Shown: positions 1 through 64,000 of the stretch, piece by piece | Layout: the number at the start of each line of letters is the position of its first letter | Position numbering within the stretch: position 1 is the first letter of the stretch | Assembly: GCA_036785375.1 (NCBI GenBank) | Contig: JAWMAR010000085.1 | Location: forward strand, 7,564,001-7,628,000 | DNA from: Leucoraja ocellata | Lineage: Eukaryota | Reading direction: 5' to 3' | DNA: 64,000 bases | Position numbers and translations under genes: made by a program | The notes under the pieces: model-generated | What the model saw: the letters and a program-made list of their open reading frames with translations, nothing else | Told to the model about the DNA's origin: nothing | Database searches by the model: none

Positions 1-340
1 GATTAAGATAAAGTAACAGGAAAAATATTGCAATTTGGTCGTGTTTTTGATACAGCAATAGATAACGTTTGCAGTGTTTACAATACAGTATTAGAGAAAA
101 CAGTGCATGTTGTAGTGTTTGTGATATTGTAATAGATAAGAAACCTTTGTAGTTTATGTTATAGTAATAGATAAAATATATTTTGTTGTATTTACAATAC
201 AGTAAAAGATAAAATAGTATACGTCTTTACGATTAATCGATGAAGCTAATGCATTATTAGTGCTTATAATATAGCAATAGATTAAATTGTGCATTCTTAG
301 TGTGTATGATACATTGACAGATAAAATAGTACATTTTGAT
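1..340. repeat. Degenerate AT-rich minisatellite (about 35-41 bp unit), intronic
   Basis: Recurrent unit resembling AATACAGTAATAGATAAAATAGTGCATTTTGTAGTGTTT, seen several times with variation. Confidence 0.55.
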
Positions 341-796
341 TGTAAGAAGATCTCGGCTCAGCCACAATATTGAAAAGGGTGGATGAAGCATTAATCTTGG
401 GCAATAAAAACCAGATCAGATTTGTGCACTCCACGATATTGCAATCACAGCTGATGCATGGATGAAGTGGAGGTGGGACTGGACTGAAAAAGCTTTGGAA
501 TTGGATTCAATTCATTCCTAGCCCAGTTAGGAGTAACTTTATGTCTTTTTTGGCCTGGAATCCAGAATCTGTAGTTCCTTGTATCAAGAGTAAAATAGAG
601 TTGGCTTATAAGTAGGATAGATGCATGATAATGTATCGTTGGTAAGGCAGGTTCAGTCTGAAGAAATGTCCCAACCCTATCCATGGTTATCAATTCAATA
701 GATAAATACAAATTCTGGAGTAACTCAGAGGGTCAGGCAGCATCTCTGGAGTAAAGGAATAGATGGTGTTTTGGATCGAGACCCTTCTTCAGATGG

Positions 797-1160
797 CATA
801 GTGAAAGGCCTGGATAGAGTAGATGTGGAGAGGATGTTTCCACTATGGGGAGAGTCTAGGACCAGAGGCCATAGCCTCAGAATAAAAATACGTACCTTTA
901 GAAAGGAGATGAGGAGGAATTTCTTTAGTCAGAGGATGGTGAATCTGTGGAATTCATTGCAACAGAAGACTGTGGAGGCCAGGTCAATTAATATTTTTAA
1001 GGTGGAGATTGACAGGTTCTTGATTAGTAAGAGTGTCGAGGGTTATGAGGAGAAGGTAGGAGAATGGGGTTGAGAGGGAAAGATAGATTAGTCGTTATTG
1101 AATGGCGGAGGAGACTTATTGGACCAAATGGCCTAATTCTACTCCTCCAACTTGTAAACA
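797..1160 (+). mobile_element. CR1 3' fragment
   Basis: GLDRVDVERMFP..RTRGHSL..FFSQR..WNSL plus conserved 3'UTR. Confidence 0.85.
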
Positions 1161-1245
1161 TGATTTAAATCTTGCTTTTCCTCTACCAAGTATACATTGC
1201 ATCATAGACTGCTGACATTAACACCAACTCACCCTTGCTTCACAG

Positions 1246-1650
1246 AGGCCGACCTTAAGGTGGAGATCAGCATTAGTGGGACGAATATTTTGGAAGGGGG
1301 TGTTCTTCAGTTTGCCTGCAATGTTCGTTCGGGGGCCACAGTGCCTGGGCAGCTTTCTGTTATTTGGCAGTTCATGGACAAACACAAGGTGAAGAGCAAT
1401 ATAATTGAGATGCAGCAGAATGGTGTCCAAGTCACTGCTCCGCCCTACCGTGAGCGGGTTGGTCACGGAGAAGTCCGGATGGCCAGAGTGGGGTCCGATA
1501 CTTTTACGTTGGGCATTTATGATGCCAGGATTTCAGATGAAGGAATGTACTCTTGCAAAGTGATGGAATGGACAGCGATGCCCAACCAAAACTGGAAACT
1601 AATCGGAGATTATGTCAGCAGTGATAAGGCAGTGACGATTAAATCTCTGG
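1246..1650 (+). CDS. Exon: V-type Ig domain (like IGSF3/CD101 domain 4)
   Basis: ttcacAG acceptor, G|GTGAG donor; ILEGGVLQFACNV..SVIWQ..DEGMYSCKVMEW parallels recalled IGSF3 ILEGEDLRFSCSV..SVIWQ..DEGQYECHVTEW. Confidence 0.92.
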
Positions 1651-4600
1651 GTGAGCGTTTCAACATCGAGTGTCTGTGATACTTTGTTTTGATGCAAGGG
1701 ATTTACTGCCTAGAGGCACAGTCAGAGTCATTCAGCACGGAAATAGATCCAACTCACCCACGCTGACCAAGATGCACCCATCTACACTAGTCCATGTGGC
1801 CCATATCCTTCCAAGCATTTCCTATCCATGTACCAAGTATCGCTTATATTCAATGATCACTGATACATTATTGTCACGTGTACCTAGGTACAGTCAAATG
1901 CTTTGTTTTGCACACTTTTCTGGTACCTGTACCAACAAAGTTACAAAAGTTCACCAAACAGTCCTGTCTTCTTATAGTACCTGCCTCAACTACCTCCTCT
2001 GGCAACTAATTCCATATACCCACCGCCCTATGTCTGGAAAAATGTTGTCCCATAGGTTTAGTTTAGAGATGCAGCGTGGAAACAGACCCTTCGGTCGACT
2101 GATTCCATGCTGACCATCAATCACTGTCCCCAATCAGTTCTATGTTATTCCCACTTTCCCACTAGTTCTATGTAATCCCACTTTCTCATCCATACCCTAC
2201 ACACAAGGGGAAATTTACAGAGGGTCAATTAAACTACAAACCGGAAGTCTTTGGGATGTGGGAACACCGGGAGGAAACGCATTTAGATGAATTTCTCTCT
2301 TTTTTTAAACATTTGTTGACAGAAAGCATCTTTAAAGTCATTGCCATAACCCGCACGCCAACTGCAAGATACTACGGTACATTTGAACTGCAGTGCTTCA
2401 TCCAGCCGCCAATCATCAATCACCTCCCAATTGACGTGACGTGGAAATTTCAGCCGGCTAATTCGAACGAGAGCTTCCACCTCGTGACTTTCAGCCACGA
2501 CACAGCGATCGAGTGGGGAGACAAGGCAGTGAGCTTCAAAGGGAAAATGATAGTCGCTAAAACAGCATCCAACACGGTCCGCTTGCGTGTGTCCAGGGTC
2601 AGCAGCCTGGAAGCTGGCAAGTTTCTGTGCGACGCAGTATTGTGGAAAAGACAACGGCCGGATCAATGGGTCAGGGTAGTCAGCGTGACGTCAAACATCC
2701 TGCAGGTGGTGGTTCAGGCCCCAGGTAAGGCAATCATCCCTCCTCTTCTTTACATTGTCCCAGCACAGTCTTCCTCTTTTTACTACAAGGAAGAAATATA
2801 GGACGTTTAAAATTTTAGTTAGTTAGTTTAGTTTGTTGTCACGTGTACCGAGGTACAGTGAAAAGCTTTTTTGTTGTGCGCTATCCATTCAGCGTTATCC
2901 ATTCAGCGGATTACAATCAAGCCTTCCGCAGTGTACAGATACAGGATCAAAGGAATAACGTTTAGTGCAAGATAATGCTTTGTCCAGTTAATAGACACAA
3001 AATGCTGGAGTAACTCAACGGTTTAGGCCGCATCTCTGGAGAAAAGGAATAGGTGACGCTTTGGGTCAGAACGCTTCCTCAGAATGACGGTGTCTTTGGA
3101 AGGGTTCCAAACTCGAAATGTCACCTATTGCTTTTCTCCACAGATGCTGCCCGACCCGCTGGGTCACTCCAGCATTTTGTGTCTATTGAAGTCCAGTAAA
3201 GTTTGATTAAAGATGGTCCGAGGGTCTCCAGTGAGGTAGGTGGGAAGTCAGGACCGCTTGCCCGATAATTCAGTTGAATATTAAATCAAAACACACAGTG
3301 CTGGAGTAACTCCGTGGGTCAGGCAGCACCTGTGGAGGGAATGGTTTTGGCTACATTTTAGATTGGGAACCTTCTTCACAGTTGCTAATATTCAAAATAG
3401 GAACAATCCTGACTGAAGAAAATTTGAAGTAAAACCTAACTGACTGTTGTAAATGAATTAAAACATGAATATATTAATTAAGATGAAGTTAAAAATCACT
3501 TAATGCAAGGATGGGGAAGGAAACTGGAGTACCCGGAGGAAACCCATGCAGAACGTGCAAACTCCATACAGACAGCACCCTAGGTCAGGATTGAACGCGG
3601 GTCTCTGTCACTGTGAGGCAGCAGCTCTACCAACTGCGCCACTATGCTTAAATGGTACAAAGAAATATAATAACGCTTTTTTTTAATGTTTTCTCTTCTA
3701 CTTCTGCAGTAAGCCGTTTGCAGCTCGCACAAGGGGACACAACTATATATAAAAGGGTTAGCGACGTCATTGAACTCGATTGTAAAATCTTTGCTCAAAC
3801 CCAGAATGATTCCCAGTTCTCAGTCTCATGGATCTTCATAAAGCCACAAGGGCAGAAGGAGATAACTCTTCTGAACATCGATCGCAACAACATCATTCGA
3901 TACAACGAGGAATTGCGAGCCAGCGATCAGGAGGGGACGAAGATGCGGGTTGAGAAGACTTTGCGTGATCTTTACAAACTAATTATAGGGAAAGCTGAAT
4001 TGACCGATCAAGGGAATTACTGTTGTGCGGTCACAGAATGGCTACTAGACCCCAACAATGTTTGGTATGAAGTGGGCAAAGTCGTGTCGGCAGTGACCAC
4101 CGTACAAGTACATACACCAGGTAAACACATCTCACAAACGCCTCTTGACTGGAACCAATGCCACTGATTTAAGTGACGGTTTAGGTGATTATTTACATCT
4201 CAAGTTCAAGTGAGTTTATTGTCATGTGTCCCTGTATAGGACAATGAAATTCTTGCTTTGCTTCAGCACACAGAACATAGTAGGCATTTACTACAGAACA
4301 GATAAGTGTGTCCATATACCATGATATAAATATATACACACATGAATAAATAAAGTGCAAATAACAGATAATGGGTTATTAATAATCATAGTTTTGTCTG
4401 AGCCAGGTTTAATAGCCTGATGGCTGTGGGGAAGTAGCTATTCCTGAACCTGGTTGTTGCAGTCTTCAGGCTCCTGTACCTTCTACCTGAAGGTAGCAGG
4501 GAGATGATCTCCATGAGTTCTCCAAAAGTGTCAAAGTGCTGGGGTACTTGGTGGGTCAGGCAGCATCTCTGGACGACATAATTTTGGTGATGCTTCACGT

Positions 4601-7600
4601 ATTCCTTTTCTCCAGAGATGCTGACCCGCTGAGTAACTCCAGCGCTCTGTGTCTCTGTTCATTGTAAACCAGCATTTGCAGTTCCATCCTACACCACTGA
4701 TTTAGATTTAAGTTTTGGTTTAGGTTTATTGTTATTGTTTGGTGCAGTGAGGTACAGTGAACAAATTTGTCAAGCATGCCATCCTAACAGATCAGATATA
4801 CCACACGTAGATAGAGGCAGCACAGTGGCGCAGCGGGTGATTTGATGCTTTACAGCGCCAGAGACCCGGGTTTGATCATGACTGTGGGTGCTGCGTGTAT
4901 GGAGTTTGTACATTCTCCCTGTGACCATGTGGGTTTTCTCCGGGTGCTCCAGTTTTCTCCCATGCTCCAAAGACGTCCAAGTTTGTAGGTTAATTGGCTT
5001 TGGTAAATTGTAAAATTGACCCTAGTGTGTAGGATAGTGCCAGTGTACAGGGTGATCACTTGTCGGTGGGCAGAAGGGCCTGGACCAGGCTGTATCTCTA
5101 AAGGCTAAATATACAGTCATTTCAAAAAGACACAAAGTGCTGGAGTAATTCAGCGGTTCAGGCAACATCTCTGGAGAAAATGTTTAGGCGATGTTTCAGG
5201 TTGAGACTGAAGAAGGGTCCCGACCTGAAACATCCCCTATCCATTTTATGGAAATGCTACCCGACTCACTAAGTTCATAACTTCATTTGTCATAGGAACA
5301 GAGTTAGGCCATTTGGCCCATCGAGTCTGCTCTGCCATTCAATTTTGGCTGATCTATCTTTCCCTCTCATCCCTCTCCTGCTTTCTCCCCAGCACTCCCC
5401 ACTTACTCCAACATTTTGTGTCTATCTTTGGCCTGCCAGCATCTGCAGTTCCTTTTTATTGCATTTAGACTAAATTAAATGCCACTGTTGACCCTGTCTT
5501 CCGTCGGTTCTGCAGATGCCAATCTACAAGTCGCTGACACGAACAGGTCTGAGTCACTCAAGGAGGATGCGGCCTTTGAACTCGAGTGCGTTATCAACAA
5601 CCAAACGCAGGCAAGCTCTCAGTTCTCCGTGACGTGGTTCTTCCAAAGCAACGGGCAGCCCAAGGCATCTCGGAGAGAGCTGCTCCGTACAGATCGCAAC
5701 AACATCCAGCGTTACCGTGGGAACCTCACGGCTGATTCCCACAAGTCGACACTGCAAAGTGTGAAGGTTTCCAGCAATAACTATAAGCTGATCATGAGCA
5801 GCGTGGCGCCAGGTGATAGTGGCGTCTACTATTGCAGTGTGGAGGAATGGGTCACAAACGGCCAGAATCAATGGGCTCTTCAAGGAAGCGATGAATCCGG
5901 AAGAACAACCCTTCATGTCCATCCTTCAGGTAACGCCAGCAACCATTTTACCCAGGTGGCCAAGCGGTAGAGTTGCTGCCTCACAGCGCCAGAGACCCGG
6001 GTTCGATCCTGACTACAGGTGCTGTCTGTACGGAGTTTTACATTCTCCCTGTAACCGTGTGGGTTTTCTGCGGGTGCTCTGGTTTCCTCTCGCGTCCCAA
6101 AAAAGTACAGGTTTGTAGCTTAATTGACGGGTAAAAATTGGACATTGTCCCTAGTGTGTGTCGGATAGTATTAGTGTACAGGGCGCGGACTCGGTGTGTG
6201 GAAGGGCCTGTTTCCACCTTGTATCTCTGAAGTAATTCGACCTATTTTATTATTCTCCTTCTTTGACAATATGACCTGCTTCGAGCCATAAAAACAGGCA
6301 GTTCTGCCCAACTTGCCCTTGCTGACCAAGATGCCCCATCTATACTATTCCCATCTGTTTGCTTTTGGCCCGTATAACATCTTTAATAACATGATAATGT
6401 CTTTAATAAGCTTTAGAGTATTATCTAAATATATAATTATCCTGAAGGTATACATAGAATGAATGAAAGCTTTATTGGAATAATTAAATTCTCCAAATTC
6501 AAAAACCTGTGACGTATATAAAGAAAAAAGAAAATTACTCACAGAATGATAGGGCACACAAATGAGCCATTCGACCCAACCTAGTCAATGGTGGATGTGC
6601 AGTGCTGGAGTTACTCAGCAAGTCAGGCAGCATCTCTGGAAAACATGGATAGGTGACATTGGCCCTGACCCAAAACATTACCTATCCATGTTCTCCAGAA
6701 ATGCTGCTGGACTTGCTGAGTTACTCCAGCACCTTATGTCCTTTTGTGGAAACCAACATCTGCAGTTCCTTGTTTCAACAGTGAATGGTGGAATTTATTT
6801 TCCAGTCGCAACTCTTCCACCTTTTCCTAATATGATTATATTATGTGTTCTAAATGTGGACTAACTAAGTTTCGTAATAAAACTTACTTTGCTTAAACCT
6901 CAAGTTATGTTTTGATAAACTTCTCCACTTTTATCTCTTTAGAAATGAACACACAATCTTAGTTCACTTTTATTATGGCATTAGTGAGGTTATGATCTGA
7001 ATATTTGTTCTGTAAAATCTCTGCGTTCCTCGAATTCATTTAAATTCCACAAATAATATGTTGAGTTTTGAGTTTCGTTTTGTTTATTATCATGTGTACC
7101 AAGGTACAGTGAAAAGCTTTTGTTGCGTGCTAACTAGTGTTAACACATCATATATTGGAGTGCTGGGTGATGAGAAGTGATCTTACAAAGGTGTATATAA
7201 TCATAAGGGGAATGGATAGGGTGAATGCTTTAACCCAGAATATGGGAATCAACAATCAAGAACCAAGGGACAGAAGTTTAAGATGAGAAACAAAAGATTT
7301 AATAGGATCCTGAGGGGCAACTTTTTCAACACGGGGTGTATGGTACGGGCTGCTAGAGGAGGTAGTTGAGGCAGGTACTATAACAACATTTAAAAGATAT
7401 TTAAATGGGTACATGGATGGGAAAGGTTTAGAGGGCCAAACGTGGGCGGGTGGGACTAGTGTAGATGGGGTATCTATGTTGCCAGGGACTTCCACCTTCA
7501 CTTGTATCACCTATCACTCACCAGGCTTTGCCTCAACCCAACTCACTTTTCCAGCTTTCTCCCCCCTACTGTAATCATTCCAAAGAAGGGTATTGAGCTG

Positions 7601-10600
7601 GCCCACTGAGTTCCTCCAGTACTTTGTGTTTCTCCACCCTGTACCCCTCCGGATCTCCCTCCATCATTAATTAAGCTTAAGTTAACCATATAACAATTAC
7701 AGCACGGAAACATGCCATCTTGGCCCTACAAGTCCATGCCGAACAAATTTTTTTCCCCTTAGTCCCACCTGCCTGCACTCGTACCATAACCCTCCATTCC
7801 CTTCTCATCCATATGCCTATCCAATTTATTTTTAAATTATACCAATGAACCTGCCTCCACCACTTCCACTGGGAGCTCATTCCACACCGCCACCACTCTC
7901 TGCGTAAAGAAGTTCCCCCTCGTATTACCCCTAAACTTCTGTCCCTTAATTCTGAAGTCATGTCCTCTTGTTTGAATCTTCCCTATTCTCAAAGGGAAAA
8001 GCTTGTCCACATCAACTCTGTCTATCCCTCTCATCATTTTAAAGACCTCTATCAGGTCCCCCCTTAACCTTCTGCGCTCCAGAGAATAAAGACCTAACTT
8101 ATTCAACCTATCTCTGTAACTTAGTTGTTGAAACCCAGGCAACATTCTAGTAAATCTCCTCTGTACTCTCTCTATTTTGTTGACATCCTTCCTATAATTT
8201 GGCGACCAAAATTGTACACCATACTCCAGATTTGGCCTCACCAATGCCTTGTACAATTTTAACATTACATCCCAGCTTCTATACTCAATGCTCTGATTTA
8301 TAAAGGCTAGCATACCAAAAGCTTTCTTTACCACCCTATCTATATGAGATTCCACCTTCAAGGAACTATGCACGGTTATACCCAGATCCCTCTGTTCAAC
8401 TGTATTCTTCAATTCCCTACCATTTACCATGTACGTCCTATTTTGATTTGTCCTGCCAAGGTGTAGCACTTCACATTTATCAGCATTAAACTCCATCTGC
8501 CATCTTTCAGCCCATTTTTCCAAATGGCCTAAATCACTCTGTAGACTTTGGAAATCCTCTTCATTATCCACAACACCCCCTATCTTGGTATCATCTGCAT
8601 ACTTACTAATCCAATTTACCACACCTTCATCCAGATCATTGATGTACATGACAAACAACAAAGGACCCAACACAGATCCCTGAGGCACCCCACTAGTCAC
8701 CTGCCTCCAACCCGATAAACAGCCATCCACCATTACCCTCTGGCTTCTCCCATTCAGCCACTGTTGAATCCATCTTGCTATTCCTGCATTTATACCCAAC
8801 AGTTGAACCTTCTTAACCAACCTTCCATGAGGAACCTTGTCAAAGGCCTTACTAAAGTCCATATAGACAACATCCACTGCTTTACCCTCGTCAATTTCCC
8901 TAGTAACCTCTTCAAAAAATTCAAGAAGATTAGTCAAACATGGCCTTCCAGGCACAAATCCATGTTGACTGTTCCTAATCAGACCCTGTTTATCTAGATG
9001 CTTATATATATTGTCTCTAAGTATCTTTTCCATTAATTTGCCCACCACTGAAGTCAAACTAACAGGTCTATAATTGCTAGGTTTACTCTTAGAACCCTTT
9101 TTAAACAATGGAACAACATGGGCAGTACACCAATCCTCGGGGACTATTCCCGTTTCTAGTGACATTTGAAATATTTCTGTCATAGCCCCGGCTATTTCTA
9201 CACTAACTTCCCTCAATGTCCTAGGGAATATCCTGTCAGGACCTGGAGACTTATCCACTTTTATATTTTTCAAAAGTGTCAGTACTTCCTTCAAAAGTGT
9301 CAGTACTTCTTTCAAAAGTGTCAGTACTTCTTTCGAAAGTGTCAGTACAAGTTAAAAAATACGACGTGGAAACAGGCCTTTAGCCCACCGAATCCGCGCC
9401 GACCAGCGATCACCCCATACACTATTTCTATCCTTCACCCAAGTGACAATTTACAAAAGTCAATTGACCTACAAACCTGCACGTCTTTGGAGTGTAGGAG
9501 GAAAGCAGAGCACCTGGAGAAAACCCACACGGTCACAGGGAGAACATACAAACTCTTTAGTTGAGGCCAGTTCATTGGCTATATTTAAGAGGGAGTTAGA
9601 TGTGACCCTTGCGGCTAAAGGGATAGGGGGGTATGGAAAGAAGACTGGAACAAGATACCGAGTTGGATGATCAGCCAGGATCATGTTGAATGGCGGTGCA
9701 GGCTTGAAGGGCCGAATGGCCTACTCCTGCACCTATTTTCTATGTTTCCAGACAGCACCCGTAGCCAGGATGGAATTTGGATGCTGTAAGGCAGCAATCT
9801 ACCGCTGCGCTACTGTGCTGCCCCTCGTTGCCTCTACGTTTATTTATTTTTTCTGGCTGTTTCTATTTTCTTCTTCCAAGGGAACCTTCAGACTGTTGAA
9901 CATCACACATCACTGCATCAACTCCCCCCAGCAACAGCAGACTAAAATGGATCATGTGTTAGTTACACTGGGGAACTTTGGTTTTGCACTATTATGATCC
10001 AGTTACCTAACAGTACTGATCATTGATTGATAGTATTGTTCATTATTGTATATATATTTGAATCCTTTACGTTAATAGGCCTGTTAAGCTGCAGCAAATA
10101 AGAAACTCATTGTTCCGTTGCCGCCACATATGACAATTAAACACTCCCGACTATGGAATTCCATTATTTTTCTTATCACTGAAATTAAACTATTGGGATT
10201 ATTGTTCCCTGGAGATATTTAACTTGCCTTTTTCAAATGTCCCATTACCCAAGCTATTGCACAGACCCTTGGCATCTATTTAAAACAAATTGTTATGTGT
10301 AATTGCGTTTCTATTTCCTTGGATTCTCTCCCTTACCGGAGTCATCCATTCAGATCAAGACTTTGATTGGCTTCATTTGATTAGCTTTTTATTTTAAATG
10401 TGGCTATATCATTTTAATCTTGTGTTTTGATGCTGTGTTTAAGTGAGCAGATTCCCTGATAAATGCCAAAATTAATTAATATATCTTATTTTTAATACTG
10501 CAGTCTGTGATTTAATCCTGTCATAGAACGTAGAACATTGAACTGTACAGCACATGAGCAGGCCATTCAGCCCACAAAGCCCACACAATGCCAAATGAAA

Positions 10601-13600
10601 ATAACCTCTTCCTGCATATGATCCATATCCCTCCGTGGGGTCAGCCTACTCCACGACAGAAGGGGGAGGAATTGTAGTTTAGTTAAGAGATACTATGTGG
10701 ATACAGGCCATTCGGCCCACCAAGTCTGTGCCGACCATTGGTCCCCCGCACATAAATACTATCTACACACTCTGGGGACAATTTACAATTTTACTAAAGC
10801 CAATTAGCCTACAATCCTATATGTCTTTGGAATGTGGGAGGAAACCGGAGCACCCAGAGAAAACCACGCAGTCACAGGGAGAATGTACGAACTCCACAGA
10901 GACAGCACCCATGATCAGGATTGAACCCGGGACACTGGCGCTGTGAGGTAGCAATGCTACTGCTGCGCCGCTGTGCCGCCTGTATTGCAACTTTCCTTTT
11001 TCTTGATATTTGTCAACTCTTTCATGTTTTTCGTTTGTCTTTTGATAAAGTAATTCCGTTTTTTTTATTTGCCTTCCAAATTGTTTTTGTTAAAAATAAT
11101 TCTCCAATAATCTTTTGTAATCTTTCTTATTGTTCTTCCCTGCTGTTCATGTACCAAGTTTGATACTTTCTTTTCACTCATTTTCATTCCTCCTGCATCT
11201 TTATTCATCCGTAGGGCTTAGTTTTGTTTTATTTGAGTAGCCTATATTTTCCTGGACTCTGTTGGAGGCTCGTTTATATGTTCCCCACTGTTTTTCAATC
11301 TTATTCTCTGCCAACAATATTGTGTATTTTATTTACCAGGTTCTAATCTTATACCTTGACGCTGTCTGGTCTACAATCTATGGCAGGCTCATTATCTTAC
11401 CCATGTCCTCAATAATTATCTTAAAGCATGTTATATTATTTGGGAACTTGAAGAAGGGTCCTGTCGCCTGTCCATTCATTCCACGGATACTGCCTGACTC
11501 GTTGAGTTCCTCCAGCGCTTTACGCTTTGCGCAAGATTCCTGCATCTGCAGTTCCTAGTGTCTTCTTTATATTATTTGGAACATCCATAGAACACCCATG
11601 TTCTCTAGAGATGCTGCCTGACCCTCTGACTTACTCCAGCAGATGGCTGATCTATTTTTCCCTCTCAACCCTGTTCTTCTGCCTTCTCCCTGAAACCTTT
11701 GATGTGCTTACTAATGGAGGACGTCAATCTTTGCTTTAAAAATACCCAATGACTTAGCCTCCACTGCTGTCTGTAGCAATGAATTCCACAGATTCATCAC
11801 TTTTGGCTAAAGAAATTCCTCCTCATCTCCATTCTATTGTCACGTGTCCCGAGGTACAGTAAAAAGTTCTTGTTTGTTTGTTATCCAATTAAATTATCCT
11901 TTGGTCACATTTTCTCTTTTTGTAATCTTACAGCGCGCCAACACCCCTATAGTGATACGTTTGTTTATTAATGTGTAGGAAGGAACTGCAGATCCTGGTT
12001 TAAACCGAAGATAGACACAAAAAAGCTGGAGGAACTCAGCGGGACAGGCAGCATCTCTGGAGAGAAGGAATGGGTGATGTTTCGGGTCGAGGCCCGTTTC
12101 TCTTTCATGTGAATTTCTATCTGAAGAAGATTCTCGACATGAAACGTCACAGATTCCTTCTCTGCAGAGATGCTGCCTGTCCCACTGAGTTACTCGAGCT
12201 TTGTATGTATCTTCTGTTTGCTTATTAATAATGCTTAGCTGATAGATAATGTAAGTGAATGATTTAGAACATTTATTCACTTAGATTTAGAGTTCTGTTA
12301 GTATACGTATTACAAGTTAAAATGTCTGCAACCTTGAGTATATTGATGGATTGTTGTTGATAAATGTAGGAACAGGAACTGCAGATGCTGGTTTACAAAA
12401 GAGACACAAAGTGCTGGAGTAACTCAGTGGGTTAGATCAGTGGTTCCCAACCTTTTTTAGCTCATGGCCGCCTTGGGATCTTTTAATTTTTCTGTGCCCC
12501 CCCCCCCCCCCCGACATTATTAGCAGAAAAAAAGTACTTCAATATTATAATACCTTCCATAAATATATCAGTGTCTATTAATTGCACATATATTCTCTTT
12601 TATTCTATTCCACAAACATCAAAAATATTTCAACTACACAGATTTAAATTTATTAGAACTGAAATTTAGGAGGCAACAGGGTGGTAGCTCTGTGGCCCCC
12701 TTCATTGAACCTGTGGCCCCCTAAATCACCAATTTTTTCTGTGGCCCCTCTGAAATTTGCCATGTGCCCTTTGGGGCCATATGGCCCCAGGTTGGGAATC
12801 ACTGGGTTAGGCAACATCTCTGGAGGACATGGATCGGTGATGTTTCTGGTCAGGACCCTTCCTCAAGTGTCCTCCAGAGATGCTGCCTGACCCGCTGAGT
12901 TACTCCAGCACTTTGAGTCTTCGTGATTACTCTAGGGTTTTTTAACTGGTTTTCCTAATTTATTTGCACACTCAATTTACATCGTGCTGGTTTAGTTTGT
13001 ATTACTGATGGAGCCATGCTGCTGCTATTTTATTCAGTGGATGTTAATACTGAAGTACTTTCCACATTGAAGTTGCTTCAGGACACTAGACACATGAGCC
13101 AAGACCAAATCATTGGCTTCTGGGCACGCAAATCTAATTACTTCTTTTATAATCTCCATTCAAATGAACAGAATTATTCAGAGCTCTTTATTGCTTCCAA
13201 TGATTCATTCAACAGAGGCTACCTACTGCTTGAATCATCTTGCTAATCCCTACTTTATTCAGTAAGACTTTGGAGGTACAGCACGGAAACAGGCCCTTCG
13301 GCTCAACGAGTCTGCACCGACCACCAATCATCCCGTACACTAGCTCTACCCCGACACAATTTACAATTTTACCAAAGCCAATTAACCTGTAATTCTTTGG
13401 AGAGTTGGAGGAAACCAGAGCACCCGGAGAAAATCCACGTGGTCACAGGGAGCATGTACAAACTGCGTACAGACAGCACCCATAGTCAGGTTCGAACCAG
13501 GGTCTCTGGCGCTGTAAGGCAGCAGCTCTACCGCTGCCTCATTTGTAAAGAGATAACGGGACGGGAGTACATGTTGAGGGACTCACTGAAGCTCGGTGCA

Positions 13601-15335
13601 GCCAATGCCAAGGCTCTGTGGGGGAGGACACCACTCTAGAATCCTTCCACTGCTGGACAATGAGGGGGCAGAGTCTGGTGGGACACCCCTCAAACTGGAA
13701 GGGATATCACCCCAGAGGACCACATGAGTGGCAAGGATATCTTGTTTAATGATAGGTGCAACACAGCTGACAGTACAGTGGTGCAGCGGGTAAAGCCACT
13801 ACCTCACAGCGCCAGAGACCTGGGTTCGATCCTGACCTCGGGTGCCATCTTCTGTGTGGAGTTTGCACGTTCTCCCTGTGACTGCCTGGGTTTGCTCTGG
13901 GTGTTCCCACATCTTAAAGACGTGCGGGTTAGTGGGTTAATTGGCCCTCTGTAAATTGCCACTGGTGTGTAGGGAGTGGATTGGAAAATGGGATAACATA
14001 GACCTAGTGTAAATGGGTGATAAAAGGGTCAGTGTGGCCTTGGTGGGCCAAAGGGCCTGTTCCCATGCTGTATATCTGAAACTGCTGTATGACACTATTA
14101 TAGTAATGGAGTCATACAGCATGGAAACAGGTTCTTCAGCCCAACTTGCCCAAGCTGACCAATGTCACATTTACACTAGTTCCACCTGAATGCATTTGGC
14201 TCATATCCCTCTAAACCTATCCTATCCATGTACCTATTCAAATATTTGTTGAAATGTTGTGACAGTACCTGCCTCAACTACCTCCTCTGGCAGCCTGTTC
14301 CATACACCCACTATGCTCTGTGTGAAAAAGATGGCTTCAGGTTCCTATTAAATCTTGTTTAAGAAGGAACTGCAGATGCTGGAAAATCGAAGGCACACAA
14401 AAATGCTGGAGAAACTCAGCGGGTGCAGCAGCATCTATGAAGTGAAGGAAATAGGCAACATTTCGGGCTGAAACCCTTCTTCAGACGGAAGGGTCTGAAG
14501 AAGGGTTTCAGCCCGAAACTTTGACTATTTCCTATTGAATCTTTACCTCCTCACCTTAAACCAATGTCCTCTGGTTCTTTCTTCCAATTAAATGTGTAGA
14601 CACTGAGAATGAATGAAGACTTTTTGCACAGTTTTTTTGTATTTTTTTTAATTTTGAATGATGTTTATGTTTGAATAACAAGACCATGGGTACGCAAAAA
14701 CAGAATATATTTTAGATGGTAGGATTTGAAGAGAAACTCTCTTGAGCACTTCCTCCAAATGCAATTGTGTGAAGCTTTCTTTAGATGCAGTCCTGGCCGT
14801 AGAACTTCTTCATTCTTTGACGTGATGTTTGTATTGTGGTTAAATCGAAGAAGTGAAAATCTCCCTCCTGATATAGTTCTGGTAGTTCTGGTAGTCTATT
14901 GGCACGTCACAGTCTTTTAAATAACTATACCCTGGGTATAACCAAACTAAACCTCAATCCTTAGTACAACCCAGGCAGTTGGTAGCTTGGATTGCAGTTT
15001 AGTTGGAGTTTGTAGTGTTTTATATCCTTGATAGTTGGGAAGAAACTTTTGATGTGCAGTTCATTGCTTCAAAGAACATTACCACTGCTAACATGATTTT
15101 CTCCTCTTTATTTCCAGCTGTTACACTCCACACCAAAGCCTGTGCCTCTCCATCACTCTTCTACTTCCTATTTGTCTACCCATTCATCATCATCATAGCT
15201 CTCCTCGCCCTCGTTGTCTACTTTTACCTGAACCCGAAAAAGCCGCAGAAATCTTCTCAAGAAAATCATTTTTGGGCACCGATTGAACCCATCACTGACG
15301 ATCTGAAAAATGAAGAGGATACAAGTGTGATATGA
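1246..15335 (+). CDS. Partial multi-exon gene (5' part outside the window): EWI-family IgSF type I membrane protein, CD101(IGSF2)/IGSF3-like; join(1246..1650,2323..2724,3710..4120,5516..5929,15118..15335)
   Basis: Five exons with canonical AG/GT sites, all phase 1, splice into one open frame: 4 V-type Ig domains with EW-x motifs, then TM segment and tail. Confidence 0.9.
2323..2724 (+). CDS. Exon: V-type Ig domain (like IGSF3/CD101 domain 5)
   Basis: Pyrimidine tract plus gacAG, G|GTAAG donor; AITRTP..FELQCFIQP..VTWKFQP..LVTF..EWGD..EAGKFLC..TSNIL matches recalled IGSF3 domain 5. Confidence 0.93.
2990..3187. mobile_element. Foldback (inverted-arm) element, probably Penelope terminal-repeat derived
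   Basis: AATAGACACAAAATGCTGGAG... / ...CTCCAGCATTTTGTGTCTATT arms; GTCCAGT on both sides. Confidence 0.8.
3710..4120 (+). CDS. Exon: V-type Ig domain (like domain 6)
   Basis: ttctgcAG acceptor, G|GTAAA donor; LDC..SQFSVSW..AELTDQGNYCCAVTEWLLDPNNVWY (EWL motif). Confidence 0.92.
4815..5105 (+). mobile_element. HE1-like tRNA-derived V-SINE (representative; about 30 full or partial copies in the window)
   Basis: A box (TGGCGCAGCGG), B-box-like head, V-core GGAGTTTGTACATTCTCCCTGTGACC..GGGTTTTCTCCGGGTGCTCC, CR1-like tail GGGCCTG..CTGTATCTCTAAA. Confidence 0.85.
5516..5929 (+). CDS. Exon: membrane-proximal V-type Ig domain
   Basis: ttctgcAG acceptor, G|GTAAC donor; DANLQV..AAFELEC..FSVTW..DSGVYYCSVEEWV resembles the last IGSF3 domain (DASLQV..AAFQLDC). 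Confidence 0.92.
5955..6232 (+). mobile_element. HE1-like SINE just downstream of an exon donor
   Basis: GGTTCGATCC B box, V-core and tail. Confidence 0.85.
7686..9348 (-). mobile_element. 5'-truncated young CR1 LINE (RT region) in the last intron, same family as 52515-56722
   Basis: 492-aa ORF nearly identical to the ORF2 C-half; same tail; flanked by AAGTTAA at 7679-7685 and 9349-9355 (candidate TSD). Confidence 0.95.
9558..9748 (+). mobile_element. CR1 3' tail nested in a SINE
   Basis: FKRELD motif and GGGCCGAATGGCCTACTCCTGCACCTATT tail; SINE 9356-9822 resumes after it. Confidence 0.8.
10675..10980 (-). mobile_element. HE1-like SINE
   Basis: Reverse-complement head, core and tail. Confidence 0.85.
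11975..12215. mobile_element. Foldback element with hammerhead-like core
   Basis: Inverted arms; CTGAAGAAG..GAAACGTC in the right arm. Confidence 0.8.
12438..12804. mobile_element. hAT (Charlie-like) MITE nested in a foldback element
   Basis: TIRs CAGTGGTTCCCAACC / GGTTGGGAATCACTG; 8-bp flanks GGTTAGAT and GGTTAGGC; host sequence resumes across it. Confidence 0.88.
13560..13755 (+). mobile_element. Tx1-type LINE ORF2 C-terminus and 3'UTR fragment
   Basis: EYMLRDSLKLGAANAKALWGRT-stop; homologous to 38500-38735 on -. Confidence 0.7.
13765..14082 (+). mobile_element. HE1-like SINE
   Basis: Head, V-core and tail. Confidence 0.85.
14358..14533. mobile_element. Foldback element with paired hammerhead-like cores
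   Basis: TTTCGGGCTGAAACCCTTCTTCAGAC / GTCTGAAGAAGGGTTTCAGCCCGAAA perfect inverted pair. Confidence 0.8.
15118..15335 (+). CDS. Terminal coding exon: transmembrane helix and short cytoplasmic tail
   Basis: ctaac branch point, pyrimidine tract and ccAG; ACASPSLFYFLFVYPFIIIIALLALVVYFY parallels recalled CD101 ICSSAPLLYFLFICPF and IGSF3 ICSNDALFYFVFFYPF; tail has W and an acidic end; TGA at 15333. Confidence 0.9.
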
Positions 15336-17292
15336 CGCACTGGATGAATGGTCTTTGTGCCACTCTGTTGTGGACGAAGTGTGTCATTAAATGATGGCCA
15401 AATTATATGTTGCTTGGGAGAAGTTCGCACAAGTGCCCAACAAAATCCGCAACTGAAGCTACCCACTCAACTTAAATGTCGGTTGTCTTCATTTAAAGTT
15501 GGCATTCACAACTCTTGCCAAATGAGGATTGTTTAAATTGTTTAAATGAATCTTCACTGGTTGAAAGTTCATTTTCGTTCCAAAGCTGAAGAAGAGTCAG
15601 AAACTGAAGAAAGATCCCGACAGGAAATGTTGCTTATCCATTTTCCTCCACACATGCTGCCTGACCTGCTGAGTTCCTCCAGCGCTTTGTGTGTTGCTCA
15701 AGACTCCAGCATCTGCAGCTCTTTGTGTCTACCCTTCCAATTCATTCCCTTCCCGTATTTTATCTGTATAATTTGTTCCGTGTAATTTTAATTGTGCCTT
15801 TTTAGACACAAACTAAACCAGTCTGAAGAAGGGACGTCGCCTATCCATGTTCTCCAGAGATAGCAAAATGTAGAAAAATAGGTGCAAGAGTAGGCCATTC
15901 GGCCCTTCGAGCCAGCACCGCTATTCAATATGATCATGTCTAATCATCTAAAATCAATACCCTGTTCCATTTTTTTCCCCATATCCCTTGATTCCTTCAG
16001 CCCTAAGAGCTGAATCTAACTCCCTCTCTCTTGAAAGATGCTGCCTGACCCGCTGAGTTCCTCCAGCACTGTGTGTTTTAATCAATATTCCTGCATCTGC
16101 GGTTCCTTGTATCGCCGTTGTGGTTTGGCATATCGCCACTGTGCTGAGGCCAGGCGCCAACTCTTGGACAGCTACTAGGCCATCATCTACCTGGCACAAA
16201 TACCAGGCCATCATCTCCAAGACCCTTAAGGGGCCGCAGATGGGTCCTAGTCCGAAAAGTTGCCGATTAATTCCCTGCACAGATGCTGCCTGACTCACTG
16301 AGTTCCTCCAGCATTTTGTGTTTTACTCAATACCAGCACCTGCAGTTCCTTGTGTCTACAGCTTCGCTCATGATTGCTTAATCAATTTAATCTTATTATT
16401 GCCAGTATTAAACGTTCTTCCGTTCGAACAACCGCTTCCTAAATTGAAATCGTGTGACTTGGTTTTTGCAAATACATCTGTTTTGCTGTACCTCAGTCCT
16501 TTCCATGTACTACCCCAAATTGTATATACTGTCATATGCACAATACAGAACAAGTCAGTAGATGATATGCTAAAAGTGAATGCTTTAAATTGCCCCTAGT
16601 GTGTAGATAGAGAGCGGATAACATAGAACTAGTGTGAACAATTGATCGATGTTCGGCGCGGACTCGGTGGGCTGATTCCAATCTGTATTACTAAACTAAA
16701 CTAAACTGAACTAAACTAGCAAGATAAAGAAGTTCCAATTGATAAGAGACAAATGCAGGACTCATTACGGGGTTCTTGAGGCAACAATCAAACTGTACAC
16801 TGATTTATGAATGATAGATGCAGCATTGAAATAGGCCCAATGGCTACTGAGTCCACACCGACCATCGATCACCCATTCACACTAGTTCGATGTTTCCCAC
16901 TATTCTCATCTACTCCCTATACACTAGGGGCAATTTACAGAGGGCCAATTAACGTACAAACCCACAAGTCTACACAGGCGGAGTCTAGATGGGGAAAACT
17001 CCATTTGTATTTAAATGGATTTTGCACACTCTGGTTGATAGAGACTTTATGTAGACTGAATGAGGAACCTGTTTTTTTTGTGTGTTTTTGTTGGTTATAT
17101 AGCTTTATTACTTTTTAATACTTTTATATTTTTATACATATGTTACTTTTACAATGAGGAGATATTTGACTGATTTATTTTCAGCCCATTGCTTTAAACC
17201 CGTAGAGAATGATAAATATGGAAAGGAGCGATGCTTTGTCTTAGTTTAACCTTAGGGATTGTAACATCCAGTCCTACTAATCAATCAGAATT

Positions 17293-17595
17293 ATAGCATG
17301 GAAACAGGCCCTTCGGCCCCCCAACTCCATGCCGACCATCCATCACCCGTTCACACTAGTTCTATGTTATCTCACTTTCTCATCCAATTCCTACACACTA
17401 AGGGGGCAATTTATAAAAGCCAATTAACCTACAAACCTACACATCTTTGGGATGTGGTAGGAAACCGGAGCACCCAGAGGAAACCCACGCATTCACAGGG
17501 AGAATGTACAAACTCCACACACAGACTTAGGGTGCCCAAGATCAGGATTGAACCCAGGTCTCTGGCGCTGTGAAGCAGTGGCTCTACCAGCTGTA
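17293..17595 (-). mobile_element. HE1-like SINE (in putative 3'UTR)
   Basis: Reverse-complement match to the other copies. Confidence 0.85.
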
Positions 17596-17754
17596 CGACT
17601 TCTGGATGGTGCTTCATTCTCCAATACCGATTCTTTAATGCACTGACTGCTTCCCACTGTCCACAGCAAAAACCAGCCCCATTTCTCCTCCCCACCCCCA
17701 TTGTCCTCCTACCATCGACTTCCATAATCCACACAATAGATTTCTTCCACTAGG

Positions 17755-18078
17755 GGGGAGCGGTAGAGTGGCTGCCTTACTGCGCCAGAGACCCGTGTTC
17801 ACTCCTATCTATGGGTGCTGTCTGTATGGAGTTTTTACATTCTACCTATGACCAGCGTGGGTTTTCTCCGGATGCTCCGGTTTCCTCCCACACTTCAAAG
17901 ACGTACAGGTTTGTACGCTAATTGGCTTCAGTAAAAATTGTAAATTATCCCTAGTGTGTAGGATAGACTTAGTGTGCAGGATAGTGTTAGTGTGCATGGG
18001 TCGCTGGTTGGCGCAGACTCAGTCAACTGAAGGGGCCTGTTTCAATGCGCTGTATGTTTAAACTAAACTAAACTAAAA
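17755..18078 (+). mobile_element. HE1-like SINE (in putative 3'UTR)
   Basis: Head, core and (CTAAA)n tail. Confidence 0.85.
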
Positions 18079-18457
18079 TAAGCTTTGCAAAGCTATTTTT
18101 CCCCATATAAGGGCCTAATACTATCCGATGATGTAGAAGCTTGTGCGAAATGTCCCTGTACTAAATTGGCATGTTCCCACCCATCTCATCTCCATTCTTC
18201 CACAAGCCTTTTAAGGCATCTTTTACCAGAATCTTCAGGTTTGTATCTTCAGAATAGTTACAAAAGAGTAATTATAGTCTCGGAAGAATACTGAATGAAC
18301 TCCTGATATCGTGACTTGCACCTGCATCCAAAAAAAATGATACGTACGGTTGATTTTTACTGAAGAACATTCCATTTTTTAATTGTTTTTAATTTAAAAT
18401 TTATGATTGTTTCTTGAGTTGTCAAGGAAGCACTGATGTAAAATGTTGTCTTGCAAT

Positions 18458-18463
18458 AATAAA
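18458..18463 (+). terminator. Candidate polyadenylation signal of the CD101/IGSF3-like gene
   Basis: AATAAA in unique AT-rich sequence followed by GU-rich tgtgtttgatt about 15-25 nt downstream; would give a 3'UTR of about 3.1 kb. Confidence 0.4.
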
Positions 18464-18760
18464 ATAAGAACTAAAATGTGTTTGATTATCCCTTATGTTA
18501 GAGAGGAGGCCATCACAGTAACTGATGAAAGGCAGGTGACTAATGAAATGTGGGAATGGATGTTGCAATTACTTTAGTCGATGGAGTAATAGAGCTCTCC
18601 AGCACAGAAATGGGCCCTTCGGCCCATCTTGTCCATGCCCACCAAGTGGCCCACTGTGCTGGTCTCATTTGCCCTCTAAACCTTTCCTGTCAATATTGGA
18701 TAAATAAAGTAGTTCCTAGCTTGACATCTGATCTTCATTGCTGCAATGTGAAGACTTCCT

Positions 18761-19285
18761 AGGGGCTGTCCCACTTGGGTGACCTAATTGGCGAGTTTAG
18801 AAGAGTTTAGGAGAGTTTGAAAAAAATGTAATGTTGAAGACCTCCTTTGACTATGTAGAAGACTAGCTTCGACTAGCTACGACTAACTTCGGGAAAATTG
18901 GACACCGAATAGTGGAGAGCGAAGACAACCTCCTTCGATCTCCTTCGACCTCCCTTCGACTATGATGAAGACTATCTATGACGACCTTCGACTACCCTCG
19001 ATTACCTACGACTAACATGCTGACCTACTACGACTAAACCTACGAGTAAAAAAAGTATCAATTTTTTCCATGGCGACTTTTTTTTTAAAACTCACGGGCA
19101 TTCTTCAACATGTTGAAAAATACGCCGCAACCTAGCTGAGGCCTCGAATACACAGGGACCACTCTTGAGCATGAAGGAGAGTTACAAAGACCTCCTACGA
19201 CCTTGTGTCGACCATGCTGCGAGTATGAGTCGAGGGCAAACTCGCCAGAACTCACGGATTAGGTCGCCCAAGTGGGACAGCCCCT
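18761..19285. mobile_element. Non-autonomous DNA transposon (MITE), PIF/Harbinger- or Kolobok-like
   Basis: 28-bp TIRs AGGGGCTGTCCCACTTGGGTGACCTAAT / ATTAGGTCGCCCAAGTGGGACAGCCCCT; interior rich in CGAC repeats; TTAA on the right flank only. Confidence 0.85.
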
Positions 19286-21289
19286 TTAAGAACAACAAAA
19301 TTAAGAAACTGAACACATTGATTCAATGATACTTTGTTGTTACAGTGAAATGCTTTGTTTTGCATACAACCTGGTAAAATCATACTGCAAACCTCACCTA
19401 AGCCTCACAAAGAGTTGCCACGTTTTGGCACTGACAGCAGGAGGGTCCCATCCTGGAACACCACCTATACATGGTCTCCAGAGATGCTGCCTGACCTACT
19501 GAGTTACTTCTGCACTTTGTGTCCTTTTGTGTAAGTGGGCATCTGCAGTTCCCTGTTTCTACCTCCCGTGGAACAGCTTGTTCCATATACCCACCACCAG
19601 TGAGTGAAAAGATTGCCCCTCAGGTTCCTGTTAAATCTTTCCCATCTCACCTTAAACCTGTGTCCTCTAGTTCCCGATTTCCCTACCCTGGGTAAAAGAC
19701 TCTGTATATTCACACTATCTATTCCCCTCATGATCTTACACACCTCTATAAGACCACCCTCATCTTCCTGTGCTCCAAGGAATAAAGTCCTAGCCTGCCC
19801 AACTTCTCCCTATAGCACCGGCCCACGGCCCTTGAGTCCTGGCAACATCCTTGTAAATCTTGCCTGCACCTTTTCCAGCTCAATGACAACTATGATAGCA
19901 TTTAAAAGACACTTGGACAGGTACATGGATAGGAAAGATTTGGAGGAATATGGGCTAAACGCGGGCACATGAGATTAGCTTAGATGTGACATCTTGGTCG
20001 ACATGGATGTGATGGGCTGTATGTCTCCATGACTCTCTGATTCTATCTCAATCTGCCTGCGATGGAGTTTAACTTTTGGGGATTCAGAGGATGCTTCTGT
20101 TTTTTTAATCAAGAGATCAAAATAGTACAAAGAACATTTAGCATGAGTGCTGACCTGTATTTTTCCCCACTGACGGGTGTTATTGCTTTTGGTGGTTGTT
20201 AATGCAACTTATTTTTAATTCTTGTGGTGACCAGTTCATGATAACTATTCATTTGCAGTGGAGTCTTTAGACATTACACTTTACAGATGCAGTTTGGACT
20301 TTACACTTTACAGATGCAGCATGGATCCACCGAGTCCGTGCCGACCAGCGATCACCCTGTACACGAGTACTATCCTACACACTGGGGACAATTTACAATT
20401 TACTGAAGTTAATTAACCTACAAACCTGTATGTCTTTAGAGTGTGGGAGGAGACTGGAGCACTTGGGGGAAAACCCCCCGTGGTCACGGGGAGAACGTGT
20501 AAACTCTGTACAGACATCACCTGTACTCGGAGTCGAACACAGGCCTCTGGGGCTGAGCGGCAACAGCTCTATCACTACGCAACCGTGCCACCGAGTCGGT
20601 GAATGTAATATACATCCGCTTTTTCTTTCAAACTTCCCATTTAGAGAGCTGAGATCACACAATTTCTTCACAAGACTGCACTAGAAAAGAGGTTGTGAAA
20701 ATATATAGTTTGTTTGTGGTTTTTTGTTTTGATTATTGAGGAAGGACTTCAAATAGCATACAAAGGAATATGTGATTATTAATCATGTAACTAATATATT
20801 TACCATCTGTACAAAATAAATTAATGACCAAGATTCCCATTGGGGCAGCACGATGGTGCAGCAGCAGAGTTGCTGCCTCACAGCGCTGGGTTCAATACTA
20901 ACTACAGGTGCTGTCAGTACAGAGTTTGTACGTTCTCCCTGTGACCTCGTGGATTTAACCCGGTGCGCCGGTTTCCTCCTGCAATCCGAAGACGTGCATG
21001 TTTGTAGGTTAATTGGCCTCTGTAAATTGCCCCTCGCACATAGAACTAGTGTACAGGTGATTGCTGGTCAGCAAGGACTCGGTGTGCCGAAGGGCTTGTC
21101 AAGGTCAAAGGTCAAAAACTTTATTTGCCATTTGTGCTTACACACATAGGAACTCTTGTGCGGTTGTTCAGAGAGTCAAGTCAAGTTAAAAAGACACACA
21201 GAAGACACATAATCTATAAAAACATATACTTCTCTAGAACTAAAATATAGCTTTCCATGCTATATCTCAAAACTAAGTCCATAGAACAG

Positions 21290-22250
21290 TTCAGGTCAGG
21301 AACAGGCCCTTCCAGGCACCCACCACTCTGTGTATGAAACAAAAATAACTTGCCCTGTACATCTCCTTTAAACTTTGGCCCTCTCGCCTTAAAGCTATGC
21401 ATGCCCTCTGGCCTTTGACATTTCCACACTCGTAAAAAGTTCTGACTGTCTACCCAATCTATGTTTCTGATACTTTTAAAGACTTCTATCAGGTCTCCCC
21501 TCAACCTATGATGCTCCAGAGAAAACAATCCTAACTATCCAATTGTCTTAGCTAGTCCCATTTGCCCGCGTTTCGTCCATATCCTAATCTCTCCTATCTG
21601 TGTACCTGTCCAAATGTCTTTTAAATGCTGTTATTCTACCCACCTCAACTGCATCCCATGGCAGCGCGTTCCAAATATCCATCCTCTGTGTGAAAAGGTT
21701 GCCCCTCAGGTTCCTATTAAATCTTACCCTTGTCATATTAACCCTATGTCCTCTAGTTCATGATTCTCCTTCCGTGTGAATAAGACAGTGCATTCACCCC
21801 ATCTATTCCCCTTGTGATTGTACACACTTATAAAAGAACAGCCTCCTTGCCCCACACATCTCCTTTAAACTTTCCCCTCTCAACTTAATGCTATGCCCTC
21901 TAGTCTTCGAAATTTCCACCCTAGTAAAAAGGTTCTCTGACTGTCTATCGTATCTATGCCTCTCATCATTTTATATACTTCAGGTTTCCCACAACCTCCA
22001 AATAACTAGACAAAACAATCCAAATTAACCGAACCTCTCCTATAGGTAATACCCTCTTATCCAGGCACCATTCTAGTAAACCTCTTCTGCACCTTCATCA
22101 AGCCTGCACATCCTTCCTGTAATGGGTCGACCAGAACTGCACGCAATACTCCAAATGTGGTCTAACCAAAGTCTTATAGAGTTGCTTCACGAATCTCTGA
22201 CTCATACTCAATGTCTCGTCCGATGAAGGCACGCGATCTACTTGTGTTGC
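21290..22250 (-). mobile_element. Cluster of decayed CR1 3' fragments
   Basis: LRGDLIEVFK and LYKTLVRPHLEYCVQFWS motifs in several tandem pieces. Confidence 0.8.
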
Positions 22251-22681
22251 CATTATCAAGAAGCTGTGGGGCTGCACACCAAGATGCAAGAATACCTGAT
22301 AGTGAACATGCACGGAAGGTTTGTACTGTATGAGGTACGTTCATCACAGACCAAGATCATCACGTCCAAGATAAGATGCTCCAAAGGTCTAAAGTTGTGT
22401 TTGAATCAAGATGACATCTTAATTCTAACCAGTACACAGGGGAAATGGTCAAAAGACCTTCAGCATTATATACAAACCCAAATGCAATTTTGTACTGTAG
22501 GCAGTAAACAATTTCAATCAGGTGATGTCTGTGTGTGGAGTTTGCACGTTCTTCCTGTGACTGCGTGGGTTTTCTCTGGGTACTCTGGTTTCCTCCCACA
22601 TTGCAGGTTTGTAGGTTAATTGGCTTCTGTAAATTACCCCTGGTATGCAGGGATGAGAAAGTGGGATAACATAGAACTAGT

Positions 22682-22813
22682 NNNNNNNNNNNNNNNNNNN
22701 NNNNNNNNNNNNNNNNNNNNNNNNNNNNNNNNNNNNNNNNNNNNNNNNNNNNNNNNNNNNNNNNNNNNNNNNNNNNNNNNNNNNNNNNNNNNNNNNNNNN
22801 NNNNNNNNNNNNN
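22682..22813. other. Assembly gap (132 N)
   Basis: Run of N. Confidence 1.
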
Positions 22814-23022
22814 ATTGTTTGTTTTATGTGTGTGTGTGTATACATATGAATGTACACACACACATGAAACAAACAATAAAAGTACAAAAAGCCAAAACTT
22901 ATTTTTGTTTTATTGTATGTGTATCTGTATGTGTATGTATATATACACACACACACATACAGACACACACACACACACACACATACACACATACATACTG
23001 TACATCCATAAAACAAACAAAA
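22814..23022. repeat. Inverted (TG)n/(CA)n microsatellite hairpins
   Basis: ATTGTTTGTTTTATGTGTGTG...CACACACATGAAACAAACAAT followed by a second TG/CA inverted block. Confidence 0.85.
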
Positions 23023-23736
23023 GAAAGACAAATCCAATGTGTGTAAATGCTGCTGCACTGTAGATGGTACAGGGTGAGGTTTCACCCGCTGCTAATTGTT
23101 GCTCATTTAAGCATCATTTTCCGCACTGATCTGATTTGGCAGCATTGATGTTAAGCCAGCATTGTGTGTTCATTGCTATCACAGTCTGTTAATTCCAGAT
23201 AATAGCATCGGGTAAGGACCGCAGAGGCAGCGATGCCTTTAGCAACAACGCAATTGCCACAATTCATGCTGTAAATGTCCACAGACGTTCATCTCACGCC
23301 AACATGGACACCAGTCAGCTAAGTTTCGCTCAAACAAAGGGCCCCATTTCGCGCATTGTGCATCTTAGGAATTTGCAGCAGGGCATAAAGAATTGAAGAA
23401 TAAAGTATAAAGAATAGAAAATAATTCATTTTGCAGCGATGTGGTTCAACAGTGAGAGGAAGTTGGGGAAATACATTTTAAAGAAAGGTAAAACTAAACC
23501 ATTATCAGCTGCATGGAAGCAAAGCCAGAACACATTTCCTGCCAAAATGGTGTCAGACACAGAACAATAAGTTTTGTCCCTGGGTAAATGAAACACAGGG
23601 ACATGTGACACCCAACTTACACAGCTGCCTCGGCAAGGGCAGCAGCATAACAAGCGACTAGTCTCACCCCGGTCACTCCCTCTCCAGCTCAACCACGCTG
23701 CTTCGGCAAGGCCAGCAGCATAACCATGGACCAGTC

Positions 23737-24104
23737 AACAGACAATAGGTGCAGGAGTAGGCCATTTGGCACTTCGAGCCAGCACCGCCATTCAATGTGA
23801 TCATGGCTGATCATCCCCAATCAGTACCCCGTTCCTGCCTTCTCCCCATATCCCCTGACTCCGCTATTTTTAAGAGCCCTATCTAGCTCTCTCTTGAAAG
23901 CATCCAGAGAACCTGCCTCCACCGCCCTCTGAGGCAGAGAATTCCAGAGACTCACCACTCTCTGTGAGAAAAAGTGTTTCCTCGTCTCCGTTCTAAATGG
24001 CTTACTCCTTATTCTTAAACTGTGGCCCCTGGTTCTGGACTCCCCCAACATCGGGAACATGTTTCCTGCCTCTAGTGTGTCCAAGCCCTTAACAATCTTA
24101 TATG
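23737..24104 (-). mobile_element. Young CR1 3' fragment inserted in a tandemly repeated Rex/L2-type segment
   Basis: YKIVKGLD..RTRGHSL..FFSQRVVSLWNSLP; flanked by three copies of GGCAAGG(C/G)CAGCAGCATAA. Confidence 0.85.
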
Positions 24105-24719
24105 TCTCACCCCAGTCACTTGCTCTTCTCTCCTCTCCATTTCCACCACACTGCCTGGCAAGGCCAGCAGCATAATCAAGGACAAGTCGCACCCTGACCA
24201 CTCCCTCTTCTCCCCTCTCCCATCAGGCAAGTAGTACAGGAAGTGTGAATATGCACACCTCCAGATTCAGGGACAGTTTCTTCCCAGCTATTATTATCCT
24301 ACCAACAACTAGAGAGCAGTCCAGAGCTACTATCCACCTCATTAGAGACCCTTGGACTTTCTTTGATTGGACTTTACTGGACTTTATTTTGCACAAAACG
24401 TTATTCACATTATTCCCTTTATCCTGCAGCTGTGCACTGTGGATGGCCCGATTGTAATCATGTATTGGGGTGTCCCGCTAATTTGATGCTGTATGTAAGG
24501 AAAATCTGTAATTCTATCCCATTTCTTCTTTTTCTATATTGTTTATAAACATAATCCTCATAAATAAAAATTAAACTTCAAATGAATAAAGTGTTATTTT
24601 TGTTTTTTTCCCGATGTTCGATGTGATCATGGCTGATCATCCCCAATCAGTACCCCGTTCCTGCCTTCTCCCCATTTCCCCCCTCGCCCCCCACCCCCCC
24701 CCCCCCCAAACCACATGGC

Positions 24720-25725
24720 CCGATGGTTACTTGTGAAATTTCAAGTCAGCGTATTTATTTAATGGGGGGTCTATCTGAAATACTTTTAAACAGTAGGTAT
24801 TAATAATTAAAATATTTATCACACTTTTAAAAATTCCTCTATTCTTGATAAAATTATAAATCTTACCGTTTTTTTCAAAAATTCCTTGTCCCAACGATTG
24901 GGATAATTTTCCGTCACTCACCTTTGTTGAGCCATGCCATATGGATTTAAATGGAATAGACTTCCGCCCTCAAAACACCGCGGTATTTGAAAGTCCCCTA
25001 CCTTGTGAATTTCTCTTGATCCGTTTTTTGCTGTGTAACGGGCGAGTACCTTTCAACAGCGCCACCTCCGAACGGTGTTGAACTCTTAGAAAATCACAAA
25101 CATTCCATTCTCTCCCCCCTCTGTCTCAACCCCCCCCTTTCCCCATCTCACATCCCCTCCTCTCTCTTCCTCCCTCCCCCTCTCTCTCCTTCCCACGCAG
25201 CGAGGCTCCGACTCCGTGCCGCAAACACCGCACCCCAGCCCGGAGAAACGGGCACTCCCACAACACCGCACTCCCACAACGCAATATTCCACTACTTACC
25301 TGGAGTAGAAACCTAGGATATTTGGTAGACACGAGGCATCGAGGTGATTATGTGGAGTGCAAATGGAGATCTGAACCCGCCTGGGTCCACTGCGCACGCG
25401 CGGAGAGACAGCGTAATTTTGTGTCACCGGCTTCCCCCAACTGCCAGTGTGATGGTCGCAATTTTCCCCAAAAAAATTCCAGCTTGCTGGAACCAGAATA
25501 TCAGGTAATTTTTGTTAAAGTGGAAACGCTGATAGAGCTCCAATTTTTTTCTCTGGATTTCTTTTACTCTGGGGGAAAAAAATACCCTGGCTGGAGGCCC
25601 CCTAGATTTGAGGCCCTAGGCTTCAGCCTATGAAGCCTATAAGTAAATCCGGCCCTGCCGAGGCCCCCTTAGATCTTGAGGCCCTAAGCTTGAGCTTGTG
25701 AAGCTTACACATAAATCCGGCCCTG
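24720..25725. mobile_element. CpG-rich cluster of hAT-like transposon ends
   Basis: Three ...CCCTG termini: AAAAAATACCCTG (25589) and TAAATCCGGCCCTG twice (25657, 25725); matching left ends not found. Confidence 0.55.
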
Positions 25726-27364
25726 CACAACCTGTTTTCCTTTGCTTCAGGGCAGCACTGTGGCACGGCGATAGAGTGCTGACACGTATTCAAAGCAAAT
25801 TTTCACTGGCACTGGAAGAAGTCTCTTCAACCAATTTAGTCAGCTTGGGCAAGTTAAGATGCAGACAGAAATACAGGCCACTGTGTAACCACAATGTCAA
25901 CTAAATCAGAAATGAACTGTAGATGGAAAATGAACATGAGTAACTAAAATTGATCTTGTGAAAAAATCAATTTAATGACAAATGACACAATTGATAAGGG
26001 GAGTTGTTGAGACATAAAGTCATGCAGCACAGAACTAGACCCTTTGATCCAAGTCGTCCATGCTAACCAAGATGCCCCATCTACACTAGTCCCACCTGCC
26101 CATGTTTGGCTCGTATCCCACTAAACCTTTTAAATGTTTTTACAGTGCCTGCTTCAACTACTGTATCTCCTGTGGTAGCCCATTCCATACACCCACCACC
26201 CTCTTTGTGGAAAATGGTGCACTTCAGGTTCCTATTAAATATTAATCAAAATGAACTGCAGATGCTGGTTTATATCAAAGATAGACACTAACTGCTGGAG
26301 TAACTCAACGGGTCAGGCAGCATCTGTGGAGGGAATAGACAGACAAGATTTTGGGTCGAGTCGATCTATACATGTTCTCCAGAGATGCTGCCTGACACGC
26401 TGAGTTACTCCAGCACGTTGTGTGCTTTTTTGTATTAACCATTATCTGCAGTTCCTTGTTTCAAAATTTCTTCAATGTAAGTTAAGGTTTGAGGCGAAAA
26501 GTTCAAAAATCTAACTTTCCGCGCAATCTATTCCCAGCTGTTCTTCGAAGTTCTGATTATCCCCAGTGTGATTGTCACTGGGTCATTATTTCACAGAATC
26601 CCCAAACTCTGACGAAACATCATCTCTCACTGTATTTATTAACAGCATAAATCTTGAAGCAGCTAATAAAAAACATATTGGTTTCAGTATCCACAGTACT
26701 TAATATCCCAGGGTGGAGAGATTTGAAATACAACCCTATTAAACCAGCACTAAACCAAATGGAACATCGTGGAAGCAAGCTCACCTGAATGTAGTGGACC
26801 CTACTGAACCCAGACATTTGCAAGGTTATTGGACAAATTCAATTTATTTCTGAGGCATTCAAAGGAAGTCTAACTACTATTGAGATAAAAGGTGAATTTG
26901 ACCTGAATAAAGAAATGATTGAGAACATTGTTAGCACAATGTAATTGTTCTGGGTTTGGGAATTATGAGACACTTCAACATTGAAATAATTCTCCATATG
27001 ACAAGAAAGAATTTATAGGGTGGCACACTGCCACAGCTGGTAGAGCTGCTGCCTCACAGCTCCAGAGATCCAGGTTCAATCCTGACCTTTGTGTGGAATT
27101 TGTACATTCCCCCTGTCACAGCGTAGGTTTTCTCAGGGTGCTCTGGTTTCCTCCCACATCCCAAAGACATGTAAAAATTGCCCCTGGTGTGTAGGGATTA
27201 GATGAGAGAATGGGATAACATAGAACTAGCGTGAACAGGTGATCTATAGTCAGTGGGCCGAAGTGCCTGTTTCTATGCTGTATTTCTAAAACTAAATCTA
27301 AATGGGTGTTGGTGAAATCTAGACTCTGTCCCAGAAAATCTCTCAATGTGTTTCAAAGTTGTTC

Positions 27365-28460
27365 AAAGTCATGTCATAAGTGATAGGAGAAGAATTAGGC
27401 CATTCAGCCCATTAAGTCTATTCTGCCATTCAATCATGGCTGATATACCTCTCCCTCCTAACCCCATTCTCCTGCCTTCTCCCCATAACCTCTGTCACCT
27501 GTATTAATCAAGAATCTATCTATCTCTGCCTTAAATATATCCACTGACTTTGTCTCCACAGCCTTCTATGGCAAATTCCACAGATTGACCACCCTCTGAC
27601 TAAAGAAATTCCACCTCATCTCCTTCCTAAAAGAACGGCCTTCAATTCTGAGACTATGACCTCTAGTCCTAGACTTTTAGTGGAAACATCCTCTCCACAT
27701 CCACTCTATCCAGCCTTTCACTATTTTGCACGTTTCAATGAGGTCCCCCCTCATTCTTCTAAACTCCAGTGAATATAGGTCCAGTGCTGTCAAAGGCCCA
27801 TCATATGTTAACCTACTCATTCCTGGGTAGACAAAAAATGCTGGAGAAACTCAGCGGGTGAGGCAGCATCTATGGAGAAAAGGAGTAGGCGACGTTTAGG
27901 GTCGAGACCCTTCTTCAGACTGGGATAATTCCTGGGATCATTCTTGTAAACCTCCTCTGGACCCTCTCCAGAGCCAGCACATCCTTCCTCAGATATTGTG
28001 CCCAAAATTGTTCACAATATTCCAAATGCGGCCTTATAATTTCTGGATTCTCTCCCCATTTAGAAAATAATCTACGCCTTTAATCCTACTACCAAAATGC
28101 CACACTTTGCTAAACTATATTCCATCTTCCACCTCTCTCCCAAGCTATCCAAGACCTTCTGCAGAGTCCCTGCTTTCTCTACCCTACCTGCCCCTCCACA
28201 TATTTTCGCATCATCCGCAAACTTGGCCCCTCATCCAAATCATTGATACCAATGTGAAGAGCAGCGGCCCCAGCACCCAGCCCTGTGGAACTCCGCTAGT
28301 CACTGGCAGCAAACCAGAAAAAGCTCTTTGTCTTCTGTCATCCAGCCAACCTGCTATCCATGCTAGTATCTGCCCTTTGATACCATGGGCTCTCATCTTC
28401 CTTAGCAGCCTTCCATGTGGCACCTTATCAAAGGCTTGCTGAAAATCTAGGTATACAAGA
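27365..28460 (-). mobile_element. Decayed CR1 RT and 3' end with internal deletions
   Basis: PHGRLL..VTSGVPQGWVLGPLLF; 3'UTR. Confidence 0.8.
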
Positions 28461-31400
28461 ACATCTACAAAGGTTATTACTTGTTTTAGTTTCGTTTTAG
28501 AGATACAGCTAAACTAAATATCAGTAAACATTTGCTTTCACTTCTGTTTGGTTAGAATTCCTATTGCTTATCAGTCTTCCTCGCCATATTAATAATTACT
28601 GACTTCTTACAAATGGGAATAAATAACATGGTCATAATATTCTATTGGCTCAGTGGAGTAATAAAAATTGAAGCAGGCTTGAAATTGCGGAAAAATAATC
28701 AATTTTATAGAAATAAATATCATTCAGTTAAATATGAACTCTCGATAACACATAGGCATAAGTTGAGACAGGAATGATTTAACATGGACCTCAGCGGTAA
28801 CCTTTTTACTCAGAAGGTAGTCTGTACCTGGAATGAGCTGCCAGAGGAAGCAGGCCCTTCGGCCCACCGTGTCACTGCCAACCCCATGCACTAGTACTAT
28901 CCTACACAATAGGGACAATTATTACAATATACTGAAACCAATTAACCTACAAACCTGTATGTCTTTGGAGTGTGGGAGGAAACCGGAGCAGCCGGAGAAA
29001 ACCCACACGGACACAGGTAGAACGTACAAACTCTGTACAGACAGCACCTGTAGTTAGGATCAAACCCGTGTCTCTGGCGCTGTAAGGCAGCATCTTTACT
29101 GCTGCATTACTGTGCCGCCCCTAACACATTTATAACTTTTAAAAGACATTTGGACAGATATATGGATAGGTTAGGTTTAGAGGGTTATTGGGCCAAATGG
29201 GACGTATGCCAGCTTGATTGGCATGGACTCGGTGGGCCGAAGGGCCTGTTTCCACACTGTATCTTGAAAGTTTAAAGTCTAAAGCATCTGCAGATCTTTG
29301 TGTCTACAAAGTCTTGTGGAGCTGCACCATGACTTCCTGACTCTTACACTCAATGCCCCGACCAATGAAGGCGAGCATACCATGGGTCTTCTTTTCCCTA
29401 ATAAAATACACCATTCTATGTTGGTAGTTAAAGATTATCTTGTCAGACAGGCAGAAAACATATGCATAAAATATGAAGATAAGAACATCAGAGCCTTGTG
29501 TAATTCGCGTATCTGTTCCTTCCGATCAAGCTCATGTTGGATTTATTCGGATGACTGCTATCAAAGTGATACAGAGCCCAGAGGGGAAGAGAATAATCTG
29601 TTAAACTTTGAAAAATATACAAATCTGTAACGTGTCTTTTTAATTACGGACACTTCACATTGCAAACGACATTATTCTCCATGTTCTCTGACTACCCTTA
29701 TCTTTACAATGTCCAGCCCTCTTCTCAACCAAATATTGAAGCAGTTATTCTTCAAAGTTGTTTATTGACATAGAAATAAGGCTTTGGTTTGAAGTTTGTT
29801 TCATTCATCAATTATTCATTGGGGAAAAAAAAAACACTTCTTGTGAAGCCTGACCCCATTACATGCTTGTTGATTTGGCATCCAATCTTTTAGTTGAGTA
29901 GTTGTATCTAAATATTTTGCCGAGCACTTGTTCTTGATCCACTAAGGGCCGCTGGATCGCTAACCATTTTAACCCCCCCTTCCAATTCACTCACCAACCT
30001 TTCTGTCTGGTGTTGGATATAAAAATGTTTATTAAAATTTTACTTTTGTCTACCTCCTTTCAAAGTCAACATAATCAAAGACTTGTCCCACCCTGGTTAT
30101 TCCTTCTTCTCGCGGCTCCCATCCGGCAGAAGGTACAGAAGCTTGAAAGTGCGCACCGCCAGCCTCAGGAACAGCTTCTTCCCCTCTGTTATCGCGCTTC
30201 TGAACAGCTCTTCCATAAGCTAGGGTACTGTCCGATTCACCTCTACCCCATTGCGGATATTGGACTGTGTCATTGGAACTGATGCGCTACAATGCTGAGA
30301 TTTATATTCTGCACTCTGTATCTTTCCCTCTGCTCTACCTTGAGTTTGAACAGATCATGTCTATCTAGGGTATATCTGCTCTATTTGGATAGCATGCAAA
30401 ACAAAGATTTTCACTGTATCTCGGTACATGTGACAATAATAAACCTGAACCTACATCTAAAAAAATTTTTTTCCACAATAGAGATTCTAATTCTTCTTCC
30501 TTCAAAGCAAATTCCCCCTTAAAATCCTTCCTTTATTACATGCAAAATTATCTAACAACATGTCAAAGCGTCTTACAGTGTAAAAACAGGCCTTTTGGCC
30601 CAACTTGCTCACACTGACCAACATGTCCCATCTACACTAGTCCCACTTGCCTGCATTTGGCCCATACCCCTCTAAAGCTTTTACTATCCGTGTATCTGTC
30701 TAAATGTTTCTTAAACGTCGCAAGAGTACCTGCCTCAACTACCTCTTCTGGCAGCTCATTCCATACACCCACCACCCTTTGCATGAAAAAGTTACCCCTC
30801 AGGTTCCTATTAAATCTTTCCCCCTTCATCTTAAACCCATGTCCTCTGGAGGTTGATCTTGTACTTTTCCCTCGCTATGAAATGAATAAAATCACCGAAC
30901 AATTTGTCCCTCAGAGTGTGATCACAAATTCTAATGCAATATTTAAAATGTGTCGCTGCACAGTGATAGAATGAATTTGTGATATTCTCCAGAACATCAG
31001 CAGTCAGTTGTGAAAGGGAATTATGTTGGTCAACATTTTCAAAGGAAACCAACAAAGTTATGATATATGTGGGTGCTGTCTGTACGGAGTGTGTACGCTC
31101 TCCCCATGACCGCATGGGATTTCCCCGAGTGCTCCGGTTCCCCCTGCACTCCAAAGACGTGCAAGATTGCAGGTTAATTGGCTTTGGTAAAGATTGTAAA
31201 TTGTTTCTAGTGTGTGTAGGATAGTGCTAGTATACAGTCAGTGTGGATTCGATGGGCTGAAAGGACTGTTTCTGCACTGTTTCTCTGAACTAAACTAAAC
31301 TACAATGTCTGAAGAAGGGTCCCAACCCGAAATGTTGGCTGTCATACAGATGCTGACTGACCCGCTGAGTTCCTCCATCTACAGTCTCCTCCCACATCAC

Positions 31401-33757
31401 AAAGACGTGCAAGTGTGTTGGTTTAATTACCCTCTGTAAATTGCCCCTAGTGTACAGGGAGTGAATGAGAAAGTGGAATAACTTAGAACCGGTGGTCGGT
31501 GATGGTCGGCGTGGACTCGGTGGGCCGAAGGGCCTGTTTCCACGCTGTTTCTTTCATTCAATGTGATTCCTTCAGAAGATTCAGGAGAAGCAATTGCTGT
31601 ATTTCATACCAATAATTGTCAGAGTGAAAGAGTCATTCATCTGACTACATGGAGCTAAGGAGATTATTTCAGGAGGCGAAGTGAAGCAAGACAGTGGTAT
31701 GAGTAATAGTGTAATAATGGCATTGCAGAGGGGAACAATATATCTCATTGATATTGGATTCAGTGTTAGATGTAATATGAACTAAAAGATGTAATGTGGT
31801 GAAGCAGAGAGCTATTGTTAGTTGAACTTCTTTTATACCGTTCTAGTTTTAAGGGTCATATGTTTAAATAGCACCCAGTATTTGATGAAGCAAAGCTCCA
31901 GAGGCCCGGGTTCGATCCTGACCTTGGCTACTGTCTGCACAGACTTTACACATTCCCCCTGCAACCAGGTGGGTTTCCTCTGGGTGCTCCGGTTCCCTCC
32001 CACATCCCAAAGACATGTGGGTTTGTAGGTTAATTTGCCCCCAGAGTGTAGAGAGTGGGTGAGAAAGTGGGATAACATGGAACTCATGTGAACGAGTGAT
32101 CGATGGACTCGTTGGGCTGAAGGTCCTGTTTTCATGCTATATCTTCCAATCAATTCAATTCAATATAATATGATCTATTTTAGTTTAGTTTAATTTAGAG
32201 ATGCAGCGTTGAAACGGCCCCTGCGGCTCACTGAGTCTGCGATAACCAGCGATCACCCATTCACACAAGTTCTATTCCACACACTAGGGACAATTTACAG
32301 AAGCCAATTAACCTAGAAACCCAGAGAAAACCCACACGGTCACATGGAGAACGTACAAACTCTATACAAACAGCACCCATAGTCAGGATTGAACCCAGGT
32401 CTCTGGCTCTGCGAGGCAGCAACTCTGCCCGTGAATAATTTAGTGCAGTGTGAATACTTGTCAGTGTCAGATAAAGGATATTTGTATGAACCATTAATCT
32501 TAAGCTCAAACAACCTTTGCCAAACTGCCACAACTGAAGTTGACAGAGTTTTGTACACTACCAAAGACGGGTATCTTTCCGAATGCCTTCCTGTGTGGAA
32601 AGGTCGAGGAGTCTGTCTATATCTTACAATGTGAGTTAAAGATTAACGAGACAAGAATTAGATAAAGTTGTTGACACACAGAACTGCAGTTGCTGGAATC
32701 TTGAGCAAGACACAAAGTACTGGAGGAACTCAGTGGGTCATGCAGCATCGGTGGAGGGAATGGACAGACGATGTTTAGGGTGTGGACTCCTCTTCAGCCG
32801 GGTTGGACATAATCCTCTGTATTCCTACCAGACTGAAGAATGGTCTGAATCCAAAGCATCGCCTGTCCATTCCCTCCACAGATGCTGCCAGACCTGCTGA
32901 GTTCCTCCAGCACTTAGTGTTTGTAAATATAATTTGTTTTTTCTTTCTTACTGAGGATCTTTCCAATGTTTGCATTGGAAAATAAAATATATCTGGTCTC
33001 CTCTTTAACCAGTTTAGGGCTCAATTGCCAAAGTCTATTCCCTTAATTGAAACATTATTTGCTACACTTTGGAGAGTGCTTTTAGGTGGACAATATTTGA
33101 TAGAGCATTATCGCCCAGAGATCAGGCAGACACCCACGTTACTATAATTACCTTATAAAATTGAGTTTTCCTGCACAGAATGGAGAAATAAATGCTCCAC
33201 CAAAATGTGAAAGCTGCAGCAGAGAGTATAAATCATCTTCATTAAATGTAACACAAAGACATTGTCAAAAATCAATACTTTAGACTTCCCTTGGAAATAT
33301 TTGACATACTTCCTCAGCAAATGAACTCAACTGTGTAGGAAGGAACTTATACCAAATATTGCTGGCTTATACCAAATATAGACACAAAGTGCTGGTGTAA
33401 CACGTTGGGTCAGGCAGCATCTCTGGAGAAAAGTCTGAAGAAGGGTTCCAACCCAAAACGCCACCCGTCCTTTTTCTCCAGAGATGCTGTCTGACCGACT
33501 GAGTTACTACAGCACCTTGTATCTATCTAAGTGAAATTAACTCATCTGTTTTAAAAGTTGGTTTGGGAACAGCTCTGCCCTAGACCGTGTGAAATCACAG
33601 AGAGTTGTTGATGCAGCCCAGTCGGCCACACAGACCAGACCCCCCACCATTCAGTCCATCTACACCATGCTGCCTCGGAAAAGCAGCAGACATGATCAAA
33701 GACATCTCACCCCAGTCATTCCTTCTTCTCCCTGCTTCCATCGGGCAGAAAATACAG

Positions 33758-34058
33758 CGGAAGCACAGTAGCGCAGCTGGTAGAGCTGCTGCCTCACAGC
33801 GCCAGAGACCCGTGTTCAATCCTGACCTTGGATGCTGTATGTGTGGTGTTTGCACGCTCTCCCTGTGACCGCATGGATTTCCTCCCGGTGCTCCGGTCTC
33901 CTCCCACATACCAAAGACATGCAGACATGTAGGTTAATTGGCTTCTGTAAATTGTCCCAAGTGTGTAGGATAGAACTAATGTATTGGTGATAGCTTGTCA
34001 GCAGAGACTCGAAGAGCTGAAGGGCCTGTTTGCACGCTGCATCACTAAACCATAAACT
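33758..34058 (+). mobile_element. HE1-like SINE
   Basis: Head, core and tail. Confidence 0.85.
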
Positions 34059-34283
34059 TAAATAAGAAGCTTGAAAGCATGCATCACCAGACTCAGAAAT
34101 AGCTTCTTCCCTGATGTTATCGGGCTAACATAAGCTAAGGTGTAGCCTCAATCCTTAAACTGATCTCATTGCAGACTTTGGACTTTTTCTCTGGAACTAT
34201 AATGCTACAAATGTGAAAATCACTTTCTGCTCTCCAGTGTTTATCTTTACCTGGTCTATTTGTGTATGGCTTGATTGTATTTA

Positions 34284-35947
34284 CATTGCCCTCCATAATG
34301 TTTGGGACAAAGACCCATCATTTATTTATTTGCCTCTGTACTCCACAATTTGAGATTTGTAATAGTTAAATTGCACATTGTCAGATTTTATTAAAGGCCA
34401 TTTTTATACATTTTGGTTTCACCATGTAGAAATTACAACTGTTTTTATACATAGTCCCCCCATTTCAGGGCACCAAACATTTTGGGACACATGGCTTCAC
34501 AGGTGTGTGTAATTGCTCAGGTGTGTTTAATTGCCTCCTTAATGCAGATATAAGAGAGCTCTCAGCACCTAGTCTTTCCTCCAGTCTTTCCATCACCTTT
34601 GGAAACTTTTATTGCTGTTTATCAACATGAGGACCAAAGTTGTGCCAGTGAAAGTCAAAGAATCCATTATGAGACTGAGAAATAAGAATGAAACTGTTAG
34701 AGACATCAGCCAAACATTGTGCTTACCATGTTTGGAACATCATTAATAAGAAAGAGAGCACTGATGAGCTTACTAATCGCAAAGGGACTGACAGGCCAAG
34801 GAAGACGTCCACAGCTGATGATAGAAGAATTCTTTCTATAATAAAGAAAATTCCAATAACACCTGTCCAACAGATCAGAAACACTCTTCAGGAGTCAGGT
34901 GTGGATTTGTCAATGACCACTGTCCGCAGAAGACTTCATGAACAGAAATACGGAGGCTACACTGCAAGATGCAAACCACTGGTTAGCCACAAAAATAGGA
35001 TGGCCGGGTTACAGTTTGCCAAGAAGTAATTAATAGAGCAACAGTTCTGGAAAAAGGTCTTGTGGACAGATGAGACGAAGATTAACATATCAGAGAGATG
35101 GCAAGAGCAAAGTATGGAGGAGAGAAGGAACTGCCCAAGATCCAAAACGTACCACCTCATCTGTGAAACACGGTGGTGGGGGTGTTATGGCCTGGGTATG
35201 TATTGCTGCTGAAGGTACTGGCTCACTTATTTTCATTTATGATACAACTGCTGACGGTAGTAGCATAATGAATTCTGAAAAGTATAGACACATCCTATCT
35301 GCTCAAGTTCAAACAAATGCCTCAAAACTCATTGGCCGGCTGTTCATTCTACAGCAAGACAATGATCCCAAACATACTGCTAAGTGCTCTCTTATACCAG
35401 CATTAAGGAGACAATTAAGCACACCTGAGTACCACAAATCTCAAAGCTAACAAATGGTCAATTCTTGAGTGGCCAAGTCAATCACCTGATCTGAACCCAA
35501 TTGAGCACGCCTTTTATATGCTGAAGAGAAAACTGAAGGAACTAGTCCCCCAAACATGCATAAGCTAAAGATGGCTACAATACAGGCCTGGCAGAGCATC
35601 ACCAGAAAAGACATCGAGCAACTGGTGATGTCCATGAATCGCAGACTTCAAGCAGTCATTGCATGCAAAGGATATGCAACAAAATACTAAACATGACTAC
35701 TTTCATTTACATGACATTGCTGTGTCTCAAACATTATGGTGCCCCGAAATGGGGGGGACTATGCATAAACACTGCTGTAATTTCTACATGGTGAAACCAA
35801 AAGGTATAAAAATGGCCTTTATTAAAATCTGACAATGTGCACTTTAACAACATGTGATTTTTTTTCTATTACAAATCTCAAATTGTGTAGTACAGAGGCA
35901 AATAAATAAATGATGGCTCTTTGTCTCAAACATTATGGAGGGCACTG
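34284..35947 (+). mobile_element. Tc1/mariner DNA transposon, IR/DR type with long TIRs, full length, transposase decayed
   Basis: TA|CATTGCCCTCCATAATGTTTG...CAAACATTATGGAGGGCACTG|TA; TIRs over 200 bp with internal direct repeat; WTDETK, QQDNDPKH and SPDLNPIE motifs. Confidence 0.95.
34627..35690 (+). pseudogene. Frameshifted Tc1 DDE transposase
   Basis: MRTKVVP start, GTDRPRKT AT-hook-like motif, ends ATKY-stop; split over several frames with stops. Confidence 0.88.
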
Positions 35948-36297
35948 TATGTATCGTATGATCTGATTTATTTTGTTAGCACGCAACCAAAAGCTTTGCA
36001 CTGTACCTTGGTACATGTGACTATAATATACCAATAACTAAAACTAAAAACATAACCATAACATAATCATTGAAAGATACATTTGGATAGACACATGGAC
36101 AGGAAGGGTTTAGAGTGTTATTGACCAAATGGTTCTAGCCCATGACCTAACTTGGTCAACAAGGGCATAGTGGGGTGTGGGGCCTGCTTCCATCCTGACA
36201 GGGGAAGGGCTTGTAGGTAGTAAGATGTAAGGATGATGCTGGATCTCATTGAAGTTCAAGAACGTAATATTGGAAGAGGTATGGGTGTTTTTGATTA

Positions 36298-36610
36298 ACA
36301 GATACAGCATGGAAACCGGCCCTTCAGCCCACCGAGTCCATGCCGACCATCGACCACCAATTCACACTAACTCTTCTCACTTTCCCCCATCCACTCCGTA
36401 TGCACTAAAGGCAATTTACAGAAGCCAATTAACCTACAAACCTGCATGTCTTTGGGATGTAAGAGGAAACCGGAGCATCCAGAGAAAACCTTTGTGGTCA
36501 CAGGGAGAATGTGCAAACTCCACACACAGACATCACCTGAGGTCAGGATCGAACCCGGATCTCTGGCGCTATGAGGCAGCAGCTCCACCGCTGCGCCACC
36601 ATGCCACCCT
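36298..36610 (-). mobile_element. HE1-like SINE
   Basis: Reverse-complement match. Confidence 0.85.
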
Positions 36611-37030
36611 GTGTTGACTAGGGCAAATCTGATTACAGAGATTGGTGGACACTGCCTGGTCCATCACAGGTACTGGCCTCCCCACCATTAAAGGGATCTA
36701 CAGGAGGCGCCTCTTTTCACTCCCGCCATCGGGAAGAAAGTGCAGGAACCTGAAAACTGCAAGGTCCAGGTTCAGGAGCAACTTCTTCCTAACAACCTCT
36801 TGAACACTGCATAACACTAACTACAAACTTACCTCAGCAATTATGATCTTCTATGGACTGTGTCTGGTTGCATTAAGGACTTCGATTTTGCACTATTATG
36901 GTTAACTAGTATTAGGGTTATTAATTTATTGTATGTTTGATCATTACACATTTGTGTGTTACTGTTTTAACAGCCCTTTTTAATAAAGCTTAGTTGAAAT
37001 AATTGTTCTGTTGCCAATACATATTACAAT

Positions 37031-37161
37031 GGAGGGTTATGGTATGAGTGCAGGGTTATGGTATGAGTGCAGGCAGGTGGGACTAAGGGGAAAAAAATTT
37101 GTTCGGCACGGACTTGTAGGGCCGAGATGGCCTGTTTCGGTGCTGTAATTGTTATATGGTT
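37031..37161 (+). mobile_element. Very short 3'-end insertion of the same young CR1 family
   Basis: Reverse complement of the tail at 7686-7800; inserted into an older element's catat(g/t)acaattaaacact tail. Confidence 0.85.
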
Positions 37162-38499
37162 AATTAAACACTCTTGACTCTTTGACTCACAGGTAGCCAC
37201 AGGCAACAAATTGTAATAGCTAATGTAAATGTCTGAAGGGTCTCGACCCGAAATGTCTCCTTTCCTTCGCTCCATAGATGCTGCCTCACCCGCTGAGTTT
37301 CTCCAGCATTTTTATCTAACTAAGATGTAATAGCACGTATTTCCACGAGAGGGTGCAATTTAGCAAATGAGCTCATAACATTTAAACTATCAAGGGTGCA
37401 CAGTGGCAGAGCTGGTGAAGTCACTGCCTCAAAACGCCAGAGACCTGAGTTTGATCCTGACCTCTGGTGCTGTCGATGTGTGTGGCGTTTTGTACGTCCT
37501 TGCTGTGACTGCGTGGGTTTTCTCCGGGTGCTCCGGTTTCTTCCCACATTACAAAGAACTGTGGGTTTGTAGGTTCAGTGTAGTTTATTATCACGTGTAC
37601 TGAGGTACACGGAAAAGCTTTTGTTGCGTGTTAACCAGTCAGCGGAAAGACAACACATGATTACAATTGAGCCATTCACTGTGTACAGGCAGCCAGCTAC
37701 CAGCATAATGTACAGTTAATTGGTCTCTGTAACTTGCCCCATTGTGTGTTGGGAGTATATAATAACATGGATCTAGTGTGAATGGGTGTTCGATGGTAGG
37801 CACGGACTCAGTGGGCCAAAGGGCCTGTTTCCACGCTGTATCTCTAAACTAAACTAAAATTAAATTAAGGAATTTCTCCTAAACTATAGTCACACCCAGT
37901 TACATTCAGTCTACACAGTCTTATTTTGCACTAAGTGTTATTCATTTTATTCCCTTTATCATGTATCTGTACACTGTGGATGGGTCGATTGTAATCGTGT
38001 ATTGTCTTTCTGCTGACTGGTTAGCATGCAACATAAGCTTTTCACTGTACCTCGGTACACATGACAATAAACTTAACTAAACTCCATTCAGAATGGTAAC
38101 AGCTCTAGGCCTTGTGGTATTAATACATTAGCTTAGTTTAGTTTAGAGATACAGCATGGAAACAGGCCCTTCAGCCCACCGAGTCTGCACTGACCAGCGA
38201 TACCCGCACCCTTGCTCTATCCTACACACAGTAAGGACAATTTACAATTTTACCAAAGCCAATTAACCTACAAACCTGTACATCTTCGGTGTGAGGGAGG
38301 AAACCTGGGGACCTGGAGAAAACCCATGCCGATCTCGGGGGAGAATGTACAAACTCCGTACAGACAACACCATGGTCAGGATTGAACCTGGTTCTCTGAT
38401 GTTGTGAGGCAGCAACTCTACCGCTGCTGCTCCCAACATGAATTACAGGATGTGGAGGCTTTAGAGAGTGCAGAAGAGATTTACACATGATTATCCCCC

Positions 38500-38735
38500 C
38501 TCCTCCCCACCTCATGTTCAGCAGCGGACCCTAGACTGTGGTCCTGCCTGCCCCACAGTGCCTTGCCATTGGCTGCACTGAGCTTCAGTGAGTTCCTCAG
38601 CCTGTACCCCCGCACTCTGGAGCGGGCCAGTCAGCAACATTCCCTGACCGACATCTCGCTCTGCTGGGAGACCAACAAGATTCGGACAGACCACAGAGCG
38701 TCTTTCACCGTGTTGAGGGGCTTCCAGCAGCACTT
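38500..38735 (-). mobile_element. Tx1-type LINE ORF2 C-terminal fragment
   Basis: CWKPLNTVKDALWSVRILLV..ECC*LARSR..LRNSLKLSAANGKALWG. Confidence 0.75.
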
Positions 38736-39194
38736 GAATTTATAAGTACTCTTCAATTATGCATTAGAACGGTATGAATATGACTTTATCTGGTGACTGA
38801 TTGTAGCAAGGCCACACATCATGTTGACAATGACCTTTTAATCCATGCACGGCAGCATCTCTAGAACCCTCGCTGAGCGGTCAACTCCACCAATATGCCA
38901 GCAACTAAATAGTCTGCACAAAACATTCTCATCATTGTGATAGACTATCCGGTCAATTAAATCATAAATCATCTGAACACAACTTCAAAGATCCCCTCAT
39001 TTACATGATAAGTAGAACACAGTAGCTAATTATTATCTGTCAGTCGGAACTTGCAGTTCCAGAGACAATCCACGCTGACAACCCCAGGCAAAATCTGCCA
39101 ACCCTTACTAATGGCTAAGATTTCCTTTGGAAACGTGGAAATTAACAATTAATATATGTGGTGTTCACTCGCGCATATCATGCAGGAATATAGA

Positions 39195-39492
39195 GCGGTG
39201 CAGTGGCGCAGTGGTAGAGTTGCTGCCTCACAGCGCCAGATACCCGGGTTCGATCCTGACACCGGATACTGTCTGTACGTAGTTTGTATGTTCTCCCTGT
39301 GAATGTGTGGGTTTTCTTCGGGGGGCTCCGGTTTCCTCCCACACTCCAAAGATGTACAGGTTTTCAGGTGAATTCGCTTTGGTAAAGTTGTAAATTGTCC
39401 CTGGAGTGTAGGATAGTGCTAGTGTACGGGGTGATCACTGGTCAGCGCGGACTCGGTGGGCCGAAGGGCTTGTTTCCGCACTGTATCTCTAA
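39195..39492 (+). mobile_element. HE1-like SINE, near consensus
   Basis: TGGCGCAGTGGTAGAG..GGTTCGATCC; CpGs largely retained. Confidence 0.88.
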
Positions 39493-40164
39493 AGTGTGTA
39501 AAAACGTTACCGCTCGAATTCCTATTAAATCTTTCCCCCATCACCTTAAACCTATGTCCTCTAGTTCTTGATTCCCCTACTCTGGGTAAAATACACCCTA
39601 TCTATTCCTCTCATGATTTTTTACACCTCTATAAGATTACTCTTCTTCCTCCTGACCTCCAAGGAATAAAGTCCTAGCCTGATCAACCTCTTCCTATAGC
39701 TCACACCCTCAAGTCCTGGCAACATCCCCGTAAGTCTTCTCTGCACCCATTCCAGCTTAGAGTCATAGAGTCATACAGTGTGGAAACAGGCCCTTCGGCC
39801 CAATTTACCTACACCGACCAACATGTCCCAGCTACATTAATCCCACCTGCTAGCATTTGGTCCATATCCCTCCAAACCTGTCGTGTTCATGTACCTGTCA
39901 AACTGTTTCTTAAATGTTGGGATAGTCCCTACCTCCTCTGGCAGCTTGTTCCATACACCCACCATGGTATGAATAAGTTACCCCTCAGATTCCTATTAAA
40001 TCTTTTCCCCTTCAAATAAACCTATGTCCCCTGGTCCTCGATTCACCTACTCTGCACAAGAGACTCTGTGCAACTGGACATCTTTCCTATAGCATGATAA
40101 GAGATAACTCTGGCAATGATAAATTGGTGCAGTTGACTGGTTTTGCATCTGAGCCTCGTGGTTT

Positions 40165-40420
40165 AACCTGTGTCATGGTGTCAGGACAGCAACCTATCTC
40201 GTAACGTCAGCAAGACGAAGGAGTTGGTTGTTGATCTGAAGAAGCAAAGGGGTGAATACAAACCTGACCTCATCACCAGTACTGCTGTAGAGATGGTTGA
40301 CAGCTTCAGGTTCCTTGGCTTCCAAATCACCGTCAACCTAACCGACACTGACAACCAACCTGCACACTCATGCGTTGATCAAAAAATCACAGCAACGTGT
40401 TTACTTTCGTAGATGTCCGA
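40165..40420 (+). mobile_element. Decayed Rex1/Babar-type RT fragment
   Basis: WCQDSNLSRNVSKTKELVVDL..VDSFRFLG. Confidence 0.75.
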
Positions 40421-40586
40421 GAAGTTTTTCTGGGGGTTCAAGTCTGGAAAATGACAATCTGCCCTCTGAAGGTCTCTTGCCTTCAAGACAATCCTGTATT
40501 CAATTGGCCAGCTAGCTTCTGAAATCGATTGGGCGGAAATCGCTTTTAAAACATGGGGGGGCCACAATGAGGCCTGACATCCAGGA

Positions 40587-41002
40587 CAGGGGTCAGCAAC
40601 CTATGGTTCATGGACCGAATCCGGCCGGCAGGCGTATATCTTCTCAATTAGTTTTCACGACCTGGGAACTGCAGCAATTCCCAGGGCATGCAGGCGACCT
40701 GGGTCGCTACAGCCAGACCTGGGCGCTACAACCAGTCACGGGGCAGGCGAGCTGACCTGGGTGCGCAGGTGACCTGGGAAGTGCAGGTCCTTTGGCCCAC
40801 CGTGTTCCCCCAGACCAATCACCTCGTACACTAGCACCAGCCGATACACTGGGGACAATTTACAATTTACCGAAACGCTTAACCTACAAACCCGCACGTT
40901 TTTGCAGTGTGGGGCAGGTGAGCCAACTTGGGCGCTACAGCCAGACATGGGGCAAGCGAGCCGACCTGGGACTGGCTGTAGCGCACAGGTCACGCCCGGG
41001 GG
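40587..41002 (+). mobile_element. hAT-like left end followed by GACCTGGG-rich repeats, interleaved with SINE pieces
   Basis: CAGGGGTCAGCAACCTATGG...GAATCCGGCC resembles MER58/Charlie-type termini; right TIR not seen. Confidence 0.5.
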
Positions 41003-41151
41003 ATTGTCCCTAGTGTGTAGGGAGTGGATGAGAAAGCAGAATAACATGGAGCTAGACGTAAATGGATGATGGATGGCATGGACTTGGTGGGTTGAAGGGG
41101 CTGTTTTCACATTGTGCCTCTAAAAAGAAAAAGAAATAAAATTAGTAGAAC

Positions 41152-43074
41152 TTTTTTTTTTTTTTTTAATTTTTTTAATTTTATTTTATTAGAAAGTGCC
41201 TAATATATATTTTCATAATACATTTTATGTACAGCTTCTTATTTTTTTTGTTATAATAAAGAAAGATGAGAATAAGAAAAATAAATTAGATAGTAAAGGA
41301 TAGAAAGGCGTGAGATATATAGTGTGTGAAGAAAAAGAAAATAGACGAATGAGTGAAGAAAGTTGAGAAAAAGAAAATAGAAAAAAGAGAATAAGACATA
41401 AAAAAATAAAAAATAAGGAGATCATTGTTTATAATCTTGACCATCCCTCGTCCAGTCCTGAAACAGTTAGTTTTTACAATTGTGTTGCACCATATGATTC
41501 CAAAAAGACGACAAATGAAGACCAACTCGTTATGAATTGGTCTGATTTATCTATTAGGAGGAATCGCATTTCCTCAAGATGTGCGGTGTCCAACATACTT
41601 GCAATCCACATTTTAAGCGTTGGTATTGATGTATTTTTGCAAAATTTAAGTATTAATTTTTTTGCTATTATTAAACCATAGTTAAAAAATAAATTTTGAG
41701 ATGTGTTCAATTTATTCCCATCTTCCATTACTCCAAATATAATCATTTCAGTATTAGGTTCCATTCTTATCTTGAATCATTTTGTAAATATTTTGAAAAT
41801 ATCACTCCAAAATCTATAAAGTTTTATGCAGGAAACAAAGGAGTGTGTTATAGTTGCGTTTTGGGATAGACATTTATCACAAATGGGGGATATATTGGGA
41901 TAAAATTTGTTCAATCTTGTTTTTGAATAATATAATCTATGTAAAATTTAAATTGAATTAGATTATGTCTTATTTTAATCGAACATTTGTGAATATATAT
42001 CAAGTACTTTTCCCATGTAACCTTCGTAATTGGTATCATTAGTTCCCGTTCCCACTCATCTCTAAGTACCTCTGTCGATGGCAGGCCTATATTTAGAATA
42101 GAATAGTTTCTTTATTGTCATTGTAACATGGACCATGTACAACGAAATTTAAAATGTCAGCCAGTCAGTGCAGCATTCAAACATTTCTAAAAGCTAACGA
42201 TACATACACGGTAAAATAATAAAGATAAACAACTAAATAAATATCACGAACACAGCACGCATGCACACCCAACCCTCCATCCTTCTGTCGATTTCACAGT
42301 TACCACAGTCCCTTAGTCTGTATCGCCCCTGCGTTCCTTGGCGGCTACATTTAGTGCCTTTATAGCAGTGGGGTAAAAACTGTTTTTGAGTCTGTTTGTC
42401 CTTGTCCTTGTAGATCTGTACCGTCTGCCTGACGGCAACAGTTCAAACAGGGAGTGTCCGGGGTGGGAAATGTCCTTTATGATATTCTGGGTTTTTTTGG
42501 TGCAGCGGGAACTGTGTAAGTCCTCCAAGGTAAGGAGAGGGCAGCCGACAATCCTCTGGGCTTTGTCAATGGCCCTCTGGAGCGCTTTCCTCTGAGCCGC
42601 TGTGCAGCTGGTGTACCACACGCATACACAGTATGTTAGTATGCTCTCAATGGAGCACCGATAAAAGGACAGCAGCAGTCTCTGAGTGATGTTGTTCTTC
42701 CTGAGCACCCTCAGGAAGTGCAGTCTCTGCTGGACCTTTTTCAGCAGCGCAGTGGTGTTCACGCTCCACGTCAGGTCCTCCTCAATGTGGATTCCCAGGA
42801 AGCGGAAATCCGCCACCCTCTCTACACAGTCCCCTCTGATAGTCAATGGTACCATGTCCGTTTTGTTCTTCCTGAAGTCTATTATTACTTCCTTTGTCTT
42901 TAAGGTGTTGAGGAGCAGGTTATTTTCTTCGCACCACACTGTCAGCTGCTCCACCTCATCCCGGTAGGCGTACTCGTCCCCCCCGGAGATTTTTGTGAGT
43001 CAGCTTTAATATTCATTGCTTCTTCCAATAATTCAGGAGTTATTTTTTGATATCCTTGTATATATTTGTTCATG
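41152..43074 (-). mobile_element. 5'-truncated L1-clade LINE with poly(A) tail, interrupted by a Rex1/Babar element
   Basis: Poly(T) at 41152; CDKC..H..C zinc knuckle and IIFG..AKKLIL C-terminus on -; about 15-bp TSD AAATTA(G/A)TAGAACTT at 41139-41153 and 43075-43089. Confidence 0.85.
42096..42990 (-). mobile_element. Young 5'-truncated Rex1/Babar-type LINE (RT C-terminus, DUF1891-like)
   Basis: 213-aa open frame WCEENNLLLNTLKTKEVIIDFRK..FRFLG..FYRCSIESILT..LPSGRRYRS; GAATA-repeat tail; CpGs retained. Confidence 0.9.
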
Positions 43075-43994
43075 AAATTAATAGAACTTGGCATCATCAT
43101 ATTCGACCCAGACATTGTGTGTCGAATGGTCTCGTCTTGTGCTGTACTGTTCTATGTTCTAACAAAGTATTCTAAAGTTTTGGGTGATGTTTGATTGTTG
43201 ATCCTTGACTAAATCGCCCAGATCTCTGCACTACAACACACTCTCAGCCTTAAATCATTCACACTTGTTGGGACCACATGATATAGAAATAAAGAATGGT
43301 TGCCATTTTCTGGAGATGGCGGTTAAACTGAAAGAGATAGTAAAGAACCTCCATGCACACAGACTTTAGACTTTTAGAGATACAGGCCCTTCAGCCCACC
43401 AAGTCCACGCCGACCAGCGATTACCCCATGCACTAACACAATCCCACACAAACTAGGGACAATTTATCAAAGCCAATTAACCTAGAAACCTGCATTTCTT
43501 TGGAATATGGGAAGAAACCGGAGCACCTGGAGAAAAACCATGTGGTCACAGGGAGAACGTATAAATTCCATACAGACAGCACCCGTGGTAAGGATCAAGG
43601 TCTGGTCTCTGGTGATGTGAGGCAGCAACTCTACTGCTGTGCCACCATGCTGTCCTGAGTGGTAGTTATTTTGTGAGTATTTCAGTGCAAGTAGTAATTC
43701 TGGACACTTAAGAATGAACAGAGACTAACAGAGTGAACAGAGTGGGCACAGAGTCACTCATTTAAAAATAATGCGACTGGTTCTTTGTGCTGGCTCTGAC
43801 ATATTAGACTTCCTTGATCGAAACATGCCTTTTCATCTTTACCAATATAGTTACATATAATCTAAATGCCTCCCAAAAATTGATTGGTTAAGACATGATT
43901 TTAGAATTGGTCAGCTTGGGTCAAGTGGTGGTATGACAGCATTCAATGTATAATGTTTAAATCTATAAAAGCAAATAAATATTAATACAGTGAA

Positions 43995-44224
43995 GGAGAG
44001 AACTGTAGATGCTGGTTTACACCGAAGATAGACACACAATGCTGGAGTAACTCAGCGGGTCAGGCAGCATCTCTGGAGAAAAGGAATGGGTCACATTTCG
44101 GGTTGAGACGCTTCTTCAGACACCCATTCCGAAGAAGGGTCTCAACCTGAAACATCACCTATTCCTTTTATCCAGATGTGTTTCCCCGACCCATTGAGTT
44201 TCTCCAGCATTTTGTGTCTATCTT
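43995..44224. mobile_element. Foldback element
   Basis: Inverted arms of about 100 bp around a short spacer. Confidence 0.8.
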
Positions 44225-44894
44225 AATACAGTGAACCCTTGTTTTAATGGGTTTTGGTCATTGTGAATGATGGCTGCCCACAACATTCCCAGTTTACTCC
44301 GCCTCTTTGGCCTCTTCCAGGCTGTGCCTGTCACTGTCACCACAGGTTTACTGTACTTAATAATGTATAAAGGCTGTTATTAAACATACCTGGATTTTAA
44401 TAACCAGTTAACCAGCAATGTGCAATCCTAAAACTGGATTCCTAGTTTTGAAGATATCAAGGAACTGCAGATGCTGGTTTACAAAAAAAGACACAAAGTG
44501 CTGGAGTAGCTCAGCGGGTCCGGCAGCATCTCCGGAGAGCATGGATAGGTGACGTTTTGGGTCGGGACCTTTCTTCAGACTATCTTACTTCCTTACTATC
44601 TTACTTACTTTTTTTCTGTGTAACCTTCGATTCTCCAGCATCTGCAGTTCCCTCTTAAACACTATCTTACTTCTGGATTCACTTAGATGGTTAAAACACT
44701 CAATCTTGTTGGAATGTGCACAGTTGAGGCAGTGTTAAAATAGTTCCAATTATATGGAACCGGTGCCAAAAATCTGTGTTCAATGGAGAAAATGGGCTTT
44801 TATGCAAAGCAATGCACCATTATTCCCTATGTTATTTTTATTGTGAGGGATAATAGGAACAGGCCCTTCTGCCCACAATGACCCTTCCGAACAT

Positions 44895-45140
44895 GGTACT
44901 GTATCTCTAAACTTTTAACTAAATTAAACATTCATAGCTGAAAGACCTGTTTCTATGCTCATAACTAAATTAAAAACAAGATGTTCATAGTTGAGGGGCC
45001 TGTTTTTGTATTGCATCTCTAAACTAACTATACATACATAGCTGAAGGGCCTGTTTTGATGCTGTACCACTAAATATACATTGCTGAAGAGCCTAATTCC
45101 ATACTGTATCTACACACTCTTAACTAAACTAAACATTCAT
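44895..45140 (+). repeat. Minisatellite built from SINE 3' tail units
   Basis: 4-5 diverged copies of CATAGCTGAAGGGCCTGTTT..CTGTATCT..AACTAAA. Confidence 0.7.
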
Positions 45141-45147
45141 CGGTTCT

Positions 45148-45618
45148 AGAAACATAGACAATAGGTGCAGGAGGAGGCCATTCGGCCCTTCGAGCCAGCA
45201 CCACCATTCATTGTGATCATGGCTGATCGTTCCCTATCAATAACCCGTGCCTGCCTTCTCCCCATATCCCTTGACTCCACTAGCCCCTAGAGCTCTATCT
45301 AACTCTCTCTTAAATACATCCAGTAATTTGGCCACCACTGCACTCTGTGGCAGGGAATTCCTTAAATTCACAACTCTCTGGGTGAAAACGTTTTTTCTCA
45401 CCTCAGTCTTAAGTGGCTTCCCCTTTATTCTAAGACTGTGGCCCCTGGTTCTGGACTCGCCCAACATTGGGAACATTTTTCCTGCATCTAGCTTGTCCAG
45501 TCCTTTCATAATTTTACATGTTTCTATAAGATCCCCCCTCAACCTTCTAAACTCCAGTGAATACAAGCCTAGTTTTTTCAATCTCTCCCCATATGACAGT
45601 CCCGCCATCCCAGGGAAC
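45148..45618 (-). mobile_element. CR1 3' fragment
   Basis: GLSYGERLKKLGLYSLEFRRLRGDLIE.. Confidence 0.88.
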
Positions 45619-48600
45619 AAGAAGCTCACCAGATTTATTACCAGCTTTTCTACAGATGCAGAATGCCTTCACACTTAATTATGGCTCAGGTATCGGGTAT
45701 CAAGAAATAATCCCAGTAAACAAGTGGGAAGTAATGCTCAATCAGTAGACGGGAGTTAACAAAGTGGCAACCAATAAATAACAAGTAAAGGAATAAAAGG
45801 TGATCTGAATTTCCTGGTGAAGGGCACAATAGTCACAGTTCTACAGAGAACCTGCATAAAAAGCGTTAATGCAAATGTTGTGCGGAAATGTAACCAATGC
45901 AAAAATTTCCAACACTTCAAAGTAAAATTTGCTAAAAAAAAACCACGTGGTTCCTTCATATCACGGGGCGGTACGGTGGTGCTGTGGGGGAGTTGCTGCC
46001 TTGCAGCGCCAGAGAGCAGAATTCAAACATGACTACGGCCACTGTATGTACGAAGTTTGTATGACCACGTGGGTTTTCTCCGGGTGCTCTGGTTTCCACC
46101 CACTTCCCAAAGATGTACAGGTTTGTAGGTTAATTGAAATTTATTAAATTGTTCCTAGTGTTTAGGTTGGTTCTATTGTACAGGGGTGATTGCTGTTTCC
46201 ATGCTGTATCTCAAAAGTTTAAAGTCGTGAACATGACACAACACTGATCTTGACGATGAACTATGCATTGTCTTTGGTTGTATTAAGGACTTAGGACTTT
46301 TTTTTGCATAGCATGCAAAACAAAGCTTTTCACTGTAGCTCGGTACACATGACAATAATAAACCTAATATGATTTATATTCCCAAATTTTAGTTGGATCT
46401 GTACCTGAAGATGTTAACATTTCTGGCACCTCACAGCAATACTTTTAGAAATATTTGTTTTTACCCTGCGTGTAGTTTTTGCTTTATCAAATGCTTTTTA
46501 ATAATATTGAAACCTTGCATTACAAATTGAAATGCTTCCACAAATGCACTTTCCTAAGTATGTTTATCCTGATGTATGTATGTAAGCTCTTGTTTTGACG
46601 ATTTGGAACTTTAATGTTCATATTATCAATAAAGTTCGGAGATTTATAAATTCAGAAGATGGAATGAAAGCCTTTACTCCCCTGAGCCTTGTTGTCCTTA
46701 TTGAACTCAACTTGTAGCTTCTGTCATTTACATTCTGTCCAGTGTTAGAACAAGTCTCGGGAAATTTGGACTCGAATTTTGTCAACAAATGTGGCGTTGA
46801 TGTGCAGTGATGCCTGGAAAGACACTTTTAAAAATACTTTATTTTAGTTTATTTTATTTTGGGGTGGCTTAGCAGTTGAGTTGCTGCCTTACTGCGCCAG
46901 AGACCCAGGTTCAATCCTGACTACCAGTGCTGTCTGTAGGCTTGCCTGTGCTCTCTGTGAATCTGCAGATTTCCTCCGGGTGCTCCAGTTTCCTTCGACA
47001 CTCCTAAGACGTTGGTTAGTTGGCTTCTGTTATATTGTCGCTGGTGTGTAGGGTAATGTTAGTGTTTGGGGTGATCGCTGGTCAGCGTGAAATTGGTCGA
47101 CCGAAGGGCCTATTTTTGCACTGTATCTCTAAAGTCTAAAGTAAAGTCTTACTTTTGTCAATTGAACCAATGTACAGTGAAAAGTTTTGTTGCATGCGAG
47201 TCAGCAGAAAAACTATACATGATTACAATCAAGCCGTCCACGTTGCACAGATACAGGATAAAGGGGATAGCGTTTAGTTCAAGATAGTCCAGTAAAGTCC
47301 AATTAAAGATAGTCTGACAGTCTCCAATGAGGTACTGGAGATGGCAGGTCAGGACTGCTCTCTAGTTGTGGATAGGATGGTTCAGTTGCCTGATAACAGC
47401 TGGGATGAAATTGGAGGTATGCATTTTCACACTTCTATTATTCTTGCCTGATGGAAGAGGGGTGAAGAGGGAGTGACCAGGATGAGACTTGTCCTTGATT
47501 ATGCTACTGGCCTTGCCGAGGCAGCGTGAAGTGTAGACGGAGTCAATGGAAGGGAGGTTGATTTGTGTGATGGTCTGGGCAGTTTACTCTATTTCATAGA
47601 GTAAACTGTATGCATATAATAATGATAAAATTAAACATGTTATTTTTCTGTAAGGATCTTCAAATGGCTCGACTATATAAAAGCAATGCCATTTTTGTTG
47701 GTGAATGTCCTGAAGTTCTGATAGAAAAATGGAGACACAAGGCAGGAGTAATGAAACACCACAGGACCTTAAATGAGTTGCCCGACATAAATGGCTTGAG
47801 CAACATAACGCACACCTGGACATGATTGAAGGTGTTTAATGATCCGATTAACTACCGGCACAATCTACGCTTCACGCTACCTGGGGAAGGCAGCCAACAT
47901 AATCAAAGACCTTCCCAACCCCGTCATTCCTCCTTTTCCCTGTGCCCATCCAGCAGAAGGTACAGAAGCTTGAAAACACGCACCACTAGACTCAGGAACT
48001 GCCTCTTCCTCTCTGTTATCAGGCTTCTGAACAGTCCATCCATAAGCTGGTGTTCTGTCCGATTCACCTCTACCCCATTATGGACTTTGGACTTTGTCTG
48101 GGGAACTGGTGCGCTACAATGCTGAGAACTATATTTTGTACTCTGTATCTTCCCTTTTACTCTACGTATTGTACTTGAGTTTGATTTGATTGTGTGTGGT
48201 GTTATCTGATTTGATGGGCGTAGCATGCAAAACTATGCTTGTTAGGTACATGAGACAATAATAATCCTACTGTAGAAAGAAGGAACCACAGATGCTGGTT
48301 TACACAAAAGGACACACAGAAGTAGGATCTTGACCTGAAATGTCGCCTATCCAAGTTTTCCAGAGTTGCTGACTGACCTGCTGCCCATTCTCATGCCTTA
48401 TCCGCATAACCTTTGACATCCTTACTAATCAAGAACCTGTCAATCTCCATTTTTAAAATACCCGATGATTCCAGCACTTTGTGTCCTTTTAATGATAATC
48501 CCAAACTCCACACAGACAGATCCTGAGGTCAGGATTGAACTGTGGGCTCTGGTGCAGGGAAGCAGTCGGTCCACCAAATGTACCACTGTGCAACCAGCAG

Positions 48601-50204
48601 GTTTCATGGGACATGGGAGGAGAATTAGGCCATTCGGTCCTTCGAGTCTGCTTCACCATTCAATCATGGCTGATCTATCTTTCCCACTCAACCCCATTCT
48701 CCTGCCTTATCCCTGCAACCTTTGACACCCTTACTAATCAAGAACCTGTCAATCTTCACTTTAAAAATACCCGATGACTTGACCTTCACTGTCATCTGTG
48801 GCAATGAATTCCACAGATTCACCACACACTGGCTAAAGAAATTCCTCCTCTCGTTTTTCGTTTCTAAATGTACGTCCTTTTATTCTGAGATTGGGGCTGC
48901 TCCTTAGAGTGGCTGACATTGCACACCGTCAAGGATCCAAACCTAAACATTAACCAAGTCAGTGAAGGTAGCGCAATTCATTATTATCCACCATAATAAC
49001 AATTACCTCCTATTGCAGAGTTTGAGTCATTTTCACTGTTTGTCACTGGTTGCAAATCCTAGTGTAGGGTGAACGTTAATAACACATTCTTCCTCTGCAA
49101 GCACCCAGTCATTTCCACTGTTACATCCATTTCAACCAAAGTAATCCTAGCATTAAATGTGACTGCATGCTGACATCCGAACTGATAATAATAATTGCCA
49201 CCGTTCACTTTAGCTCTAATTGCGGAAGAAATCAGCTCCTAACAAAAGAGGGAGAGCAACATGCAAGAGGGGAAACAAAAGGCAGTGACATGAAAGAGGA
49301 GGGCTTGCTCAAAATGATATCTCAATCCCACGTGAGGCAGAAACTCTGCACACTATGACAAGATCAGTGAGGTGAAATTAATGCCCCCTTTGTTTTGTTT
49401 GGGTTTAGTTTGGAGATGCCGTGTGGCAACAGGCCCACCGAGTTCACGCCGACCAACGATCACCCGTTCACACACTAGTTCTATGTTCTCCCAGTTTCTC
49501 ATCTAAACCCTACACACTAGGAGAAATATACAGAAGTCAATTAATCTACAAAGCCACACATCTTTGGAGTATGGGAGGAATCCGGAGAAAACCTATGCAC
49601 TCGCAGCACGAACGTGAAAATTCCGTACAGATAGCGCCCGTAGTCAGGATCAAACCTGGGTCTCTGGCGCTGTGAGGCAGCAATTCTACCACTGCACGCA
49701 TGTGCCACCCGACTTCTCTTTTCCTTTACTAAGATAGTCTTTTTGGATATCAGAAGGACACCTTTGGGTCTGATCCTCTTTTCTGTCAGACGTTGCCTAG
49801 CGAGTGATTGGTATTGGATCCATGATGGCATTGCAGTATTAACTATTCTAAGACCAACACCAACCATTCCATCACCTGGTAGGCACAGTGGCACCGCTGG
49901 TAGAGCTGCTGCCTCACAACTCCAAAAACCTGGGTTTGATCCTGACCTTGGGTGCTGTCTGTGTGGAGTTTGCACGTTCTTCCTCTGGCTGTGTTGGTTT
50001 CCTCCAGGTTTATTGGGTCTCTGCTCATGCCCACAAGTTGTAGGATCAGATGCTTCAGTTGCCTGTTAACAGCTGGGAAGAAACTGTCCCTGAATCTGGA
50101 GGTAGTTGCCCAGGTTCGGTCCATATCCCTCTAAAATCTTTCCAATCCATGTACTTATCTCAATGGAAGTTCCTCCGTACAACTTAGAATCCTCCTAGTA
50201 TATC

Positions 50205-50408
50205 GAAACAAGGAACTGTAGATGTTGCTTTACAAAAAAAAGACACAGGGTGCTGGTGTAACTCAGCGGGTCAGGCAGCTTCTCTGGAGAACATGGATAG
50301 GTGACGTTTAAGTCGAAGAATGGATCTGACCTGATATGTCAGCTATCCATGTTCTCCAGAGATGCTGCCTGACCCACTGAGTTACATCAGCACCTTGTGA
50401 CTTTTTTA
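50205..50408. mobile_element. Foldback element
   Basis: Inverted arms GGTGCTG.TGTAACTCAG / CTGAGTTACATCAGCACC. Confidence 0.78.
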
Positions 50409-51404
50409 AATATCCTCCTATTTATTCTGAATTCTCCTACCCTGTTCCATTTCCCCAAATGCATCATCTTACCAACAACTAGAGAGCGGTCCGGAGATGC
50501 TATCTACTTCATTAAAGACCCTGGGACTATCTTTAATTGGACTTTATCTTGCACTAAACGTTATTCCTTTCTTTATGTACCTGTACAGTGTGGACGGCTT
50601 GATTGTAATCATGTATTGTCTTTCCGCTGACTGGTTAGCATGCAACAAAGCTTTTTGCTGTACCTCGGTACACATGACAATAAATTAAACTAAACTCCAT
50701 TTGTGCAGGAAGGACCTGTCTGAAGTAGTGTCTCAACCTAAAATGTCACATAGAATGATTTACACTGAAGGTAGACACAAAATGCTGGAGTAATTCAGCA
50801 GGTCAGGCAGCATTTCTGGACAAAAGGAACAGGTGATGTTTCATGACGAGACCCTTCCTCAGACAGTCCGAAGATTGGTCTCGACCTGAAGCGTCGCGTA
50901 TTCCTTTCTTCCAGAAATGATGCCTGACCCACTAAGTTACTCCAGCTCAAGACAATCTGTATCTCCCTGCAGTCTAAAGGTTTCCTCCTTCATGTCTATT
51001 GCATGGACAGTTTGCGTATTGTCTGCAAACACCTTTATGGTGGCCGTTCAATAACATGTAAATAGTTGTAATATCTTTCAAAAAGCGAGGGAATGAGTTC
51101 TGATCTACCGCAGAACGCCACCACTAATGGCCTTCCTGTTGCATAAGCACACATCAAATATTACCTTTGTTCTCTGCTGCTGAACCAATTATAGACCCAA
51201 CTTACCGTTCTTCATGCTGTTCCCTGGGCTTTTACTGTTCTGAGCAGGTCTGCCATGCAGGACCTTGTCAAAAGCCTTGTAAGAATCTACCTCAATTAGC
51301 TGTCGCCTTGCCTAATCATACCTTTGTCTACTCAAGCCATCCTTACCCTCTGTCCTCCTTGTTTATCTTCAACCTTTTTTGAAACTATGCTAAATCTAAC
51401 TGCA

Positions 51405-51965
51405 TTGAATAGTGAAAGGCCAGGATAGTGTGGATATGGAGAAGGTGTTTCCACTAGTGGGAGAGTCTAGGACCAGAGGGCACAGCCTCGGAATAAAAGA
51501 AAGCTAGACGCAAAATGCTGGAGTAACTCAGCGGGACAAGCAGCATTTTGAGTCGAGACCCTTCATCGACGTCATCCATTCCTTCTCTCCAGTAACTCCC
51601 TGTCCCGCTGAATTGCTCCAGTATTTTGTGTCTACCTTCGATTTAAACCCACATCTGCAGTTCTTTCCTACATACTTAGAATAAAAGGACGTACTGTACC
51701 TTTAGAAAGGTGATGAGGAGAAATGTATTTGGTCAGAGGGTGGTGAGTCTGTGAAATGCATTGGCACAGATGGTTGTGGAGGCCATCAGTGGATATTTTT
51801 AGGGCGGAGATTGACAGATTCTTGATTAGTAAGGTTGCCAGGGGTTATGTAGAGAAGGCGAGAGAATGGGGTTGAGAAGGAAAGATAGATTGGCCATGAT
51901 TGAATGGTGAGGTAACTTGATGGGCCGAATGGCCCAATTCTGTTCCTATAACATGAACTTATGAA
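51405..51965 (+). mobile_element. CR1 3' fragment interrupted by a foldback element (51503-51672)
   Basis: Same sequence type as 797-1160; GAATAAAAG duplicated on both sides of the insert. Confidence 0.8.
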
Positions 51966-52604
51966 CTCTCTACCACACGATTAGCTCTCTCATTGACATT
52001 CAAGAGTTAGGAATGTTTAATTGTCATACATATCAACAACGGGGCAATTAAATTCCAAATTGCGGCAGCTTAATCGGCCCACAAACACAATTGGCTTGGA
52101 TAATATATAATGATTTTTAAAAATTCAATAAATTTATAACAGTAACATTAGTGCAAAAAACCTTAGCGCAAGCAAAGATTGTCCATAAAGGTTCCTTCCA
52201 TTTACTCACCATTCCCAAAACAAAATCCAAAATTACAACCCCCCCCACCTGCATATTTTGAACTTGACGAACGGTTCTGTCCAATCCACGTTCTCCTGGC
52301 CCGCTGAGTTACTCCAGCGATTTGTCTATCCCACATTTGTTAAACTCGGTTACGTACCAACTAAATTAGATCTTGTGAATACAAAAAGAAAACACAAAGT
52401 ACAGGCGTAACTCAAAGGGTCAGGTAGCATCTCTGGATAACACAGACAGGTGACGTTTCGGGTCAGGACCCATCTTCATATCTCATTTCAAAACTCATAA
52501 CCTCATCTTATGATCCATATAACCATATAACCATATAACAATTACAGCACGGAAACAGGCCATCTCGGCCCTACAAGTCCATGCCGAACAAAATGTTTTT
52601 CCCC

Positions 52605-55484
52605 TTAGTCCCACCTGCCTGCACTCATACCATAACCCTCCATTCCCTTCTCATCCATATGCCTATCCAATTTATTTTTAAATGATACCAATGAACCTGC
52701 CTCCACCACTTCCACTGGGAGCTCATTCCACACCACCACCACTCTCTGCATAAAGAAGTTCCCCCTCATATTACCCCTAAACTTCTGTCCCTTAATTCTG
52801 AAGTCATGTCCTCTTGTTTGAATCTTCCCTATTCTCAAAGGGAAAAGCTTGTCCACATCAACTCTGTCTATCCCTTTCATCATTTTAAAGACCACTATCA
52901 GGTCCCCCCTTAACCTTCTGCGCTCCAGAGAATAAAGATCTAACTTATTCAACCTATCTCTGTAACTTAGTTGTTGAAACCCAGGCAACATTCTAGTAAA
53001 TCTCCTCTGTACTCTCTCTATTTTGTTGACATCCTTCCTATAATTGGGCGACCAAAATTGTACACCATACTCCAGATTTGGTCTCACCAATGCCTTGTAC
53101 AATTTTAACATTACATCCCAGCTTCTATACTCAATGCTCTGATTTATAAAGGCTAGCATACCAAAAGCTTTCTTTACCACCCTATCTATATGAGATTCCA
53201 CCTTCAAGGAACTATGCACGGTTATACCCAGATCCCTCTGTTCAACTGTATTCTTCAATTCCCTACCATTTACCATGTACGTCCTATTTTGATTTGTTCT
53301 GCCAAGGTGTAGCACCTCACATTTATCAGCATTAAACTCCATCTGCCATCTTTCAGCCCATTTTTCCAAATGGCCTAAATCATTCTGTAGACTTTGGAAA
53401 TCCTCTTCATTATCCACAACACCCCCTATCTTGGTATCATCTGCATACTTACTAATCCAATTTACCACACCTTCATCCAGATCATTGATGTACATGACAA
53501 ACAACAAAGGACCCAACACAGATCCCTGAGGCACCCCACTAGTCACCTGCCTCCAACCCGATAAACAGCCATCCACCATTACCCTCTGGCTTCTCCCATT
53601 CAGCCACTGTTGAATCCATCTTGCTATTCCTGCATTTATACCCAACAGTTGAACCTTCTTAACCAACCTTCCATGAGGAACCTTGTCAAAGGCCTTACTA
53701 AAGTCCATATAGACAACATCCACTGCTTTACCCTCGTCAATTTCCCTAGTAACCTCTTCAAAAAATTCAAGAAGATTAGTCAAACATGACCTTCCAGGCA
53801 CAAATCCATGTTGACTGTTCCTAATCAGACCCTGTTTATCTAGATGCTTATATATATTATCTCTAAGTATCTTTTCCATTAATTTGCCCACCACTGAAGT
53901 CAAACTAACAGGTCTATAATTGCTAGGTTTACTCTTAGAACCCTTTTTAAACAATGGAACAACATGCGCAGTACGCCAATCCTCGGGGACCATTCCCGTT
54001 TCTAATGACATTTGAAATATTTCTGTCATAGCACCGGCTATTTCTACACTAGCTTCCCTCAATGTCCTAGGGAATATCCTGTCAGGACCTGGAGACTTAT
54101 CCACTTTTATATTTTTCAAAAGTGTCAGTACTTCTTTTACTTTGAACCTCATAGTATCCATAGCTACTCTACTAGTTTCCCTTACCTCACATAATTCAAT
54201 ATCCTTCTCCTTGGTGAATACCGAAGAAAAAAAATTGTTCAATATCTCCCCCATCTCTTTTGGCTCTGCAGATAGCTGTCCACTCTTTCTCTCCAATGGA
54301 CCAATTTTATCCCTCCTTATCCTTTTGCTATTAATATAGCTGTAGAAACCCTTTGGATTGACTTTCACCTTACTTGCCAAAGCAACCTCGTATCTTCTTT
54401 TAGCTTTTCTAATTTCTTTCTTAAGATTCTTTTTACATTCCTTATACTCCTCAAGCACCTCATTTACTTCATGCTGCCTATAATTATTGTAGATCTCCCT
54501 CTTTTTCCGAACAAGATGTCCAATTTCCCTTGAAAACCAGGGCTCTTTCCAATTTTTACTGTTTCCTTTCCACCGAACAGGAACATAAAGATTCTGTACT
54601 CTTAAAATTTCCCCTTTAAATGTCCTCCATTTCTCTTCTACATCTTTCCCATAAAACAAAATGTCCCAGTTCACTCCTTTTAAATCATCTCGCATCGCAT
54701 CAAAGTTAGCCTTTCTCCAATCAAAAATCTCAACCCTAGGTCCAGTTCTGACCGTCTCCATAATTATATTGAAACTAATGGTATTGTGATCACTGGACCC
54801 GAAGTGCTCCCCGACGCATACCTCCGCCACCTGTCCCGTCTCATTTCCTAACAGAAGGTCCAGCACTGCCCCTCCTCTAGTAGGTACCTCTATGTATTGC
54901 TGCAAAAAACTATCCTGCACACATTTTACAAACTCCAACCCATCCAGCCCATTTACAGAATGTGTTTCCCAGTCTATGTGTGGAAAGTTGAAATCTCCCA
55001 CAATCACTACCTTGTGCTTACTACTAATCTCTGCTATCTCCTTACATATTTGCTCTTCCAATTCTCGTTCCCCGTTTGGCGGTCTATAATACACCCCTAT
55101 AAGTGTTGCTACACCTTTCCCACTTCTCAATTCCACCCAAATAGCCTCCCTAGATGAGCCCTCCAATCTATCCTGCCAAAGCACTGCTGTAATATCTTCC
55201 CTGACTAGCAATGCAACACCTCCACCTCTTGCCCCTCCAATTCTATCACACCTGAAGCAACGAAATCCTGGAATATTTAGTTTCGAATCACAGCCCTCCT
55301 GCAACCACGTTTCACTGATCGCCACAACATCATACTTCCAGGTGTCTATCCAGACTCTAAGCTCATCCACCTTTCTTACAATGCTCCTAGCATTAAAATA
55401 TGCACATTTAAGAAAACCCCCGTCTCCTATTCTCTGTTTATTTCCTTTTTTTTCTTTCTCCTCTTGTATCCGAGTGCTTCCCAT
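52605..55484 (-). CDS. CR1 ORF2p: APE endonuclease plus reverse transcriptase
   Basis: FNARS, ISETW, GDFNFP and SDHN (APE); DFSKAFD, GVPQGSVLGP and YADD (RT); first AUG after the ORF1 stop is at 55484, frame open to 55733. Confidence 0.95.
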   Translation of the reverse strand: MGSTRIQEEKEKKGNKQRIGDGGFLKCAYFNARSIVRKVDELRVWIDTWKYDVVAISETWLQEGCDSKLNIPGFRCFRCDRIGGARGGGVALLVREDITAVLWQDRLEGSSREAIWVELRSGKGVATLIGVYYRPPNGERELEEQICKEIAEISSKHKVVIVGDFNFPHIDWETHSVNGLDGLEFVKCVQDSFLQQYIEVPTRGGAVLDLLLGNETGQVAEVCVGEHFGSSDHNTISFNIIMETVRTGPRVEIFDWRKANFDAMRDDLKGVNWDILFYGKDVEEKWRTFKGEILRVQNLYVPVRWKGNSKNWKEPWFSREIGHLVRKKREIYNNYRQHEVNEVLEEYKECKKNLKKEIRKAKRRYEVALASKVKVNPKGFYSYINSKRIRRDKIGPLERKSGQLSAEPKEMGEILNNFFSSVFTKEKDIELCEVRETSRVAMDTMRFKVKEVLTLLKNIKVDKSPGPDRIFPRTLREASVEIAGAMTEIFQMSLETGMVPEDWRTAHVVPLFKKGSKSKPSNYRPVSLTSVVGKLMEKILRDNIYKHLDKQGLIRNSQHGFVPGRSCLTNLLEFFEEVTREIDEGKAVDVVYMDFSKAFDKVPHGRLVKKVQLLGINAGIARWIQQWLNGRSQRVMVDGCLSGWRQVTSGVPQGSVLGPLLFVMYINDLDEGVVNWISKYADDTKIGGVVDNEEDFQSLQNDLGHLEKWAERWQMEFNADKCEVLHLGRTNQNRTYMVNGRELKNTVEQRDLGITVHSSLKVESHIDRVVKKAFGMLAFINQSIEYRSWDVMLKLYKALVRPNLEYGVQFWSPNYRKDVNKIERVQRRFTRMLPGFQQLSYRDRLNKLDLYSLERRRLRGDLIVVFKMMKGIDRVDVDKLFPLRIGKIQTRGHDFRIKGQKFRGNMRGNFFMQRVVVVWNELPVEVVEAGSLVSFKNKLDRHMDEKGMEGYGMSAGRWD

Positions 55485-55549
55485 TTCTGCTTCCTGCCTC
55501 CCATTCTGTCTACTACCTTTCGCTATTTGAGTCCCTCGCCCCAACCATT

Positions 55550-56482
55550 CTAGTTTAAAGTCTCCCCAGCTGCCTTTGCAAATTTCCCCGCTAGGATATT
55601 GGTCCCCCTCGGGTTCAAGTGCAACCCATCCTTTCTGTACAGGTCCCACCTTCCCCAAAAGAAGTCCCAATGATCCAGGAACTTGAATCCCTGCCCTCTG
55701 CACCAGTCTTTCAGCCACGCATTTATCCTCCACCTCGCTCCATTCCTACTCTCACTGTCGCGTGACACAGGCAGTAATCCTGAGATTGTTACCTTTTTGG
55801 TCCTTTTTCTTAACTCTCCTCCCAACTCCCTAAATCCTCCCTTCAGGACCTCTTCCCTTTTTTTTCCTATGTCATTGGTACCTATATGTACCACGACCTC
55901 AGGCTCCTCTCCCTCTGATTTAAGGATATCTTGGATGCGTTGAGACACGTCCGAGACCTTGGCACCAGGGAGGCAGACCACCATCCTGGTCTCCCGACTG
56001 CGTCCACAGAATCGCCTATCCGACCCCCTAACAATAGAGTCCCCAATTACTATTGCCCTCTTTTTTTCCATACCTTTTGGAGCAACAGGGCCGGTCTCTG
56101 TGCTGGAGGCCAGTCCGCTGTCACTACCCCCGGGTAGGCTGTCACCCCCATCCGTACTCAAACAGGAGTACTTATTTGCGAGGTGTACCGACATTGGAGT
56201 ACTCACTCGTTCCTGCCTCTGCCCCTTGCCCTTCCTTAACGTGACCCACATGTCTCTCTCCCGTGGTTTTGGAGTGACCACCTCTCTATAACTCCCCTCT
56301 ATGACCTCCTCACTCTCCCTGATCAGAGCGAGGTCATCGAGCTGCTGCTCCAGGATCCTAATACGGTCCCTTAGGAGCCCCATCTCGCTGTACCTGGTGC
56401 AGATGTGGACGTCTGGAGGGCCATCCGACACCATGACCTCCCACATCTGACATCCCGAACAGTATACTGCTCTGACTGTCAT
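55550..56482 (-). CDS. CR1 ORF1p: N-terminal zinc-finger-like segment, coiled coil and SGNH/GDSL esterase domain
   Basis: CSGC..ICTRY, heptad LRDRIRILEQQL, VIGDSIVR, HIGTND, DGLHL motifs. Confidence 0.93.
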   Translation of the reverse strand: MTVRAVYCSGCQMWEVMVSDGPPDVHICTRYSEMGLLRDRIRILEQQLDDLALIRESEEVIEGSYREVVTPKPRERDMWVTLRKGKGQRQERVSTPMSVHLANKYSCLSTDGGDSLPGGSDSGLASSTETGPVAPKGMEKKRAIVIGDSIVRGSDRRFCGRSRETRMVVCLPGAKVSDVSQRIQDILKSEGEEPEVVVHIGTNDIGKKREEVLKGGFRELGGELRKRTKKVTISGLLPVSRDSESRNGARWRINAWLKDWCRGQGFKFLDHWDFFWGRWDLYRKDGLHLNPRGTNILAGKFAKAAGETLN

Positions 56483-58284
56483 TCTCCCGCCTTACCCTGG
56501 ATCTGATACCAGTATAATACAATAGAAACTGCTGGGAGAAATCAGCAGGTATCTGACTCACAACAGCTGCTCCCTCGTGACCTTTAAACTGCACCTTTAT
56601 TATATAAACAAAAAGCACTGTTCCTTTAGCCCACTGTACCCTTGGCTCACTGTACCTTTACTAAAGCACTGCACCTTTAACCCACTGTACCCTTGTTGTA
56701 TTATCCTCCTGTTGTATTATCCCTGCCCACAGCTATCATCGTTTCTTTAACTAATATTACCCCACACTTTTCTTTAATCCCTTTCTCTGTCCAGAAATTG
56801 TACCTTCCTGTTCCCCTTAAAAGCACAATTCTATAATTGCCTTAATATCACACTTTGAAATGTCTTATTTTGTCCCTTCCTTATGTACCGAATTCCCTCC
56901 ATTTGAGTCGATCCCATTAACACAGCTGGATTCCCTTTCAGAATATTTTCATTGAAAGATGCAGCATGGAAACAGGCCAACACCGATCACCCGACCACAC
57001 TATTTGTATGTTATTCCACTTTCTCATCCACTCCCTACACATTAGGGGCAATTTAGAGAGGGCCAATCAACCTACAAACCCGCACATCTTAGAGATATGG
57101 AAGCAAACCGGAGCACCTGGAGGAAACCCACGCGGTCACGGGGAGAACGTGCAAAATCCACACAGAGACGGAACCCATGTCAGGATTGAACCCGGATCTG
57201 GTGCTGTGAGGCAGAGGCTCTACCAGCTGTGCCACTGTGCCATCCAATTTTGTTTTCTTTGCCTTTCAACTTGTTGTTGTACAATTCTTTAATCAATTAA
57301 ATTATTGAAGGGTTTATACTGGGGAAAAATATATATTTTGGCAATACAAGAAATCTTGCAGGCATTAACTTCACTGTGCATCAGTCTCAGCTAAGACGGT
57401 GTCTGCTACTAACAGTTACACATTGATCAGTTTAATGAGCTACGCCTTGTATTTCAAATTACATCATCCGGTTGACAACATACGTTAATATAGAAGGGTG
57501 ATAATTCCAGAGGTGCTTGTTAAATGATTCATAAATCTGTAGGCTATGTAAAACCCTGCAGGCATCTCCCTAACTTCGAAGCAACATTCAAATCATAATG
57601 GCAGAATTCACATGCGCCACAGTTATTCTCAATGTCAGCGAAGAACTATTTATTTAAAAACATTCTGGAAAGCTGACATTCTGGTCTACACCATTCTCTT
57701 TATTCTGCTGCCTTTTGTCTCAACACTTTTAAGCTTGTGTCATTCTGCTACACTTCTGTCTCCAGAAGCACTTTCTATTTTCTATCCGATCTTTTTGCTT
57801 TGTTTATGTCCTATTTATGTAAAACAGCACTTTTGCATCTGAGCCGGGTTAATTAGACCAGAATGCCGTTTTCAATCAACATTTATCTTCATCTTTCCCC
57901 TCTTTTTTTAATCTTCAAGTGGTATCAAGTAGCCAATTAAATATCTGTATTGTGCATTCATGTTTCTTGGTAATATACATCCCTTCAAAGAAGTTGTGAT
58001 TTCTGAGTCAAAATTCTCATTTATTTCACATTAGTTCTTTGAGTTGCAGAGTAGGAAGAATAGTCAACAAATAATTTATAACATCAGCTCCAATCTTTCA
58101 TGCATTGTGATTATGGATCATACTGGGGCACTACATTTGCTTGTGATCTCCATTACAGACTCTCTCGGGTAGAGTCGCTGCCTCACAGCGCCAGAGAATC
58201 GGGTTTGATCCTGACCTCGGGTGCTGTCTCTGTGTGAGTAGTTTAGGGGATGGCAGGGGGGAGGGAGCGGGGTGTTTGTACAAG

Positions 58285-58544
58285 TTACTTAAAATTGGAG
58301 AATTCAACATTCATACCACTGGGTTGTAAGCTACCCAAGCGAAATATGAGGTGCTGTTCTTCCTATTTGCATGTGGGTTCACTCTGGCAATGGAGGAGGC
58401 CCAGGACAGAAAGGTCTGTGTGGGAATGGGACAGGGAGTTTAAATAGTTGGCAACTGGGAGATGCCCTAGGCCTTGACGGACCGAGCGTAAGTGTTTGTC
58501 AAAATGGTTGCCGAGTCTACGATTGTTATCGCCGATGTACAGGA
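58285..58544 (-). mobile_element. Penelope-like element fragment: GIY-YIG endonuclease C-terminus
   Basis: Manual translation LYIGDNNRRLGNHFDKHLRSV..LPVANYLNS..HSHTDLSVLGL..*EEQHLIFRLGSLQPSGMNVEF. Confidence 0.88.
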
Positions 58545-59589
58545 TGCAGGAGCTGCTGAGGATCCCTTAATGGAGTCGAGGGAGGATGTAGCACAAAGTC
58601 CTTCAAAGACAGAAGATCACCATATCAGGAGTGGAAGGAACCAAATTCCTTGTTTCCCAGATGGTGTCCCATTGATTGAAAGATACAGCATGGAAACGGA
58701 CCCTTCGGCCCACCAACCAACGATAGACACAAAGTATTGGAGTAACTCAATGGGTCAGGCAGCATCTCTGGAGAAAAAGGATGTGTGACATTTCGAGTCA
58801 GGACCCCTCTTCAGGCATCTGACCCAAAACTTCACACATTTATTTCTCCAGAGATGCTGCCTGACCTGCTGAGTTAATTTGTGTCTATGTTTGGTAGAAA
58901 CCAGCATCTGCAGTTCCTTGGTTCTATCTTTGATCCACCGAATCCACGCCAGCCATCGATCACCTGTACACACTGTTTCTATGTTATCCGACACTTGCAT
59001 CCACTCCCTACACAGTAGGGACAATTTTACAGAGGGCCAATACAAACCTGCATGTCTTTGCGATGTGGGAGGACATGGGAACACCCGGAGAAAACCCACA
59101 CGTTCACAGGGAGATGGTGCAAACTCCGCACAGACAGGACCATTCCTGGACCCTCGAATACAGGTATCATTCTGGTAAAAAAATTAGAGTGGCACAGAAG
59201 AGGTATAAAGAGTTGAATAACATTATGCTAGGGAGTAGCACAGTGGTACTACTCCTTTTGAAGTTGCTTTGTAAGATCCTTAAAAATAGCAGCATGGTTT
59301 ATCTCTTTAATGCTGTGAATAATATGCAAATTATATAGAACCTAGCAGAGGGTACATTTATTTCCTTGACAACCAGTGTTTGGTGATATTATTGGTTACA
59401 CAGTGTATTGTTCTGCTCAATGATGTGAGGGATGTTTGTTCCCAGAAATAGAAGAATTTACTATTTTCTTTCCACCTATTATAACATCACAGTTCCAAAA
59501 TGTAGGTAAATGTACTTGCTCCATTACAGCCTGTTTGACTGAAATATGCTGCCAGGGTATGTAGTGGAGGCAGATGCGATAATGGCGTT

Positions 59590-59875
59590 TAGACATTAGA
59601 GATACAGTGTGGAAACAGGCCCACCAAGTCCAGGCCGATCAGCGCTCACTCACCCAGTAAACTAACACAATCTTACACACTAGGGCACACAATTTTACCG
59701 AAGCCAATTAACCTACAAACCTGTACGTCTTTGGAGTGTGCGAGGAAACCGGAGCAGCCGGAGAAAACCCACGTGGTCACAGGGAGAACGTGCAAACTCC
59801 ACGCAGACAGCACCTGTAGTCAGGATCAAACCCGGGTCTCTGGCGCTGTAAGGCACAACTCTACCGCTGCACCAC
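59590..59875 (-). mobile_element. HE1-like SINE
   Basis: Reverse-complement match. Confidence 0.85.
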
Positions 59876-60274
59876 ATTGGCACCATATTTAAAAGACTTG
59901 GATAGGCACATGGATATACAGGGAATGGAGGGATATGGATCACGTGCAGGCAGGGTAGATTACTTCAACTTGGCATCATGTTCGGTATGGACATTGTGGG
60001 CCGAATAGCCCGTTCCTGTGCTGTGCTGTTCTATGATCTATATTCTTTGTTCCAAATATTTAGTTTAGCTGAACAGATACAACATTTGTTGATTAACTCA
60101 GCCCCCCGCCAATCTTGCCTCTCACCAGTTTGGTCCCTGGGTGTCATGTTTGTGAATGTTCTTGGCAGCGTTGGAGGTGGGCGGGCACATTGTCCACTGT
60201 GGCCCCGTTAGGGATAAAGGGGATCTATGTCCAACAAAGCAACTAACACCACACCTGACGTAAATTCATGTTGT

Positions 60275-60730
60275 AGGAGTGGAATTAGGCCATTTGGCCC
60301 ATCAAGTCTACTCTGCCATTCAATCATGGCGGATCTATCTTTCTCCCTTCTCCACCTTAACAAATCCATTGACGTGGCATCCACAGCTGTCTGTGGCAAT
60401 GAATTCCACAGATTCACTACCCTCTAACCACAGAAATTCCTCCTCGTGTCCTGTCTACAGGAATGTATTATTATTCTGAGGCTGTGCCCTCTGGTCCGAG
60501 ACTCTCCCACTACGGGAAACAGCCTCTCCACACTCACAATATCCAGACCTTTCACTGTTCCGTACGTTTCAATGAGGTCCCCCTCTTCCTTCTAAACTCC
60601 AGCGAGTACAAGCCCAGTGCCGTCAAACGCTCATCATATGTTAACCCAATTATCCCCAGGGTCATTCTCGTAAATCTCCTCTGGACCTTCTCAACACCAG
60701 TACATCCTTCCTCAGATATGGGGCACAAAA
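60275..60730 (-). mobile_element. CR1 3' fragment
   Basis: EKVQRRFTRM..LTYDERLTALGLYSLEFRR. Confidence 0.82.
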
Positions 60731-60984
60731 GTGTGTTTTGCAAGCTATCCAAACAGATATACCATACATGTGTACATCATCATTGCCTGTTCGTTCCCTC
60801 CACTGATCCTGCTGATTTCCTCCAGCGCTTTGTGTTTTGCTCATAGTTCTGTACCATTGATGTTTATTTTATTTCAACTTGAAATGTTCAGCAAAGGGGA
60901 AATAAAAAAATCACTTTAGTTCCTCTCTTTATTCCTTCCAGCCTTCGGGAGCCACACGCAGCACAGTGCAGCTCACAGCATATG

Positions 60985-61330
60985 TTTCCTTTGTCTCTCT
61001 CTCTCTCTCTCCCTCCCTTGTGTTCAACACTAGCTTCTCCAAGCTCTCCCTACCTCTGAATGCTTATTGATTTTTGTATCTGTACCTCTCTATCTTCACT
61101 CTGCCCTTTCCCACTTAACATCCATTAATCTGCCCATCCCTTTAGCTCTATGTCTCCTCCCTTCCATTATCCCACCCTCCCTTCCCCTCTCTCCCTCCCG
61201 TCCTCTGCATCCATCCCTCTCCCTCCCCCCTACTTTCGCATCCCTCTTCATATCTCTCTCTCTCGCTCTCTCTTTCTTATCCCTCCCTCCCTCTCCATCT
61301 ATTCCTCCTCCTCCTCTCTCTCTCAAGGCT
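60985..61330. repeat. Polypyrimidine/CT-rich low-complexity tract upstream of the promoter
   Basis: (CT)n and CCCT-rich runs. Confidence 0.8.
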
Positions 61331-61339
61331 TGAACAACC

Positions 61340-61490
61340 CACCTTTCCGCCCACTATTGGACGTCGAGATCCCACCTCCTTTTCTCTTCCACTCACTGCA
61401 TCCATTCCGTCTGCTTCTGGGGCGGATCTGTCGCCTTGTTTTGAACCACCCCAGCCTATAAAGCGAGAGCCTGTGTGTTTCCAGTGTAGC
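61340..61490 (+). promoter_or_regulatory. Pol II promoter: GC boxes (61347-61352, 61419-61425), inverted CCAAT (61356-61360), TATAAA (61457-61462)
   Basis: Clustered core motifs in TE-free, CpG-containing sequence about 250 bp upstream of a signal-peptide exon. Confidence 0.65.
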
Positions 61491-61713
61491 CAAGTAGTCG
61501 GTGGGATGACCGTGCCGCGCTGAGAAGCTCTCGGAAATGTACCTGGCTTTAACCTTACTTCAAGCCATCCCACTGCCCTCGACTCAACACCTCCCCCTCT
61601 CTAGTAGCCTTGACCCTGGGAGCTCCACACTGCGCGAAGACTGGATAGTTGTGTGAGACAACCCGGGCTGTAACGTGTTGGTGAGAGCAAATGCTTTTCA
61701 GGCGGTTGCAACA

Positions 61714-61753
61714 ATGAAGTGCATTCCCATCCAGTTGGTCGCGTTGCTTTTGG
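61714..61753 (+). CDS. IGSF3: First coding (signal peptide) exon, MKCIPIQLVALLL-G, probably IGSF3; gene continues beyond the window
   Basis: acaATG Kozak context, hydrophobic leader, phase-1 G|GTGAGT donor; recalled human IGSF3 begins MKCFFPVLSCLAVL-G; lies next to an EWI paralogue. Only 13 codons, so identity is tentative. Confidence 0.6.
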
Positions 61754-62445
61754 GTGAGTCGTGTCCATTCTCTCTTTAACCGCTGTCGTGAATTGTTATT
61801 GAGATTAACTGCTGAGATGAATCAAAAAGTAGAGGCTAGGAGTTTGCGGTCTACTGTGATTTTTGTGTGTGTGTGTTTTTGAATGTGTTTGGGGGAGGGG
61901 AATGGGATCTTTAAGTGTCTTCAGAGGTCCTCTGATGAACTTGTGACTGTTTGTTTGGAAATTGACATTATTTAACTGCACACGATATTAAAACTGAATT
62001 GAATAATCGAATATGTTTTTTATTAGCCAAGTGTGTATACATACAAGCAATTTGCCTTGGTGCTTTGCTCGCAAATAGCAACACGATATACAGTAGTAGA
62101 CAATTCAAACTAAAACATTATGATTTAAACATGTGAAGAATTAAATAAAATACCAGAGCACAAAATGCAGCGTTGGAAAGGTTGAACATGTTTTGAACAA
62201 TGTGTTGGGTATTTTCCTGGCGGAGATTCATAGATTCTTGATGAATAAACGTGTCAATGGTTATGGGGAGCAGGCAAGAGAATGTGGTGGAGAGGGAAAG
62301 ATAGATCAGCCATGGTTGAATGGTGATGTAGACTGGATGGGCCGAATGGCCTAATTCTGCTCCTATGTTTTATGAGCTTATGAAAATTCAATCGATCTCA
62401 GGAGTGGTTTCAATCTGGCTCCTGGGTACAAAACAAACAATATTT

Positions 62446-62690
62446 GTGTAGGGAGGAACTGCAGATGCTGGTTCCTCTTACACCGAAGACAGACACAAAA
62501 TGTTGGAGTAACTCAGTGGGACAGGCAGCATCTCTGGAGAAAAGGAATAGGTGGTGTTTTGGATCAAGACCCTTCTTCAGACTGAGAGTCAGGGGAGTCA
62601 GCCTGAAGAAAGGTCCTGACCTGAAACTCCACCTAATTGTTTTTCTCCAGAGATGCTGCCTGACCCGCTGAGTCATTCTGTGTCTATCTT
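62446..62690. mobile_element. Foldback element
   Basis: Inverted arms with CTTCTTCAGAC / CTGAAGAAAGG centre. Confidence 0.78.
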
Positions 62691-63489
62691 TGAGTATTTG
62701 AGCCAGATTTTTGCATAAATGAGCCATTTAACTGGTAGTTTTAGTGAACGCCACACTTGTATCTTGCTCTCATCAGACAGTGAAGATGTTTTTATCCCCT
62801 TAATCACTAATAGCCCTTGATAGAACTAGTGATATTCATGCTCGGTGGGTTAGCGTTGTGTTTAAGATCTGCCTGTTTGTTTACACGGCCCATCTGGACT
62901 GATATCAGATGGGGTTAATTAATTCAGTTTAAATTGTCTAGGTGTGTATGAAGCTTATTGAATTATGATCACCGTTCCTTGCTTTGTAAATGGTGAGTGC
63001 TTTGAGAATATCACTTTAGGTACAGCTTTAGAATCAAGGGAACACTAGACTCATTCTACACAATGAGCGTCTGAAGAAGAGTCTGGACCTGAAACGTCAC
63101 CTATTCCTTTTCTCCAGAAGTCCTGCTGACTTACTCCAGCTTTTTGTGTCTATCTTCAATCTAAACCAGCATCTGCAATTCCTCCCTACACATTTTATCT
63201 ATTCCATGAGATTCGGTCTTCAATATCCTCTGATCTCAATTTAAGCTGTACACACAGTTGTACAATTTATGACCATAATAAGACATAGGAGCAGAATGAT
63301 GCCATGCATCCCAACAAGTCGGCTCCTATGTTCAATCATGGCTGATCTATCTTCCCTCACAACCCCATCCTCCAGCCTTATCCATGTAACCTTTGATGCC
63401 CTTCCTAATCAAGATAAAAATCCTCCTGGATTTATTTGAAATTATTCCTTTAGCATATTTTGATTTTTGGTTTGTATCCCAATAACATT

Positions 63490-63826
63490 AGGGCAGCACA
63501 GTGGTGCAGCAGTAGTTGCTGCTTTAGAGCGCCAGAGTTATAGAACCCAGAGGCTCCAGGTTCGATCCTGACCTTGGGTGCTCTCTGTATGGAGTGCGCA
63601 CGTTCTCCCAGTGACCGTGTGAGATTCCTCTGGGTGCTCCGGTTTCCTCCCACATCCAAAAAAGCACTTGTGTGTTTGCAGGTTAATTGGCACTCTGTAA
63701 ATTGTCCCTAGTGTGTAGGGAGTGTATGCAAAGGTGGGATAATATAGAACTAGTGTGAACGGGTGATTGATGGTTGATGTGGACTCGGTGGGTCGAAGAG
63801 CCTGTTTCCACATTGTATCTCTAAAC
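63490..63826 (+). mobile_element. HE1-like SINE in intron 1 of the downstream gene
   Basis: Head, core and tail. Confidence 0.85.
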
Positions 63827-64000
63827 TCAACAAAATAAAATCAAGTGAGTTCATTTATAACTTAAATTATAAATTATAATTAATTTAATAATTGGGATAC
63901 ATATAAAAAAATGCCAAATTCAAATAAACCCTAAAGAAAATGTTGCTTGATTGGGAAGGGCATCAAAGATTACATGGAGAAAGCAGGAGAATGGGGTTGA

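Follow-up and report, generated by a model that had tools for sequence, protein, structure and literature searches.

Arms of a very abundant fold-back repeat are terminal pieces of a Penelope-like element with decayed hammerhead motifs

Results and discussion

The locus and its fold-back insertion

The stretch of DNA analysed here, 64 kb long and referred to as the window, carries on its plus strand a gene with V-set Ig-domain exons and a membrane-anchor-like last exon (Table 1). This multi-V-set Ig-domain membrane protein may be EWI/IGSF3-like; a solved-structure search with a host exon returned antibody domains only. An intron of the gene holds, upstream of the last exon, a 177-bp insertion (14357-14533), so that the location in introns proposed by the first-pass annotation is borne out at this site. 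The insertion target was the 3' end of a CR1-type LINE, and a 15-bp duplication flanks the insertion. Its flank matches the end of an RT/endonuclease ORF copy at 52543-52748, and the 15-mer of the left duplication (14342-14356) is also found at the match end, once each, in five further host-repeat copies within the window.

The insertion consists of a minus-strand arm of 130 nt, a spacer of 6 nt and an inverted arm of 41 nt. The long arm belongs to the youngest subfamily of the repeat described below, and its sequence was also found after the ORF stop in four copies of the parent element (L026, L028, L033 and L041). Its hammerhead motif is the only one among the window arms to pass a permissive test for intactness; the predicted cut site falls between 14457 and 14456, and position 15.2 has decayed from C to U. 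In the short arm, which terminates in a 5-nt microhomology with the target, the motif is broken at position 16.2 and in helix I. Each strand of the fold-back is predicted to form a hairpin of about -76 to -78 kcal/mol with the core fully paired, and the host pre-mRNA would carry the plus-strand motif, which is broken in sequence too. MicroRNA matches at the insertion were set aside as reflecting merely its hairpin shape.

Other repeats surround the insertion. A 1,046-aa open frame on the minus strand (52608-55745) with endonuclease and RT domains is a nearly intact ORF2 of a CR1-type LINE. Two plus-strand frames at 34679-35447 lie inside inverted repeats (34282-34470 and 35743-35949), and their motif presumably marks a broken Tc1/mariner transposase. 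A tRNA-type SINE, which we assume to be V-SINE/HE1-like, is likewise abundant, at 13800-14070 and many other places in the window. Two separate fold-backs, at 14342-14356 and at about 26229-26246, occupy the same position of two CR1-type repeat copies, after the AT-rich stretch TATTAAAT, which hints at a preferred target site.

Table 1 Features of the window and of the insertion at 14357-14533
Feature	Position	Strand	Basis
Host gene: V-set Ig-domain exons and last, membrane-anchor-like exon	1164-15332	+	Pfam V-set on three exons; ORFs
53 arms, all of one family, with 16 head-to-head pairs	691-63188		Profile search
Head-to-head pairs	2970-3189, 4532-4692, 5119-5275, 6600-6774		Profile search
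Head-to-head pairs	11975-12218, 12798-12923, 14359-14530, 26247-26459		Profile search
Head-to-head pairs	32677-32924, 33336-33547, 43994-44227, 50207-50413		Profile search
Head-to-head pairs	50755-50978, 51493-51671, 58715-58920, 62449-62697		Profile search
Left target-site duplication, 15 bp, within 3' end of CR1-type LINE	14342-14356	+	Sequence and target-site duplication scan
Long arm: hammerhead-bearing pLTR end of PLE, arm body, tail of about 35 nt	14357-14486	-	Model positions 3-135, subfamily 5
Minimal hammerhead of long arm	14455-14486	-	Helix I 2 bp; core 14484-14478; stem II 14476-14465; GAAA; GUU triplet
Spacer of 6 nt, loop of the fold-back	14487-14492		Sequence and fold
Short inverted arm	14493-14533	+	Model positions 6-43; sequence
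Right target-site duplication, 14/15 identical	14529-14543	+	Sequence and target-site duplication scan
C-terminal GIY-YIG fragment of parent PLE ORF	58291-58539	-	72-76% identity to longer copies L114 and L117; translation

Abundance of the arm family

A profile of the arm was grown from the long arm of the insertion. It detected 52 to 53 arms in the window, 32 of them in the 16 head-to-head pairs, and had no matches in reversed sequence. The more than 20 copies noticed in the first-pass annotation are thus real, all 13 positions given for them lying within 20 bases of an arm. Within the host gene, 11 arms are on the plus and 10 on the minus strand, showing no bias against sense hammerheads.

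Exact copies of a 31-nt core number 15,546 in the genome (control, 0). A sample of 80 stretches of 10 kb, chosen at round coordinates on large contigs, contained 454 arms that make up 5.2% of its bases, from which we extrapolate approximately 1.95 million arms (1.6 to 2.3 million) in 3.44 Gb; the very high copy number claimed earlier holds. Counts below refer to a set of 507 arms, 301 of which are solo and 206 (41%) in inverted pairs. The repeat is a very abundant fossil and not a new ribozyme element.

The parent element

Judged by its place in longer copies, the arm is the terminal repeat (pLTR end and tail), the last 100 to 135 bases, of a Penelope-like element (PLE) of Neptune/Nematis type. 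A sense arm begins 77 to 236 nt past the end of the ORF, on the same strand, in 20 of 32 PLE loci. Among 20 loci chosen because they retain the RT N-terminus, two near-complete copies (L117 and L130) show ORF end, UTR, arm, tail, 5' UTR, ATG and ORF in one continuous order, with the ATG about 165 nt after the arm start. The arm therefore both closes the pLTR and serves as leader to the unit that follows, which upholds the PLE origin suggested earlier. In both copies the start codon lies within a splice-donor-like AG/GTATG.

Mapping to both ends of the PLE unit also settles whether the arm is a Penelope terminus or the inverted repeat of a DNA transposon. Inverted arms and a target duplication could be expected from a DNA-transposon MITE whose terminal inverted repeats merely resemble a hammerhead, a reading to which we give practically no chance. 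It is refuted by the mapping and is further at odds with the majority of solo arms, with outer ends of pairs that usually differ by a tail, and with duplications of variable length. A MITE or a self-propagating fold-back would have copies with a common junction and equal termini, but of the 103 pairs described below 97 have distinct junctions and 67 a tail on one arm only.

A protein search with the end of the PLE ORF gave 144,509 first-look candidates in the genome. No fully intact ORF was present among the 150 + 150 places scored, where the longest frames were of 342 and 644 aa. The 644-aa frame (L113) matches RVT_1 (E 9e-5) and then GIY-YIG (E 0.004), both below the Pfam cut-off; together with its homologues it has the single ORF, RT followed by a C-terminal GIY-YIG domain, of an EN+ PLE. 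Homologues of the ORF number 2,948; they carry RT domains, some of them GIY-YIG domains too, and those with names, at 63-73% identity, come from sharks and rays. Translations contain RT motifs, a DKG motif, a C-x4-C-x2-C linker and a GIY-YIG domain. The Neptune and Nematis clades are defined by a C-x2-5-C-x2-C linker before GIY-YIG and a DKG motif (PMC8557442), so that the parent is placed in one or other of them, by motifs rather than by a tree. Two further traits of EN+ PLEs are present, namely a pLTR, with the 3' end repeated before the ORF, in L117 and L130, and an inverted 5'-truncated copy with a one-sided tail of 30 to 40 bp and a target duplication in many insertions including 14357-14533.

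The Penelope GIY-YIG remnant reported earlier in the window (58291-58539) is genuine, although a Pfam search did not recognise this short piece. It lacks a 3' arm of its own. The pair at 58715-58920 is located upstream and does not represent the 3' end of this remnant.

The junction from tail to ATG occurs at 750 places in the genome. Of 30 examined, three extend for more than 1.5 kb (two being one duplicated locus). The other 27 end 44 to 136 nt on; in most, a truncated 3' end follows, with points of joining that vary in a manner resembling template jumps. The resulting units (L133-L162) comprise arm, tail, 5' UTR and 44 to 136 nt of ORF start followed by a truncated 3' end, measure 200 to 450 nt and have varied junctions; possibly they are seeds of retrozyme-like tandems. 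Short partial tandems were seen outside the window in L129 and L135, and one at L129:1702-2464 repeats a 66-nt unit twelve times, the unit being arm body that lacks the core start. Within the arm model, an invariant stem of 8 to 9 bp pairs positions 53-60 (body) with 113-120 (tail) and encloses the first 3' end site, making it a candidate signal for the enzyme.

The hammerhead motif and its decay

The first-pass annotation parsed the inner end of the arm as a minimal hammerhead, and most of the parse stands: the CUGAAGA core, an extra A, a 4-bp stem II, GAAA, CG and UH. Helix I was given as 3 bp. It is 2 bp, since the base three positions upstream of the core is A and not G, as seen in 91% of the 46 arms that keep upstream UTR. 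The majority sequences of the subfamilies have every published feature of the minimal type I hammerhead of PLEs (core, extra base, G10.1-C11.1, palindromic 15.2-16.2). Across six well-populated subfamily clusters, of mean divergence 7.5 to 25%, the core is invariant and loop II variable. Only three changes fall at constrained places, all compatible (U-A to U-G twice, GUC to GUU) and one-sided, with no compensatory stem change between subfamilies. This weakly suggests that the hammerhead was kept in parent elements; the suggestion is weak because invariance extends to further parts of the arm and because no two-sided change was seen.

Two checks proposed with the earlier claim did not favour it. 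Double changes at three stem II pairs (8, 2 and 3) show no excess over those predicted under independence (approximately 7, 2 and 3). Covariance models from Rfam matched no hammerhead family up to E 10, either in the window or in an exact-core copy; there was no sign that Rfam models the minimal PLE form.

Genomic cores, as had been noticed, are mostly decayed. The core letters are kept in 79 of the 507 arms, and 32 pass the permissive full test. CpGs in the core of the youngest subfamily survive no better (50/67 and 55/70) than those elsewhere in the arm (49/64, 55/71 and 61/69), with a lower value (24/52) for a single CpG close to the first end site. The cores of genomic copies thus decay neutrally.

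Folding leads to a similar picture. The active dimer is predicted at -6 to -7 kcal/mol, whereas other dimers reach -21 to -26, which makes it 15 to 19 kcal/mol less stable. This modelled weakness is in line with the low in vitro activity of such motifs (PMC4209133) and with the protein dependence of PAc, the Poseidon element of Anolis (Frangieh et al. 2024, PMC11167929), which belongs to another clade than the present family with its zinc-finger linker. Predicted stem II values exceed 0.5 in 5 of 68 solo arms and in 2 of 29 fold-backs; stem II is seldom formed in solo arms too, so its burial is not peculiar to pairs. The ribozyme motifs of genomic copies are predicted to be inactive.

Fold-back pairs probably form independently

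The 507 arms include 103 head-to-head pairs and 18 tail-to-tail neighbours. Back-to-back hammerheads had been proposed for these pairs, and a few come close, with both arms reaching the core start in 21 of 103; in none are both motifs intact. Junction coordinates are distinct in 97 of the 103 pairs, and four pairs share one coordinate.

These figures bear on the claim that the arms belong to an undescribed, non-autonomous rod-like element, which would spread as one fold-back unit and cut on whichever strand is transcribed. The high share of arms in inverted pairs, the pairs that reach the core start twice, the four with a common junction and the plentiful arm-bearing RNA reads of a related sample (see below) are what such an element would give. 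We nevertheless regard it as very improbable and do not retain the claim. Since nearly all junctions differ, the pairs are not copies of one fold-back master. The lack of any pair with two intact motifs, the neutral decay of CpGs, the absence of compensatory change and the predicted full pairing of the core on both strands at 14357-14533 all speak against it, as do the RNA reads, most of which run into unlike sequence and whose starts and ends do not pile up. Head-to-tail tandems with intact hammerheads, the arrangement of non-LTR retrozymes, were not found either, the window arms being solo or head-to-head.

Paired arms are related. Among 75 pairs with confident assignment, 68 have both arms in the same subfamily group (31% expected) and seven are mixed. 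Private non-CpG differences are common to the two arms in 71 of 493 cases (14%) against 6% by chance (maximum 9% in 500 draws), which could stem from gene conversion inside the palindrome. Exactly one tail is present in 67 of 103 pairs (50 expected, p 0.0006). Arms use two 3' end sites approximately 30 nt apart, and within pairs the combination of site 1 with the tail end occurs in 46 of 103, site 1 twice in only one. Target duplications of at least 10 bp flank 36 of the 103 pairs (one in the control); they are 10 to 20 bp long, and about six of them are nested arm sequence.

Such pairs could be produced by snap-back: a small hairpin in the hammerhead region would let the first cDNA fold and serve as its own template, with no priming on a second cut end. 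Several junctions do have their overlap on the natural palindrome formed by stem II with GAAA (offsets -18 to -19), the short arm at 14493-14533 stops at a microhomology with the target, and similar palindromes have been interpreted as self-priming (PMC3846280). Agreement of paired arms in subfamily and in private differences would also follow. Yet under snap-back the 3' end of the second arm should be scattered, contrary to the strong preference for site 1 with the tail end, and the seven mixed pairs are not predicted. We consider snap-back as the sole route somewhat doubtful; both it and priming on the second cut end may operate.

The 5' edge and RNA reads

Most core-bearing arms end within about six bases upstream of the core, at TCAGT. 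The edge is a slope and not a single base: among 89 solo arms without UTR, approximately 87% match the parent at -1, then 71, 49, 28, 19 and 12% at -2 to -6, followed by background. Upstream UTR is kept in 22 to 26% of core-bearing arms in the sample (46/205 to 49/191), in 17 of 41 (41%) in the youngest subfamily and in 17 of 30 exact-core loci inspected by eye. A stop at TCAGT is therefore common but not the rule.

The TCAGT of the parent presumably represents an initiator consensus. An initiator-like TCACT has been named in a rotifer pLTR, and the promoter of a Drosophila element lies within its pLTR (PMC2377424). We rate it as likely as not that the RNA begins at this point and that its start is why the majority of copies go no further than just upstream of the core. 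Cleaved RNA was rejected as the usual template, as the number of arms (of 507) beginning at model positions 34-38 is 15, compared with 12 to 34 in neighbouring 5-base bins.

The edge might instead be a splice acceptor, composed of pyrimidine tract, CAG and core, or a stall at the hammerhead fold. The UTR indeed terminates in a pyrimidine tract and CAG, and base frequencies in solo arms at -4 to -2 (C 0.39, A 0.60, G 0.70) resemble those of exon ends. In Drosophila virilis the intron extends up to the 5' end of helix I (PMC4209133). Against this, 22 solo arms have a clear duplication, and 17 of these duplications end within seven bases of the core and leave no captured exon; nor did we find a common upstream exon, or a splice-type joint among the RNA joints listed. 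We consider this origin of the edge unlikely.

RNA reads came from four runs of a related organism, possibly of another species than that of the window. Depth rises from about 500 to about 7,000 across the 5' edge, with large groups of loose ends at -3 and -2. In these four runs, starts and ends of reads show no pile and no step at the cut site; cleavage may nevertheless occur, given that the majority of copies are dead and that cut pieces drop out of poly(A) libraries. In run X23, 98% of arm-bearing reads continue into unlike sequence. The arm reads of the related organism mostly reflect read-through of genomic copies.

A model for the origin of the arms

We consider it highly probable that the arms are solo or head-to-head terminal pieces of a PLE, that the pairs are made anew at each insertion by the RT of the element, and that the motifs they carry, as predicted, are inactive as ribozymes. 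The PLE enzyme would cut AT-rich DNA on both strands, and copying would start at two internal sites of the RNA, one on each cut end. Both cDNAs would run toward the 5' end of the RNA and then be joined head to head, leaving a pair with one tail. The enzyme steps are taken from a lizard element of the Poseidon clade, a clade other than that of this family. The PAc enzyme cuts and extends both strands, two adjacent internal starts define its tail and its hammerhead needs protein (PMC11167929). In active parents of the present family the hammerhead was likely kept, and would need help from protein to cut. Neither an active copy nor an end of its RNA was observed in the material analysed.

A more specific model is tentative, and we rate it a little short of probable: the stubs would be run-off ("strong-stop-like") cDNAs of an RNA that starts at TCAGT, copied from the two internal starts, with a dimeric enzyme priming each cut end from a different site. 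For a longer copy to arise, synthesis would have to move on to a second RNA, a step to which the arm-5'UTR-arm units point.

Relation to known elements

Both the motif and the layout have precedents in PLEs (PMC3846280, PMC8557442, PMC4209133), contrary to the novelty once claimed. The minimal hammerheads of metazoan PLEs (Cervera and De la Pena 2014, PMC4209133) share the CUGANGA core, the extra base between 9 and 10.1, G10.1-C11.1, the palindromic 15.2-16.2 and the lack of helix III, and likewise occur as thousands of solo motifs and as opposite-strand pairs. Compared with them, the present arms have a stem II of 4 bp and a helix I of 2 bp, pairs spaced mostly by fewer than 60 bases instead of 100 to 700, and an extrapolated number of about 2 million versus approximately 4,000 to 9,000 motifs in coelacanth and Xenopus, obtained by different counting methods. 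EN+ PLE insertions (PMC3846280, PMC8557442) resemble ours in the head-to-head inverted copy, the tail of 30 to 40 bp at one end, the target duplication, the palindromic junctions, the solo pLTRs and the initiator-like pLTR motif. Most of ours, unlike those, have no ORF and comprise only the last 100 to 135 bases, with a sharp 5' edge above the core. The hammerhead lies about 165 nt before the ATG here, whereas it overlaps the ATG in PAc (PMC11167929).

Animal non-LTR retrozymes, reported in one chondrichthyan, are similarly non-coding, hammerhead-bearing derivatives of PLE pLTRs that also occur as dispersed monomers (bioRxiv 10.64898/2026.07.22.740005). They form head-to-tail tandems of intact motifs, whereas the arms described here are solo or head-to-head and mostly broken. 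Our search, which covered published papers, returned nothing on this arm family or on the strong-stop model, and the supplements of PMC4209133 and of the preprint may list a chondrichthyan motif. By that search the arm family is a new, extremely abundant PLE family in which the motif and the layout are already known.

Conclusions

As a ribozyme system the arm family is of little weight, its motif and layout being published and its copies decayed. As a repeat it matters more broadly: approximately 5% of the genome is one short piece, which bears on repeat annotation and on false calls of microRNAs and ribozymes. The stubs, in their millions and with fixed ends, are also of some value as a natural data set for models of how PLEs come by their pLTRs, inverted ends and tails; the numbers that such models can be tested with include the lack of a 5'-end excess at the cut site, the edge upstream of the core and the use of two 3' sites in pairs. 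If the run-off model is true, each fold-back would record both halves of one insertion, uncleaved RNA would be the usual template, and pLTRs, inverted ends and one-sided tails would be accounted for.
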